A DNA stretch of 64,000 bases. Source: Massalongia carnosa. Its lineage: Eukaryota. Below the pieces are notes generated by a model. It worked only from the letters and a program-made list of their open reading frames with translations, was not told the DNA's origin and ran no database searches. How positions within the stretch are numbered: the first letter of the stretch is position 1; every line of letters begins with the position of its first letter. Positions 1 to 64,000 of the stretch are shown here, piece by piece. Location of the stretch: the NCBI GenBank assembly GCA_965645245.1, contig OZ287082.1, positions 310,001 through 374,000 on the forward strand, given 5' to 3'. A program made the translations under genes and the position numbers.

Positions 1-550
1 TTTTGTATCAAGATAAGATGAACGATAATGCAGTAAAATTCAGATTGAAATCTGCTTTTGAATTAAAGTAAGATGAATATTAATACAAAAAAAGTCAGAC
101 TGAAATCTGTCTCAGAATTAACGTCATCCTCTGAAATGTCTTAAAATCTTCGAATAAAAAGTCTGTCAAGTGTTTAAAATCTTTAAAAATTGTCTTTGAT
201 ACATGCAATCTGACAAAAGATCTTTTGAGAATTTTGCCTATGAGGCACGAAGGCCAGCAGGACTTTAAAGTTTTTCTATGGGGCACGTAGACCAGCAGGA
301 CTTTGTAGTTTGCCAATGAGACATAATAAATCCGAATCTTTACAACTATTTCTCATGATTATCAATATGAGAAGTCTTGAATAATGTTATGCATGAGATA
401 ATATTTCATGATATAGATACGATGTTTAATTTTGCATAAAGATAATATCATACTGTTATTGAAAGAGAATTAAAGTCCATTCTGCAGCACACGTTTCGCA
501 AACCTACTTTAATTCTCATCCCCAAATCGTCATATTCTTCAACTATCGTT

Positions 551-2800
551 TCACTCTAGCCACGCGTTCGCCGCCGATAGAATATCCCGCAACGTCCCGT
601 TATCATTATCCTCATCTCTCATAGCCCGAAAATCAAAACCACGACGACGACAATGACGATCGCGATTCAGAAACATCGCCCGCTCGAAATCGATCAGCAT
701 GAGGCGATCCAGTTCGCGGTTCCAGAGGACGTTGGGCGGGCGCAGGTCTGCTTGATTGATTCCTGCGAGTGTCACTTCGGCGACGGTGCGGCGGAGTTCT
801 GCTTGGAAGGATGGTCTTGTTTTGACCTTCTCGTAAGATTCGGCCACGTCTCCTCCCCAGGACATGAGGAGCATGTGCACGATTCGAACCTCGACGTCGA
901 GATGGTAGGGTTTGGCGAGGTCAATGTTGCCAAGATAGACGGGAACGGCCGCGCCTTGAAGATGTTCCAGATGGCGGTACACTCGCCCTTCATGTCGCAA
1001 GTTGGATACGAATGCGCGGATGGTGCCTTTGGCCACGAAGACATAGCCGTGCGAGGTCAATCGGATTCGGAACAATGCCCCTCGAGCACCTCGTTGGCCT
1101 AAGGGTTCGCAGTTCCGGTCAAGGGTACGGTCCAGCTGCCTGTTAACCAACGCCGTGAACTCTGGCAGGCTGATGGCGTGGCGATCGCTCTTTCTCCGAT
1201 GCTTGGACACGTTTGGACAGCGCTCGTCCAGCGTGGATTTCTGCCGGATCCCGAGCAAGCACTTCTGACTGCAGTACCGTTGTCTTTGGTGCTTGCCTTT
1301 ATCCTGATCCTTGCACAGAGACTGTCGCTCTTCCTCATTGGATCTATTTGACAGCTGCCGCACTTGTCCGTTTTTTGGATTCTTCATGGAGGACTCTGTC
1401 TCGGATAAATCCGACGATGATTCTTCAGGAGCAGGATCGATCTTAGGGGGCTCGCAGCGCTTCCTTCCTCGCAGCCGAAGCTTGATCGGAGTTCGATCGG
1501 AATTCTTCGAAATCTTGAGTCCACCGTTGGCCTTGAAGAGCGAACTAGGCGTTTCGACACGTTCTCGATCTTCGTCCGATTGACTCGAAAATCCGGCATT
1601 CTTTTCCCATCTTTCCAGCTCATCCATCATTTTGTTCCGCCAACCCTGGTTCCTCTCGGTGAACTGCTCCGACTGAAACGCCATGAGACACAGGCCAAGC
1701 ACCTGAGCAACAGCAGTGCGTTGCCAGTCGTAGCCATTCCTGTCCACGTCCTCGTTCGGGATGGCCAAGTGATAATACACCGTGGCTGGGTTTTTGGCTC
1801 GCACCCAGAGGAAGACGAGTGCAACTCCTGTCGTGATGTAACTATACTCCAACCCGTTCTCGATCATATCCGAGTAAGCCTGCGTGACCGCGCATCCTAT
1901 GCGCCAGTCCGCTTTATGATCTTTCTGTTCCTGCTCCGTCGCAAATATGGACACGTTGATGACATCGTTAGCTACGTTCATGGGCCGCAGACGTGTTTGC
2001 AGGTCTTGCACTGAAAGTTTGTGAGCCGCTTTGTATTCGGCCACCAACAGCAGTTTGTGACTTCCGGCCGTCTTGTAGATGCAATATTGATCCGGTCGAC
2101 CGCGTTTTCGCGCTTCTGAAGGATGATGCGTGTCAGCGTTGCCCTGAATTCTCGGATTCCGCAGGTCTTCCATCATATCATGCTTCAGCGCCTCTTCTCC
2201 TTGGTCATTGAGGGCATTCGCATGGTTATCAAATCCTAACCCATCGAGTTCTGTCATCTTGCTCAGTTGCTCCATAATCTTTGCCGTGGGCCCCTCCACT
2301 GCGAGTCGCTCGTAGGATGCGAGATCTGATTCGCTGGCATATTTGCGCTCACAGAGGTCGTCGCCAAGCTCTTGCAAATGCTGCACCGTGGCAAATAGCC
2401 GGAGATGAGGCGTGCAGTCCGAGTGAAAGCGTTTTCGCGCATCGATCAATAACGATGCTTGGGCTCCGTCGAAGCCCTCCCAAGGCCGGAGTTTGCTGGG
2501 ACATACCTTGCCGGTCACGCTGGTAAGTGCGCCCGTCGTGGTTATACTCTTGTTTACTTGAATGGAAAGTCGCTTCGAGATGTGCACGTGGCAGGCTTCC
2601 AGGTACTCTTCGAACGTTGTTGCCCGTAAGCGCTGCTCGGCTTCTTCCCTGCGCTGCTCGGCTTCTTTCCTGAGCTGCTCGGCTTCTTCCCTTCGCTGAT
2701 CGGCTTCTTCCCTTCGCTGATCGGCTTCTTCCCTGCGTCGCTCCAGCTCCCTCAAGCGTTCCTCGAGACGCTGAAAATCGGATTCTCTTCGTGCCGCCAT
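551..2800 (-). CDS. Spok-like (spore-killer family) protein, copy 1: coiled-coil, PD-(D/E)XK nuclease, Cys cluster, kinase-like domain; 749 aa, intronless
   Basis: N-terminal RREEA(D/E)Q heptads; RPDQY...AEYK (D237, E255, K257); YCSQKC-x13-CPNVSKH (C510, C514, C528); G-rich loop LGQRGARG, FVAKG, QADLRPPN (D685), IDFE (D704). Domain order matches Podospora SPOK proteins as I recall them. Confidence 0.85.
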   Translation of the reverse strand: MAARRESDFQRLEERLRELERRREEADQRREEADQRREEAEQLRKEAEQRREEAEQRLRATTFEEYLEACHVHISKRLSIQVNKSITTTGALTSVTGKVCPSKLRPWEGFDGAQASLLIDARKRFHSDCTPHLRLFATVQHLQELGDDLCERKYASESDLASYERLAVEGPTAKIMEQLSKMTELDGLGFDNHANALNDQGEEALKHDMMEDLRNPRIQGNADTHHPSEARKRGRPDQYCIYKTAGSHKLLLVAEYKAAHKLSVQDLQTRLRPMNVANDVINVSIFATEQEQKDHKADWRIGCAVTQAYSDMIENGLEYSYITTGVALVFLWVRAKNPATVYYHLAIPNEDVDRNGYDWQRTAVAQVLGLCLMAFQSEQFTERNQGWRNKMMDELERWEKNAGFSSQSDEDRERVETPSSLFKANGGLKISKNSDRTPIKLRLRGRKRCEPPKIDPAPEESSSDLSETESSMKNPKNGQVRQLSNRSNEEERQSLCKDQDKGKHQRQRYCSQKCLLGIRQKSTLDERCPNVSKHRRKSDRHAISLPEFTALVNRQLDRTLDRNCEPLGQRGARGALFRIRLTSHGYVFVAKGTIRAFVSNLRHEGRVYRHLEHLQGAAVPVYLGNIDLAKPYHLDVEVRIVHMLLMSWGGDVAESYEKVKTRPSFQAELRRTVAEVTLAGINQADLRPPNVLWNRELDRLMLIDFERAMFLNRDRHCRRRGFDFRAMRDEDNDNGTLRDILSAANAWLE
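2631..2735 (-). repeat. 5 x 21-bp tandem repeat encoding coiled-coil heptads
   Basis: Units cgctg(c/a)tcggcttcttccct(g/t) at 2631, 2652, 2673, 2694, 2715; copy 2 has only 2 units. Confidence 0.95.
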
Positions 2801-2821
2801 GACCGCTACGAGGAAATGTCA

Positions 2822-2959
2822 TGTAGTGCAATTAATATGTGTTTGTGTATGTCGAGTTGTTTCGATTGAGATTACCTTGACAACACTAGTCTTAAGCATG
2901 ATAAGATAAGATTAGATGACCTTTATCTCCGGAATTTCGCTTAGTCAGCCATGGCTACA
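2822..2959 (-). repeat. 138-bp LTR-like segment directly upstream of Spok-like copy 1
   Basis: TGTAG...CTACA inverted termini; the 109 bp nearest the gene are shared with 51911-52019; no TSD found. Confidence 0.4.
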
Positions 2960-3446
2960 GTGGTAGTATGGCGTCTAGAGAGACCAGATGGTCTGCACCT
3001 TCCAAGGCTGGCACCTTCCTATTTTAGTTAGCTTAAAACCAGGCCTTTTGGCCTGGGAAAAATATCATCTGCTTTCTACCTTCAGAACGCTTTTCGGGTC
3101 CATGGCTTTTCTGGCGACCACGGTGCGATGCTGAGAGAAGCCTTGATAGTAGACGTTATATAGAGAAGTACCAGCGCTAGTATCCAGTCCCAAGTTGTCC
3201 GAGTTCCACCCAGACAGAGTCCCATTCATCCCCCATATTCACCTCAATTCCTCCAACCTCCTCATCCTTACCTGAAGAGAAGTCAAGGTGGCACACCCAG
3301 ACTCACTATACGAAGAACTAGTCCGATACCTACCCCCACTCCCAGGAAACGCCCCATTCAGTCCACCTAGTCCTATCCACATCATGGCTAATATTCCAGA
3401 CAACTTTTGTGGCTGCTTCTCCGGAAAAGGTAGAAGATTTCCCGAG

Positions 3447-5357
3447 GAAATGCCGCGCCCGGCGAAATGCCGCACTTTACAATTCGGCATTAGAATATTG
3501 TTTTCGTCGTTAATCAACAACTACAACGATTAATGGAATGTGTTTTAAATATAGTATAAATAGAAATTATGTACACGATATCCGACCCTAAAAACCTTAC
3601 ATAGCAAAACGCCCTGGGCGCTGGACCCTTCTTCCAGTCGAGGTTAGTTAAAACCACCTCCTCTACCTCTTTAGCGATAATAACACGAGTAGGCGGCTTT
3701 ACCTTCTTCTTTCGAGTCTTTTGAACTTTAGTAGACCCTGTATACTGCTTCTGCTGCCCGAGCTGTCCCTTAGGATATCTGTTTGCTGCTTTACGTAACT
3801 CCTTCTAAGCCTGCTTCTCAGCGGCCTTGGCTAACCTTTGCTTCTGCAGTCAATCGCCGCTTCTCTAGAGCGATTGCTACCTTTTCTAGCTTCTCCTCTT
3901 GTTTCTGTAACCTTTTAGCAGTAGCTTGTCGTCGCTTCTCGCTAATATCTAGCTGGCGTTGTGCTTCTTCTTCCTCTTTTGCTGCTTGAAATTTCCTGGC
4001 AGCCTGTACTCGCCTAGGACTAAAGAATTGAGGGCCTGAGTCCTCTTCCCCAACTAAATTAAGCCGATTACCTCTCTTCCTCCTCTTCTTTTCGTCCTGA
4101 AGGGTATTGCAGAGCCCTTTGATCACGTGTTTGTTGATAGAGTCCTGGGCAGCAAGGCGTTCGTTAGCCCGGAAGAACTTTCCTAGTAATAACTTCGTAG
4201 GCGCAATATCGTACGCTCGCTGCGTACGGCGAATAGCACGGCTTGTCATTGGTGTTTTTGGCGACTGAGAAGGAGCCTCGATTATCTGTGGTGTGATAAC
4301 ATTTAGTATAAGGCTCGGATTGTAAGGCCAAATACCGGTTTTTCGAAGGCAGAAGTAATTTTTTCCTCCGAAAATACCTGCTGCCATGCAGGGAAGAAAA
4401 CGCTCCAAAAGGCTCTTTTTGACATGTTTATCATGTCTAGACTATCCAACATTAGTCTATTCAGCCCATTGGTATAGAACGTTGCTAACGGCGCGAATAG
4501 AGAAACGTCCAGAGGCTGTAAACGATGCGTAGAGTGCGAAGGTAGAATCAGGAGAAGAATACGTAAGTTATCTCATTTATCGATAAACTTAAGATTCACG
4601 TGGCTAGAATGACCGTCTACTATCAGTAAACGTCTTCTATTTCTAGCCTTTTGCTTCGTATAACGCTGAAAAACCTGCTCTAGCCAATTCAGGCCAAGGA
4701 TATCACAACTCTATCCTTTCGCCGATACTGCAATGAACGCCTCGTCATTAGGATTTACATCCTCAACCCATGTATCCTGGAGTATGCCAGAGTCGCCTTT
4801 ATAGATCAAGGCAGGAGGTAAAGCGGTTCCGTCGGCCCCGATACAAGCAAGGAGGCTGATAAACTCCCTATTCCCGTCCTGGCTTGCATGTGTGATCCGC
4901 CCTGATTCGAGGGCCTCTAGCGACATGATACGTTGCGTGGCACTTGCTTGGCCAATCAAAAAGCCCTTTTCGTCCCAATTGTAACGGTTTTCCCCCGTGA
5001 TATTGTATTTTTCGACACCGGCGACTAGCTAATAGAAACATTAGTTATTTTCGATCATAATTAATATTCAATAAATAGGAATGGGTAGTTAACACGCTAC
5101 CAAATCGTAGAATTGCTTAAATAAAGGCGGATACTCAGATTTTATACGCTGGCTATCTATATTTCGAAGATAAAGACTTTTAAGCCTATCCTTGTATCGG
5201 CGGACAAAATCCCTTGTCCAGTTCTTCCCTACAGGCCCTCCTATCACCTCCTCCGCTAGGTTTCGTACAATTATAGCGGTTGGGGGCAGTCCACGATCGA
5301 CAAGGCGATTGATTTGCTGAATTAAGGCCTCTTCCTGGGCCAAAGTAAGTAGCCCTT
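3447..5357 (-). mobile_element. pogo/Fot1-type DDE transposase fragment (5'-truncated pseudogene, probable intron at 5029-5100)
   Basis: CENP-B-like HTH EEALIQQINRLVDRGLPP...GKNWTRDF; NWDEKGF, DGHSSH and LQPLDV motifs on the minus strand; stops and frameshifts. Confidence 0.9.
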
Positions 5358-7668
5358 ATGCTTCGTGTGGGAGCCAGGGATCGTCCAGCGGCTGGCCTGG
5401 CTGTCCTTTCCCTTCTGGAATCCGCCACCTTGGACGTGATCATGAAGGCGTTTGTCAAAGGTTTGTTTGATGACGAGGTTCGGAAAGACACGATCCGTGG
5501 CCTCACCACCACAGGCCGGTCCCTCCGGGGGCTCTGCACGTTGGCTGAAGATGCCGACAGAGCCAAGAAGGAACTTCATAAGTTACTTGACGAGGAGCAC
5601 AAGACCCGGGAGCTAGATTTCTATCGAGACGTAGTTAGGCAGAATATGGCTCAGGAGAAAATAGAATCCCTCCTAGCTACATACCGGGCACAACCTGTTC
5701 CAAAGGAATGGGCTTTCGATAACCCATTCGAAAAGCCATCACTCACCCCACAAGTTGCCAAACCAGCACCTTTGGGAGAGACGTCCGGAAACTCCACGCA
5801 TCGGCCCAAGCCCAACAACCAGTCATATCACCCCGACCATACTCAGGAAATGGAGACAGACGTTCCCAATTCCATAGACCCCAATCCAAGGATCTTCCGA
5901 GTAGATCCACCTCACTCAATAAATACATCAATGGGTCCCGGACATGGGGGACTGGAGATGGACCTTTGTGCATCAAGTGTGGGGAAATTGGGCATATGTC
6001 TAGGGAATGTTCCGGCACTGTGCTCCCAGCATGGGAGCAATCATACCTCGAGAGCATAGTGTTTGGAGATAACCCACACTCGAACTTCTGTGCGGCTAGA
6101 TTCGGAAGTTATGATGGCAACACACAACCCTATGGAACATCGAGAAACTTCCAAGCCTCATCTTCCTCATTTGCCCCATCATCATCAAAGACTGGAGAAA
6201 GTCCCAGCTCGTGCTCCATCTCCTATGGCATAGCCGAGGATGTGAGTTATATCCTTCCTGTTAGATCATCATCAGTAGATGCTATGTATGGCGAGGGATC
6301 TGGGCCTAGCAAGAGGCCTCACATGGAAGATCCAAGGCCACGGACAATGGATGTTCCTGACAACACATCTGGAGTACCTGGTCCATCCTTTCATTCCGGA
6401 AACCGTACGAAGAAGAAGGGTCAAAAAATGGTGGGTAAGAAATCCGAACCCCAACCACTGGTTGGGATGTTCGATGATTCCATTGGGACATATGAGAAAC
6501 CCATCTCTGTTCGTCAAATGTTGAGGGAGAGTAAGGTAGATATGTCCTGGATGGACTGGATGGCTTGGTCCCCCGAAGCATGCAAGGAAATGAAGCGTCT
6601 GTGTACCAAGGTGACCAAAAGACGCATTCCAAAGGAAAAGCTGGGCAAGGATCCGGAACCACCAAGAGCACCCCCTTCAATCCAACTTTCCCGCCCCGAT
6701 CCACTCTGCCCTCTTTGCCTTCTATGTTTCCACTTCAAGCAACCCAGCCGATGTTCCATCCAACTGGACAATTCCAGAACTACAATCAGCCAGTCCAGTA
6801 CGCTCCAGCCAACCAAGTACATCTCCAAACATATCATACAGTACAACAACCAGTCCAGGCTACAGCAGTACCCCAGCAGGCCCCGCCAGCCCCCCCTATC
6901 CCAGTTCAGCCTCAGTACATCCCGATCGTCCAGCCCACAACCCAACAATTCCAGACTCAAGACATTGGGAATTCCGGGGAGGTGTTGAGCGTCGAAGCCG
7001 ATGGCCAAACCCAATTCCTTAAAACATTGAGAGGTGTGGAAAAAGCATTCAGGATAGAATGTACCATCACATCAGGGACTGGAATATCCATGAACCTAGG
7101 AAAGGCTATCACCCAGGCGGACCAAGGGTCAGAAATGGACGTCATCTCCGACTCCATACGAGCCCAGATAGGTGCTCCGAAAAAAGCACTATCTGACATT
7201 GGGTTTCATGGCCTCACTATGCGCACTGCAGACCATAGGGATACCCGCCTGGATTATTGGGCCGAGTTCACAATTACCACATCTGGGATCTCTCGGTTAA
7301 TAAGGTGCTTCATAGCTCCTCGGGTCACCATCGCTGGATCATCCAGGTCCGGACACTTCAATCTCTTACTAGGGCTTCCATGGCTATTCAGCGTAAATGC
7401 ACACATATCTATCAGAGAGTCAAGGATTACAATAGGAGACCCTGCAATGGGAGAAACCATGCGAGATATCATCGGCCCGGAAATGGTGTTCTGTACAGAA
7501 CACACTTTAATAATGTACCCATTAAAAGCATTTCCAGAGACAGAAAAATCACGTCCAGCCTCCGAAAAAGATTCCGAATCATCCGAGGATGATGAGGACT
7601 CCGACTCGGGGGAAGACCTCTCAGAATTCGAGGATGTAGTGCCAGTACGTGTTTTTGACAGGTCCTAA
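5358..7668 (+). pseudogene. gypsy A gag (zinc knuckle) and aspartic protease, frameshifted
   Basis: CIKCGEIGHMSREC knuckle; ADQGSEMDVIS...LLLGLPWL retropepsin-like motifs; spread over three frames. Confidence 0.8.
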
Positions 7669-7774
7669 GCATGACCTAAAACTGCCCGGATCCACCAATC
7701 GAAAAAAATTGGCTGAGGCTCGCGAGTAACATGATACCCATGTAATATCAGGGTCTGGATCCATAAATACATCT

Positions 7775-10700
7775 ATGCATGGGCCCTCCACCGTTTTCCC
7801 CAGACATGAACCTCTACCTATCCGCCCTGTCATCCGCCAACCCACGAGCAACTTCCCACCCATTCAGGAATTAGAAGAATGCATTGCTGGCCTTGGAGTC
7901 AAGCTAGGACCACTAATTCCATCTGAGAAAGAACGGCTTCAGGTGCTACGATTACTTTACCAATATCGTCACCTGAACTCTGTAGACCTTACGGATCTTC
8001 CATCTACCGATCTGATTATCTACCGAGTCAAGCTAGTTCCGGGGACGCGACCCCACTCCGTCGGACAGAAACGATGGCCACCCCACAAAGAGTGGTGGCT
8101 CAGAAAACTCGTTCAGGATGGAGTCGAAGGAGGAATATATGAAAGAACAGACCTAGTGGACGGACGGCTATCACCATGGAATGCCCGGGCTGTCCTGGTT
8201 GACAAAGTAGAAAATCCCACTATGAAAGATGAGCCTAGAATGACTTTCGATTATTCCAGAGTTGTGGAGGAATTGCCAGGAGCACACATGCAGCTAATGG
8301 CCGGATGTCATGATTATCTCTCAGACCCAAGACATGGATGCTTTACGACCGCTGACCTAAAACATGCATACCTGCTCGTTGTGGTTCATCCAGACGACCG
8401 GAAATATTTCTCCTTCACCATCCCGGGAATGGGCCAATTACAACCCACTCGGATGCAACAAGGGTCAATGACCGCCTCTTTTACAATGTCCGAATTGATG
8501 TGCAGAGCGTTCGGGCCCCTTCCAGAGGAACCATCATTGCTACAAGGAGAGTCCCCAGACTTTCCGCCACCTCTATCATTCGATCAGGATGACATTCTCG
8601 GTGGTCATTCCACATATCAAACCGCATTTACATTCCTAAAAGATCATTTTTTTCCCCGGGTAGAGTGGGCCAAATTACGGCTGTCATTCAAAAAGTTATA
8701 CTTATTCCAAGCGTCAGTAAAAGCCTTAGGCATGAGGCATGATGTCGGTGGACAGGTAAGAATCTTGGAGGAACGAACTGAGAAAATTATGAAATTTCCA
8801 ACTCCAAAGGACCAGACGGGAGTCCGGGCCTTCATTAGGACTATAGGCATCACACATCGCTGGGTGCCTAATTATTCAGAGCTTAGTAGACCATTGACTC
8901 GACTAACTGGAAAAGTGGAGTGGAGATGGGGAGACTCGGAGCAACTGGCCTTCGAAATTCTAAAAATCAAATGCACTATTCTCACAGCTATGTATGGCTA
9001 TGATCACACATTGCCTGCGCATTTCTACACGGACGCCTCAATGAACGGAGGGGGTTTGGTCATTACCCAGTTCCGAGATGAAGGTGGAAAGTCCATAGAA
9101 GTTCCCATCCTATACGATTCGATTAAATTCAGTACCACGGAGAAGAGGTACCCCATATATAAGAAGGAGCTATGTGCACTGGTGAAGTTTGTCATGAAAC
9201 ATGATTATTTCTGCATACATCCCATCAACATGACTGTGGTTCACACAGACCACAAGCCACTCGTGCACTTTCTGAAGTCTGATATCCACGAAGGTATCTA
9301 TGGACACTGGGCCGATAAACTGAGGAGGCTGAATATCGAAATCAAGTACATTCCGGGTAAGCGGAACAAGGTAGCTGACGGATTATCCAGGACACTCTTT
9401 CTCGAGGAGGATTGTTCTTCGGACCAAGCTGTGCAGGAAGCCATCAGCCGATTATCTGCTGATGGACCACAATGGATATGGAAGGATGGAAAAACTGGAT
9501 ATGAAGAGTTCCTAAAATCAATTAGTCCACAAGAACGTATGGAGGTCATAGACCACGGGTCCCTTGCGGGAGAGAATGTTTTTGCTTCTACACTAGCCTT
9601 GGAGGTCAGTGCCATGCCTGGATCAACCAGGCCTGATTCAACACTTTCATGGACAGATGCCTACTTATCCTCTGATTGGTTTGGGCGCGTGTATCGTATC
9701 TTGACAGATAAACAACCCCAACTAAACTCGGGGGAATTTTCACGGTCCATGGACTATCGAGTGGACCCACAGACCGGTATACTCTGGAAGTACCACAAGG
9801 GTACTTACCTTCCTTGCATTCCTGAGACAAAAGTTTTGCAAGTACTAAGAGTCGCACACGATGAGGGTGGCCATTGGGCCAAACAGGGGACTCTGGCAAA
9901 GATCCGAGGGTTCGTGTATTGGCCATCCCAATCCACCGATGTGGAAAGGTACATCAGGGGGTGCTTGGAATGTGCAAAGCATGGACCAGCCACAAAGTCC
10001 CAACTACTTCATCCAGTCCGTGTCCAGAGGCCATTTCAGCTGATAGGATTCGACTTCATCGGACCACTACCTACATCCAAGAAAGGATACCTATACATAT
10101 TCCACGTTCTGGAGTACTTCTCCCGTTTCTCCATCACTATTCCAAGTAAGACGGCAAATGCATCTGATGTGCTACCTGCCTTAGAGCAAATGTTCGTATT
10201 ATACGCTAGACCTCAGGCCATATATTGTGACCGGGGACAACACTTTGAAAACTCCGAGGTAAAGAACTTCCTTTCAGAAAAGGGCATATCTTACTTGTAC
10301 AGTCCGTCTGGCGCGTCCCAAAGTACTGGGATGGTAGAAATAGGGAATCGCTTGCTAGAGGACATCCTCCGGAAGACCCAAAGTGGGATATCCAAAGATT
10401 GGGAGGCCATCCTAGGGAGGTCCACGTACAATCTAAACGCTAGAGTGATTCATCATTCAGGGGCATCCCCAGCGTCCATCCTACTAGGAGTTGGTCCAGA
10501 CACTCCCACCATAAACCCCATTCTCCGATCGGTGCCCACACAATCAGTTTCCGCATGGATAGACCAGGTCCTGGATCCAGATCAACATCAGGCCTTGGTG
10601 CGAAAGTTCATTAGTTATCGAGCGCAGCTCCACGATACCATTCAATCAAGATCAAATCAGAGGAAGGATTTGGAGAGAGCCCGATTCAATCGTGGTATCA

Positions 10701-10996
10701 TCCAACACGAATTCGCATCAGGGGATCTGGTCATGTTATTCCAAAAAACATCAGGGAAATTACAGCCCAGATGGCGTGGTCCATTCTATGTAGAAGGCTT
10801 TGGTGGAAGTCATGGGACATCCTACACAATCCGTCAGATCAATGGGAGAAAAATAAAGGGAACCTTTCATGGCAATCATCTGAAAGAGTTTGTTGTTCGG
10901 ACTGGTCGCCTGGCAAATCCATCCGACATACCACTACCACCTTTTCAAACTATTCGTGAAAGAAGGAGAGCTTTGAGAGGTGAGACAACTAGATAA
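7775..10996 (+). CDS. gypsy A pol (RT, RNase H, integrase); RT motif reads DQDD
   Basis: PRMTFDY, TADLKHAY, FDQDD; TDAS...KKELCAL...TDHKPL RNase H; H...H...CLEC, FDFIGP, CDRGQHF integrase; WRGPF. Confidence 0.92.
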   Translation: MHGPSTVFPRHEPLPIRPVIRQPTSNFPPIQELEECIAGLGVKLGPLIPSEKERLQVLRLLYQYRHLNSVDLTDLPSTDLIIYRVKLVPGTRPHSVGQKRWPPHKEWWLRKLVQDGVEGGIYERTDLVDGRLSPWNARAVLVDKVENPTMKDEPRMTFDYSRVVEELPGAHMQLMAGCHDYLSDPRHGCFTTADLKHAYLLVVVHPDDRKYFSFTIPGMGQLQPTRMQQGSMTASFTMSELMCRAFGPLPEEPSLLQGESPDFPPPLSFDQDDILGGHSTYQTAFTFLKDHFFPRVEWAKLRLSFKKLYLFQASVKALGMRHDVGGQVRILEERTEKIMKFPTPKDQTGVRAFIRTIGITHRWVPNYSELSRPLTRLTGKVEWRWGDSEQLAFEILKIKCTILTAMYGYDHTLPAHFYTDASMNGGGLVITQFRDEGGKSIEVPILYDSIKFSTTEKRYPIYKKELCALVKFVMKHDYFCIHPINMTVVHTDHKPLVHFLKSDIHEGIYGHWADKLRRLNIEIKYIPGKRNKVADGLSRTLFLEEDCSSDQAVQEAISRLSADGPQWIWKDGKTGYEEFLKSISPQERMEVIDHGSLAGENVFASTLALEVSAMPGSTRPDSTLSWTDAYLSSDWFGRVYRILTDKQPQLNSGEFSRSMDYRVDPQTGILWKYHKGTYLPCIPETKVLQVLRVAHDEGGHWAKQGTLAKIRGFVYWPSQSTDVERYIRGCLECAKHGPATKSQLLHPVRVQRPFQLIGFDFIGPLPTSKKGYLYIFHVLEYFSRFSITIPSKTANASDVLPALEQMFVLYARPQAIYCDRGQHFENSEVKNFLSEKGISYLYSPSGASQSTGMVEIGNRLLEDILRKTQSGISKDWEAILGRSTYNLNARVIHHSGASPASILLGVGPDTPTINPILRSVPTQSVSAWIDQVLDPDQHQALVRKFISYRAQLHDTIQSRSNQRKDLERARFNRGIIQHEFASGDLVMLFQKTSGKLQPRWRGPFYVEGFGGSHGTSYTIRQINGRKIKGTFHGNHLKEFVVRTGRLANPSDIPLPPFQTIRERRRALRGETTR

Positions 10997-11042
10997 TCAT
11001 CACTCCGATATACACCATCTTCAGGCCTCGAAGGGGGGATAC

Positions 11043-11614
11043 TGTAACGGAGTTCCCAATCAACGAGGACTATGAGTACTACGTCCAATGGCATGCCATG
11101 AGGCATGGCATTCCGCCTCCGGATCCTCTACAGGAGGATACATTCTCTATTCCTCCTGAAGAGTTCACCGAGTGGTGGGACCGGTATGACACCGTCGATG
11201 GAGAGAGGGAAATGACAAATGCAGAGGTGCGAACCTCTGAGAATCGCTGGAATTTTCACGTCTCGGTCCGGATGGACCAAACCCCCCGTCCTTGGGACAA
11301 AGGTCCCTTTCCGTTGACTTCCCCACCTCCACCCCCTCCGAACAATAGAAATCAGTTGTTATCACCACCTACGGATGCATAGGTAGTGCTTGTTAGTCTG
11401 CGAGGGCGCAGACGTCCTATTTGTTTTTGCCGTAGTAGTGGTAGTATGGCGTCTAGAGAGACCAGATGGTCTACACCTTCCAAGGCTGGCACCTTCCTAT
11501 TTTAGTTAGTTAGCTTAGACTAGTGCTGGTAAAACCAGGCCTTTTGGCCTGGGAAAAATATCATCTGCTTTCTACCTTCAGAACGCTTTTCGGGTCCATG
11601 GCTTTTCTGCTACA
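11043..11614 (+). repeat. 3' LTR of gypsy A
   Basis: TGTA...TACA after the PPT; 3' part repeated at 2959-3112. Confidence 0.8.
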
Positions 11615-12059
11615 TGACACTAGACTCAGCCACTGATCATCTGTACTCCGTCAGTCGGGATTTTCTAGAAACGTGCTTCTTGTGGCAAAAGCCTCATGTG
11701 CCGTTCCGAGCCGTCATTAATCTTACATGAGCGTGACAAGAAGCACAATTGCATCCTACATATCTCTTCTTCACTGAGGTTCAGCAACCCCTATGCAAAC
11801 ACCGTTCATAGATGACTAATCTCTTCTCAGACATGAATCATCTTCATGCGGACTCTGAATGATGGAACAAAGCTGCTGCACACTCTATTGTCGGTCGCGG
11901 AGAGTTGCAGAGAATGTCTCACGCCCGGATGGGTGGTTTCGTTAGCGTCTATGGATCGTTGTCTATTGCTTGCAGCTCTTCACTCCAGTCGCAGGCATGA
12001 CATGGCATTCATATCCTTGAAGATCAATCTCCCGAATTTTCCCTAATCGAAATGTGGAG

Positions 12060-12420
12060 ACATCAATGATTCGGACAAGAATGATTTATCGATTGACTGT
12101 TGTGAACCGAACGACGATGGTCTCACGTTGTGGATGTTTCGCAAATTTCAACAGAAGCAAAGGCACAACCGCCTGTTGGCCACGGAAAACGCCAGGCTTC
12201 AGGATCCCAATGCGAGAAAACCAATTCATTGTCCAGTCTGCTCGCGCGGATACTTCCGAAAGGTTGCCTTGCGGGAGCACTAGCACAAATCTCATGACGA
12301 CTTGCATCAAACCCGTCTCGTTGCCCGTTACGCCTTTCCGACGCGTCATTTGCTCAAAGCGTTTTGAGTCCGCCAGAAATTGCGAGACACATATGAAACA
12401 AACGATGGGATGCAGGGCGA
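12060..12420 (+). pseudogene. C2H2 zinc-finger gene relic
   Basis: Manual translation gives ...KPIHCPVCSRGYFRKVALREH*HKSH; after a frameshift, ICSKRFESARNCETHMKQ. Confidence 0.5.
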
Positions 12421-13922
12421 TGAGAGATCAAGGTATCATATGACCTTCACTACAGGGATGGCGATGCTCACCAAGGTCACAGTGTCAGCGCACACCGCCG
12501 ATACGATGAAGGAGTTGGGTCATTGGTGGGGGTCATGACAGTGAAACAATCAGGGGTGTCAGCGGGGGAGGTGGGACCATCGGTGACGGAAACATGGATA
12601 GTGGAGTTAGGATTGACGGAGGAACACCTAGTGATAGCGGAATACGTCGAAGGAGGACCGCCGGGTATTGCGGAGCTTTCAGCAGCTAGATGATCACCTA
12701 GCCTGGAAGGAATCCCCGCACTGGACAAACTGTTCGTCGCCGGCGAACAATTAGGATGAGCGGAGCATGCGGTTGAAATCTACTGCCCGTCTACCCCGTT
12801 TCACCGTCCCTACCCGATCGACAGCATCCTCATCATTCGTAACCCATGGCCGACGAAGATTCTCAAACGCGATCAGGGCATTCCTCCAATTATTCAGTAC
12901 TCGATCGTGTTTTCGAGCCTGCGTATGCGTCATCTGCAGTCACAGCAGCAGGAGAATCATCGACGGCGTGGCATCACTCAGCGTTAGCGGAGTTTATAAT
13001 CAGTCGAGATCGAACCAATGACGTTAAACCCTCCAGTGAAAATACGGTCATCCCGAATGAAGGAATGCCTGACGATGAAGAGCCGGCAAACATTGACGGA
13101 ATAATTGGCGGGATGGGAATCTATTCTCTCAGCGGCCCAACGTGCCGAGATCGAGCCTCAGTTTGACAATCCGTCGACTTAGTAACCCTAACCATAAAAC
13201 CATAGAAATTTCGAATTCGTTGAGTCGGATTAAACTTTTCCCGAATCAGATTCTAAAATCCGATTCAAATATGTCGAATTAAATAATTCGTCGCGTTCAA
13301 CTTGTTGCGCGACGTGGACATGTATTTCGCGATGTAACTATTTTATGCTTGTATTCCTATTTCTCGAAATATTGTTTGAAGACACATAAATCAGTTCACG
13401 ATTGTCTTAAATGGACCTATTAGACTTAACTAGTTCCGGCAGATCTAGCTTCAAAAGGGTTTAGTAGGTTGATCTTGCTGTTCTTATGATATCGTGATCG
13501 ACTAATGCGAACCAGAACATAGGCTAGAATCGTTATCAAGACAGTCGGAGAAACAATAGAAGACTGAAAGAATGATTGATTCTTGAGGAGATCGAGCTAC
13601 GCATCTTCGTCTTTGGACTGCTCGAATCGCGAAAGCCTAGTCTAGAAGGAGAATTGGCGCAAGGCCGTGTTCAGTGATAAATCGTTCTACTTTTAACATA
13701 AGAAGTTTCCTTACTCTCTCACAGCCTTGTTCTGTTCAAGTATCCCAAGACTCTCTACATGACCTTGTTATAATTTGCTTCTTTTTCTTCTTCCACTGTC
13801 GTGAAGCGATACATTATTACTCGCATCGAGTATTTCTTCGCTCGCATATAAATCAACCTTGACTGTTTGAAACACTCACATTCTTGACTATATTTGTGTT
13901 AACGAGTTTTGTGCCTTCTCTA

Positions 13923-15422
13923 ATGTCTCCCACCGACTCCGCCAACCTCGCTGCGCAATGGGCTTCCTTCACGATTACGGCGCTGGGTCTCGGTTCTCTT
14001 GTCACACAAGCAGGCGCTATCAGAAATTCCCTTGATAGTTTTCATGGAAAGCGGGGAGCTGACAGTCTTGGAGTCTGGGTAAAGCGTCAACAACATCAGT
14101 CCTGGTATCAATTTGTAAAACAGCCTCCTCAGGGTCCGAGAATAGAGGGAACATATAGTGGTCTTTTCGGTCGCAATATGATTTACGTCAGCCGAAGGCC
14201 CGTTAAAGATGTTGGGAAGGCATCATGGACCGCAATATTGAAGACGTTACACCCGCAGAGTTTGATTTCAAACCATCCGGCTATTGACGCGCTTCCGTGG
14301 GAATTGACGCTAAAAATCGATGATCTGGTCCGAAATAGGGACAAAGTCTGCACTAAGATTACCCGGACGGGTCTCATTATTTGCCTTGTGGTCTCGAATG
14401 CTTATCAAGACTACAAGTACTCCGGCGACGCAGGACTTCGAGTGTCCTATTCCGGATACACGGGGAGTTGGCAGATCCAATGGCCGCTCGGTGGCTCAGC
14501 GGAAGTGGAATTTTTTCAGTTGGATAGCCACGATCCTGCCACGGAGACACACCCAATTACGTTTCCTCGCCGCGTGGATAAGTGCATATCTATGTTGCTG
14601 GGCATCATCGAGGCCCCAGCACTGGGAAGACTCGGGTTTTCGGAACCAAAAGAATTAAGGTTCTCGGTGTTGCAGTGGGAAAAGCAAGGATTCAGTGTTC
14701 ATGGGAAAACCACTCATCTTACTAACATGATGGGCCGCAACAGTTTTGAGGTTGACTATCTTGTCCGTCGGCCATTACTTGAGGCTGACAAGCCGATACA
14801 CAACATGCTAGAGTTATCTATTCCGCCGCCAGAGGAAGACTTAAATCGGAGACCAATAAAGTACCTAGATCAGGGTCCCGCTCCCTCAACCGTTTTTGTT
14901 CCTGAATTCGAACAACTCAAACTAGCTACGTCTTTAGATTGCCTTCCCTGGAGCGCATTGGGCTGGTCTATTCACCGTGGGATGCAGTCTCTTCTCATCG
15001 CTTATGGCAAGCCAATCATGAATGCATACCGGCAAGCATTGGCATATACGCTCGAAAATGCAATCAACGCCAACGCGGGATCCCTTAGGGCCTGGGGCTG
15101 GAGGCCAGATTTCATCGCAAAATACATGGGCGTTACGGCTGCAGCTTCAGTGAAGATGGAAGTTGGGAATAACGGAGATAATGTAAGGATCGTCACTGAT
15201 GCCGCGCTGCTGTTGACGAAAGCTCAAAATATGGAGCAACTAGATGAGACGCGGTTCTGGAGGCGTCAGGTTGCAGAGCGAGATATCAAACCTGTTCCTG
15301 AAAAAACCCCGCTAGATTCAGATACGGTGACAGCATTAACGAAGATGTTCGTGTTGAATTGGAGTAATGAGTTGGATCACAGGTTATTCCAAGATCTTCC
15401 TCCAGAAATTCTGATCGCTTGA
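13923..15422 (+). CDS. Intronless hypothetical protein (~499 aa) with a hydrophobic N-terminal segment
   Basis: Uninterrupted ORF from ATG 13923 (track starts at a TTG, 13884); no TE motifs; WASFTITALGLGSLV hydrophobic stretch. Confidence 0.8.
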   Translation: MSPTDSANLAAQWASFTITALGLGSLVTQAGAIRNSLDSFHGKRGADSLGVWVKRQQHQSWYQFVKQPPQGPRIEGTYSGLFGRNMIYVSRRPVKDVGKASWTAILKTLHPQSLISNHPAIDALPWELTLKIDDLVRNRDKVCTKITRTGLIICLVVSNAYQDYKYSGDAGLRVSYSGYTGSWQIQWPLGGSAEVEFFQLDSHDPATETHPITFPRRVDKCISMLLGIIEAPALGRLGFSEPKELRFSVLQWEKQGFSVHGKTTHLTNMMGRNSFEVDYLVRRPLLEADKPIHNMLELSIPPPEEDLNRRPIKYLDQGPAPSTVFVPEFEQLKLATSLDCLPWSALGWSIHRGMQSLLIAYGKPIMNAYRQALAYTLENAINANAGSLRAWGWRPDFIAKYMGVTAAASVKMEVGNNGDNVRIVTDAALLLTKAQNMEQLDETRFWRRQVAERDIKPVPEKTPLDSDTVTALTKMFVLNWSNELDHRLFQDLPPEILIA

Positions 15423-18400
15423 CCATCGTTATGGAGCTGATACTGCACATTGCTAACATAGAAAAAAAAATTCAATTTCGGCTCATTTGCTGCGAATAAA
15501 TCTTATTCAAGAAATGGTACTTGCGGTACCCAAAAGTGTCATTGGGATATGTGAAATCTGATTCACTACCTCTAATTACATGACATTGATTTCAGAGTTC
15601 GAAGATAATGAAATATCTTTATTTGTAAGAAGGCATCTGGTGTTTTGATATTTGAAATAATCCGTTATTCTTGATATTGCATGTTCATTAATCTTGGAAT
15701 TACGTATAATATGAGCTTGAAATTACGTATAATTCAAGAGAGCGTAGCATAACTACTCAGAAGTAAATCGAGCTCAATCGAGAAAACGCTTTGCGTTCTT
15801 TAACACTTGAAAGAAAATTCGACACGAGAGAAGAACTAGAAACAGGAGTGATCATTTAACCTGAGCAATAGAGCTGAGTTAATGTCAGGGTCCTAGCCTG
15901 ACATAAGGCTGAGATGGAAGTGGGGATCACGGGAGCACACGAGGCTAGCGCGACACTCGGTGCAGATATTTCTAGCGAGTCGCGCACAATAATTCTTTTC
16001 TTCTTTTGTAGATAAATTTTAGTTTAATAGCGGTTGATTAGAATCGACGACAGCTTCCTTACACAATTTATCTACCTATTAGTATTCTTTCTTCCAGAAC
16101 TTCCAGTAGGGACGAGGTCCCATCCAGCAACTTTCTTCCAGATAGGGTGAAAACCCGTTCCAGTAACTTTCCAGATTGATCGTTTGTGCGAATCCAAACC
16201 GATCCAAATTCCAGAACTTCCAGAACGTTTCGAATCAGGGAATTCAGCTTTCCCATTTTCAGAATCCAGTCATGAGCTCAAAAACGCCAATGACGGCGAG
16301 AAAGGCCGTAGCCCCTCCCGCAGAGGCCCAGACCGGCCTAGCATTTAACACCCGCGCTCGTTCCGTCTCCCGTCATTCGTCTCGCTCGGATAGCAGCATG
16401 CCGGGAACGTTTGAAGACTCCGAATTACCTCAGAACGAACAGATTAAAGAAACAACGGAGGGGACGTGGGAAAAAAACCCAAGAGCAGGACGTGAAAAAG
16501 AAAAGGAGTTTTTTCAGAAGATCGATGTCTCCAATCATCCATATTAGAGAAGGATGCCGCGGAACATCCGTCCCACGTTGCAGCACACAATTTGAAGGAA
16601 TTGCAGAGCATCTTGCGAGACGAGAAAGAAGGACCCCGATGGTATGACTTCCTCGCGAGAGCGCTCGAATACGACAAGACCCTATTCAACAAATACATCT
16701 CCTTGCAGGGCGACCTGGAGAAGCTTGGCGAGGCCAAAAAGATCAACAGACGTTACAAACAAGTACATGAACGTCTCATCACGGAATAAGACGATGCCGA
16801 ACGAAGAGGCCCTTCTCGCGCAAGAAGAACTATCGCATAGAGATATCGAATTGGAGGCAATGACTATAGCAAAAGAGAGATTACAGAAAGAAATAGACTC
16901 CCTGGTCCGCCAGTTAGCGGAAACACGGGAAACACCACGTCATCAACGAGAAGATACCGTTACTACCCGAAGCACCAACGCCAACCCCCAGAATTGGCGA
17001 CCCCGTGGCATGAACCCTAGCAAGCCACTTAAAGGTGAGGACTCGGAGGAGTATAGCCCTTGGGCGTACTCCGTCCGCAATAAACTGAAGACAGACGCAC
17101 CCTTCTACGCCGATGAGAACGAAAAGGTCGGTTACGCACTGTCTCAAATGGAAGAGCCGATCTTCGGGGCTATGCACTCTTGGATAGTGGATATGGGAGA
17201 CTCACTATCGGCCGACGCTTTATTCGAAGAGATAGAGCACTATATGAGCATTCACCTCCAGAGCCGCGACGCCAAGAAAGAATTCCTCACCGTCACCATG
17301 AAAGGGGGCGAAAGCGTCAGCGAGTATTATCACCGAATCTTCAAGCTATGGCAGAAAGCCAAAACTCCCGTTGACGAGCGAATTGAGAAGTTCCTCGTGA
17401 CGTTAAAGCCTAGCATTTGCAACTCTCTTATGGGTTCAGTCTTTACTGATTTTCGCCCTTTACTTGACGAAGCACGAAGAATCGAAGACCGCCGCAAAGA
17501 TGTGGCGCACCACTTTCCTCGTCCCGATAAACCAGCCGCAACGAAGAATTCCAGCCAACGAAGCAATTCCTCCGGCGGACAATCCTCAACCCAGTCCTCC
17601 GGCGGAAAGTCCGCCTCATCCTCCATCAATCAAACCAGCTCCAAGAAATCTGATGATCGGCCGAATGCGAAGCTGATGCCAACGATAGTCAAACCGGCCG
17701 GTTGGGTAGGCACCTGGTATGATCCAGACCCAAACCCAAAGAAGCTGAAGGACGACGAGCGCGAGTCCCTCTCCCGTCAACGCCGATGCTGGGCATGCAG
17801 GGGATCAGGACATCGAGGAAACGATACCATTTGTCCTCAATACAGGGACAAGAACTTGAGCACCATGAGGACAGTAGAAACAGATTCGGGAGCGGAATCT
17901 GAGGCGGGAAAAGCCTAGTCCTTGATCGAAATCGCGATCAAGGGCTTACAAACAAGGAGGTTGTTAATGGGAACGGTGACACTGAAACGAAAATGGTGAG
18001 GGTCTCTACTTGTGCTGTCCGCGATACTGAAAAGAAAATCGAGGGCAAGCATTTAGTTTTTAAGACTAGCATAGCTGGAATTAATACCCGTTTACTTATC
18101 GATAATGGAAGTGAAGCTGAACTCATTGACGAATCCTTTGTGCGTAAACACAAATTGAACACCTTCAAATTGGATAAGAAGGTCAAACTTACTTTGGGAA
18201 ATGGAGAGGTAGTACAGCTCCTCTCGAAGGCCGCCTTGATCGACGTGAAAATCGGAGATCACGAAGAGCAAGTCTTATGTTATTTGGCAAAACTAGAAGC
18301 GTATGCAGTCATTTTAGGGGATGGATGGCTGCAAAACGCACAACCCAATGATCAATTGGAAAGAGAGAACGATGAAGTTCAACTCATCACATTGTCTTGA

Positions 18401-19611
18401 AAAAGGATATCTTACACGAGGGATAACTTGCACCGAATTCGCTGTGGGAAGCAGGGTTAAGAATAGGATCGAGCCTAAGGAAGACATCGAAGTTCTTCCA
18501 GTCAACGCAAAACACCTCTTTCGAATGGCCAGAAAGAAGGATCACGACGGCTATCTATGGATTCCTCGAGAAACAAAGAAGGCCTTCTGCGCAACTACCA
18601 CCGGAGCAGTGACATCAGGAGATTACCACAAGTTCATGAAGGGAAAACCGGAATACACCCGAGAGGAGTTGTTGAAGAGAGTCCCAGCATCTTATCACAG
18701 CGTAATAGATGTTTTCATGAAGCACAAGGCGGATGAACTACCTGAACACCGGAAGGAGGATCATCAGATAAATCTCGAAGCGGGAAAAGAAGCTCCGTAC
18801 GTAAGGAACTATAAACCCATGTTAGAACAAGAATTGGACGCGGTTAAGAAATACATCGACGAGCATCTGGGAAAAGGCTTCATCCGTCCAAGTTCGTCAA
18901 GCGCAGTAGCCCCCGTTCTTTTAGTTAGAAAACCAGGGGGTGGTTTAAGATTTTGCGTAGATTATAGAGCCTTGAACTCCATCACGATCAAGAACAGGTA
19001 CCCAATACCGTTGATAAATGAAACGTTGGGAAAACTATCACAAGCCAAGAAGTTCACAAAACTGGATGTGATGACCGCTTTCAATCGTATGAGAATGAAG
19101 GAAGGCTATGAGTGGCTCACAGCTTTCAATACTAGATATGGCCAGTTCGAATATTTGGTAATGCCGTTCGGTCTTTGCGACGCTCCAGGAACCTTTCAAA
19201 GCTTCATAAACGATACAGTCAGAGAATACTTAGACGTTTTCTGCACGGCGTATTTGGACGACGTCTTAATTTACAGCGAAAACGAAGAAGAGCATTCCGA
19301 ACAAGTGCTAAAAGTTCTAACTCGATTGAAGGAGAAAGGACTGCAAGTGGACATAGACAAATGCGAATTCTCTGTGACAGAAGTGAAATATCTTGGGTTG
19401 ATAGTTGCCACCGATGGAATGAAGATGGACTAGGAGAAAATCGAGTCGATTCTAAAATGGGAGACCCCAGGCTCCGTTAAAGATGTACCAGCATTCTTAG
19501 GCTTTGCAAATTTCAACCGAAGATTTATATCAAGGTTCTCGCAACGAACGAGATCGTTAACAGAGTTAACAAAGGGCGAGCAAATAACGACGAAGTCAGG
19601 AAAGAAACGAA

Positions 19612-20095
19612 TGAAACGGGGAGACCGTCTCCCAGCAGGCATTCACTACTGGAAGATGGGATCCACAGGGGCTACACAACGTGATGGTCACAATAGAGGT
19701 ACAAAATAGGTAGGGTCGGGTCAAAGGGTAGACTAAATGCTACCCTTTTGAAGTGCTTGATCATTGATCTATATAGGATAGGACAATCCACAACCTAAGC
19801 TCTTCTTCCGTACCTTGCCCATACTACCTGGTATTTTCGGACTCCGAAATACTTCGGACACCGAAAGACACGGGTAGATAAGACTAGGCAGGTGAGCTAG
19901 GGGAGGTGAGGCGAGGCGAGGGGATACTTCGTGTACTACGAAAACACCTCCATAATAAGTAAGTCCCCACACTATGCCTAACTGGGTTAGGCGGGACCTT
20001 ATTGTCTTGGTGGTTGTTTTGGCTGTACGTATCCCACATAGCCACATAGGCCAGTCTTACGTTCAACGAACGCATACTAGGCCTACCCTATTACA
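19612..20095 (-). mobile_element. Solo LTR inserted in gypsy B pol
   Basis: TG...CA termini; TSD ACGAA at 19607-11 and 20096-100; removing it restores the frame GKKRTRNNSLVW. Confidence 0.92.
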
Positions 20096-22094
20096 ACGAA
20101 CCAGAAACAATTCACTCGTTTGGTCTGAAGACTGTAAAAAAGCCTTCGAAGATTTAAAGAATGCGTTCACCACCGCTCCCGTCTTAGCACATTAAGATCC
20201 GGCCTTGAAAACATGGGTCGAGACTGACTCTTCAGATTTTGTTAGCGCCGGGGTACTCTCTCAAATGCACGACGGAATACTGAAACCGGTAGCCTAATTT
20301 CTCCAAGAAGATGACTCCTGCCGAGTGTAATTATATGATTTATGATAAGGAACTCCTCGCCATTGTGAAGAGCTTCGAAGTCTGGCGTCCCGAATGTCGC
20401 AAGTACTGCTCCTGATAAACCTATTAAAGTATACACCGATCACAAGAATCTAGAGCACTTCATGACCACGAAACAGCTGAATAGAAGGCAAGCTAGATGG
20501 GCCGAATTTCTTTCCGAATTTAATTTCAAGATAATGTATCGACCGGGAAAGCAAGGAGAGAAACCGGACACGCTGACCCGACGCTCTCAAGACCTTCCGA
20601 AGGGATTCGAGGATATAAGAAAGCAACATCAATTCCAAACGCTGCTGCAAGAGCATCAACTAGATGACGATATACGAAAAGCGCTAGCAGTCGTGTTCTG
20701 CGCGAACATAGCAGACGCCGACGACGACGACGACGATAAAGATCAAGATAAACAAAGCAATGCCACCGAGGAAGGCGCAACAGAATCAGAAGAACCCAAC
20801 GCAGAACATACACTAGCGACTGATGAAACCGAGAATTCAGTAACGAAGACTTTGGAGGAACTAATTGAAGAAGCTTACGAAAGAGACGAAACGGTCCAAG
20901 ACATAATAGCAGCAAAGAAAAAAGAACTGAGAAAACTCCCATTGAACCTCATAAAAAGAGGGATAAAGCTAGCAATGGGGGACCTCAAAATAGAGAACGA
21001 CAAGCTGTATGTCAAATAAAGACTATACGTACCAGATTACGAGCCATTGCAATTACATTTATTGCAAAAGCATCACGAACCATCATTACAGGCCCACCCA
21101 GGATGCAAAAGTTTGTATCAAACAATGAGAGAGAATTATTTCTGGTTCGAGATGGAGCACTGCAGGAGATACGCAGTTAAATGCCCTGTATGCCGAAGAT
21201 CAAAAGCATACAACGACAAGAAGTAAGGCCTGTTGAATCCTCTTCCCATCCCAAATAGAAAATGTGTGGACGTATCATTAGACTTCGTGGAATTCCTCCC
21301 AGAATGCCGAAGACGAAATAGAGTCTATCAGCACATATTAGTGATAGTAGATCGTTTAACGAAAAGACGATTATACGAACCACTAACCTCTCTCTCTACG
21401 AACGAACTGATGGACGCAATGTCCAGGAGATTGTTCTCCTCTTACGGATTCCCTATATCAACGGTCAACGACCGCGGTAGCCAACTAACCGCTCACCTAT
21501 GGAAAAGAGTTTGCGAAAGATACGGGGTGAAAATAAATTTCTCTTCTGCACATCATCCCGAGACGGACGGTCAAACCGAAAACGCCAATAAGGTAATGAA
21601 AAACTACCTTCAAGCATACGTCAGTTATACACAAGACAACTGGGACTATCTCTTAGACGCCGAGTTTGCCGCCAACAACCATGTAAACGTATCCACGGGA
21701 ATGACCCCATTCTTTGCAGATCATGGCTACCAGCCACGCTGTGGCATCGAACCACCAGGCACATACGAAGGCAAAGGAAAAGCAGAGATACTGCACGCTG
21801 ACAGGATCATAGATAGACAAGGAACTGGCTTCGAGATCAGTTAGCCGGGCTCAGGAAAAACAAACACGGCACGCAAACAAAGGCCGTCGACCCCATCCCG
21901 AATACAAGATCGGAGACATGGCTTATGTAAACGCAAAGCACTTTGCTTCCGAAAGACCCAGTAGATCATTAAGTTTCAAGAAAGCAGGCCTATGGAAGAT
22001 AATAAGGATCATCGACAATAGAGCATACGATTTAGAAATTCCGGATCAGCTAAAGAACGTCGGGCTTACCCCCATCTTCCGTCCATGGAAGCTA

Positions 22095-24714
22095 CTCGTA
22101 TTCACCCCCATCTGCAACACACCCCCATTTGCAACACGCTAGTTAGTAAGCACCCCACCAAAATACGAAAAACCTTTACCTTTCAGCTTCGCATGCCACC
22201 CAAATTGCTAGTAATTGCAAGCCAACTGATGAAGTTGGTTCGGAATAATCTAAAGATTTATTGACCTAAAATATAACCAAATGGCTGCATCAAAAGAACT
22301 GGAATTGAGTTTTGTATGTACATTTAAACCTCATCTTTTCACTTCCCCTCCTTTTCAACCCCACTTTCCAGCTCTCTGACAGCAGCAGACTGTCCTAATA
22401 ACTTTCCCTTGACCAATCGATGTCCTCTAATCAACGAGGTCTTCCAGTTTGAGCTTCGAAAAAGCGATACTGTTGATCAAGAAGGCGTTGCTTATGTTGG
22501 ATCGGAGGGAGTTTTTTTAGGATGGGTCCTGAAGTCCCATCAACATCATTTGACAGATAAACTCAGGGCAAATGAACATGTGAAAGGACTGTTTATACGT
22601 ACAGAGACTTTTTATTGGCTAGGAGGAGGAGGATCATGCGTACGAGGCGAGTTTCTAGTTCTTTAATCAAGCCTTTGCGACGGCTTTATTGTCCTACCAC
22701 TTCGACTGATGCGCATTTCATTCATTTTATTCGTCTTCGGCTCAATCAGGAAAGTCTTTTTTGGCAATGAAGTTCCTCTCGATCGCTTCTTGAAAGGACT
22801 GGGCGAGAGAAGTATGATTGAATCCGAAGGCGGAGGAAGCATCGGAGGCCTTTGAAGAGCTTTCTTGATGGGACTGCGTTGTTTTGACTCCATGAATAAA
22901 TCGGGACTGAGTTTGTTGAATGATTTCACCAAAAGATTGAACTCTTTGGTCATTTGTTTATTAATCTTTTCCTTTTCTTTGCTAGCTAGTTTTTGCTCTC
23001 GTTCCTCGAGAACCTCCGAATTCATGATTCTAGCAGTACCATAATGTCCTTTCGCTCGATTTGCTCTCTCGTGTTTACGACGAGCAGCTACAAGAAGTTC
23101 TTCGTTTGTAATCCTGAGAAGATTACTGCTTGCCAACGCGGATTTGCAGGCCTTTCCAAGCTTGTCGAGAATCAATTGATTTGAGTCATTGTCAGTCAAT
23201 TGCTCCATCAAATTATTGACTTGATCAGCACTTGCTGGAGTAAATGCCACTGAAACAGAGACATCATTTGAACTCGTGACTGTCATTTTCGGAGGCGTAG
23301 AAGGATGACGTGGACAAGGAAGTTTTTGAAGAACTATAGCAGGATTGAATGGAAACAACCCACTTTTAGACCAGGCATGCTGAATATATTGAGTGGATAA
23401 AGCTCTGTTTCGAGCCTTTTGATAAAGAAGCAGAAAGTCTGATTTATCAATTGAATAACCAACTCCTAGTCTAGTATGCTTCTCCAGTTCCACCCGATAG
23501 GCCGTAGACAATGGATGAAAAACACTAACGTCTAAAGGGTGAAGCATGTCCGTTGAATAAGAAGGAAGACATAAAAGAATGATGTCTTTTTCCTTACAAA
23601 ACTGAATCACTTCTGAAGTAAGATGAGAAGCATGTCCATCGAGAATAAGAAGACGATAGCGACCTTTTAAACGGCTTCGTGTTCCCGGTTCAAAACACTG
23701 CTTTAACCAATCCAGACCGATTTCATTGTTTGTCCATCCATTCTTACTGAGAGCAATGTGACCACCTTCTTTGATAAATGAACGCCAGGCCTTTTGCTGT
23801 TGTTTACCTTTGAAAATAACCCATGGTTTAAGAACTGCTCCATCAGCAGATACACATTCGATCAGAGAAACCCATTTTCTATTACCGCATTGAGTCAATA
23901 ATGCTGATCGATCATGCTTAGAGCAAATTACTCTGAGCTTGCCCACTAGTCCCATAGCAAATCCTTTTTCATCCATATTGTAGCAGTCCTCCTCATTGAA
24001 TTTATATTGATTAAAATTCTTTGCGTACAGCTGAAACCATTGATTGAGCATTTCCGCATTTTGCATTAAAGCTCTATCCTATCCAATGCCTGACAAACAC
24101 AGTATCCAACTCTTTATGACGGGATAAAAATTTGCTCACCCAATTGATACCCAAATCATTGCGATCGTCTCGCTTTATCAGCATTTCTAACGCCATAAAG
24201 CGAAGCTGTGTTACACGAGGAGGCTAGCCCCATGCCTCCATTTGTATTGTCCAGTCCACGAGAGCTGATTCCTCCTCCGGAAGTAATCGCTGCTGCAATA
24301 GAGCAGCTTCTTTATGAGTTTTCGTTTCTGCAGTAAGGGTGGAATGAACGATACCATGTTGACGGGCGATTTTTCGAACGGATAGCTTGTCTTCGAAAGC
24401 TTTGGGACCAGCTTCCCAGTCATTAAATGACTCTCTATAAGCAGCAATAGCAAGTTGAATGTGCTCCTCTTTGGGCAGTTCGTCTGCTGAGTTCATAATT
24501 AATAAATTGACTTGATAATTCAGATAGAAGAGGGAGAAATGTAAAAAATTTGATATACCGGAGTTATCGGATTTTAATGCAGGTGCTTACGAACTAGCGT
24601 GTTGCAAATAGGGGTTATGTTGCAAATGGGGGTTTTGTTGCAAATGGGGGTTGTGTTGCAAATGGGGGTTGTGTTGCAAATAGGGGTTGTGTTGCAAATG
24701 GGGGTGAATACGAG
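22095..24714 (-). mobile_element. Complete pogo/Fot1 DNA transposon inserted in the gypsy B integrase tail
   Basis: TIR CTCGTATTCACCCCCAT at both ends; TA TSD; excision restores WKLHLAP; 18-bp subterminal repeats. Confidence 0.95.
22663..24496 (-). pseudogene. pogo/Fot1 DDE transposase (5' part frameshifted; 467-aa catalytic part open)
   Basis: HTH region 24224-24496; YNMDEKGF, ILDGHASH, HPLDVSVF. Confidence 0.9.
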
Positions 24715-25534
24715 TACACCTCGCACCTTCAAATCCATTTCCATGACAAGTCTTACCCATAGCCATAACAGAAAACTATGAGGAGGAGGCCTACGAAGAA
24801 TGTGAAGTCCTCGAAATAGTAGACTGCCGCGAAACGAGGAAATTCGGGCTGCAGTACAAAGCAACCTCCAATGGCAACTGGGACGAATGGAATGCGCATC
24901 CTTACTGGCAACCATGGACCGATTTCAAGAACTCAAAGGATAAAATCCTTCAATAACATCGAGATCATTCACAGAAGCCCAAACCACCAGATGATCTATC
25001 AAAGATAGATGATAATCACGGAACGGGCAGGGCGCCTGCAACTTAGCGCTTCGGAGACCTTACCAATAGAAAGAGGGGGGTAGTGTCAGGGTCCTAGCCT
25101 GACATAGGGGTTAGAAGGTTCAATGAACATGCCTAGCGTTCAAAGAACATGCACCGCTAATAATATTTCGAGAATCTGATTAGGCTTAGCGCCAGCGGAG
25201 ATCGAAAGAGGGATCACGGGAGTATGCGAGGCTAGAGTGTGTTAGCGCGACACTCGGTGGAGATATTTCTAGCGAGTCACGCACGATAATTCTTTTCTTC
25301 TTTGTAGATAAATTTTGGTTTAATAGAGGTTGATTAGAATCTACGACAACTTTCTCACGATCAAAATGTATTGTAATTGTTGAAATAGTTATATGATTAT
25401 AATTATATGATTAAATAATAAATGACAATATGTATGATCTTGATTTCTAAAATAATGAATTGTTATAAAGCAATCTTTTTCTTTTGAATAATCTTCTTTA
25501 TTAAATAAAGTAATAATAATTTATTCAAAAATAG

Positions 25535-26315
25535 TTCAACCACCAAAGGCACACCCACCATGGTTCGAAGTCTACCCGGCGTGGCACCGCGAAGCTACCG
25601 TTGCGGCAACGGCCCGACACAAGCAGATGCAAACAATCAAAGCACGACAAATGAAGGTCTGGACCGACTCGTGGTGCGCATATCAAAATCGCGTCATCGA
25701 ACCCTCCATAGCACAATCAGTCCCACTGAGCAAAAAACGGCTCAAAATACACACGCAGCTAAAAAAGGCAGAAAGCGCTCTAACAACTCAAATCCGCACT
25801 TGCAAAATCGGGTTAGCTGACTTCCTCTATAAGCGACGGGTGCCCTCCGTCACCTCACCGGCCTGCTCATGTGGCTAGCACAATCAAACTCCAGAACATG
25901 TAATCATGTTCTGCAGACTTATTGGCAATAGAGAACAGATGTTTCGCGCCGCCGGCACGAGCGACTATCAGCAGCTGACCAAATCATCAAAAACTCTGAC
26001 GATTCTAACTGCATGGCTAATAAAAACAGGCTTATTGAATCAATTCTCACTTGCATCAACATTATTGTAAAATCAACAATAGTTGAACCTTTCTTTCTTT
26101 CTTCTCTTTTCACAAGGCATTACAGTTCCCACACGTCTTTTGAACTGCGTCTCCCGCCCGACGTCGACCCGTAGTCACATCGGACGGGTATCAAGGGACA
26201 TGGTTTTTACACCTGTGAAAGGTTTTCCATGTAACATAACTTAGATAGCTTTGCACGCATGGGCCGGCCTTCGGCCGGTGTCATATCGGAGTATGAATAA
26301 ATCATCATCATCATT
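25535..26315 (+). mobile_element. 5'-truncated Tad1-like LINE (ORF2 C-terminus, 3' UTR, (ATC)n tail)
   Basis: KAESALTTQIRT...GLADFL...CSCG, homologous to the end of ORF2 at 61925-62235; conserved hairpin and atcatcatc tail. Confidence 0.88.
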
Positions 26316-26445
26316 ATCAATAATAATTTATTAAAGTTTAAATTACTTAAGATATCATTAAAGATTTTAAATTATCTGTTGTATCGATAAAAATTGAATA
26401 TTCAACATTCTTTTTCAAGTTTTACTAATACTCGATCGTCATATA

Positions 26446-26888
26446 TACGCCGCGTGTAAGGGGTCAAGTCTATCAGCGTGACTACTATATAGATTCGTGA
26501 TAAATGTACGAATAGAGAGTGGTAAATCAATAAATTGATCAGTGACCCCTCGATCGAAGTGGGCGATCAGGTCTTTATCCTATAACCCTACTTCTTCGGG
26601 TCGCGAGTCCGTTGATTTAATTACAGTGATTATGATTGGTACAATGAAAAGAAGAATACGAACACGAGCCGTGTCCTAGTCGGAGATCGGAGATCGGTTA
26701 TAACTACCGATTCGCTTATGTCAGGACGTGCGTGACCTGACACCGCGCAACGGGTTGGGTTTTCGCCATAGAATTACTTTTTCGCCACCGGGTTTCTCTG
26801 AAAACTTAACCCGGACTCCAAAAATCATAGAGTTCGCCACAAACTTGTTGGGTTTTCAGTAGAGAAACCCGACCCGTTGCGAGGCGTA
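26446..26888. mobile_element. MITE (hAT-like, 8-bp TSD) interrupted by a solo LTR
   Basis: TACGCCGCG|CAACGGG...CCCGTTGCGAGGCGTA; flanks GTCATATA/TTCATATA. Confidence 0.85.
26455..26742. mobile_element. Solo LTR inside the MITE TIR
   Basis: TGTAAG...CTGACA; TSD CCGCG; related to 28838 and 29174. Confidence 0.9.
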
Positions 26889-27098
26889 TTCATATAAGAT
26901 TTATAATGATCGAATCTGTTACATGAAGATTATCGAGTTAAGTAATCGAGTTCATACTCAATTTTTTGATAAAAGAAAATAGTTTGACATGAATAAATTA
27001 CTTTGTCAATTCGTTCGTTATCATGAGTTTAATTGAAAAATATGTAAAGTTTTTTCAATTTTTTCGACTTCATTTCAAATGAAGTGATATTAAATATT

Positions 27099-27670
27099 TG
27101 TGAAGAAGCGAGATAGTGAATGAATAGATTTATACCATTGCACCACCTGTTCTCCAGACCAAAAGGTACAATACTTAGTCCGCAGACTAAGCTCTATCTA
27201 CTATAACTGGGACTCCTGCTATGTTCGCTGTAGGTCCTGCCGTCCGCACCACGCATAGTCGAACCGTTACACTACCGCCTATCTAGCTGCGGCTAGCCCC
27301 TAGCCGCATCCAGTTATAGTTAGCCCCGAAGAATAGGCTCTTCTTAGCGAACGGCCCTCGCCAATCCGACTTAGAGAGTTTTTATCCAACGCTTTCCCAT
27401 TTCTTCCAAGCTTCAGTCCGTCGAAGCAAGGCAAAAAAGCGAGGAACTCAGGTCAGGAATCGAACTCACGACTAGTACACCGATTGATGACTAAGTATTC
27501 TGTGACGAAGCGAGATAGTGAATAGATTTCTACTATTGCGCCACCTGTCCTCCAGACCAAAAGGTATAATACTTAGTCCGCAGACTAAGCTCTATTCTAC
27601 TGTAACTGGGACTCCGGTTATATTCGCTATAGGTCCTGCCATCCGCACCACGCATGGTCGAACCGTTACA
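27099..27670 (-). mobile_element. TRIM (two ~170-bp LTRs around a 229-bp non-coding core)
   Basis: LTRs 27099-27271 and 27501-27670; TSD ATATT; minus-strand PPT AGATAGGCGGTAG before TGTAACGG. Confidence 0.9.
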
Positions 27671-27941
27671 ATATTAACGTGTTTAATTCTTGAATGTAAA
27701 ACAAAAGTGTTGATTAATATCATAATATTTTAATTATTATTCTTTAATATTATAACTTCTTATTTTTTTTTAAATATGTTTATCATCATCATCATCATAA
27801 TCTATTTGCATTAAATCGAGTTAAATTATCAATAAACGTATTTATATGATTTTTTTATCAGTCAAAATAAATATCATATATTTTGTTTTCGTAAATAAGA
27901 TTACAGCAATTTGTTATTTCATAAAATATAATTTTACATTA

Positions 27942-28303
27942 CGTAGACGCACCCTGAGCATGGCGGTGGCAACCCAGTAGACCTAGAGGATAGGCTAGAG
28001 CTAGGGATATAGCTATAGGCAAGATAGAAGACGTCATATAACAAGGGGCATGCTGGTCTAGATCAAGAAAACAGTGACCGCCAAGACCACTAATGTAACC
28101 ACTTGGTCACTATGAGTCAGACTTAGCAGTGACCAGTACTGAAACCCCCAGTACCGATCATGTATATAAGGAAGCCTATCTTCCCTTTAGCTAGATTCCT
28201 CGCAGTTAATTTACTAGTAATCCAGAAGGGGATATTCCTGATAACTCTAACCCAGTTCATACTTGATTGCTCATGCACCACTACAGACTATTGAGACGTT
28301 GCA
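27942..28303. repeat. Probable degenerate solo LTR
   Basis: GC-richer island in AT-rich DNA with a TATATAA motif; termini and TSD unresolved. Confidence 0.35.
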
Positions 28304-28443
28304 CTAACGTTATATTTTATTGCTTCGTTGTTTAACTTAAAATCATATTCGATAATAAATTTGCGATCTTTTCTGTCTTCAATTCAGTCAGAATCGAAAT
28401 AAGTCTATAAAAATATATCTCTTTTATCAAATATGATTTCTCT

Positions 28444-28617
28444 TGTAACGGTTAGACCATATGTAATGCGGACGGCAGGACCTACAGCAAACTTGGCAGG
28501 AGTCCTAGTTATAGTAGAATGGAGCTTGGTCTGCGGACTAGTTAAGTATTGTACCTTTTAGTCAGGACGACAGGTTGCGCAATGGTAGAAATCTATTCAC
28601 TATCTCGTTTCGTTATA
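28444..28617 (+). mobile_element. Solo LTR of the 170-bp TRIM family
   Basis: Reverse complement of 27501-27670, diverged. Confidence 0.85.
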
Positions 28618-28837
28618 TCATGTCGGACTAACGGCAGAGATTATGTAACAAGCGAGAAAAGCTTATACAAAATTCTCTTCTTGTAAATTTAGGCTTAGAG
28701 GATTCATCATAAATCCATCAATAAATCAATCATCGATTTCACTATCAAGAGATATTCTTCTGACGTAAATATAAATTCATCATAGAGCTCATTGTTATCA
28801 TAAATTCAGCTCAACATATCTCTATCTTTAATAATAT

Positions 28838-29484
28838 TGTGAGAATATGAGTCAAACAACGTGACTACTATGGGCTTATCCGAGTAAGAATAGATATATG
28901 AGGTGGTTAATCAATTGATTAATCAGTGATTTTTCGAAGAAGTAGGCGATAAAGCCTTTATCCTAAAGCCCTACCATTCTCGGATCACGTTTCGTCATAC
29001 TAATTACAAGTATATGATTGGTGCGCTTATCAACATAGAAAAAAATGTTCCGAGCTTATCAGTATTTAAGCAAGCGGAACAGCAGGACAACGGAAATGAA
29101 TCGGCTGTCGAGTATACTGCTTATGTCAGGAGAGCTTATAAAGCTGACGTGACAGATGAGCTTATAAAGCTGATGTCAGGATAGCTTCCTACAAGACATG
29201 AAGCGGTCGCACTATTCTGCAGGGGGTGCGCGGGAAGACACCCATGCGATAGTCTCAACCGGTCCAATCATGTAATAGTAATTAGTTTGACGAACGTGGC
29301 CTGATCAAGGTGGGGCTATAGGATAAAGAGCCCTTCGACCACCTCTTTCGGAGGGCCACTGATCAATCTATTGATTACACTCCACCTACTGCTATTCTAT
29401 AGCGACTCCTATTCTATTGTCCTACCACTACTGTAGAGACATATAGTCATACTGTTCGTACTTCACCTCACAGCTGACGTGACA
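28838..29484. mobile_element. Solo LTR with a related solo LTR (29174-29472) nested in opposite orientation
   Basis: Outer TGTGAG...GTGACA with TSD AATAT/GATAT; inner TGTCAG...CTCACA with TSD GCTGA. Confidence 0.8.
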
Positions 29485-29908
29485 GATATTAAGATATCGC
29501 AATATATGTTTTGCCTGAATTTTTGAAATATCGACTAATTATTAAAATTGCAAAGACTACGTCTGATCGTGTCTTTATCATGACAAGTATGTTAAATTTT
29601 ATTATGAATTGATATGGCTTAATGTCTGATTCTGAGATCTGAGACTAATTTCTGAATAAACTGTCTTCTTTCATAAAATTAGTTCAATGGTATATGTTGA
29701 AATAGGTATATGACTATGGCTATATGGCTATATAATAATAAAGGTATATATGACCATGATGTTAAGGATAAAGAGTTGCTATGCAGCAATCTTTTCCTAT
29801 TACTGGTCATCCTTCTAAGCGAGGTGATCTTATCTTATCTTGAGACTAAGCCTAATACGGCATCTACGGTTTCCGTAGATTATCTGTCACTCTAGGGCAG
29901 CCGTAGGC

Positions 29909-30201
29909 TGATTATTACTAAGCCTGATGACTCAGCGGTGCTGAACACAGTCATACTATAGTCAGGTCAAGCGATGACTAATGGGACGGGACAGAAGGTC
30001 TGAGCCCACGGGGGAACGTCCGCCCTTTAGTTGGCATAGTTGGCAGAGTACTAAAGAAACTCGACCTCGACTATTCTCACTGATCTATATAATATGGTGT
30101 TAGGCCCACCTAGATAGATCATCTTACACTTTAACTACTCCGTACTAAATTGTTCTACTCTTAACCCACTACACTACTCCTAGTCCAGAGTCACTCTCAC
30201 A
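29909..30201. mobile_element. Insertion (probable solo LTR) in the copia C 3' LTR
   Basis: Absent from the sister LTRs at 35888 and 62561; ends CTCACA. Confidence 0.65.
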
Positions 30202-30226
30202 GTGCTATGTTCATTGAACTGATAGG

Positions 30227-30560
30227 TGTCGATATTAATAGACCGTGGTTCAAGCCAATTCCCGAAGTAAGATCCTGTTGAAGGAAAAGCACATGATTTC
30301 GGACTAATAACCGAGGCCTCGATCTTTCAGATGCTATTTCTTTCTATGCCATATATCTGATTTCTAATACTCAATGATTTCAAAGCATTTTACCTCGCAT
30401 GGGTTCCGGATCACTAATGATCTATTAGTAAATAGAAGTGGCTGGAAGATATCTAGATTATGAAAGAATGTGGCGAAATGGTCTATATAGCTAGCTAGAA
30501 TTTCCAGTTTAGATAGACAAGGAGAACATCATTTTCCAGATCAATAAGAACGGTCCGACA
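30227..30560. mobile_element. Solo LTR in the copia C 3' LTR
   Basis: TGTCG...CGACA; TSD ATAGG. Confidence 0.9.
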
Positions 30561-33500
30561 ATAGGTGTTCATTGTGCTGGTAGGAATTGGATATTCAACA
30601 CCCCCCCTCAAGTCCTACCAGTACTTGATTCCATCGTAGATTCGACCGTAATTGAACTTCTTAACCTCTCATGTCTGTTTGTCCATATTGAGCTGTCTGA
30701 TAAAGGAGAAGAACTTGACGTGCGTAAGGGGTTTTATCAGTCCATCTGCAAACATGTCTTCGGTCGGAACATATGTGAGGTCGATTCTTCCTTCTAGCAC
30801 CTCGTTTCGTATGAAGTGGTGCTGAATGTCGATATGCTTGGTCCTGGAGTGTAATGCGGGATTATTGGCCAGTGCTATGGCGCTTTGGTTGTCGCCTTTC
30901 AATGCAATTGTGCCTTCTCCTATTAACAAGTTTATTGTCGGGGATCCGTCATCAGAAGTCATCAATCCGAGTTCAGTCATCAGTAAACGTAGCCATGTAG
31001 CCTCCTTTGCTGCTAAGGTGAGTGCCATATACTCTGCTTCGGTTGATGGCAATGCGACGGTCGTTTGTCTTTTGGAACACCAGCTTATTGGTCCATTATT
31101 CAGCATGAACACATAACCCGAGGTATATTTTCGCTGCTCTTTGTCTCCGGCCCAGTCAGAGTCAGAATATCCTTGTATAAATAAATCTCCCCCACCGAAG
31201 GTGATGCCTCTATTCTTGGTACCGCTAAGGTATCTGAGAATGTGTTTGGCCGCTTCCATATGTGTTTTGCCTGGATTCTTTGCATGGCGACTGACTACGG
31301 ACGTTGCGAAAGCTATGTCTGGCCTGGTTTCTATCATTGCGAACATGATGGATCCAACCATGGTTTGATATTGCTTTATGTCCTTGTCGGAGGCCTGAGA
31401 TTCATTGATGAGAGACAGCCTTCTCGCATGGGAGTGTTTGTTGTCTTTGCGGTTTGCATATGAAATTTTTCCAATACCTTCTCGATATAGGCTGGTTGAG
31501 ATAGCTTTATGGTTTTGTTGACTCGATCTCGTTCGACTTTGAGGCCTAAATAGTAGCTGATTGGTCCCATGTCTACCATCTTGAAAGCTAGCTTGAGCTG
31601 TTTCTTGACTTCGGTGATCATCGGGGAACCCTTTGGGCCTATGATGTTCAAATCGTCAACGAAAGAGGTAACAATGGGTCCTTTTATCCCTTGAGGTGTG
31701 ACGAGGATGCTATGATCTGCGTGGAGTTTCTCCAGTCCTAATTTGCTCAATAGAAAAGCTGATAGTCGTTCATACCAGAGACGCGGAGACTGTTTCAAAC
31801 CGTACAGGGCTTTATTCAGCCTGCACACCATGCCAGCTTTGTCATATCCTTTCGGCATGTGGACATAGATGAGTTGATCGATGAGACCGTTCAGAAAAGC
31901 TGTCACTATATCCAGTTGCTCGATGTCCAGATCGTGATGGGCAGCTAACGCGAATAGCAAGCGAAAAGCCATTGGTTTGACCACAGATGCAAAGGTTTGA
32001 TCGAAATCTACTCCGTATTGTTGTAGATATTTTTGACAACCTATCTGGCTTTAAAGCGAACGATCTTTCCATTTACGTCCCGTTTCAGCTTGAATACCCA
32101 TTTGCCACTCAAGACTATATGTCCGGGTTCCATGGACTCGGTGGATAATGTATCCCAGGTGTTGTTCTCCAGCAGACTTTTGATCTCCTCATCCATTGCC
32201 AGACTCCATTCGATTGCGTATTTGGAGTTCATTGCTTGATGATATGTTTGTGGCTCAGTTGTGTCTGACTGAATGAACGCATCGTAGTCGTTCAGGTATG
32301 CTGCTCCCTCTATTTCCAGTTCTTTGGCCAGAAGTATGAGTGGGTCTTCTTCGTCTCTATCTGCCAGTGTGGGGATGTGTTCTGGTTCACTTAATGCCTC
32401 ATTTGACAGGAGACTCAGCACTTGTGCGACATGGGCGTGTTTTCTGGGTCTACCTCGTCCATGTTTGGGGATTTCACTTATCTTGGAATTCAACTCTGGT
32501 TGGTCTTTTGAAGAAGTGGGACTGATTTCGAGTGTGGTATCTTTCTCGTTTTGAATCATTATGGAATCGTACGTGGGTAGATCGGTCCCATCTTTGAATG
32601 TGGCGTCTTCATGAATCCGTAAGTCCTTGACCCTGATGACCTTGTAGTCTTTTTCCATAAAGACGCGATAGATGGTGCTTCCGTCATATCCACATCCTTG
32701 ACCCTGATGACCTTGTAGTCTTTTTCCATAAAGACGCGATAGATGGTGCTTCCGTCATATCCACACAGGATTCCTTTCTGAGCCCTCGGAGAAAATTTAG
32801 CAGCCTTGCTGTTTAATCCTTTTCGCTCTTCTTCGTGAATCAACGCATAGACTGTGGATCCGAGAATTCTCAGGTGATCCAGCTTAGGTGACTTCCTCTT
32901 GAAGATCTTATACGGGGTTTTACCTGCCAAGGCGTTGGTTGGTCTGACGTTCTTGGTGTGAACCATGGCTAGAACTACTTCTGGCCACAAGTAGTCGGGA
33001 ATGTCTCCGGCAATGACACTGCATCTTGTCATGTCCATGATGGTTCTACCCATTCGTTCCGCGACTCCGTTTTCCTCTTGAGAGTATGGAGCAGCTGGTT
33101 CAAACCTTATGCCTTGTTCCATGTACCAAACGTCTGACTTGTGACTGCGAAGCTCCGTACCGAAGTCAGTGCGAAAACTGCTTATGGGTTTAGCCTTTCC
33201 AGATTTGTTTTGGGCCATGCTGTAGTACGTCAACAAGTGATTAAACCATTCACTCTTCTTGTGTCCCGTATAGACATGAGTGTATCTGCTAGCATCACAG
33301 GTGAAGTGAAGAGTAAAGTTCTTCAAGAAGTCCTGCTGGCTTGATTGGTCCCACTAGGTCAGAGTATATCTTTTGAAAAAGCTCTGTGGCCCTCTCTTGC
33401 TGTGTTCGGTTGTATATCTTTTTGGCATTTCCCATTTTGCATGCATGGCAAAACCAACCGTGGTTGATATCGTCATCGTACGTTATGTCTAGCGTTTTCA

Positions 33501-35492
33501 AATATTTTTGACACGTCGGAATGTTGAGATGACCAAGTCTTGCATGCCATGTAGTGAGTTTTGATTTGACAGATATTTGACAGATAGTGACGTCCAGTCC
33601 TTGATAGGTGTCCTCGTCCACTTTGCTCAAATGCATCCTCATATCTGGGGTGTCAATGGTCTGTAGCATGAAGTTGATGTCAACTGTCGGTACGTGCCCT
33701 ATGACTTTTGCAGTGGATCCCATGAACAGTCTCCAGTTTGAATTGTCATGGAAGATATCGTGTTGATTCAGCATTCCCAAACTCACAAGGTTCACCGGAC
33801 ATTGAGGAATGTAGAGAACATTGTTAAGAATCAGTATCGACGAGGGTAAGCCGTTCTCCAAGATCAATGTCTTATGAATGGTTCCTCTTCCTGGCGACGT
33901 TCCTGTGGACGTTGACCCTTCTAGATCAGTGGAGTAGCTCGTATAGTCAGTGAACGAGTATCTGGGGTTGCATACGTGCATATCTGCAGCGATGTCCAAT
34001 AACCACGAGTTCTTGTTCAGATTCGTCATGGTCATGACTTTTTGCACTCTTGTGGCCATGACCTGTGTGAGTCAACTACTCACCGTTGGAATGTTGGGTG
34101 ATGTATGAGGTAAGTCCGCCTTCGTTTCTGACGAGGCAGTCTTTTGTTTCTTTGCTCTTCCGGATTCGAGCGAACTTCTATGTCTTTTTAGCTGTGGAAA
34201 CTTCTGCCAACAGTTATCTGGCCAATGACGAGTGTTCTTTCTCTCGACACATTCAGAGAAGGTGCAGGTCCCAAATGGGGCTCGACCTCTCGAGTCAGGT
34301 GTGCTGATATGAAGTGCCTTGGTGTTTTTCATGTTAACAGAATAAGCAACAATGATCTTCATTGCTTCCGACAGGTTTGTGGTTTCGTGTGTCCAATCTC
34401 GTCGTAGTTGGGCTATCAATGGGGAATAGACGTCTGTGGTGTTACCCAGCATCATTCCCTGAAGCATGAACTCCACGGTATGCACATCCACTTTGGCCTT
34501 GTCGTCCAGCATTCCTTTAATTTTGTTTAAAGCGCTCTCGTACTCTACACACTATAGGCTGGTGGTCTCGAAGTCAGTCATCTTCATAGAACTAACCTTC
34601 AGAATGATGTCGCTGATGCTCATTGGTGCTATATCTTGGAATCTATCCTTCAGGATTTTCCACATTTCTGCCGCATTCTTGTTGTCGATGAGGCTGTAAT
34701 GGCACTCCGCAACTAATCCGTGAATAATTCCTATAGCCTTGGTCATCTCGGCCTTCTGTCTATTCTTCTCGTCACGCAGCTCTTTTACCAAGATGCTGAC
34801 AGAAAGACCTTTGGCGTCGAAGCCTGCTTGTATTAAACCTTCCCTGATGGTTTCAGCGGTGATTTCTGATTGATTCTCTATAATGGCTCCTTCGCAGTTA
34901 TTCTTGAGCAGAATGCCCTTCTTATAGCTTGCCCATGCCGAATATCTTTCGACCTTCTCCAAAAGATGTGACGTATCTATGATAGACATAATGGGAGAGA
35001 GAATGGGGAGCAATTGACAAGGCGAGAAACTTGTATAAGTAGTGACTGAAAGAATATGGATCTGTGACCTTTCTTATAGACAAGGAAAAGATTGTCCCTC
35101 CTTAGCCAATGTCCACTCTGATGTCTCAACAGAGAAACCTGTTTGCTTAACATGCTTGTTTGCCATGATGAGAATTTCAACTTAGGCTTTTTCAAGGGTC
35201 CAATTGACCAAACGGAAATTGAGCGCAGGGTTCATCCAATTTGATTTAACCGGCCATGGGCCGATTAATCAATAAGAGGCAACTGCCGCACAATCTCACC
35301 TAGTGCCTTAATGAGGCATAATTGCCAAAAAGAAAGGTCTTTGTGCCTTCGATCAATGAGTTTACTAAGCTCTTTGATATCCGTGGGATTTTGTATTTTT
35401 GCGTGTCCAGAATTCAATCGCGGTTGAAACTGACGCTTTGATGATATTTTTACCAATGGGGCGCTCAGGCCCGGCAATATACTTTTTTCCCA

Positions 35493-35631
35493 TCGACCAT
35501 CGAGCTTAGCAAGCTCTTTGGTGTCCGAGGACTTGATTGCCTTCGACCATCGAACTTAGCAAGCTCTTTGGTGTCCGAGGACTTGGGTGCCTTCGACCAT
35601 CGAGCTTAGCAAGCTCTTTGGTGTCCGAGGG
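35493..35631. repeat. ~2.8 x 50-bp tandem repeat in the copia C leader
   Basis: tcgaccatcga(g/a)cttagcaagctctttggtgtccgagg at 35493, 35543, 35593. Confidence 0.9.
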
Positions 35632-36689
35632 CTTCGGTGTAGTACGATCAATGTGTTCATGCTCTTTCTAACACGCAATTTTTGTGCTTCTGACAAGAAA
35701 TCGCTGTGAACAGAAGAGAGAACTGATTGATGTGATTTGAAGGATCGTTTCTAAAGACACGGAAAGATTTTAGTCATGTGTCTACGATTCAATGAATATG
35801 AACGATGCTTAGCTGATTGCACTGCGATGCTGCTGATTAAAAGCTTCGATTCGTTTAAATCGATAGCACCCTTCCGGGCTCATAACCTGTTGAAATAGGT
35901 ATATGACTATTGCTATGGCTATGTAATAATAAAGGTATGTATGACCGTGATGTTAATGATGAAGAGTTGCTATGCAGCAATCTTTTCCTATTACTGGTCA
36001 CCCTTCTAAGCGAGGTGATCTTATCTTATCTTGGTACTAATCCTAATGTGGCATCTACGGTTTCCGTAGATCATCTGTCAATCTAGAGCAGCCGTAGGTG
36101 CTATGTTTATTGAACTGATAGGCGTTCATTGTGCTAGTAGGAATTGGATATTCAACAGTATATCAGGTAGGGAGGAGAGAAGACTGCATAAAGGTGTGTT
36201 CTATTGAGATCTGTCTACATAGCTATTGTATACTGCCTAGCGCGCCAAGGCTCGCAGGGCTGCGCTAAACCTATAAAGTGGGTTGGAGGATAATTTAACA
36301 AACTAAATAAAGAATTTTCGTTTTGCCTGTAAAACTTCTCAAGAATATATATAAATTGATATAATTTTAACTGTTTTATTTACGCGATTTTGTTTCATTT
36401 TAAATTCAAATAATAATTAATTGAATTCATCTTTCTTATATTAAAAACGATGTTATATTGTTTCTTGATTTCAAAAATTGTCGATAATTTTTTGAACATT
36501 ATGATATTCAAATCGTTAACGAAAAAAATAAAAAAGTAGTTTTTGATATCTTTAAGAGGCAAAAATATTGTGATCTGTATAAATATTCGACCAATTTAAC
36601 TTGATATAGAAAATATTTGATAAACGTTTATAATTATAATACTAATAACTCTTATTCCGATATGGTACTGGCCGAAGGCCGGCCTATGC

Positions 36690-36860
36690 TGTAACGGTTC
36701 GACCAAGCGTGGTGCGGACGGCAGGACCTACAGCGAACATAGCAGGAGTCCCAGTTATAGTAGAATAAAGCTTTGTCTGCGGACTAAGTATTGTGCCTTT
36801 TGGTCGGGAAGGACAGGTGGCGCAATGGTAGAAATCTATTTACTATCTCGCTTCGTCACA
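36690..36860 (+). mobile_element. Solo LTR of the 170-bp TRIM family
   Basis: TGTAACGG...GTCACA; TSD TATGC. Confidence 0.93.
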
Positions 36861-37207
36861 TATGCGGGCAAGTTTATAGGATTATATAATACATGGAAAA
36901 CCTTTTGAGGAAGAAAAACCAAGTAATCCGATACTTCTACGAATACTCTCCGAGTCACCTTCGAGAGATCTTCCTAAAGTACATTTGACCGATGACAAGT
37001 TAAAGAAAAAAATCGACTTATTTAATCGCTAATTGTTTATAATATAAATGCTGTGCTGACAGTGAGAACTGGGTTAGTAAGCCGGTCTTCATCAACTAAG
37101 CGGTAACTAATTTCATCGCTCTGGATAAGTCAGTAATGAGTCGATAATTATTTGTTCCTATAGAGCGTATAATCAAATATCTGTTACTTTTTAGTTTGCA
37201 AAACATG

Positions 37208-40200
37208 TGTTAGTAGCACTAGTAGATAGAACGGGCTGTGGGCACGACTAGAGGTTATTAAGGCCTTCGTCACTGTTAGGCACGGGACGCCTAGCCAGCC
37301 ACGTGACCCCGAAAAGGGGCACACGCCTATATAGCCCACGCTCGCTACTAGCTAATAGAACAACTTTACCATCCAACTCAAGCACTGACGTAGTCATACG
37401 TCTGGTGCCACGAGTTGGGGTAAACCCACACTGATCAGTTTAGTTATTCAGATCAGAATACCCCAATCATTAAAACCTGAAAACCTCGCTATCGCTGACG
37501 ATGGCAGGTTCTCCGAGCGTTGCTCCGAGCGCCGAAAACGCGATCGAGTCAACCGAGTCAACAAATCCCTTTCCCAACGGCATCGATCCGGAGACGGCCG
37601 ATGCTGAGACAATCAAGAAATATGTTAAATATCACTTCCAAAGATATGCAGACAATAACTACGAGGACTAATATCTATGGAATATCGTCCAGGGAAACTT
37701 CGAGCACTTCAAAGAGGAGCATTTCAACAAATTCGATCGAGACACCTGGGAACTCGTAAAGGCCTACTGCTATCAACACGGCATTTGGATCGATCACAAC
37801 TACGGGCCCGGCAGGACTCGCGCATCCTTCATGAGAAAGGCTATCAACACGGAATGGGAACTGGACTGGACTCTCGAACAAATTAAATGGGTTCAAGGAC
37901 GATATAAACATCTATCCGAGAAAAACCCTCGACCGAAAGCGAGAACTCATGAGCATCATCGAGTCAGATAACCTAAATCTCATCGCTGCAAACTCGCGAG
38001 GTCTATCTGCGGATCCGAGAACACAATCGTACCAGGATACCAGACTCCAGACCCCATTGCATCAGTCTGCATCACCAAATCCGTACATACCTCAGGCACC
38101 CCTCGCGTCGCAGTCCCCACAATTTACTCAGCAGATCTCGCAACAACTACCTCCGAGTCAATCATCGCATCAAACGCCTCATCATCAATTTCAGGAGAAC
38201 TCGACCAATCAATACGCCAAGGAATTGACTCTGCTAGAGAAAATCTACAAGGATAACGACAAGTTTAGTGGCACGGGCGACAACTTCGGTTTCAAACTCA
38301 CCATATTCCTCGACAAATGCAGGCGAGTCGGACTACCTCATATCGCGTTCATTCATGGAGCCTCGATTATGCTTTCTGGTCAGGCATTGACTCATTACTA
38401 TGCAAATCGAGGTTCCGCCGCGTCGTTTGATGATTTCTGTCAAAACATGAGGACATTCTTTGAAGGGCCCGAGTGGGAACGCTACAATCTGGCAAAGTGG
38501 CAAACCATCTCCCTGAACGATGTTATCTCAGCCAACCCCTCGCTGTCGACAACCGAGTGTCTCAGAAAGCTATGTACCGAGCTGTACACGATACAACGAG
38601 GCATCAACACGGCATATCACGGGTCAATTCATCTGCGAGAAAACATCATTCGGGCCTGTAGGGGTCACCCAGCACTCGCGGCCGGTTTAACAAATCCACC
38701 ACAGGACACACCAGGATTGGTCAATAACCTCTATGCCTCAATCGTCAATTATGAAGCGGTGCATAAGTCCGCGCAGGGGAGCTATCTAGGCGAGAATGAG
38801 GACGATGAGGAGTCTTTCTTCACCGATCGGCAGTATCGCCGAGGCGGTTTCAACCCTCGCTCTCGCGGCGGACAACGTTTCAACCGATCAAGTTATTCAT
38901 CTCGAAACCAGTCTCGAAACCCGTCTCGTGGCCCATTGCGTCAAAAACGCTGCTTCGTATGCGATGAAGACGGATGCTGGTCAACGAACCACTCATCGAA
39001 AGAACAGGAGGACTCCAAGAAGCGCTGGGGAGATAGGCATCCCAAGTACAAAAATCGCTCAGGCTATGAACGCAATCTTCGTCAATACATCGCTAATTAT
39101 GAGGGCGATAATGAAGATGAAGACGAAATAGCTCACTTTTTTGGAGACCTGTCCATCGAGGCAAAAGACCCTTCTCTTGATGCAGAGGTCGCTACCGAGA
39201 TGTTTCATACCTCGATTGGCACCCTTCATGCAGTTGAGTCTATTAATGCGATCAACATGCTGACCAATAAGGCCTTCGAACATCGCATAACTTGGTCAGA
39301 CAATACCATCGCCCCCGTCTCAGTGCCCTACAGTTTTATCACGTCAACCGACACTCGCTACGACGAGTCCGAGTTTAAAGGGCTACTGATCGATTCCGGT
39401 GCTGCAACTCGGTCAACCGGTGGCATTGGGCAGCTAAAGGCCTTGCAGAAGATCATCTCGATAAAACTCGACGAGACAACGGCTGGGTCAGCAAATTTCG
39501 TCTTTGGCATCGGTAGTACGTCTTCAATCGGCACGGTCAACCTGAATACCCCCATAGGAAGAATCGTCTTTCATATCGTACGAGTCAATACGCCGTTTCT
39601 CCTCTGCCTCGCCGACATGGACAAGCTAGGTGCCTTCTTCAATAACCTAACCAATCAAGTTGTTCAGGCCCAACATACTCATCCTGTGATTCGCCGGTAT
39701 GGTCATGCGTTTCTTTTATGGTGCACATCCGCATATGCCCTCGCGATTGAATCATTCTCGGAAAATCCATGCTTCTTAACTACCACCGAGCTCCGCCGAC
39801 TACATCGTCGCTTCGGGCACCCATCAGTCTCGCGCCTACATCGGATTCTCGAGCGATCAGGTCATGATGTCGACCTTCGAGCCCTAGAATACCTCGTTAA
39901 ATATTGCCACCATTGTCAGAAGCACGGAAAGTCGCCAGGCAGGTTCGGTTTTACCATAAAAGATGACGTCGAGTTTAATTACCACATTGTCGTCGATATT
40001 CTTTACATAGAAGGCAAGGCGGTGCTGCAGTTAGTCGACGAGGCAACTCGATTTCAAGCAGGACGGTGGCTGAAGGACATTTCGGCCAGACATGTATGGG
40101 ATCAGCTACGGGCATGTTGGATCGATACCTATCTCGGCCCCCCCGACCTCATCTCGGCCGATGCAGGCAAACAGTTCATGGCCAGGGAATTCCGACAATA

Positions 40201-43083
40201 TGCTGCAAACATGGGAATCATTGTCAAAAACGTCCCCGTCGAAGCGCATCACTCCATCGGTCTAGTTGAACACTATCATGGACCACTTCGTCGAGCATAT
40301 AGCATCATAACTGCCGAAATTCCCGGAATCGAGCCCGAGTTGGCCCTACAAATGGAATTCAAGGCACTCAACGACTCGGTAGGACCGAATGGTCTAGTTC
40401 CGACGTTGCTTGTGTTCGGTGCCTACCCGAGAATGACTGAAATGGATGCTCCCTCGCCTACAATCACCCAACGCACGATAGCCATGAGAAAGGCTATGGA
40501 GGAGGTACGCAAGCTGCATGCATCTCGTCAGGTTAATGATGCATTGAACACTCGAAACGGCCCGTCCACCACCTTGATTCACGACTTGCCCATCAATTCG
40601 CCGGTGCTAGTATTCCGAGAAGGCAATGCAGGTCGATCAGGGACGTGGAAGGGACCATACAAACTTCTCAGCCTACAAGGCGAGTCGGCTATCATCGAGC
40701 TGTCGAGCGGACCCACCAAATTCCGTTCCACCTCGTTGAAACCGTACTACGACCTTGCTGCTGATGGCATGAAGGATACAAATAAAGATGAAAAAGATGA
40801 CGAAAGCGCAGGAGACGCCGACGTTGGTGCAGGACGTATAGATGATGGTACAGGAGATGCCTCATCTATTAACCCTCGCACCTCGGGACATGTTCCCTCG
40901 ATCGATGCAAGAGACACCCCTCCTACGAATCCCCTCGTCTCGGGAATCATTGCCCCGACTGCCTCACCTTCATCAGCACCATCAGCACCAGTCAAACGTG
41001 GCCGTGGAAGACCCAGAAAACATCCCGAACATGTCAATTTCACTACGCCTTCCAACATCTGCTTCGTCATCGATACTCCTGAAGATAATGATGACGACAT
41101 CTCGAAATTACCCCAATTCACCTCATCGAGGCAAAAGGAAGTCGCCGGACTTCTAGAAAAAGGTGTATTCAAACTCGTAAAGTCTGAAGACGTTCCAGAT
41201 GACGCACGCGTTTTCAACTCGAGGTTTGTTGACGAAATAAAGAATCCTGGCACCGATAAGGCTTTCGAGAAATCACGTCTGGTCGTACAGGCCTACAATG
41301 ACCTCAATAAAGACCTCGTTCTGACACAGTCACCGACAATTCAACGAGTCAGTCAACGTCTTATCATCTGCCTCACAGCAACATTTCAAAACGAGTCAAC
41401 AAAGCTATACCTTCGCGACGTCACTCAGGCATACGTTCAATCAAATTCCGAGTTGAATCGTGACTTTTACATCCGCCCGCCTCATGAACTCACCGCGATG
41501 ATGGGAGCTCCATCCAACTGCATCCTGAAAGTCATAAAACCTCTCTATGGCGTCCCGGAAGCAGGCAATCATTGGTTCGCCACGTATCATGCCCATCATA
41601 CTAGAAAACTCGGCATGACCGAGTCAACCTACGATCCATGCCAACTCTACAAATCCGAGCCTTTTGGCATCGTTGGCCTACAAACTGACGACACCCTTAT
41701 GCTAGCAAGTGACACCTTTTCGGCCGAAGAAGAAGATGCTATCAAGAAGGCTAAGATCATGACTAAAGAGCGCACTCATCTCATCCTCGAAACCCCAATC
41801 AAGTTCAATGGCACCATGATCCGACTCGCCCCGAGCAGAGACATCATGTTGAGCCAGGAAACTCGTGTTGGAGGCATCTCGCTGGTTAAGAATCATGACG
41901 CCTCGACAACTAGCTCGCGAGGCATCGTTCGAGAAAAGTTGTCTTCGAGAGAGCAATATGTGGCCCAACGAGCTAGAGGTGCATACACAGCCTCCATCTG
42001 TCAGCACGAGGCCTCTTTCGATCTATCTTATGCCGCTCAGTCAACAAAGTTCTCCTCAGATGATATCAATGCCCTAAACAAGCGACTTAAGTGGCAAATA
42101 GACAATCAATCCCGAGGGCTGAAATACGTCAAACTCGATCGAAACAGCCTTCAGTTGGTCGTTTTCACCGATTCATCCTTTGCCAACAACCGAGACCTCT
42201 CATCACAAATCGGTTATGTCATATGCCTTGCTGACTCGACTGACAAAGCCAACGTCATTCATTGGTCATCAATTAAGTTTAAAAGGGTGACGCGGAGTGT
42301 CTTGGCCGCCGAGCTATATGGCATGGCACTTGGGTTCGATATCGGGGCCGTCATAAAGGCAACCCTTAGCAAACTTCTCGGAACCGACATTCCACTGATT
42401 CTCTGCACGGATTCAAAATCGCTATATGACTGCTTAGTAAAACTCGGGACGACTCAAGAGAAACGCTTAATGATTGATGTCATGAGTCTCCGTCAGTCAT
42501 ACGAGAGACGTGAGGTGACCGAGGTGAAATGGATTCATGGCCACAATAACCCCGCCGACTCCATGACCAAGACAAAGGCATCCTCGGCCCTCAAAACGGT
42601 GATTGATACTAATCGCATCAACCTAGATACGACCGAGTGGGTAGAACGAGCATCAGGCTGTAGGGCGGCGATAAAATGGCAGGGTGATGATGTTCAATGA
42701 ACCTGAGGCCGCGCTATGTCAGTTGCGAGTTGGGTTGAGTGAGACGCTATATGAGGCCTCACACAGGCAAGCAAAGCCGGGCGTAGGGGGACAGCAGGCA
42801 TAGATGCAACCCGGCATCGAGGCATAGAGGGGGTTTATTTCATTTTTCTAAGTGGTTCCAGTTTAGTAGCACTAGTAGATAGAACGGGCTGTGGGCACGA
42901 CTAGAGGTTATTAAGGCCTTCGTCACTGTTAGGCACGGGACGCCTAGCCAGCCACGTGACCCCAAAAAGGGGCACACGCCTATATAGCCCACGCTCGCTA
43001 CTAGCTAATAGAAAAACTTTTCCATCCAACTCAAGCACTGACGTAGTCATACGTCTGGTGCCACGAGTTGGGGTAAACCCACA
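37208..43083 (+). mobile_element. Ty1/copia retrotransposon E (GalEa-like), young
   Basis: 223-bp LTRs 37208-37430 and 42861-43083 with few differences; TSD ACATG; palindrome ACTGATCAGT where a PBS would be. Confidence 0.95.
37949..42700 (+). CDS. copia E gag-pol polyprotein (the likely true start, ATG 37501, is cut off by a stop at 37669 and a frameshift near 37921)
   Basis: [20 protein letters not shown] protease; HRRFGH...CHHC and ADAG integrase; KPLYG/QTDD RT; FTDSS, AAELY, TDSKSL, NPADS RNase H. Confidence 0.92.
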
Positions 43084-43254
43084 ACATGATTATATGTTTC
43101 GCGTTTTGTTTTGGCCAGCCACATGGATACTTCGGTGTCAAGACTTCGGGAACGCGACGTCTAAATAGGAAGTCGGCTAGGCCTATCTTTTCTGAGCGTA
43201 TTTGAATTGTTAGAGCGCTTTTTGCTTTGGCTAGAGTTTCTTGTAGTTTTACGC

Positions 43255-43574
43255 TGTAGAGGGGTAGAGTGGAACTCTACCGGGTCGGTGGCAAGTCAGG
43301 TGATTGGTCAGGTGGTCGGGTACTGGCGTCTTGGTGTTCCAGTTATATGAGTCTTTTTCTTGCACTTTTCCTTCTCATCTTTCGGGATATCCATCTTCGG
43401 ATCCTACTGCTATTAACACATACAGCTATCATAGACACTTATATTCATACAGCTAGTCGGCCATTGATGGGCATGACGATTCAATCATCGATGCAGTGAG
43501 GCTTTGTTGATTCGGCCATTTGTTTATTTATTCCATCCTTCTATCGTTCGCCACTACCCAGTTTATCCCTTCAA
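43255..43574. mobile_element. Probable solo LTR in the LINE
   Basis: Starts TGTAGA; absent from the sister LINE copy; flanks TACGC/AACGC. Confidence 0.65.
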
Positions 43575-43741
43575 AACGCGTGTTTTTGTGAGTAGAGCTG
43601 CTTGTGCTATAGTAGGCTTAGATATAAGGTTCTGATATGATTTCCAAGAGGTATGCCATGCGTCTGTATATCTTTGTTTTATTTTTGCGATTATTTTGCC
43701 TTGAACGGCACGCGCTTCTCGGATATCTCAAGCTATATTTG

Positions 43742-44230
43742 TGTCACGGACAAGGTCCAGATAGGGAGATATACAAGAGTTACTATTTAGAAAGCTAGGT
43801 CTAGGTAAGTATACAAGACGTCCGACGAAGAGCTCCAAACACCTGAGAAACCACATAGGTTTTATAGCCATGGCTTCCAACTCCCCTATTCTTGACTTGC
43901 CCTCATCTCTGTTCCTGTTCTAATTTCCTAACCATGATCGCTTTGACCTGTTCCGCCTTTCTCCATGCCGAAGCAATCTCTCTCTGCTGGGCAATCCCAG
44001 TCGTAGGCTTGGATAGTGGAGACGTTGAGATTGGATTCGGAATATAGGAGTTTGGGAGTGCACTGAAGGCAGCGGAAGAACGTCTGAACACATGGGGCGA
44101 GGTTTCAGGATAGTTCGGAATAACGGGCCACGGTTCTATTCAACATGCAGGGCAGGTTTCACGGCAAGAGAGCCTGTTAAATACTAACCCGATCAGGAAA
44201 CGTGGGAGGGTGCGAGGTAATTCCATGACA
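43742..44230. mobile_element. Solo LTR
   Basis: TGTCA...TGACA; TSD ATTTG; homologous to 56415-56846. Confidence 0.9.
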
Positions 44231-44253
44231 ATTTGGGGTGATAAAACGTTTAT

Positions 44254-44442
44254 TTAATTTGATTTGATTATTCTTACGCCGTTGTGTTACCGGCCGAAGG
44301 CCGGCCCATGCGGGAGATGCTATATAAGCTATGTAATAAGTAGAAAACCTAAAGGTGAAAAACTACTCCTGCGTATCCGCTTCATCGAGGGTTCGCCGCT
44401 CCCGCGGATTGATTCCTATATCTCGAAAATCTGCGATACCTG
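44254..44442 (-). mobile_element. Short LINE 3'-end insertion
   Basis: Conserved CCGGCCGAAGGCCGG hairpin; 14-bp TSD GATAAAACGTTTAT at 44240 and 44443. Confidence 0.8.
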
Positions 44443-44471
44443 GATAAAACGTTTATATCACAGAATAAGAA

Positions 44472-45481
44472 CCTACCATGGGCCGAAACTCCCCCAAATA
44501 CAGCTCGAGATATCCAAGAAGCGCGTGCCGTTCAAGGCAAAATAATCGCAAAAATAAAACAACGACATACAGACACATGGCAGACCTCTTGGAAATCATA
44601 TCAGAACCTCACATCTACGCCTACTCTAGCACAAGCAGCCCCACTCACAAAAACACGCATCAAATTACACGAAACTCTAGCTAAAGCAGAAAGCGCTCTA
44701 TCAATTCAGATACGGTCTGAAAAGATAGGTCTAGCCGACTTCCTATTTAGACGTCGCGTTCCCGACGTCTTGACACCGAAGTTTCCATGTGGCTGGCCAA
44801 AACAAACCGCGAAACATGTAATCATGTTTTGCACACTCAACAGTAACAGACGTTCAATATTACGCTCTATAGGAACAAATAATTATAGACTCATTACTGA
44901 CTTATCTAGAGCCATGAAACTAGTTACCGCTTGGTTAATAAAGACCGGCTCACTTGTCACGACTCTACACGGCACGACCTCGGCACTCGGCACCGCCTAG
45001 GGTAATAGTAGATAGAACATGCAGGCACTTTCGATTTCGTTCCCGCAGCTACTAGAAGATTCCATGACGACTACACTATATGGGTACTAGCGCAGTAGAG
45101 GATATATAGGAGCAGGTTCTGGTTGTCGATTGTAGTTTTCCTTCTTTATCTTTATTGTATTCGTTTCTAGTGTCCCTATGACTTATCTCTAGGTAGATCA
45201 TAACATCACTAACTCAGTTCTCACTGGCAGCACAGTATTTATATCGTTGACAATTGGCGATTAAATACGTCGATTCTTTTCTTTAGCTTTTCATCGGTCA
45301 ACTGTTCTTTAGGAAGATCTCTCGACGGAGACTCGGAGAGTATTCGTAGAAGTATCGGATTACTTGGTTTTTATTTCTCAAAAGGTTTTCCATGTATTAT
45401 ATAATCCCATAGACTTGCCCGCATGGGCCGGCCTTCGGCCGGTACCACATCGGAATAAGAATTATTATCATCATCATCAGT
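44472..45481 (+). mobile_element. 5'-truncated Tad1-like LINE containing a solo LTR (44955-45205, TSD TCACT)
   Basis: KAESAL...QIR motif; hairpin; (ATC)n tail; 12-bp TSD ACAGAATAAGAA at 44460 and 45482. Confidence 0.88.
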
Positions 45482-46099
45482 ACAGAATAAGAAATTGTTT
45501 TAAATTGTAGAAAATTCTGCAATTTAATTTGCAGATTATATCTGATTCTTCGTATTTTCTTGACATTAAAACGTAAATTAACTGATCAATTATTTCATAT
45601 AAGAAAACAATAACAACATTAAACTATTCGATATTTATATTATAATATACTTTTATAATAAATAACAATTGAAAAATCACAAATTCATAACGAAAGTATA
45701 AATCTGTTCCAAATCTATTTCGTATTGTTGAAAATATTTGTTTATTATTTATCTGACTTTGAATTGTATGCGACAAGAATTCAAAAGGAATTTCGAAATG
45801 ATTTTTTTGTATTTTATTAATGAAGTAAATTCAAATATGTGACGGTTCAACCAGGATATGGAATTGATTATATACTGGGAAGTTATACACTATAAAATAT
45901 TAAAGATGCAGAATGGAAAAAACAAAATGCTTCCTTTCTAGAAGTATATGAAGATAATCGCTTGACCCGATTCAGCTGCTTGTCTCTCTCTTGATAAGTG
46001 ATCAGCTTAGTCAAACAGTCTTTCTATCCTTTATCACTTTTATCTATTTGTGTTTGCTTAAAATTTCGTTCCGATATGTCCTTTTCAGTCCTTTCAGAC

Positions 46100-46251
46100 T
46101 ACGCCGCGCAACGGGTTGGATTTTCGCCACAAAATTGCTTTTTCGCAACCGGGTTTTTCTTTTAAAACCCAACCCGGACACCAAAAATCATAGGGTTCGC
46201 CACAAACGGGTTAGGTTTTCAATAGAGAAACCCGACCTGTTGCGCGGCGTA
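46100..46251. mobile_element. MITE (hAT-like)
   Basis: TACGCCGCGCAAC TIRs; perfect TSD TTTCAGAC. Confidence 0.92.
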
Positions 46252-46392
46252 TTTCAGACCTCTGTTGAATGCTCCTATAATTGTTTGATGATGACCGGCT
46301 ACCTACGGTTTCCGTAGATAGAAATAAGATTTAGCGTCCCGGAGCTTTCAGTCTATATGTCCGTCTAATCTACCGCTAAAATAGTTGAGTAA

Positions 46393-46512
46393 TGTAACGG
46401 TTCGACCAAGCGTGGTGCGGACGGCAGGACCTATAGCGAACATAGCAGGAGTCCCAGTTATAGATAGTAGAATAGTGCTTGGTCTACGGACTTAGTATTG
46501 TGCCTTTTGGTC
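46393..46512 (+). repeat. Truncated LTR of the 170-bp TRIM family
   Basis: Matches 36690-36805. Confidence 0.85.
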
Positions 46513-46543
46513 AATACGATGTTCAAGGGGCTCACGTATTGAG

Positions 46544-49500
46544 TGTCACGGTTCTACTTGGCACTACTTCGGTAGACCGGAGCGGAACAAGCCGCAAGCT
46601 GAAGTCACGGGATCGCGTGTGCGTGCTAGACTCATCGCGGCATTCACGGTTTCCATAGAGGGCTAGGGGCCGCTGGACTATATAGGGGCGAGATTTGTCT
46701 TTCAATTGTTCTTTTCTTCTTCATCTTGATTGTATTCGTTTCTAGTGTCCCTATGACTTGTCTCTAGGTAGATCATAACATTACAATCAAGATCATTTGC
46801 CTTCGCTATCCTACGTGAGGGATATAAAAGAACTCACCTGAACCACGAAGACCCTGAAAAGAAACCGAACCAGAACCAAAACGATGAATCGAAACGAAAC
46901 CAGAAGAACCAGAGACCGCCACTGCGTTGGCACCGAACCGAACCGAACCGAACTGAACCAAACCCAGAAAACGAACCTAGAAGAACCGAAGGAAGCCTCC
47001 CCTACAGTGATGGCGCGACCCATGATAATCGAAGATGACCTCCCAACTAGACGGGAGTCCATCATTCCAGAAACCCGAGAAACTAACGACGAACTAGAAG
47101 TAGCTGAACCTATGATGGTGGAGAACGTGCGACAATTGAAGGCATGGATGGAGCATGACCCACAAGCGGTATCCGACATGTTCCAGGATCTGAAGGCCAC
47201 CTACCTCGACAATCTCATCCGCCATGGTAACGCGGTCGGAAAGACGGAATGTTTTCGAGATAGGATAAACCGGCTAGAGGGAATTGTGGAGTACCAGAAG
47301 GAGGAACTCAGGGAGGCATGGCGTCAGGCCACCAAGGAACCAACCCGAGAACCATCACGCCCTCGCTCTCCTTCTCACACACCCAGCACCCAGGTGACCG
47401 ATGGAACGGACAAGAAGAAGTCCATGAAACTCCCTGACTCACCCATCTTTACCGATGGAAAAGAAATTTCCATTGACCATTGGCTGACGAAGATGCGGAG
47501 CAAACTAGCGGCCAATGATGACCACATGCCGACAGAAGTCCAAAAGAAGGCATACGTGGAGAACCGGGTCGGTGGCGAAGCTATGGGTCACCTTGAACCT
47601 CGACTTCGGAAAGGTGCCATCAGACCCTTTACGACGGCCGAGGAAATGTTCGACCAATTAGAACGCATATACGGCGACCCTAACCGGAAGCGGACCGCCA
47701 TGAACAATTTCCGAGCGCTCAAACAAGGAAGCAAGGACTTCAACACCTTTTGGGCCGAGTTTCAACGTCTAGCAGCTGAGTTGGACCATAACGAGGAAAC
47801 GCTAATCGGTGAATTGAAGTATAAGCTCTCTTGGGAAATGTGCAACAGGACACGCTTTCATTGATGAAACGACTGCGCGTGAAGTTTGCGAAAAGCTTCA
47901 GATTTCCCCTCAGAGACTAACACGACCGAAACCGGTGAAAGGATTCGATGCTAAAAGAGGTAAAGACATTACTCATGCCATCTATCCTACTCTTACCGTG
48001 CAAGACCATATGGAAACGGTCGCCCCCCTGTTGATCACCCAACTCGGACAACACAAGATGATTCTCGGAAAACCATGGATGAGGAAGCACGGGGTGATCA
48101 TAGACATGGCCACCGACCAGATAGTCTTTTGGCCCGGACACTGCACGCATTCGGGTATATCGAAGCCACCATCAGAAAAGAAGATAACGAAGACGACAAA
48201 AGAACCCGCTGAACCGAAGAAGGTCATGAAAATCCTGACCAGAACGAATCAAAACGAACCTGGAAAAATCAGGCCAGAACCGGCAATTTCAACCAAGACG
48301 ACGTCGAACAAGGGACTATCAGAAGGACTATCAGACTCCGGAATCAAGATTAAACCGACTACCGAGGAAAAGCCGCTAGAGATGGCGATGATAGGGGCCG
48401 CTGCGTACCGATTATTGTCCAAACAAAAGGACGTTGAATTATTTTCCATCTCATTGAAAGACATCTAGTACCAGCTGAATAAAGAAGACCGTCCCCTTAC
48501 TGACCCGAAGACCGTAGTTCCCCCAGATTACCATGAATTCCTGGATGTGTTTTCAAAGGCTGCATCCGACACGCTGGCACCTCACCGCCCCCATGATCAT
48601 CGAATCATTCTGGAAGGGAGAAAAGATCACGGACACAGCCCTCTCAGAAGCATGTCCCAAAAAGAGCTGGAATTCGTCAAGAAATACCTGGAAGAGAACC
48701 TCCGAAAAGGGTTCATTGAGGCTAGCCACGCAGCTTGTTCGTCCCCAATTCTTTTGGCCAGAAAACCCAATGGAGGACTTCGCTTTTGTGTCGACTATAG
48801 AAGGCTAAACCAGCTGTCAAAGAAAGACCGCTATCCAATCCCGCTGATCGAGGAAACACTGGAACAGCTGAAGGAAGCTAAGATCATTTCAAAAATCGAC
48901 ATCCGACAGGCGTTCCACAAGCTCCGAATGGCCATGGAATCTGAAGACCTGACCACGTTCAACTCCCATTTTGGCTCTTATAAATACAAGGTATTACCGT
49001 TTGGACTTTCCGGAGGACCGTCGACCTGGCAGCACTTCATCAATGATGTGTTGTTCGATTATCTGGACAAATTCTGCACGGCCTACCTGGATGACATTCT
49101 AATTTATAGCAAGAACCTGGAAGAGCATCGGGAACACGTGCGGGTCGTTTTGACAAAGCTTCGAGAGGCCGGACTTCAGGCTGACGTAGACAAATGTGAA
49201 TTCCATGTGACGGAAACGAAATATCTAGGACTGATCATAGGAGTTGATGGCATTCGCATGGACCCAGCCAAAATCAAAGCTATTCAGGAATGGGAGACCC
49301 CCACCTGCCTACGTGAAGTTCGGTCGTTCATTGGTTTTTGCAATTTCTATCGTCGGTTCATCAGGGTTTTTCAAAAATTGCCAAACCATTGAACGCCCAT
49401 ACAAAGAAAGAACGGATATTCGAGTGGACCCCAGCATGTGAAAAGGCTTTCAGGACGTTACAGAAACGGATCGTTGAAGCCCCAATCCTCATACATTTCG

Positions 49501-51716
49501 ACCGGAACAAGCAGTGCTACTTGGAAACGGACTCTTCGGACCATGTCAATGGAGGTGTTGTCCCAGATAGGAGACGACGGAGAACTTCACCCGGTAGCTT
49601 TCTTTTCAAAGAACATGAGCCCAGCGGAATGCAACTACGAAATCTATGACAAGGAACTGCTAGCAATCATTCGATGCTTTGAACAATGGAAGCCGGAACT
49701 CGAAAGCACGGAGTTACCAGTGAAAATCTTCACCGACCATCATAGCCTGGAGTATTTTATGACCACGAAGAAACTAACTAGACGGCAAGCCCGATGGGCG
49801 GAGTTCCTTTCGGAGCTCAATTTCGTCATCACCTACCGGCCTGGAAAGAAAAATGAAAAAGCAGACGCGCTAACCCGAAGGCCAAACGATAAGTCCCACG
49901 ACGATGATGATGAAAGGCAGCAGCACCAATTGCAGACGCTACTGCCCCCGGAAAGATTGGAACTTCAGCCCATTGAAGAAGCGACGGAACCAGAAGAAAC
50001 GACACGGAACGATGAATCCGACCCCGAACTCCCGACCCTCGACGAAAGAATCAAACAGGAAAACCTCGAAGACGAACTCTGCACCCGAATACGAAACGCG
50101 ATAAAGGAAGGAAACACTGATGACGACTCTCTACCGGACATAAAGAACTGCACCGAGAAGAACGGACTGCTATACAAACGAAAGGGCTTATGGGTGCCGG
50201 ACAAGAAAGAGACCATCCTAGAGGTTATTCGGCAAATTCACGACCAAGTGGCGGTAAGGCACCCTAGAATAGCCAGAACGGTAAATATAATCGGCCAGAA
50301 CTACTATTAGCCAGGCATGAACAAGGACATACGCCGCTATGTGCGAAATTGCCATGTGTGTCGACGAGCCAAGGCCCCAAGGGACAAGTATAATGGACTG
50401 CTGAAACCGCTACCCATACCAGAAAGACCATGGATGGACATCACCCTAGACTACGTTACCGGCCTCCCGAAGAGCAATGGAAATGACGCCATCCTGATGG
50501 TAGTAGACCGACTGTCCAAAGAGAGACACTACATCCCATGCACATGTGATGAAGAAGGAACTACGTCCGAGGCCACAGCCAAACTCCTAGTGGACAACGT
50601 ATGGCGCTATCATGGACTCCCAAGCAGCATAGTATCGGACCGGGGCCCCCAATTCACATCAACAGTTTGGAAAGCCTGGTGTAAAATCCTTGGAATCACT
50701 GCGAAATTGTCCACAGCCTATCATCCAGAAACAGATGGACAAAGTGAAATCGCGAATCAGGAAATGGAACGTCACCTTCGGAGTTTCGTGAACTATAATC
50801 AGGACGACTGGGCGGGCCTTCTTCCAATGGCGGAATTTGCCGCAAACAGCGCACCATCGGCCACCACCGGACTGTCACCATTCATGGCCACGAAAGGTTA
50901 AGAACCAAGGATGAGTTTCGACCCAATCGAACTGTCGTCAGAATCAACAAGGGAAAGGCTAGCCAATGGAAAAGCCCGAGCGATTACCGAGGACATGAAG
51001 AAAATCTGGGATTTCGTCAAACAAAATATGGGAAAGACCCAAGAAAGGCAAATAACAGCAGCTGACCGACACCGAAGAGACGTCTCATATGAAGTAGGCG
51101 ACATGGTATGGTTATCTACTCGAAATATCAAGACAGAACGAACGTCCAATAAATTGGACCATAAGATGATTGGACCCTATCGAGTCAAGAAGTTAGTAGG
51201 GTCATCCTGTCAACTAGAATTGCCACCATCAATGAAAATTCACGATGTCTTCCATACCAGCTTGCTTCGAAAGGCCTCAGACGACCCACTCCCAGGTCAG
51301 ATAAACGAGCCACCGCCACCCATAGTCGTAGAAGGTAGCGAAGAATGGGAACTTGATGACATTCTGGACTCACGAAAGCGGTACCGAAAGGTGCAATACA
51401 AGGTCAAATGGAAGGGAATTGACGAGGACCTGACATGGTATGATGCCGAAGGTTCCGAAAATGCAAAAGAAGTGATGGAGGACTTCCATCAACGAAACCC
51501 AAATAAACCGCGATGATCGCACTAACCGCATCGGTCACTTAATCTCATATTAAGCGGTGATAGGGACCGAAACTCCCGACGCGCTAAACCTTATCTTGGT
51601 TAGAAAGACTATCAAAAAGCGGAGATAACGCGGACATTATCGCGGTCAGGTCACTCGCGATTTAGAGCGGGGTAGTGTCACGGTTCTACTCGGCACTACT
51701 TCGGTAGACCGGAGCG
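46544..51716 (+). mobile_element. Ty3/gypsy chromovirus D (gag/PR deletion, stops, 3' LTR truncated)
   Basis: LTR 46544-46780 and the start of a second LTR at 51676; gag 46884-47840; YLDD RT; ETDSS RNase H; SDRGPQF integrase; EEWELDDILDSR...YKVKWKG chromodomain. Confidence 0.93.
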
Positions 51717-51865
51717 CGTTAACGAGCGTTACCAAAAATTTGAAAATAATTTTCGTTATATCGTTATGGAGGGTTATTCATTATAACGAGGTTTTTACCA
51801 GAGAAATATATTCGTTATGCCGAGGTTTTCGTTATACGGGACTTCCCTATAGCGGGGTTCGACTG
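51717..51865. mobile_element. Terminal fragment of a pogo/Tigger-type element
   Basis: Reverse complement reads TA-CAGTCGAACCCCGCTATA, with repeated CGTTAT/ATAACG subterminal motifs. Confidence 0.7.
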
Positions 51866-52040
51866 TACCCACACTCTCTTGTGTGTCATATTATTTCACA
51901 CGGAAGACGAGGAGATAAAAGGCATCAAATCTTATCTTATCATGCTTCAGGCTAGTGTTGTCAAGGTCATCTCAATCGAAACAACTCGAAATACACAAAC
52001 ACATATTCATTGCACTACATGACATTTCCTCGTAGCGGTC

Positions 52041-55000
52041 ATGGCGGCACGAAGAGAATCCGATTTTCAGCGTCTTGAGGAACGCTTGAGGGAGCTGGAG
52101 CGACGCAGGGAAGAAGCCGAGCAGCGCAGGGAAGAAGCCGAGCAGCGCTTACGGGCAACAACGTTCGACGAGTACCTGGAAGCCTGCCACGTGCACATTT
52201 CGAAACGACTTTCCATTCAAGTAAATAAGAGTATAACCACGACGGGCGCACTTACCAGCGTGACCGGCAAGGTATGTCCCAGCAAACTCCGGCCTTGGGA
52301 GGGCTTCAACGGAGCCCAAGCATCGTTGTTGATCGATGCGCGAAAACGCTTTCACTCGGACTGCACGCCTCATCTCCGGCGATTTGCCACGGTGCAGCAT
52401 TTGCAAGAGCTTGGCGCCGACCTCTGTGACCGCAAATATGCCAGCGAATCAGATCTCGCATCCTACGAGCGACTCGCAGTGGAGGGGCCCACGGCAAAGA
52501 TTATAGAGCAACTGAGCAAGATGACAGAACTCGATGGGTTAGGATTTGATAACCATGCGAATGCCCTCAATGACCAAGGAGAAGGGGCGCTGGAGCATGA
52601 TATGATGGAAGACCTGCAGAATCCGAGAATTCAGGGCAACGCTGACACGCGCCATCCTTTAGAAGCGCGAAAACGCGGTCGACCGGATCAATATTGCATC
52701 TACAAGACGGCCGGAAGTCACAAACTGCTGTTGGTGGCCGAATACAAAGCGGCTCACAAACTTTCAGTGCAAGACCTGCAAACACGTCTGCGGCCCATGA
52801 ACTTAGCTAACGATGTCATCAACGTGTCCATATTTGCGACGGAGCAGGAACAGAAAGATCATAATGCGGACTGGCGCATAGGATGCGCGATCACGCAGGC
52901 TTACTCGTATATGATCGAGAACGGGTTGGAGTACAGTTACATCACGACAGGAGTTGCACTCGTCTTCCTCTGGGTGCGAGCCAAAAACCCAGCCACAGTG
53001 TATTATGTTGGAATACTCGCTTAGCCCCATTAGTTCTAGCTCAGCCCTGCAGGCTGCCATGACTGCTATAAGCAGTCACCTCCGTAGTAATTTCAACATT
53101 ATGCCGTCAACTGTTTATTTAACAGGTTATGAGTCCCGGGTTTGTGCTTTGCGCCCCTCCGACGGCATCCTTCATGCATAGACTACGTACTATCATGTCG
53201 TATCAAGAAGATGATGAGGTGAAAGTTCAGACGTGGAAAGCGCGAAAACGAAGTGGAAACGACATCGAAAGGGATGAGAAACGAAGCGGAAACGAAGCGG
53301 AAACGTCATCGAAAGTGGTGTACGTACGAAACGTGCTGAGGAGGACATCTACAACGGGCGGTGCCTCGAAGACTTCACATCTTGCATTACTGGTCAGATC
53401 AGCAAGGGGAGATAAAAGCCCTGCGATCAGGCCACCAACGTCAATGGTCTGCGGGAAAATGTCTAACAGAGACATCGAGAAAAGCCCTGCTCAGGCCATC
53501 AATAAAACACGTCCATAGTACTCTTCCCATCCACCCATACACTCACAAAAGCTACGTCTCGAGAGATGGTTATGGGTTTAATGAGGCTACAAAGCAGGAC
53601 AACAAAAGACATAAGAAAGAACTACGTGCTTAGGGAAAATGGAGTCAGAGGGAGCTAGATTCGTTCCGCAAGGGGAGCGAATCGGACACAGCTGGATGAA
53701 TCACTTCGCAAGGGGAGTGATGAAAGCTGGATAGTTCAATTTTGGAGGCGAAAGGGGAGCCACGCTCGAAGGGGAGTGTTGGAATACTCGCTTAGCCCCA
53801 TTAGTTCTAGCTCAGCCCTGCAGGCTGCCATGACTGCTATAAGCAGTCACCTCCGTAGTAATTTCAACATTATGCCGTCAACTGTTTATTTAACATATTA
53901 TCACTTGGCCATCCCGAACGAGGACGTGGACAGGAATGGCTACGACTGGCAACGCACTGCTGTTGCTCAGGTGCTTGGCCTGTGTCTCATGGCGTTTCAG
54001 TCGGAGCAGTTCACCGAGAGGAACCAGGGATGGCGGAACAAAATGATGGATGAGCTGGAAAGATGGGAAAAGAATGCCGGATTTTCGAGTCAATCGGACG
54101 AAGATCGAGAACGTGTCGAAACGCCTAGTTCGCTCTTCAAGGCCAACGGTGGATTCAAGATTTCGAAGAATTCCGATCGAACTCCGATCAAGCTTCGGCT
54201 GCGAGGAAGGAAGCGCTGCGAGCCCCCTAAGATCGATCCTGCTCCTGAAGAATCATCGTCGGATTTATCCGAGACAGAGTCCTCCATGAAGAATCCAAAA
54301 AACGGACAAGTGCGGCAACTGTCAAATCGATCCAATGAGGAAGAGCGACAGTCTCTGTGCAAGGATCAGGATAAAGGGAAGCACCAAAGACAACGGTACT
54401 GCAGTCAGAAGTGCTTGCTCGGGATCCGGCAGAAATCCACGCTAGACGAGCGCTGTCCAAACGTGTCCAAGCATCGGAGAATGAGCGATCGCCACGCCAT
54501 CAGCCTGCCAGAGTTCACGGCGTTGGTTAACAGGCAGCTGGACCGTACCCTTGACCGGAACTGCGAACCCCTAGGCCAACGAGGTGCTCGAGGGGCATTG
54601 TTCCGAATCCGATTGACCTCGCACGGCTATGTCTTCGTGGCCAAAGGCACCATTCGCGCATTCGTATCCAACTTGCGACATGAAGGGCGAGTGTACCGCC
54701 ATCTGGAACATCTTCAAGGCACGGCCGTTCCCGTCTATCTTGGCAACATTGACCTCGCCAAACCCTACCATCTCGACGTCGAGGTCCGAATCGTGCACAT
54801 GCTCCTCATGTCCTGGGGAGGAGACGTGGCCGAATCATACGAGACGGTCAAAACAAGACCATCCTTCCAAGCAGAACTCCGCCGCACTGTCGCCGAAGTG
54901 ACACTCGCAGGAATCAATCAAGCAGACCTGCGCCCGCCCAACGTCATCTGGAACCGCGAACTGGATCGCCTCATGCTGATCGATTTCGAGCGGGCGATGT

Positions 55001-55122
55001 TTCTGAATCGCGATCGTCGTTGTCCTCGTCGTGGTTTTGATTTTCGGGCTATGATAGATGAGGATAATGATAACGGGACGTTGCGGGATATTCTATCACC
55101 GGCGAACGCGCGGCTAGAGTGA
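52041..55122 (+). pseudogene. Spok-like copy 2, interrupted by a TRIM at 53006-53895
   Basis: Near-identical to copy 1; deleting the insertion plus one TATTA restores ...TVYYHLAIP... with no other stop. Confidence 0.9.
53006..53895 (+). mobile_element. 890-bp non-autonomous copia-type LTR element (TRIM)
   Basis: Identical 119-bp LTRs 53006-53124 and 53777-53895; TSD TATTA; PBS GGTTATGAG(T)CCC; PPT GAAGGGGAG. Confidence 0.95.
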
Positions 55123-55538
55123 AATGGTAGTTGAAGAATATGATGGGTTGGGGATGGGAATTAAAATAGGTTTGCGGAAACGTGAGCTGCGGAATTGACT
55201 TTAATTCTCTTTCAATAACAGTATGATATTATCTTTATGCAAAATTAAACATCGTGTTCTATATCACGAAATATTATCTCATGCATAACATTATTCAAGA
55301 CTTCTCATATCGATAATCATGAGAGATAGTTTTATAGATTCGGATTTATTATATTGGTTTATAAAGTATAACATAAATTAAATCAAAAAAGCACTTGATA
55401 TCTCATTAACACTATTTCTACTTCTCATTTCATTTAAATATTAAATAATTCATTTACACGTAAATTACGAAAACTAAGGAAGAATTATATCGCGATAAAA
55501 GTTTACGTCGCGCAACGGGTCTGGTTGGGTTAGGTTTT

Positions 55539-55807
55539 TGTCACGGATTACAACGCTCTAACCTCAGGCAACACATGACGTAGTGTTATTCACCTTATCT
55601 AACCGAAAACGGATTTAGCACTGCTTGTAGCGACATTATTAACACGCGTGGTATGAGCAGTTCAACGACGGTGATGAAAACCTGCATTAGGCTTAGCACG
55701 GGTATGAGTGTTTATTAACCGGCGATCTGTACAAAGATTTCTTTCTTCATCTTACTAGTTTTCGTACATAGTCCCTATTAGATTTCTATCTAGGTCGACA
55801 TGCTACA
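55539..55807. mobile_element. Solo LTR
   Basis: TGTCAC...GCTACA; TSD GTTTT. Confidence 0.88.
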
Positions 55808-55855
55808 GTTTTAATTAGTCGAACACGACCGGTACTGGGTTGGGAAATCTGTAGA

Positions 55856-56007
55856 TACGAGGCGCAACGGGTCAGGTTTCTCTACTGAAAACCCAACCCG
55901 TTTGTGGCGAACCCGATGATTTTTGGTGTCCGGGTTGAGTTTTCAAAGAAAAACCCGGTGGCGAAAAAGTAATTTGGTTGCGAAAACCCAACCCGTTGCG
56001 CGGCGTA
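55856..56007. mobile_element. MITE (hAT-like), opposite orientation to 46100
   Basis: TIRs; TSD TCTGTAGA/TCTGTTGA. Confidence 0.9.
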
Positions 56008-56414
56008 TCTGTTGAGATGAATTGAAGAACTGTTCCCGGGTTAACTCATTTGACGCGTTCACCCGTTGGATTTATTGTGTCAATTTTAAACGTGTTTTTT
56101 AGACGTTTATTACATATTTGAAAATTCTGAAAATTCTGAAAATTAGTCATCAAGAAATGATTATTAGTAAGCAGAATTTTTATCACTTTAAACGTCATAT
56201 TTTCGTCGAATTTTCATATTTAATTTGAAGAAAAAATTGACCGGGTTGAACGATTTATCCCGAAAACCTACATAATAACCCAAACCCGTCGGGTCAGGTT
56301 CGAGGGCATTCAACCCGACCCGAAAACCCGACCCAAACCCGACAGGTTTAACCTAACCCTTTGCGCGGCGTAATTTTAGACGTTTTAAACATATTTGAAA
56401 ATTCCGAAAATTCC

Positions 56415-56846
56415 TGTCAGGGGAGGGCTGGAGAGATACAAGACTCTATCTTGCAGAACGGATATCTAGATATGCTAAAACTAGAAGTTGAGAATAATAC
56501 ACAAGACGTCCGATGAAGAGCTCTAAACACCTGGGAAACCACATATACTTTATAGCCATGGCTTTCAACTCTCCTATTCTCGACTTGCCCCATCTCTGTT
56601 CCTATACTAATTTCCTTAACATGATTGCTTTGACCTATCCCGCCTTTATCTGTGCTGAAGCACTCGCAGTCATAAGCCTGGATAGTGGAGACGTTGAGAT
56701 TGGAATACGGATTGTAGGAGATTGATAGTGCGCTGAGGGCGGCAGAAGAACGCCTGAGCACGATGGGTGAGGTTTTACAGCAATAGGCCCTGTTAAATAC
56801 TAACCCGATCAGGACAAGCGGGAGGGTGCGAAGCGATTCCGTGACA
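56415..56846. mobile_element. Solo LTR
   Basis: TGTCA...TGACA; TSD ATTCC; same family as 43742. Confidence 0.9.
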
Positions 56847-56905
56847 ATTCCGAAAATTAGTCATTTGCAAAAAAGTCCAATTTAATTAAACTATTTAACC
56901 CGAAA

Positions 56906-57057
56906 TACGCCGCGCAACGGGTTGAATTTTCGCCACAACATTGCCTTTTCGTTATCGGGTTTTTCTTTAAAAATTTAATCCGAACAACAAAAATTATAGA
57001 ACTCGCCACAAACGAATTAAGTTTCCAGTAGAGAAACCCGACTCGTTGCGCGGCGTA
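56906..57057. mobile_element. MITE (hAT-like)
   Basis: TIRs; perfect TSD ACCCGAAA. Confidence 0.92.
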
Positions 57058-57099
57058 ACCCGAAACCCCGCATATAAAATTCGAATCAGTCGAGTCGAG

Positions 57100-57205
57100 T
57101 TCGAGGAGGTTTTCCATGTAACATAACTTAGATTGCTTTGCCCGCATGGGCCGGCCTACGGCTGGTGTCATATCGGAGTATGAATACATCATCATCATCA
57201 TCATA
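57100..57205 (+). mobile_element. Very short LINE 3' end
   Basis: Matches 26220-26315, including the hairpin and (ATC)n tail. Confidence 0.8.
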
Positions 57206-57280
57206 TTTTATAAAGAAGAGAAATAATAAGTATATTTTATCATTGTATCATTTAATCTGAATAGACGAAAAACTTCGAAA

Positions 57281-58879
57281 ATGATCAACACACTCGCGCA
57301 AGACCGCGAGAAACGCAAGAAGGAGCAGGAGGAGAAGATAAAGCTCTTGGGAGCAAAGATAGATGAGTACTTAAAGCCCGGTAACAGCGTAGGAGACCCG
57401 GTGGCGCAAACTCTGTTGAAGGAGGTTAAAGCCACGTTGCAAGCCCAGCTTCACATTAATTCGGAAAACGAAGACACCGTCCCGGTAGCAGAGTCCCTAC
57501 GGGACATAAGAAACGCACTTAATCGCATGGAAGGCACCAAAAAGAATAACGAGCCCCCCACAAGCTACGCCGCCGCGGCCACCCCGCTGGCGCCCCAGAA
57601 CCAGGCCGGGCAAAGCCCGACGTATAATCTTAAGCACCCCAAACCCCAAAAAACCAAAGAGCCATCCCCCAGCGAGGCCAAAAGGGCCCGGGAGATCACA
57701 CTACGAGTCACGAACGAGGCCGATCGAGAAAGAGTGAGACAGATGCCCACTCAGGAGTTGGTGGAATCGCTGCAGAAAAACGTCGAAGGGATAGTGGGAA
57801 TATCGCGACTTACAAGCGGAGACATACGAATTCACGCAGAATCAGCAGAGGTCAAGAAGACCTTATATGAAAACACTGAATGGATCACTGCGATTGCGGC
57901 GTCTGCTACAGTCCAACGCCGCACCTATGCAGTGCGAGCTAGCGGAGTAAAGATGGCACATATCGATGCCACCAATCAGAATCAAACCATACAGTACCTG
58001 CAGGCAGCTAACGCACGATTACACTCAGGCCTAAAAATCACGAGAATCGCCTGGTCGTTCAGGGCCATCAAAGAAAAGAAGTCATACTCGTCGCTGCATG
58101 TAGAAGTAGAGACTCCCGCGATGGCGAACCGCCTCATCACCGAGGGCTTCCTCGTCGATCATGAGATTAAGAATTGCGAAAAATTCGTAAAAAGTTGCAA
58201 GCTAACGCAGTGCTTCAACTGCTATAAATACGGACACATAGCAAAACGCTGCCGCAACCCAACGGCGTGCGGGCTCTGCGCCGGCGGGCACTCGACCAAC
58301 GAATGCAACCCAGAAACAACAGGTAAACACAAAAGGTGCGCATGCTGCGAGGAGAGAGGCCACGTAGCGTGGGCCCCAACATGCAAACTCAGATTACTAG
58401 AAATGAGAAAGATAGAGAAGGCCAGGAAAAGCTCACCCCAGCTCTTCGTCACGGGCGACCCGATCGTAGCGCGGTCATTCATCTTCTCGTCTCAAACCTC
58501 AACGGACAAGGAATGCAGCGCAACACCAGGGGAGGCAACGGAGAGACCTGTCAACGGTTCCTGGAAGGTCGTCACCAGCAAGAAAAGGAAAACCGCCCCA
58601 GCGGGTTCCCAAGAAGTCTCCTCGGCAGGTCCCAGCCGCGTAGCGGGCATGTCATGGAAGGACACGGAGATCATGAAACCTATGAACATGCAAAGAGCGA
58701 TAGCAAAGCCAACTCTTGGCAGACCACCAAACACACCAACCGCAGCAACACCCGCCCCGTTCCGCACGGATCCCGCCCCCCCCCCGCCGACCCTTGAATC
58801 ATCTCCCTCCCCCGCCGACCCAGAATCGGACCACCCCACCGCCCCGGCAACGGACGTAATGGAAGAAGGAGATTTATGA
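57281..58879 (+). CDS. LINE ORF1 (gag-like, three zinc knuckles), intact
   Basis: TSYAAAA; RLTSGDI; CFNCYKYGHIAKRC, CGLCAGGHSTNEC, CACCEERGHVAWAPTC. Confidence 0.9.
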   Translation: MINTLAQDREKRKKEQEEKIKLLGAKIDEYLKPGNSVGDPVAQTLLKEVKATLQAQLHINSENEDTVPVAESLRDIRNALNRMEGTKKNNEPPTSYAAAATPLAPQNQAGQSPTYNLKHPKPQKTKEPSPSEAKRAREITLRVTNEADRERVRQMPTQELVESLQKNVEGIVGISRLTSGDIRIHAESAEVKKTLYENTEWITAIAASATVQRRTYAVRASGVKMAHIDATNQNQTIQYLQAANARLHSGLKITRIAWSFRAIKEKKSYSSLHVEVETPAMANRLITEGFLVDHEIKNCEKFVKSCKLTQCFNCYKYGHIAKRCRNPTACGLCAGGHSTNECNPETTGKHKRCACCEERGHVAWAPTCKLRLLEMRKIEKARKSSPQLFVTGDPIVARSFIFSSQTSTDKECSATPGEATERPVNGSWKVVTSKKRKTAPAGSQEVSSAGPSRVAGMSWKDTEIMKPMNMQRAIAKPTLGRPPNTPTAATPAPFRTDPAPPPPTLESSPSPADPESDHPTAPATDVMEEGDL

Positions 58880-61800
58880 AGGACATAAACTCCATTAACA
58901 TACTACAGTACAACGTCAGAAATGATCGAGTAAGCACAATGATTCCACTTTTGGCAGATTTAAACACGCAGGACTACGATGTTATAGCAATACAGGAACC
59001 GTGGCGGAGCACGCACGCTCCTACAACGCTCAGCTCACATCAAAGTGGATTTCACCTCCTGTATCGTCCCGGCGGTGACACACGCGTATGTTTTTACGTT
59101 AACGAGAAAATAGACCCGGAAAGCTGGGAAGTAGAATTCCCTACCGCAGATCTATGCACGTTGAAATTGAACGTGTGTACCGATGGGGTTACAAAAGTGC
59201 TGCACATTCATAACGTGTACAACCCGTCCCCGTCCTCTTATTCATCCACAGACAGCCCGTCCACACTCCCCGTCGTACGCCAGCAGCTTGCCGCAGACGC
59301 ACAGCACGTTCTTCTCCGCGACTTCAATCTTCACCACCCCTTTTGGAATGGAATCACAAGGCCAACACAACACGCAGCCGCAGATCAGTTATTGAATATA
59401 GTAGAAGAATTTGACCTCTCACTGACGCTGCCCAAAGGAACCGTCACGTGGGAGGCCCGGAACTATTTTAGCACTATAGATCTAGTATTCATGTCGGAAT
59501 TTCTGGCGGAAAGACTGGAACACTGCATGTCAAGACCGGAAATGAATCAATCCTCTGATCACATTCCGATATCCACTCGCATTCTTCTCGGGAGTGAACA
59601 GCTAACGAAAGTAAAGCGCAGAGCATGGAAGCTGCTGAACATGGAGAAATTGAGGGAGGCTGAAAGCAACGCCCCGCCCGTGACCCACCCCCGCTCAACC
59701 GCAGAAATAGATCAGTACGCCCAGACAATTCAAGAGTTCCTGCAGAAAATCATAACCGCCTCCGTCCCCTGGGCCAGACCCAGCGAATATGCGAAACCTT
59801 TTTGGAACGAAGAATGCAACCGCGCCACCCGCGAGACTCGCAAATTGCGCCGCTTCTGGTCGTCATCGCGCCACTTAGACGACTGGAAGGCATATATGAA
59901 GTCCAACGACAAGAAGCAAAAGATAATCCAAAAAGCAATAACGCTCTCATTTCGCAAAGAGATAAGCAAAGCCACCGAGTCGCCGTTGGGCATATGGAAG
60001 CTAGCAAGATGGGCAAAAGACAAGAGTCAGAAGCCCCGCGAGATACCGAAAATGCCGCTATTGAGGCACGAAGGGCAAACAGCGGAGACGTTCGAAGAAA
60101 AAGCGGAAATGCTGAAAGCCAAATTCTTTCCCCCCCCCCCGCCGGCCGACTTGAGCGACATACCCGGGTCGTTCTACCCCGCCGCCGCGGAATGCCCCAT
60201 GACAATCACAAATGACGAAGTGATCGCAAACATACAACGTCTTAAGTCCGACAAGGCTCCGGGCCCTGACGGGATCACCAACAGAATTCTCAAGGCATGC
60301 TCCACAAAGCTAGCAGAGTTGCTAACCCCTTTATTTCAGGCTTGCGTCACGCATGCGTATCATCCCCGCGAGTTCAAAAGAGCAAACACGATCGCGCTCA
60401 GAAAACCGGGAAAGAAAGACAATACCAGTCCAAAGGCATACAGACCCATAGCTTTACTGAACACAATGGGTAAGGTATTGGAAGCAGTCATCGCAAGGAA
60501 GATCACTCATATAGCGGAAGAGCACCGGCTCCTGCCGGAGACACAAATGGGCGCTCGGCGTGGCCGATCTACCGAGTCTGCGCTCGAACTCCTCACCGAA
60601 CAGGTACACACTGTATGAGGACAATGCAACAACAAGGTGGCAACTCTCCTCAGCATGGATGTAGCAGGCGCATTCGACACAGTGTCTTATCGCAGGCTGA
60701 TACACAATCTGCGAAAAAGGAAAATCCCGAAATGGATCACAGACTGGACGGCAAGCTTTCTGAAGGAAAGAAGAACCACACTAACGATAAACCGGCGAGT
60801 AACCGAGGAGTTCACGGTGCGCACGGGCATTCCTTAAGGCTCACCTATTTCCCCTATTCTCTACCTGTTCTACAATGCGGACCTTTTAGAGATATGCGAG
60901 AGACCCGGCACAAACACGAGCTCGCTAGGATTTGTAGATGACGTAAATGTGTTGGCATACGGCAAGAGCACGGAAGAAAACTGCAGAACCCTCGAAAGAA
61001 TTCACAGAAAATGCGAACTATGGGCGGCACGCCACGGGTCCGTATTTGCACCGGATAAATATGAGCTCATTCATTTGTCCAGAAATCCAAAGAAATTCGA
61101 CATGTCGGCTACTATTCAAATAGAAAACAACCTAATAGAACCGAAAACGGACATACGAGTTTTGGGCCTCCAAATCGACACCAAATTGAAATGGGGAGCC
61201 CACATACGGAAAACACAGGAAAAGATGACGTCGCAGTCGCTGGCGCTCACAAAAATTTCGACATCCACCTGGGGAGCTTCTTTCGCGAAGGCCCGGCAGG
61301 TTTACACCGCCGTCGTTCGCCCGGCAATGACTTATGGAAGCACCGTGTGGCACACACCCAGGGAAATCAAGAAAAACAAGGCCACGACGTCCAAACTCAG
61401 CGTCATGCAGAACAAATGCTTACGCACCGTGACAGGGGCGTTCAAGGCAACACCCGTCGAAGTTCTCGAAGCGGAAACGTTCATCGCCCCCATGGAGTTG
61501 CATCTGGACAATTTACAGATAAAAGCAAGGTATCGTCTACGGGCCGCAGGGCAGGCGAAACTGATTTCCAAAGCCTGCAACACAATAGCGAACAAGCTAC
61601 GGGGTAAGGCAGGACGCAAAAGAACGCAACACCTCACCCCAGGAGAGTTGAAATACGAATGGGCCAGCAAAATGTTGAATAACGAGGCACCAGTCACAAT
61701 GCCCCCATCGCCCCCGCCCTGGTCCACACCCGACCCGGCGCACCTCGAAAAATGCACCACGACACGCCATACCATAGAGAAACACACAAAGGCCACCACA

Positions 61801-62235
61801 GAACGCATCAAGGAACACTGGGACTCCAAATGGAAGACGTACCAGAACCGCATTCCCCGCCCGACAGAGGCACAGTTGGGATCTCTCAGTAGGACGAGAC
61901 TGAAGATTCACAACAACCTGATGAAAGCGGAAAGCGCGCTAACCACGCAAATCCGCACCGAAAAAATAGGCTTGGCACACTTCCTGTTCAATCGTCGGGT
62001 ACCGGGCGTTATGACCCCGGTCTGCTCGTGCGGATGGCAGAAGCAGACAGCCAAACACATCATTCTACATTGCAGGCTAATCGACGGCAGATACGAAGTG
62101 CTAAAACAAATAGGCACCAACGACTATCGAACGATCATGAGCTCGTCGAAAATGTTGAAAAAACTAACCACATGGATAATAAAAGCAAATTTGCTGACCC
62201 AATTTTCACTAGCATCGCAACTGTTATACGAGTGA
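58876..62235 (+). pseudogene. LINE ORF2 (APE endonuclease, RT, C-terminal Cys motif) with two in-frame stops
   Basis: IQEPW, (G>R)DFNLHH, SDHIPI, KAPGPDG, YRPIALL, FVDD; TGA at 60616 and TAA at 60835; ATGA overlap with ORF1. Confidence 0.93.
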
Positions 62236-62560
62236 TAACTATCATTTTGTCAAGGATTTCACAGAACATCGAGCGAAGAATGCAGTCCAGAAACGGAACA
62301 CGTTTGGGATAATGGCGCAGTCTGCATGGTTTTTATCCCTTTAAAAGGTTTTCTCTGTAAGAATAAGTAGATAGCCCGCATGGGCCGGCCTTCGGCCGGT
62401 GTCAGATCGGTACAAGAATCAATCATCATCATCATTTAATCTTAATATTAAAGATACAATAATTAATTCGCAGATTAATTTCAATTTTATTATAATTAGT
62501 AATTCGTATTATTTTACAGTAGATTCTGACGTTTGTTCGTACGAATCGTTATAAGATTAA

Positions 62561-63009
62561 TGCTGAAATAGGTATATGACTATGGCTATATAGCTATATA
62601 ATAATAAAGGTATATATGACCGTGATGTTAAGGATGTGACGAAGCGAGATAGTGAATAGATTTCTACCATTGCGCCACCTGTCCTCCCGACCAAAAGGCA
62701 CAATACTTATTCCGCAGACCAAGCTCTATTCTACTCTAACTAGGACTCCTGCTATGTTCGCTGTAGGTCCTGCCGTCCGCACCACGATTGGTCGAACCGT
62801 TACAAAGGATAAAGAGTTGCTAGACAGCAATCTTTTCCTATTACTGGTCACACCCTTCTAAGCGAGGTGATCTTATCTTATATTGGGACTAAGCCTAATG
62901 CGGCATCTACGGTTTCCGTAGATAATCTGTCTATCTAAGGCAGTCGTAGGTGCTATATTTATTGTACTGATAGGTGTTCATTATGCTAGTAGGAATTGAA
63001 TAATCAACA
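62561..63009 (-). mobile_element. Solo LTR of the copia C family containing a 170-bp TRIM-family LTR (62635-62804)
   Basis: Matches 35888-36157; TSD ATTAA; inner TSD AAGGA. Confidence 0.92.
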
Positions 63010-63637
63010 ATTAACTTATATAAACTTATCTAACATAAATAACATACATGACAAGATATCTCTTTTAAGTCTTATTTCTGTCGCGTAATGCAATTTTGAT
63101 AAACTCGAAATATTTTAGTTTATTTTAATAAATATATTATTTATATAATTGCCGCCCCCACGACCTCTTATGTCAACTTTATGAACGTCTTATGAGGAAC
63201 ACAAACTCTCTCTTTATATTACTGTATAACGTCAGGAATGACTGAATAGGTACTATGCTACCCGTCTTAGCAGACCCAAACACTCAGGATTATAATATTA
63301 TCGGTATTCAAGAACCCTAACACAACCCCTTTACTTTTAGTAATTCGGCTCGCGCGAAAGGTAATGCCGGGACCGAGTGGAGGCAGGCCGCGGATAGCCG
63401 ACGAAGGCCGAAGGTCGGATGTCCAAATAGTTGGACGTGAAGGGGAGAAAAAAGCATAAATAGGTGGCCTTTTGGCACTCTTCTCCTCATTATTACCATT
63501 GGTTCGGAGTTCAGCACCCAAATGTCTTTTGAAAGTCTTTCCCGAATTAAATACATCTATCAATTACTCACCCCCAATCCCATCATTCCAAATCACCTCC
63601 ACCTCTCACTCTATATTACCCTCCACACTGAGCCTAT

Positions 63638-64000
63638 CATGCTTTTCCATCGCCCTCAAAGAATCATCAAGCCCTTCGTCTACTTCGAAAACACCTCCGG
63701 GATCGGTCAACGTTTCACTCGTTCCACCTGATCCCCTAAAAGAGGGGTCATAATTTCAGAAACACAGCCTCCTTCGAACACTCAAGGTTGGGAGGGAACA
63801 CTTCGGGACGATGTGATAGACGTTCATCGAACATTGGAATCAATCTCGGATCTGCTGTTGGATCTCAGGGCTCAGCAGGAGGCCACAAGGAGACCCGTCA
63901 CCTTCAAAAATCAAATCGCCGACAACTTGGCGGCCATTCAGCGCATAAGGGAGGGAAACACAGTCCCCGACGGAGACATCAAGGGACTACCCCACCTGAT
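63638..64000 (+). pseudogene. Possible start of another LINE ORF1 or gag, running off the window
   Basis: One frame is open to the window end except for a TGA at 63729; no diagnostic motif visible. Confidence 0.3.

Follow-up and report, generated by a model that had tools for sequence, protein, structure and literature searches.

The window, a 64-kb stretch of DNA, carries a Spok-family coding sequence, here called copy A, on the minus strand at positions 551..2800, which runs from an ATG through 749 codons to a stop and encodes protein P0001. An in-frame stop codon lies six codons 5′ of the ATG, and the chance of a stop-free run of 749 codons is by arithmetic about 2e-16; the 749-residue frame given in a preliminary description of this DNA is present as described. 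The motif positions given there were all correct when the protein sequence was checked. The nuclease motifs are a PD at residues 236–237 and an EYK ending in K257, with D237, E255, and K257 as the triad; the cysteine cluster reads C510-x3-C514-x13-C528-x5-H534; and the kinase motifs are DLRPPN at 685–690 and DFE at 704–706. The published Spok cluster motif is C-x3-C-x13-C-x5-H-x7-H (PMC6660238), whereas the second cluster histidine of copy A, H541, follows at x6.

The full-length AlphaFold2 model of copy A (pLDDT 81.5, pTM 0.78) is composed of folded blocks, with residues 416–504 disordered, and its layout is that described for SPOK3 (PMC6660238). The heptad coiled coil noted earlier is encoded by a 21-bp tandem repeat of 5.1 copies (2630..2737, minus strand, as are all features of this copy), and residues 2–58 are modelled as one helix. 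Domain 1 (residues 59–200; 2201..2626) is folded and packs against the nuclease domain, with pLDDT mostly above 90; for domain 1 of SPOK3, Vogan et al. 2019 identified no function (PMC6660238). The predicted PD-(D/E)XK nuclease domain (residues 230–415; 1556..2113), assigned from VIA-align matches, contains the predicted catalytic core P236-D237...E255-Y256-K257 (2030..2095), identified by motif and by an alignment of 201 proteins, and the QxxxY site (1868..1882), which in that alignment reads QAYSD in copy A (Q307, D311). Following the disordered linker (1289..1555; pLDDT below 50), the chain reaches the Cys/His cluster of C510, C514, C528, H534, and H541 (1178..1273; motif and alignment) and then the predicted kinase domain (residues 546–715; 656..1165), which holds K591, E604, D685, N690, and D704 and matched kinase folds.

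Comparison with known structures matched both predicted enzymatic folds, the restriction-type nuclease and the protein kinase. With VIA-align, the nuclease domain was matched to BpuSI (Z 10.7), V. vulnificus HsdR (Z 8.0), and EcoR124I HsdR (Z 6.5), and restriction enzymes or proteins of nuclease fold account for 15 of the 17 chains at Z ≥ 5; only two nuclease-domain matches reach Z ≥ 8, and the tool warns that lower Z scores may reflect a common arrangement alone. V. vulnificus HsdR was also found by Vogan et al. using HHpred (PMC6660238). Foldseek returned no PDB match for the nuclease-domain model at E ≤ 0.001. These type I and type IIG nucleases have in common with copy A the PD-(D/E)XK fold, and, on the helix after motif III, a RecB-type glutamine four residues before an aromatic position, but the identity is 13–16%, and the domain in copy A is without a helicase or methylase partner, is fused to a kinase, and has the QxxxY tyrosine replaced. 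For the kinase domain, Foldseek matched Rio2 (E 2e-6), and the best 50 matches listed are kinases. Because a single-sequence search of PDB sequences with copy A was weak (best E 0.2, to p38 kinase), a family profile was used, which matched kinases, among them Cdc7 at E 5e-8.

Judged by sequence, copy A is a genuine, intact, distant member of the Spok family (PF27653, SPOK2_N). One phmmer alignment joins its residues 13–713 to residues 50–750 of P0217, named 'Putative spok spore killer [Podospora comata]', with 256.9 bits and an E of 2e-80; BLASTP against P0212 covered the N-terminal half (residues 47–399), and phmmer was needed for the full length. A Pfam scan of copy A with a library lacking PF27653 gave only sub-threshold matches (DUF7946, E 0.07; APH, E 0.45). 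PF27653 is a precomputed assignment for P0002, which represents a 90% cluster that includes P0001, and is carried by all of the homologues listed, at least 120. The family comprises 715 cluster representatives at E ≤ 1e-30; the analysis of Vogan et al. 2019 drew on 282 Spok homologues (PMC6660238), and the wide distribution of such homologues across Ascomycota is already established.

Copy A shares the domain arrangement claimed for a Spok protein, together with the catalytic residues that have been tested, as seen in its motifs, the 201-protein alignment, and phmmer. The nuclease triad is conserved in nearly all aligned proteins (D237 in 197/201, E255 in 195/201, K257 in 200/201), as are the cluster residues (C510, C514, and H534 in 200 each, C528 in 201, H541 in 197) and those of the kinase (K591 and N690 in 201, D685 and D704 in 200). 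Podospora SPOK1–4 and copy A are alike in domain order, disordered linkers, catalytic Asp/Glu/Lys, Cys cluster, and kinase Asp/Asn/Asp; copy A differs from them in having QxxxD for QxxxY, in the second cluster histidine, which is one residue closer, and in Gln683, two residues before the kinase aspartate, where His is found in 179 of the 201 proteins and Gln in 16. The SPOK3 residues cited in the preliminary description (K240, C493/C497/C511, and D667) agree with Vogan et al. 2019, and arithmetic on the residue numbers of that paper (PMC6660238) places copy A at offsets of +17 for the lysine and the three cysteines and +18 for the aspartate.

In a 60-row tree, the window clade lies far from the Podospora clade, and the family proteins with experimental data fall in that distant clade, at about 30% identity to copy A over aligned columns for the Podospora proteins. 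Besides copy A, the deep lineage contains ENA, JGI, and Logan proteins and one protein of Icmadophila ericetorum. The Fusarium homologues (Fs_82228 of F. solani and those of F. oxysporum and F. vanettenii) belong to the same family, and the Fusarium proteins P0091 and P0137 align with copy A over their full length; in the tree, from which Fs_82228 was left out, these two group with the Podospora proteins and copy A in the other deep lineage.

The preliminary description had treated copy A as a lone locus, which does not hold: the gene is multi-copy, with at least four copies counted across the window and the protein cluster table, one more of them in the same window. Copy B (51911..55352, plus strand; CDS 52041–55122) is inverted relative to copy A, and a further intact copy and a fragment, beyond A and B, are found on a contig whose recorded length is the same; P0214 is a Spok fragment of 211 residues. 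The duplicated unit of copy A (323..2930, minus strand) comprises the gene flanked by about 130 bp on its upstream side and about 230 bp on its downstream side and forms inverted repeats I1–I3 of 95–98% identity. A mobile 2.6-kb unit was considered and rejected, as inspection of the alignment by eye revealed neither terminal inverted repeats nor target duplications where this unit ends. The reading frame of copy B is broken after V320 (V341 in copy A numbering) and is otherwise open in both halves, which correspond to the database proteins P0213 and P0215. Within copy B sits an 890-bp miniature LTR retroelement (53006..53895, plus strand) with LTRs identical at 119/119 positions, TG...CA ends, a 5-bp target duplication (TATTA, 53001–53005 and 53896–53900), and a purine tract preceding the 3′ LTR. 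The 21-bp coiled-coil repeat has three fewer copies in copy B and in P0002 than in copy A, and sequencing run X2 shows a 63-bp skip at 2657–2721, within the repeat region. Podospora SPOK1–4 likewise have an N-terminal coiled coil whose underlying repeat varies in copy number, occur as several near-identical copies within a genome, and lie in a repeat-rich setting; clade II Spoks are described as multi-copy with variable repeat number, and Fusarium homologues as often multi-copy and located on repeat-rich or accessory regions (PMC6660238).

The divergence between copies A and B shows purifying selection, with 19 synonymous changes on 503 sites and 25 nonsynonymous changes on 1678 sites (dN/dS 0.39, Fisher p 0.003), a ratio that is evidence of moderate constraint only, and one of the two compared copies is disrupted. 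The nonsynonymous changes cluster in disordered segments, five in residues 201–229 and five in the tail (716–749), and the Cys and kinase block of 211 codons has four against six synonymous. Lineage-specific amino-acid changes number 18 in copy A, 7 in copy B, and 2 in P0002. RIP was rejected as the source of the divergence, given 40 transitions against 31 transversions and RIP indices that stay low across most of the window.

The transposon nest claimed to surround copy A is borne out by Gypsy, Copia, pogo-like DDE_1, and LINE domains. The accompanying statement that copy A is open while nearly all neighbouring elements are decayed is right as to copy A but overstated as to the transposons, some of which look intact: a Copia element at 37210–43083 has 221-nt LTRs that are 99% alike and an uninterrupted 1621-aa frame, and an open Gypsy pol frame spans 1088 aa. 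The Podospora Spok block is cargo of the Starship Enterprise, whereas no Starship was found in the 64-kb window. The 'captain' of a Starship is a tyrosine recombinase (domain name DUF3435) at one end of the large element, and none of the 37 frames scanned in the window matched tyrosine-recombinase families. The source is probably a lichen-forming fungus. Near-identical DNA is present in a lichen metagenome, and the Spok gene was found in contigs of all four sequencing runs examined; no RNA run is among those listed as containing the gene DNA. Runs X6–X9, from the same studies as the gene-bearing runs, contain next to none of the sampled words, which says nothing on absence or polymorphism. Our literature search found no report of Spok genes in Lecanoromycetes or lichens, and Spok does not occur in the Tangerine Starship preprint.

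Taken with the work on Podospora, these features suggest that copy A is, rather probably, an intact Spok paralogue carrying toxin and antidote in one polypeptide. The assignment of killing to the nuclease and resistance to the kinase, as given in the preliminary description, agrees with Vogan et al. (PMC6660238), in whose work the nuclease domain of SPOK3 is the killing domain and the kinase is the resistance domain in SPOK2/3. There, K240A abolishes killing by SPOK3, the D667A and Cys mutants show a toxicity that the presence of wild type removes, and Spok2 and SPOK3 mutated in the nuclease domain no longer kill but still confer resistance; SPOK1 is reported to kill by targeting DNA (PMC9972908). 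As aligned, the residues whose loss abolishes killing (the ExK lysine) or resistance (the three cysteines and the kinase aspartate) in SPOK3 are all kept in copy A. We infer the nuclease, killing, resistance, and drive roles of copy A from this work: its nuclease domain would damage DNA, the Cys-cluster and kinase half would neutralise that activity in nuclei still expressing the gene, and loss of the gene would be lethal to a meiotic product or cell, because the antidote half would protect only nuclei that keep expressing it.

The strength of killing by copy A is uncertain, and killing may be weakened, because the conserved QxxxY tyrosine is replaced by Asp311. The column holds Tyr in 179 of the 201 proteins, Val in 18, Ser in 2, Ala in 1, and Asp in copy A alone, where the codon is GAT against TAT in copy B. 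Since P0002, copy B, and the 68% identical relative P0003 all have Tyr at position 311, the aspartate is, on this alignment, the derived state, and among the 18 copy-A-specific residues it is the sole one in a highly conserved column. Copy A might accordingly be an allele in which Y311D has crippled the nuclease and the kinase half still protects, a reading that we hold tentatively; its part would then be to confer resistance to the Tyr-bearing paralogues or to suppress them, as with Spok2 of Podospora strain A or SPOK3 K240A. The intact resistance-domain residues and the Spok2 and SPOK3 nuclease mutants described above are consistent with such an allele. In EcoR124I HsdR, mutation of the corresponding tyrosine (Y183A) slows first-strand cleavage more than 2-fold and leaves mostly nicked DNA (PMC2475608); that is, cleavage is reduced but not abolished. 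The tyrosine is also not indispensable in the family, because Val, Ser, or Ala occupies its column in 21 other members, which makes its loss compatible with family membership. Different Podospora Spoks are not known to cross-protect, and if the same holds here, the protection given by a resistance copy might extend to that copy alone.

A role of copy A other than meiotic drive, as a vegetative toxin–antidote (for example an addiction module that penalises loss of the repeat-rich region) or in some other cellular function, appears rather unlikely. The position of copy A in a transposon nest and its probable source in a lichen-forming fungus would suit such a role, as would the expression of Spok1 and Spok2 detected in vegetative cells, where toxicity was reproduced (Vogan et al., PMC6660238), and the report that a spok on a Starship limits dispensable-chromosome loss in a fungal pathogen (10.64898/2026.10.04.756499). 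However, nothing in the sequence separates vegetative from meiotic action, and the scan of 37 frames gave no tyrosine-recombinase match, although a 64-kb window cannot exclude a Starship captain.

That copy A is a neutral relic, a recent duplicate without function that is open only for want of time, is improbable. In favour of a relic, its sister copies are decaying (copy B split by the retroelement, P0214 a fragment), run X3 carries a 1-nt deletion variant at window position 1601, and copy A has the most lineage-specific changes; against it, dN/dS is significantly below 1, the nonsynonymous changes cluster in disordered segments, and about 700 residues retain the family signature even in comparison with relatives of 30% identity. 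It would likewise be a long shot to regard the paralogues as a working multi-locus spore-killer system in a lichen fungus, with copy A (Y311D) as a natural killer-weakened, resistance-only suppressor inside the drive family; were this true, drive would be present in a fungal group in which meiotic drive has never been reported.

Among the single-gene meiotic drivers of fungi, the Spok genes are understood best. The wtf drivers of Schizosaccharomyces pombe also form a multi-copy family and produce poison and antidote from one gene, but wtf proteins are membrane proteins made from two transcripts and are unrelated to Spok proteins, in which the activities are domains of one enzyme-like protein. 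The Spok proteins studied by experiment so far, those of Podospora and a few from Fusarium, all come from a single region of the family tree. The locus adds one member to a large known family and leaves knowledge of that family unchanged, and it places in view a deep-branching, probably lichen-fungal lineage that keeps every experimentally important residue, with copy-number and coiled-coil-repeat dynamics that are those of the Podospora and Fusarium genes. Turnover is visible at the locus itself, in an intact copy, a copy freshly split by a retroelement, and a copy whose killing domain bears a unique change, and natural paralogues with Tyr and with Asp offer a ready pair for probing the contribution of QxxxY to Spok toxicity.

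The minus-strand ORF at 551..2800 of the window (copy A; protein P0001) begins with ATG and encodes 749 residues, its heptads being coded by 5.1 tandem copies of a 21-bp repeat (2630–2737). The motif positions assigned to it in the preliminary description are all correct: P236-D237, E255-Y256-K257, C510-x3-C514-x13-C528-x5-H534, and the kinase motifs D685-L-R-P-P-N690 and D704-F-E. The SPOK3 residues quoted there (K240, C493/C497/C511, and D667) agree with those printed in Vogan et al. 2019 (PMC6660238), who also place the PD-(D/E)XK span of SPOK3 at 219–240 and a QxxxY motif at 294–298 and describe a Cys/His motif. The offsets of +17/+18 between copy A and SPOK3 are arithmetically right, as calculated from these published residue numbers rather than from the SPOK3 sequence.

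Copy A is a member of the Spok family with intact catalytic residues. A word-indexed search with copy A returned 200 proteins at E ≤ 0.001 among 8000 candidates scored; the best 120 of the 200 are fungal or unnamed, and all 120 carry a precomputed match to PF27653 (SPOK2_N in the Atlas, with clusters of 52, 422, and 2593 members). Exhaustive phmmer searching of 1.84 billion representatives gave 715 matches at E ≤ 1e-30, rising to 1630 and 2522 when the threshold was relaxed to 1e-10 and 0.001, respectively. A search seeded with a Fusarium homologue reached the Podospora proteins, whose 90% cluster includes VBB79757.1, “Putative spok spore killer [Podospora comata]” (P0217). Residues 13–713 of copy A align in one piece with residues 50–750 of P0217 (256.9 bits; E = 2e-80, the value for one pairwise phmmer comparison). 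In a family alignment of 201 proteins of 650–930 residues, taken from 212, the functional columns are near-invariant, and copy A retains the conserved residue at D237 (kept in 197 of the 201), E255 (195), K257 (200), Q307 (199), C510, C514, and C528 (200, 200, and 201), H534 (200), K591 (201), D685 (200), N690 (201), and D704 (200).

The AlphaFold2 model of copy A, built from 109 aligned sequences (mean pLDDT 81.5, pTM 0.78), comprises a helix at residues 2–58, folded regions at ~60–415 and 505–715, and disorder at 416–504, the same domain layout as is described for SPOK3 (PMC6660238). The kinase proposed previously is borne out by a Foldseek search with the whole model, which returned kinases with Rio2 (1zar) at the top (E = 2e-6), and the family profile matches Protein Data Bank (PDB) kinases around the catalytic loop (Cdc7, E = 5e-8). 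For a separate model of the nuclease half (residues 59–415, pLDDT 87.5), Foldseek gave no matches at E ≤ 0.001. VIA-align, a structure search independent of Foldseek, matched this half to BpuSI (Z = 10.7, rmsd 3.6 Å, 150 residues aligned), the Vibrio vulnificus HsdR fragment 3h1t (Z = 8.0, rmsd 4.1 Å, 127 residues), DrdV (Z = 7.8), SgrAI (Z = 6.8), and EcoR124I HsdR (Z = 6.5), where Z below ~8 may mean just a common arrangement. The 17 chains at Z ≥ 5, classed mostly from their titles and, for DrdV, SgrAI, TT1808, McrBC, BbvCI, and SduA, from general background, are 15 restriction enzymes or nuclease-fold proteins and two mitoribosomal proteins. Because of the ambiguity of low Z values, the nuclease assignment rests jointly on the top matches, on how uniform the list is, and on conservation of the D...ExK residues. 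The best HHpred match reported for SPOK3 is also 3h1t (PMC6660238). Nuclease and kinase folds are both shown in the predicted structure.

Copy A belongs to a multi-copy gene family and displays multi-copy dynamics. By exact look-up, its 90% cluster holds a 728-residue paralogue, P0002 (identity 94% by BLASTP and 97% in the family alignment), and three shorter pieces, 327, 211, and 430 residues long. All are recorded on a contig 2,023,447 bp in length, and because this length is common to them and P0001 we infer that they lie on one contig. Comparison of the window with itself (tblastn/blastn) located a second, inverted copy on the plus strand (copy B, 52041–55122), matching at 52041–53006 (residues 1–343) and 53875–55119 (residues 338–749), within duplicated DNA pairing 323–2930 with 55352–51911 at 95–98% identity. 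Its halves are the fragments P0213 and P0215; both are open, and apart from an 890-bp plus-strand insertion at 53006–53895 the copy is free of stops and frameshifts. The insertion has terminal direct repeats identical at 119 of 119 positions and bounded by TG...CA, with a purine tract upstream of the 3′ repeat, and it is flanked by a target duplication of 5 bp (TATTA). By these features it is a miniature LTR retroelement of recent arrival. Copy A has three more heptad repeats (63 bp) than copy B and P0002; variation in heptad-repeat number is likewise described for the Spoks (PMC6660238, section 19). Outside the window, the 211-residue fragment P0214 of a fourth copy ends before the kinase catalytic Asp and has changes at conserved Gly/His positions.

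Copies A and B differ at 44 of 2187 aligned coding positions (dS 0.039, dN 0.015), and the dN/dS of 0.39 (Fisher p = 0.003) shows purifying selection in the divergence of the two copies. Nonsynonymous changes concentrate in the disordered segments 201–229 and 716–749 (five each), the Cys and kinase block has six synonymous and four nonsynonymous changes, and the flanking DNA carries 27 differences in 363 positions. Across the whole duplicated unit (323–2930 versus 51911–55352), 40 transitions and 31 transversions, together with low repeat-induced point mutation (RIP) indices across most of the window, rule out the action of RIP on the 2.6-kb duplicates; the genome as a whole appears to have little or no RIP.

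The surroundings are, as first described, a transposon nest; domains of Gypsy, Copia, pogo-like, and LINE type occur in it. The claim that nearly all of these elements are decayed is overstated: a Copia-type element at 37210–43083, apparently young and possibly active, has 221-nt LTRs that are 99% identical and an uninterrupted 1621-residue frame (gag-pre-integrase, rve, RVT_2). Three Gypsy-type elements are in differing states: 5723–10996, with a 1088-residue pol frame; 16596–21844; and 46842–51516, with consecutive broken frames and SH3 and chromo domains at its end. A LINE-like element with endonuclease and reverse transcriptase lies on the plus strand at 57230–62235, and a 471-residue frame for a DDE_1 transposase of pogo-like type on the minus strand at 22663–24078. 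A Starship captain is expected to match a tyrosine-recombinase family; none of the 37 frames scanned in the 64-kb window matches any such family. A repeat of ~155–170 bp, 89% identical, occurs at 2959–3113, 29 bp past the point where the duplicated unit stops on its upstream side, and at 11437–11609; the public runs have numerous distinct loose ends that begin at 2959, marking a dispersed repeat boundary there.

Spok homologues across the Ascomycota are already well known; for lichen fungi or Lecanoromycetes, our searches of a limited literature set gave no paper on the subject. A tree of 60 rows chosen from 219 proteins (closest matches plus named representatives; quick search, SH-aLRT support only) places the window clade, P0001–P0004, as sister (support 88) to unnamed ENA/JGI/Logan proteins and one protein of Icmadophila ericetorum, a lichen-forming fungus. 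The Podospora proteins form a tight, distant clade with mainly Fusarium, Colletotrichum, and Verticillium proteins. Claviceps and Epichloe proteins are nested within Aspergillus/Penicillium ones, and an Arachnomyces protein adjoins those of Sordariomycetes. The tree conflicts with taxonomy at several places, as already described for Spoks (PMC6660238), a pattern compatible with proposals that the family has moved by horizontal transfer.

Residue 311 of copy A is Asp at the Tyr column of the family's QxxxY motif (179 Tyr, 18 Val, 2 Ser, 1 Ala, and 1 Asp; n = 201). Copy A has GAT at this codon and copy B has TAT; Tyr is also found in P0002 and in P0003, a 68% relative. The 27 positions variable among copy A, P0002, and copy B divide into 18 A-specific, two P0002-specific, and seven B-specific, and among the A-specific ones only 311 belongs to a column of high conservation; A259, R270, S511, Q683, and the other conserved-column departures are common to at least P0002, the closest paralogue, and most also to P0003. 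Five public runs from three studies, one labelled lichen metagenome and the others from coded organisms A and B, contain 57–63% of the words sampled from the 2.6-kb unit, and the unique flank of copy A (1–244) has exact matches in both organism-B runs examined (X3 and X4). At window position 1870, runs X1, X2, and X4 contain solely the Tyr form, which in X3 accounts for roughly half the depth. X2 shows the 63-bp repeat deletion, and a 1-nt deletion at 1601 in X3 (924 of 3806 of contig depth) points to an additional paralogue, frameshifted, in organism B. Since one run may be source data of the assembly, the runs carry no independent confirmatory value.

By analogy with Podospora, the nuclease half of copy A would damage DNA, the reported target of SPOK1 (PMC9972908); K240A abolishes SPOK3 killing (PMC6660238). 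The Cys-cluster and kinase half would neutralize this toxicity, as SPOK3 D667A and Cys mutants are toxic when the wild type is absent (PMC6660238), so that progeny or cells without the gene would die, at meiosis or vegetatively. A vegetative addiction role is a live alternative, favored by a 2026 preprint (10.64898/2026.10.04.756499) in which spok apparently limits dispensable-chromosome loss.

In EcoR124I HsdR, Y183A slows first-strand cleavage >2-fold and leaves DNA mostly nicked, and the Q179A,Y183A double mutant gives zero cleavage (PMC2475608); SPOK3 and Spok2 with nuclease-domain mutations retain resistance and lose killing (PMC6660238). Together with D311, these effects suggest that copy A may have lost killing strength and kept its protective function, a hypothesis rather than a conclusion because 21 other family members also lack the Tyr. 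The natural Tyr/Asp paralogue pair and the copy recently broken by a retroelement may be useful to specialists.

Follow-up and report, generated by a model that had tools for sequence, protein, structure and literature searches.

In the window analysed (64,000 nucleotides of contig OZ287082.1 of the lichen-forming fungus Massalongia carnosa, assembly GCA_965645245.1, positions 310,001 to 374,000), a Spok-like gene, here called copy B, is split by a TRIM, a non-coding LTR element. The element is complete and has exact borders, its break point lies inside the coding sequence, and intact paralogs of the gene are present. Copy B is probably a recently arisen loss-of-function allele, a young pseudogene within a multi-copy family that is decaying, and we infer that its function has been lost.

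Copy B and its two open reading frames

The coordinates of the gene, the element, and their parts are collected in Table 1. The insertion leaves two open reading frames (ORFs), one on either side of the element, and there is no further frameshift or stop in copy B beyond the insertion. The N-terminal ORF ends at 53024, as the preliminary description had it, and its last 5 residues and its stop codon are foreign, being coded by the 5' LTR. On the other side, the description's reading of the 3' LTR as open in frame with the remainder of the gene also holds: the frame is open from 53659, and it contains four in-frame ATGs, two in the LTR (53830 and 53872) and two in the native sequence (53989 and 54043), with possible C-terminal products of 430, 416, and 377 aa. 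The Cys cluster and the kinase are retained in these products, again as described, with every motif residue intact.

The donation of in-frame ATGs by the LTR, to which importance had been attached, is real as an observation but nothing special. It is expected in 2 of the 6 orientation and phase configurations of the TRIM and is therefore not beyond chance; moreover, native ATGs follow.

The homology between copies A and B includes short blocks on both sides of the coding region, and the upstream block stops at 51911, adjoining the end of a Ty3/gypsy element. The native start codon of copy B is still present behind this shared sequence.

Some features of copy B count against a pseudogene. Both ORFs are clean, with the catalytic motif residues all kept in the two halves; the native start and 130 bp upstream of it are preserved; the predicted fold of the 327-aa product is confident (pLDDT 89.3); and an ORF of 430, 416, or 377 aa with the Cys cluster and kinase is on hand.

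Table 1. Positions of the genes, the element, and their parts within the window
Feature	Position	Strand	Remarks
Paralog A (copy A), intact	551..2800	-	749 aa; insertion site empty
Upstream block common to copies A and B	51911..52040	+	130 bp, 93.8% identity
Copy B, Spok-like gene split by TRIM	52041-55122	+
N-terminal coding part, copy B	52041..53005	+	321 codons plus 2 bases; coiled coil, domain 1, PD-(D/E)XK motifs
N-terminal ORF	52041..53024	+	327 aa; TAG stop 53022-53024
Target-site duplication TATTA	53001-53005 and 53896-53900		5 bp; flanks TRIM
TRIM, non-coding LTR element in copy B	53006-53895	+	890 bp
5' LTR of TRIM	53006-53124	+	119 bp, TG...CA
TRIM internal region	53125..53776	+	652 bp, no recognisable coding capacity
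Primer-binding-site-like word	53125-53139	+	directly behind 5' LTR; copia/Ty5-type
Polypurine tract	53768-53776	+	abuts 3' LTR
3' LTR of TRIM	53777-53895	+	holds ATG 53830, TATA-like motif 53838-53842, ATG 53872
C-terminal ORF	53830..55122	+	430 aa; 22 LTR-coded residues, then native C-terminal 408 residues
C-terminal coding part, copy B	53896..55122	+	remainder of strand 316-325, helices to 392, linker, Cys/His cluster, kinase
Downstream block common to copies A and B	55123..55352	+	230 bp, 92.9% identity

The inserted element

TRIMs are LTR elements of under 1 kb with short LTRs, a primer-binding site (PBS), a polypurine tract, and no coding capacity, which occur in multiple copies. The element in copy B shares with known TRIMs its size, the short LTRs, the PBS-like word, the polypurine tract, the absence of coding capacity, and its multi-copy occurrence. 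That such an element interrupts a putative toxin-antidote gene, as first proposed, is borne out by its two LTRs, which are identical at 119/119 positions (direct-repeat comparison), by the target-site duplication, the polypurine tract, and the PBS-like word, and by the empty site in paralog A. The internal region gave no Pfam match at E ≤ 1, and its sole ORF of at least 50 aa is one of 129 aa (53129-53518).

The PBS-like word contains the complement of a CAU anticodon loop, and it matches its counterpart adjoining the 5' LTR of a Ty1/copia element of the window (30672-35073, minus strand; 82% over 34 nt, E 0.017). The internal part of initiator tRNA-Met is reported to prime copia (as a 'half-tRNA') and Ty5 (through the anticodon stem-loop) (PMC5371799), and the word in the TRIM resembles this type of priming, a likeness that is read from the word itself rather than from pairing with a tRNA; no tRNA genes were found in the window. 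The TRIM shows no similarity to the two copia elements of the window beyond the LTR end and the PBS, and neither a second copy of it nor an autonomous partner with the same LTR was found within the window. The TRIM was probably mobilised by an element of the Ty1/copia type.

Paralogs and the empty site

Paralog A reads straight through the insertion site (...TVYYHLAIP...) without the element, which indicates a true insertion rather than a repeat arising by chance. An uninterrupted form, running from 53000 directly to 53896 without the 895 bases between, is also present in contigs of all four public runs, its source being the locus of copy B or a paralogous one.

Paralog A differs from copy B in its coiled coil, which has three extra 7-residue repeats (63 bp), and it carries a Y-to-D change in its QxxxY motif. 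In a third intact copy, P0001 (728 aa), 9 of 729 aligned residues are different from those of copy B. By exact-sequence look-up, P0001 apparently shares one contig of 2,023,447 bp with copy A, with the two ORFs of copy B, and with a fragment of 211 aa (P0244). P0001 was considered as the uninterrupted allele from another strain, and this was rejected because it is apparently on the same 2.02-Mb contig as the proteins of the window; most likely, it is a third paralog in the same genome.

Relative to the state common to copy A and all four public runs, copy B carries nine private substitutions, of which seven are nonsynonymous and two synonymous. This ratio is the neutral expectation and as such a weak hint of a pseudogene, but it is not significantly different from the 18:17 of the remaining A-B divergence (Fisher p = 0.26). 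Relaxed selection on copy B was therefore dropped as a conclusion, and the lack of a significant difference between the two ratios is a further point against a pseudogene.

Membership in the Spok family

By its architecture and motifs, copy B is a Spok-family gene. In the precomputed annotation, PF27653 (SPOK2_N) is found on P0001 and on nearly all of the 120 homologs listed. Local Pfam searches assigned no family to either half or to the whole protein, because the model set does not contain PF27653.

The architecture comprises, from the N-terminus, a coiled coil (helix 2-37 in the model) with a repeat of variable length between copies A and B, a nuclease domain, a Cys/His cluster, and a kinase. 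The nuclease motif residues present in copy B are D216 (103/106 sequences), E234 (102/106), and K236 (105/106), followed by the QxxxY motif with Q286 (105/106) and Y290 (84/106). The Cys/His cluster is C489-x3-C493-x13-C507-x5-H513-x6-H520, each residue of which occurs in 104-106 of the 106 sequences, and the kinase residues K570, D664, N669, and D683 are all present. The last spacing of the cluster is H-x6-H here versus the H-x7-H published for Spok, and the length of this stretch varies across the alignment.

Structural comparison agrees with these assignments. The AlphaFold2 model of the whole protein has a pLDDT of 82.2 and a pTM of 0.80. In VIA-align, the nuclease matches restriction-endonuclease domains: BpuSI for the whole protein (Z 10.4, rmsd 3.6, 146 aligned) and for the N-terminal half (Z 8.3, rmsd 3.2, 124 aligned), and the HsdR of V. 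vulnificus (Z 6.9), which has the restriction-endonuclease-like fold; with Foldseek, the model of the N-terminal half gave no match at E ≤ 0.001. The kinase matches Cdc7 in a profile comparison with PDB sequences (E 4.3e-08), Rio2 in Foldseek (E 1.5e-06), and kinases up to Z 12.8 in VIA-align.

The coiled coil with a variable repeat, PD-(D/E)XK, QxxxY, Cys/His cluster, and kinase D and N are shared with Podospora Spok1-4 and the homologs of the Pezizomycotina. Also shared with the Spok genes are the multi-copy state, the location among transposons, and duplication in compact units of some 2.6 kb. The family of copy B is about 30% identical to named Sordariomycete homologs, and there are no Podospora proteins among the 120 homologs listed. 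Killing and resistance are putative activities in the members from lichen fungi.

The insertion had been placed at the end of the nuclease core, at TVYY. It is correct that all the nuclease motifs are N-terminal to this point. In the model, however, strand 316-325 includes TVYY (residues 319-322), and the same well-folded unit goes on with helices 327-392 before a disordered linker (398-483) begins, so that the break is within the domain and not at its end. In the model of the truncated 327-aa product, the LTR-coded tail completes the last strand.

Fate of the interrupted copy

Since the insertion is inside the last strand of the nuclease domain, the full-length protein can no longer be produced from copy B. 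With two intact paralogs kept, a fresh pseudogene is the more economical reading. Copy B belongs to a set of three or more near-identical Spok-family genes in the genome, and each of their proteins unites a coiled coil with a restriction-endonuclease-like nuclease, a Cys cluster, and a kinase. It was struck very recently by a multi-copy, non-autonomous TRIM, which cut the last beta-strand of the nuclease domain. Copy B would then decay as other broken Spok copies do, and killing or resistance in this genome, if any, would be carried by the intact paralogs.

There are precedents for such a fate. Spok-like genes are described as 'often present as pseudogenes' and as located near transposons (Grognet 2014, PMC4022471), and pseudogenised Spok copies are reported in many Fusarium genomes (Sandell 2025). 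A close likeness is to SpokPsi1 of Podospora anserina, a Spok copy whose coding region is interrupted by a Tc1/mariner-like DNA transposon (Vogan 2019). In SpokPsi1 the 5' end is missing as well, and stop codons are numerous, whereas copy B has no other lesion and was hit by a TRIM, an element of the LTR type, whose LTRs are identical; therefore, the event in copy B is much younger.

The proposal that the insertion made a resistance-only allele instead of a null fares less well. It supposes that the 3' LTR or a cryptic start gives rise to a 377-430-aa protein with the Cys cluster and kinase, which protects against the intact paralogs without killing, and this is unlikely. The open frame, its in-frame ATGs, and the complete Cys-cluster and kinase residues are consistent with such a product. 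Moreover, resistance without killing is possible by point mutation, a further point against a pseudogene: Spok3 K240A is resistant without killing, and the wild type protects in trans, as reported by Vogan (2019). Spok2 of strain A is another resistance-only allele on record, and antidote-only wtf genes are known in S. pombe, so that the conversion of a killer to an antidote-only allele is possible; the wtf antidotes are reported to arise from an alternative start in the same gene. The resistance-only Spok alleles, however, are full-length with point changes, while the C-terminal ORF of copy B is N-terminally truncated, and a published test of protection by such a kinase-half-only Spok was not found in the literature search. 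Among predicted public proteins, 195 short ones (30-410 aa) match the C-terminal half only, many of which may be cut or broken genes; several begin at a Met equivalent to 53989, and two have ankyrin repeats in the place of the nuclease.

Against a resistance-only allele stands, in the first place, the position of the sole TATA-like motif of the LTR, which lies between the two LTR ATGs, 8 nt after 53830 and 34 nt ahead of 53872. A transcript initiated by this motif would therefore not include the first ATG and would begin either at the second or a little before it, and with any later start the first ATG encountered would be the one at 53936, which is out of frame. The product would be without the coiled coil, which is predicted to dimerise, and, according to the model, half a strand and four helices torn from the nuclease domain would remain attached to it. 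Six in-frame deletion alleles of Spok1 are reported to have lost both killing and resistance (Grognet 2014, PMC4022471), the likeness to copy B being drawn apart from the extents of the deletions, which are in Figure S4 of that paper. The chance frequency of ATG donation likewise lends the proposal nothing, and where two intact copies apparently share the contig, an additional antidote offers no obvious advantage.

The N-terminal ORF invites the opposite reading, in which the native promoter drives a toxic 327-aa fragment that is tolerated through the kinase function of the intact paralogs in trans. The ORF keeps its start codon and the upstream sequence shared with copy A, D216, E234-x-K236, and Q286xxxY290 are present, and the model is confident to its end, with the best fold matches aligned up to residue 327. 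Spok3(1-490) is reported to be toxic and to be neutralised by wild-type Spok3 in trans (Vogan 2019), and the intact 728-aa copy is nearly identical to copy B. However, the fragment is without helices 327-392 of the same folded domain, its transcription would need to stop within the TRIM, and the Spok1 deletion alleles do not kill. In the account of Vogan (2019), Spok3 cut at residue 282 is not toxic, though this cut removes QxxxY, and close Spok paralogs of P. anserina do not cross-protect. A toxic fragment is therefore not to be expected.

The more general proposition, that the TRIM has split a one-protein killer into a nuclease-only ORF under the native promoter and a Cys-cluster/kinase ORF starting in or just after the 3' LTR, with either piece made and active, is regarded as doubtful.

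It is very improbable that copy B still works, either by removal of the element from the RNA or by reassembly of the two fragments. The pTM of the whole-protein model may suggest packed domains, but fragments from a domain cut within a strand seldom fold by themselves. In a simple motif scan, there is one donor-like motif in 52850-53500, downstream of the stop, and 17 acceptor motifs, with no donor/acceptor pair that keeps the frame. Misplacement of the element into the gene during assembly, which the high copy of the LTR in the runs might suggest, is next to inconceivable in view of the exact 5-bp duplication, borders exact against paralog A, and a complete element with its own internal region.

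Significance of the split

It is known already that Spok copies are broken by transposons, and copy B is a well-documented example. The means by which a single Spok protein can kill as well as protect are unsolved, and the decay of killers into suppressors or nulls is a central one in meiotic drive. The clean and very young separation of the nuclease motifs from the Cys cluster and kinase, with intact sister copies present, provides a ready-made natural construct, and both ORFs are directly suited to the published galactose-inducible yeast assay (Urquhart & Gardiner 2022; Sandell et al. 2025). Should either piece be expressed and functional, Spok killing and resistance would for the first time be seen in nature divided between two polypeptides, with copy B acting as an antidote-only suppressor or as a poison fragment on account of which the genome needs its intact paralogs.

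Distribution of the TRIM family

Two exact words of the TRIM (23 and 25 bases) had no matches in JGI metagenome contigs. In all four public runs, the contig depth summed over the TRIM exceeds that over the gene flanks approximately 10- to 40-fold, and the depth of the LTRs is far higher, depth not being equal to copy number. Among the matches listed, many contigs diverge exactly at 53006, 53124/5, 53777, and 53895, the borders of the element and of its LTRs. The TRIM is a multi-copy, dispersed, non-autonomous LTR retrotransposon. The locus also documents, in a lichen-forming fungus, a Spok family of several copies and a TRIM family that is apparently active.

Insertion of a short element in a Spok-like gene

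Copy B, one of two Spok-like genes in the window, is interrupted by a short element with identical terminal repeats (see the table). The paralog, copy A, which has 97-98% identity to both halves of copy B, runs across the insertion point without interruption; the insertion in copy B is real. The element fits a TRIM. Its interior of 652 bp contains a single ORF of 129 aa, for which there is no Pfam match. The identical LTRs point to a very young insertion event.

Coordinates of the features discussed in the text
Feature	Position	Strand	Remarks
Copy B with insert	52041-55122	+	890-bp element at 53006-53895
Terminal repeats of the element	53006-53124 and 53777-53895	+	119/119 positions identical; TG start, CA end
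Target duplication	both sides of the element		TATTA on each
Purine run	53768-53776	+	adjoins the 3' repeat
Stop of the N-terminal ORF	53022-53024		five residues added by the LTR
In-frame ATGs, downstream ORF	53830, 53872, 53989, 54043		430, 416 and 377 aa from the first three
Out-of-frame ATG	53936		
Sole TATA-like LTR motif	starts 53838		34 nt ahead of the second ATG
Copy A	551-2800	-	749 aa, unbroken
Codon 311 of copy A	1868-1870	-	D in place of Y of the QxxxY motif
Duplicated unit	323-2930 and 51911-55352		gene, 130 bp upstream, 230 bp downstream, nothing more
Copia element	30672-35073	-	
Ty1/copia element	37210-43083	+	single unbroken 1621-aa frame, 37835-42697; LTRs of 221 bp, 98.6% identical
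Repeat family, ~170-190 bp	27084-27271, 27501-27671, 28443-28619, 36690-36861, 46393-46512, 62634-62805	both	83-95% identity

The word right after the 5' repeat is near-identical to that after the 5' LTR of the minus-strand copia element, and this primer-site-like word includes a stretch complementary to a CAU anticodon loop. Primer sites of this type are described for copia ('half-tRNA') and Ty5 (anticodon stem-loop of initiator tRNA-Met) in the available text of PMC5371799. The window contains no tRNA genes for pairing with the candidate site.

Of ten listed public sequencing runs, none of them recorded as RNA, four were compared with the window. They come from three studies, one on a lichen metagenome and two on coded organisms. 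In all four, a contig joins 53000 to 53896 and skips 895 bases; its source locus could be other than copy B. In runs X1 and X2 the depth of the joining contig equals that of the gene flanks. The nine changes private to copy B are absent from the joining contigs, as are, at two positions examined, those private to P0001, an intact third copy; the joining contigs are therefore other haplotypes. Over the element, contig depth sums to about 10-40 times the value for the gene flanks, and over the LTRs it is far greater, although such depth is not a copy number. Numerous contigs diverge precisely at the four LTR borders; the TRIM fits a dispersed multi-copy family. The TRIM in copy B differs from the majority sequence in the runs at 53254, 53558, 53722 and 53734, and the family is thus polymorphic.

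Copies of the gene

Over 2187 aligned bases, copies A and B are separated by 44 substitutions, of which 25 are nonsynonymous and 19 synonymous (omega 0.39); the coiled-coil repeat accounts for a further difference of 63 bp in length. An exact-sequence look-up returned five proteins of one cluster, each seen on one contig, with a length of 2,023,447 bp in every case: copy A, both ORFs of copy B (327 aa and 430 aa), P0001 (728 aa, intact), and P0244 (211 aa), the last two lying outside the window. The simplest reading is of four loci on a single contig: two intact genes, the copy split by the TRIM, and a fragment. P0001 reads ...TVYYHLAIP... and, aligned with copy B, differs at 4 residues out of 321 and at 5 out of 408. 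P0244 comprises the Cys cluster and the kinase N-lobe, and ends ahead of the catalytic loop. With P0001 and P0244 apparently on the contig of the window, the Spok-like family of this genome seems to comprise members at several stages of decay.

Judged against the state common to copy A and all four runs, copy B has nine private states (52505, 52585, 52660, 52865, 54154, 54318, 54721, 54837, and 54946). Two of these are synonymous and the other seven nonsynonymous; the ratio looks neutral but is not significant (p = 0.26).

Copy A has a substitution of its own in the QxxxY motif. The Y column of the 106-sequence alignment contains Y 84, V 18, S 2, A 1, and D 1, the lone D being copy A; the Tyr is retained in copy B and P0001. 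In the runs compared, the D-coding variant is seen in X4 only, at partial depth (window position 52908). The change might weaken the nuclease and leave copy A a full-length resistance-only allele.

Family assignment and break point

The search with copy A returned 200 proteins; among the 120 matches listed, nearly all are from Pezizomycotina, 700-800 aa long, with PF27653 (SPOK2_N), and the nearest named relatives are in lichen-forming and Eurotiomycete fungi. In the 106-sequence alignment, copy B retains D216, E234-Y-K236, Q286xxxY290, C489, C493, C507, H513, and H520, as well as the kinase residues K570, D664, N669, and D683. These match the motifs given for SPOK3 in the available text of Vogan 2019. 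Against the PDB, the alignment profile matches protein kinases, with a best E of 4.3e-08. The AlphaFold2 model of P0001 (pLDDT 82.2, pTM 0.80) matches Rio2 and other kinases, and its residues 45-358 resemble the nuclease domain of BpuSI, a restriction enzyme (Z 10.4, rmsd 3.6, 146 aligned). When the truncated N-terminal product is modelled by itself, BpuSI again ranks first (Z 8.3), followed by a V. vulnificus HsdR fragment (Z 6.9), and eight of the ten top rows are restriction-endonuclease-like proteins; Foldseek gave no match to this model at E <= 0.001. V. vulnificus HsdR was also the best HHpred hit reported in the consulted part of Vogan et al. (Vogan 2019).

The element, the break, and the two ORFs are as the preliminary description had them. 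Its view that the insertion splits the nuclease from the Cys cluster and kinase holds in so far as all nuclease motifs lie on one side, but the modelled cut passes through a folded domain, not between domains. TVYY (residues 319-322; of the 106 sequences, 87 have Y321 and 92 have Y322), a conserved stretch, lies within a predicted strand, 316-325, followed by helices to 392, a disordered linker (398-483), and then the Cys cluster and kinase. In the model of the 327-aa product (pLDDT 89.3, a confidence that is silent on stability in the cell) the foreign tail completes the strand.

Resistance-only allele or young pseudogene

Because the genome appears to contain two intact copies, the economical reading of copy B is a fresh loss-of-function allele, that is, a young pseudogene. 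Broken Spok copies, one with a transposon inside the coding region, are already documented in the consulted parts of Vogan 2019, Grognet 2014, and Sandell 2025; here the host is a lichen-forming fungus and the agent a TRIM. A motif scan gave no support for removal of the element by splicing.

It had been proposed instead that the ATGs donated by the LTR could make copy B a resistance-only allele, a reading that is less probable than a simple pseudogene of recent origin. Bolder readings of this kind draw on the insertion being the sole lesion of copy B, on every motif being kept across the two ORFs, and on the youth of the event. Moreover, 195 short predicted public proteins, many possibly cut or broken genes, match the C-terminal half alone; some begin at the Met that corresponds to 53989, and in two the nuclease is replaced by ankyrin repeats. 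However, in-frame ATGs arise in two of the six orientation and phase configurations of the element, and their donation is therefore no special feature. From the placement of the TATA-like motif, downstream of the first ATG, an RNA started in the LTR would likely miss that ATG and start at or shortly ahead of the second. The downstream product would also lack the coiled coil, which is predicted to dimerise, and six in-frame deletion alleles of Spok1 gave neither killing nor resistance, as far as the available text of Grognet 2014 describes them. Full-length point mutants can nevertheless confer resistance without killing, according to the portion of Vogan 2019 at hand, and Spok3(1-490) is countered in trans by the wild-type protein. 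In the literature searched, of which parts were available, no published test of a kinase-half-only Spok fragment was found.

Among the public predicted proteins P0126, P0137, and P0181-P0214, some combine a Spok-type kinase with ankyrin repeats. Others form a group of about 200-250 aa that begins just past the Cys cluster and is kinase only. Some are on contigs of 12-22 kb. Both kinds are possibly stand-alone descendants of the Spok kinase.

Setting of the duplicated unit

The window is fungal and transposon-rich, with Pfam-matching ORFs that mark three elements of Ty3/gypsy type and two of Ty1/copia type, along with a LINE-like element and a DDE_1 transposase. Little beyond the gene itself belongs to the duplicated unit. 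Copies A and B are in inverted orientation, with about 50 kb between them in which transposons are the sole recognised content. The plus-strand Ty1/copia element may still be active, and the family of short repeats would be MITE-like or consist of solo LTRs.
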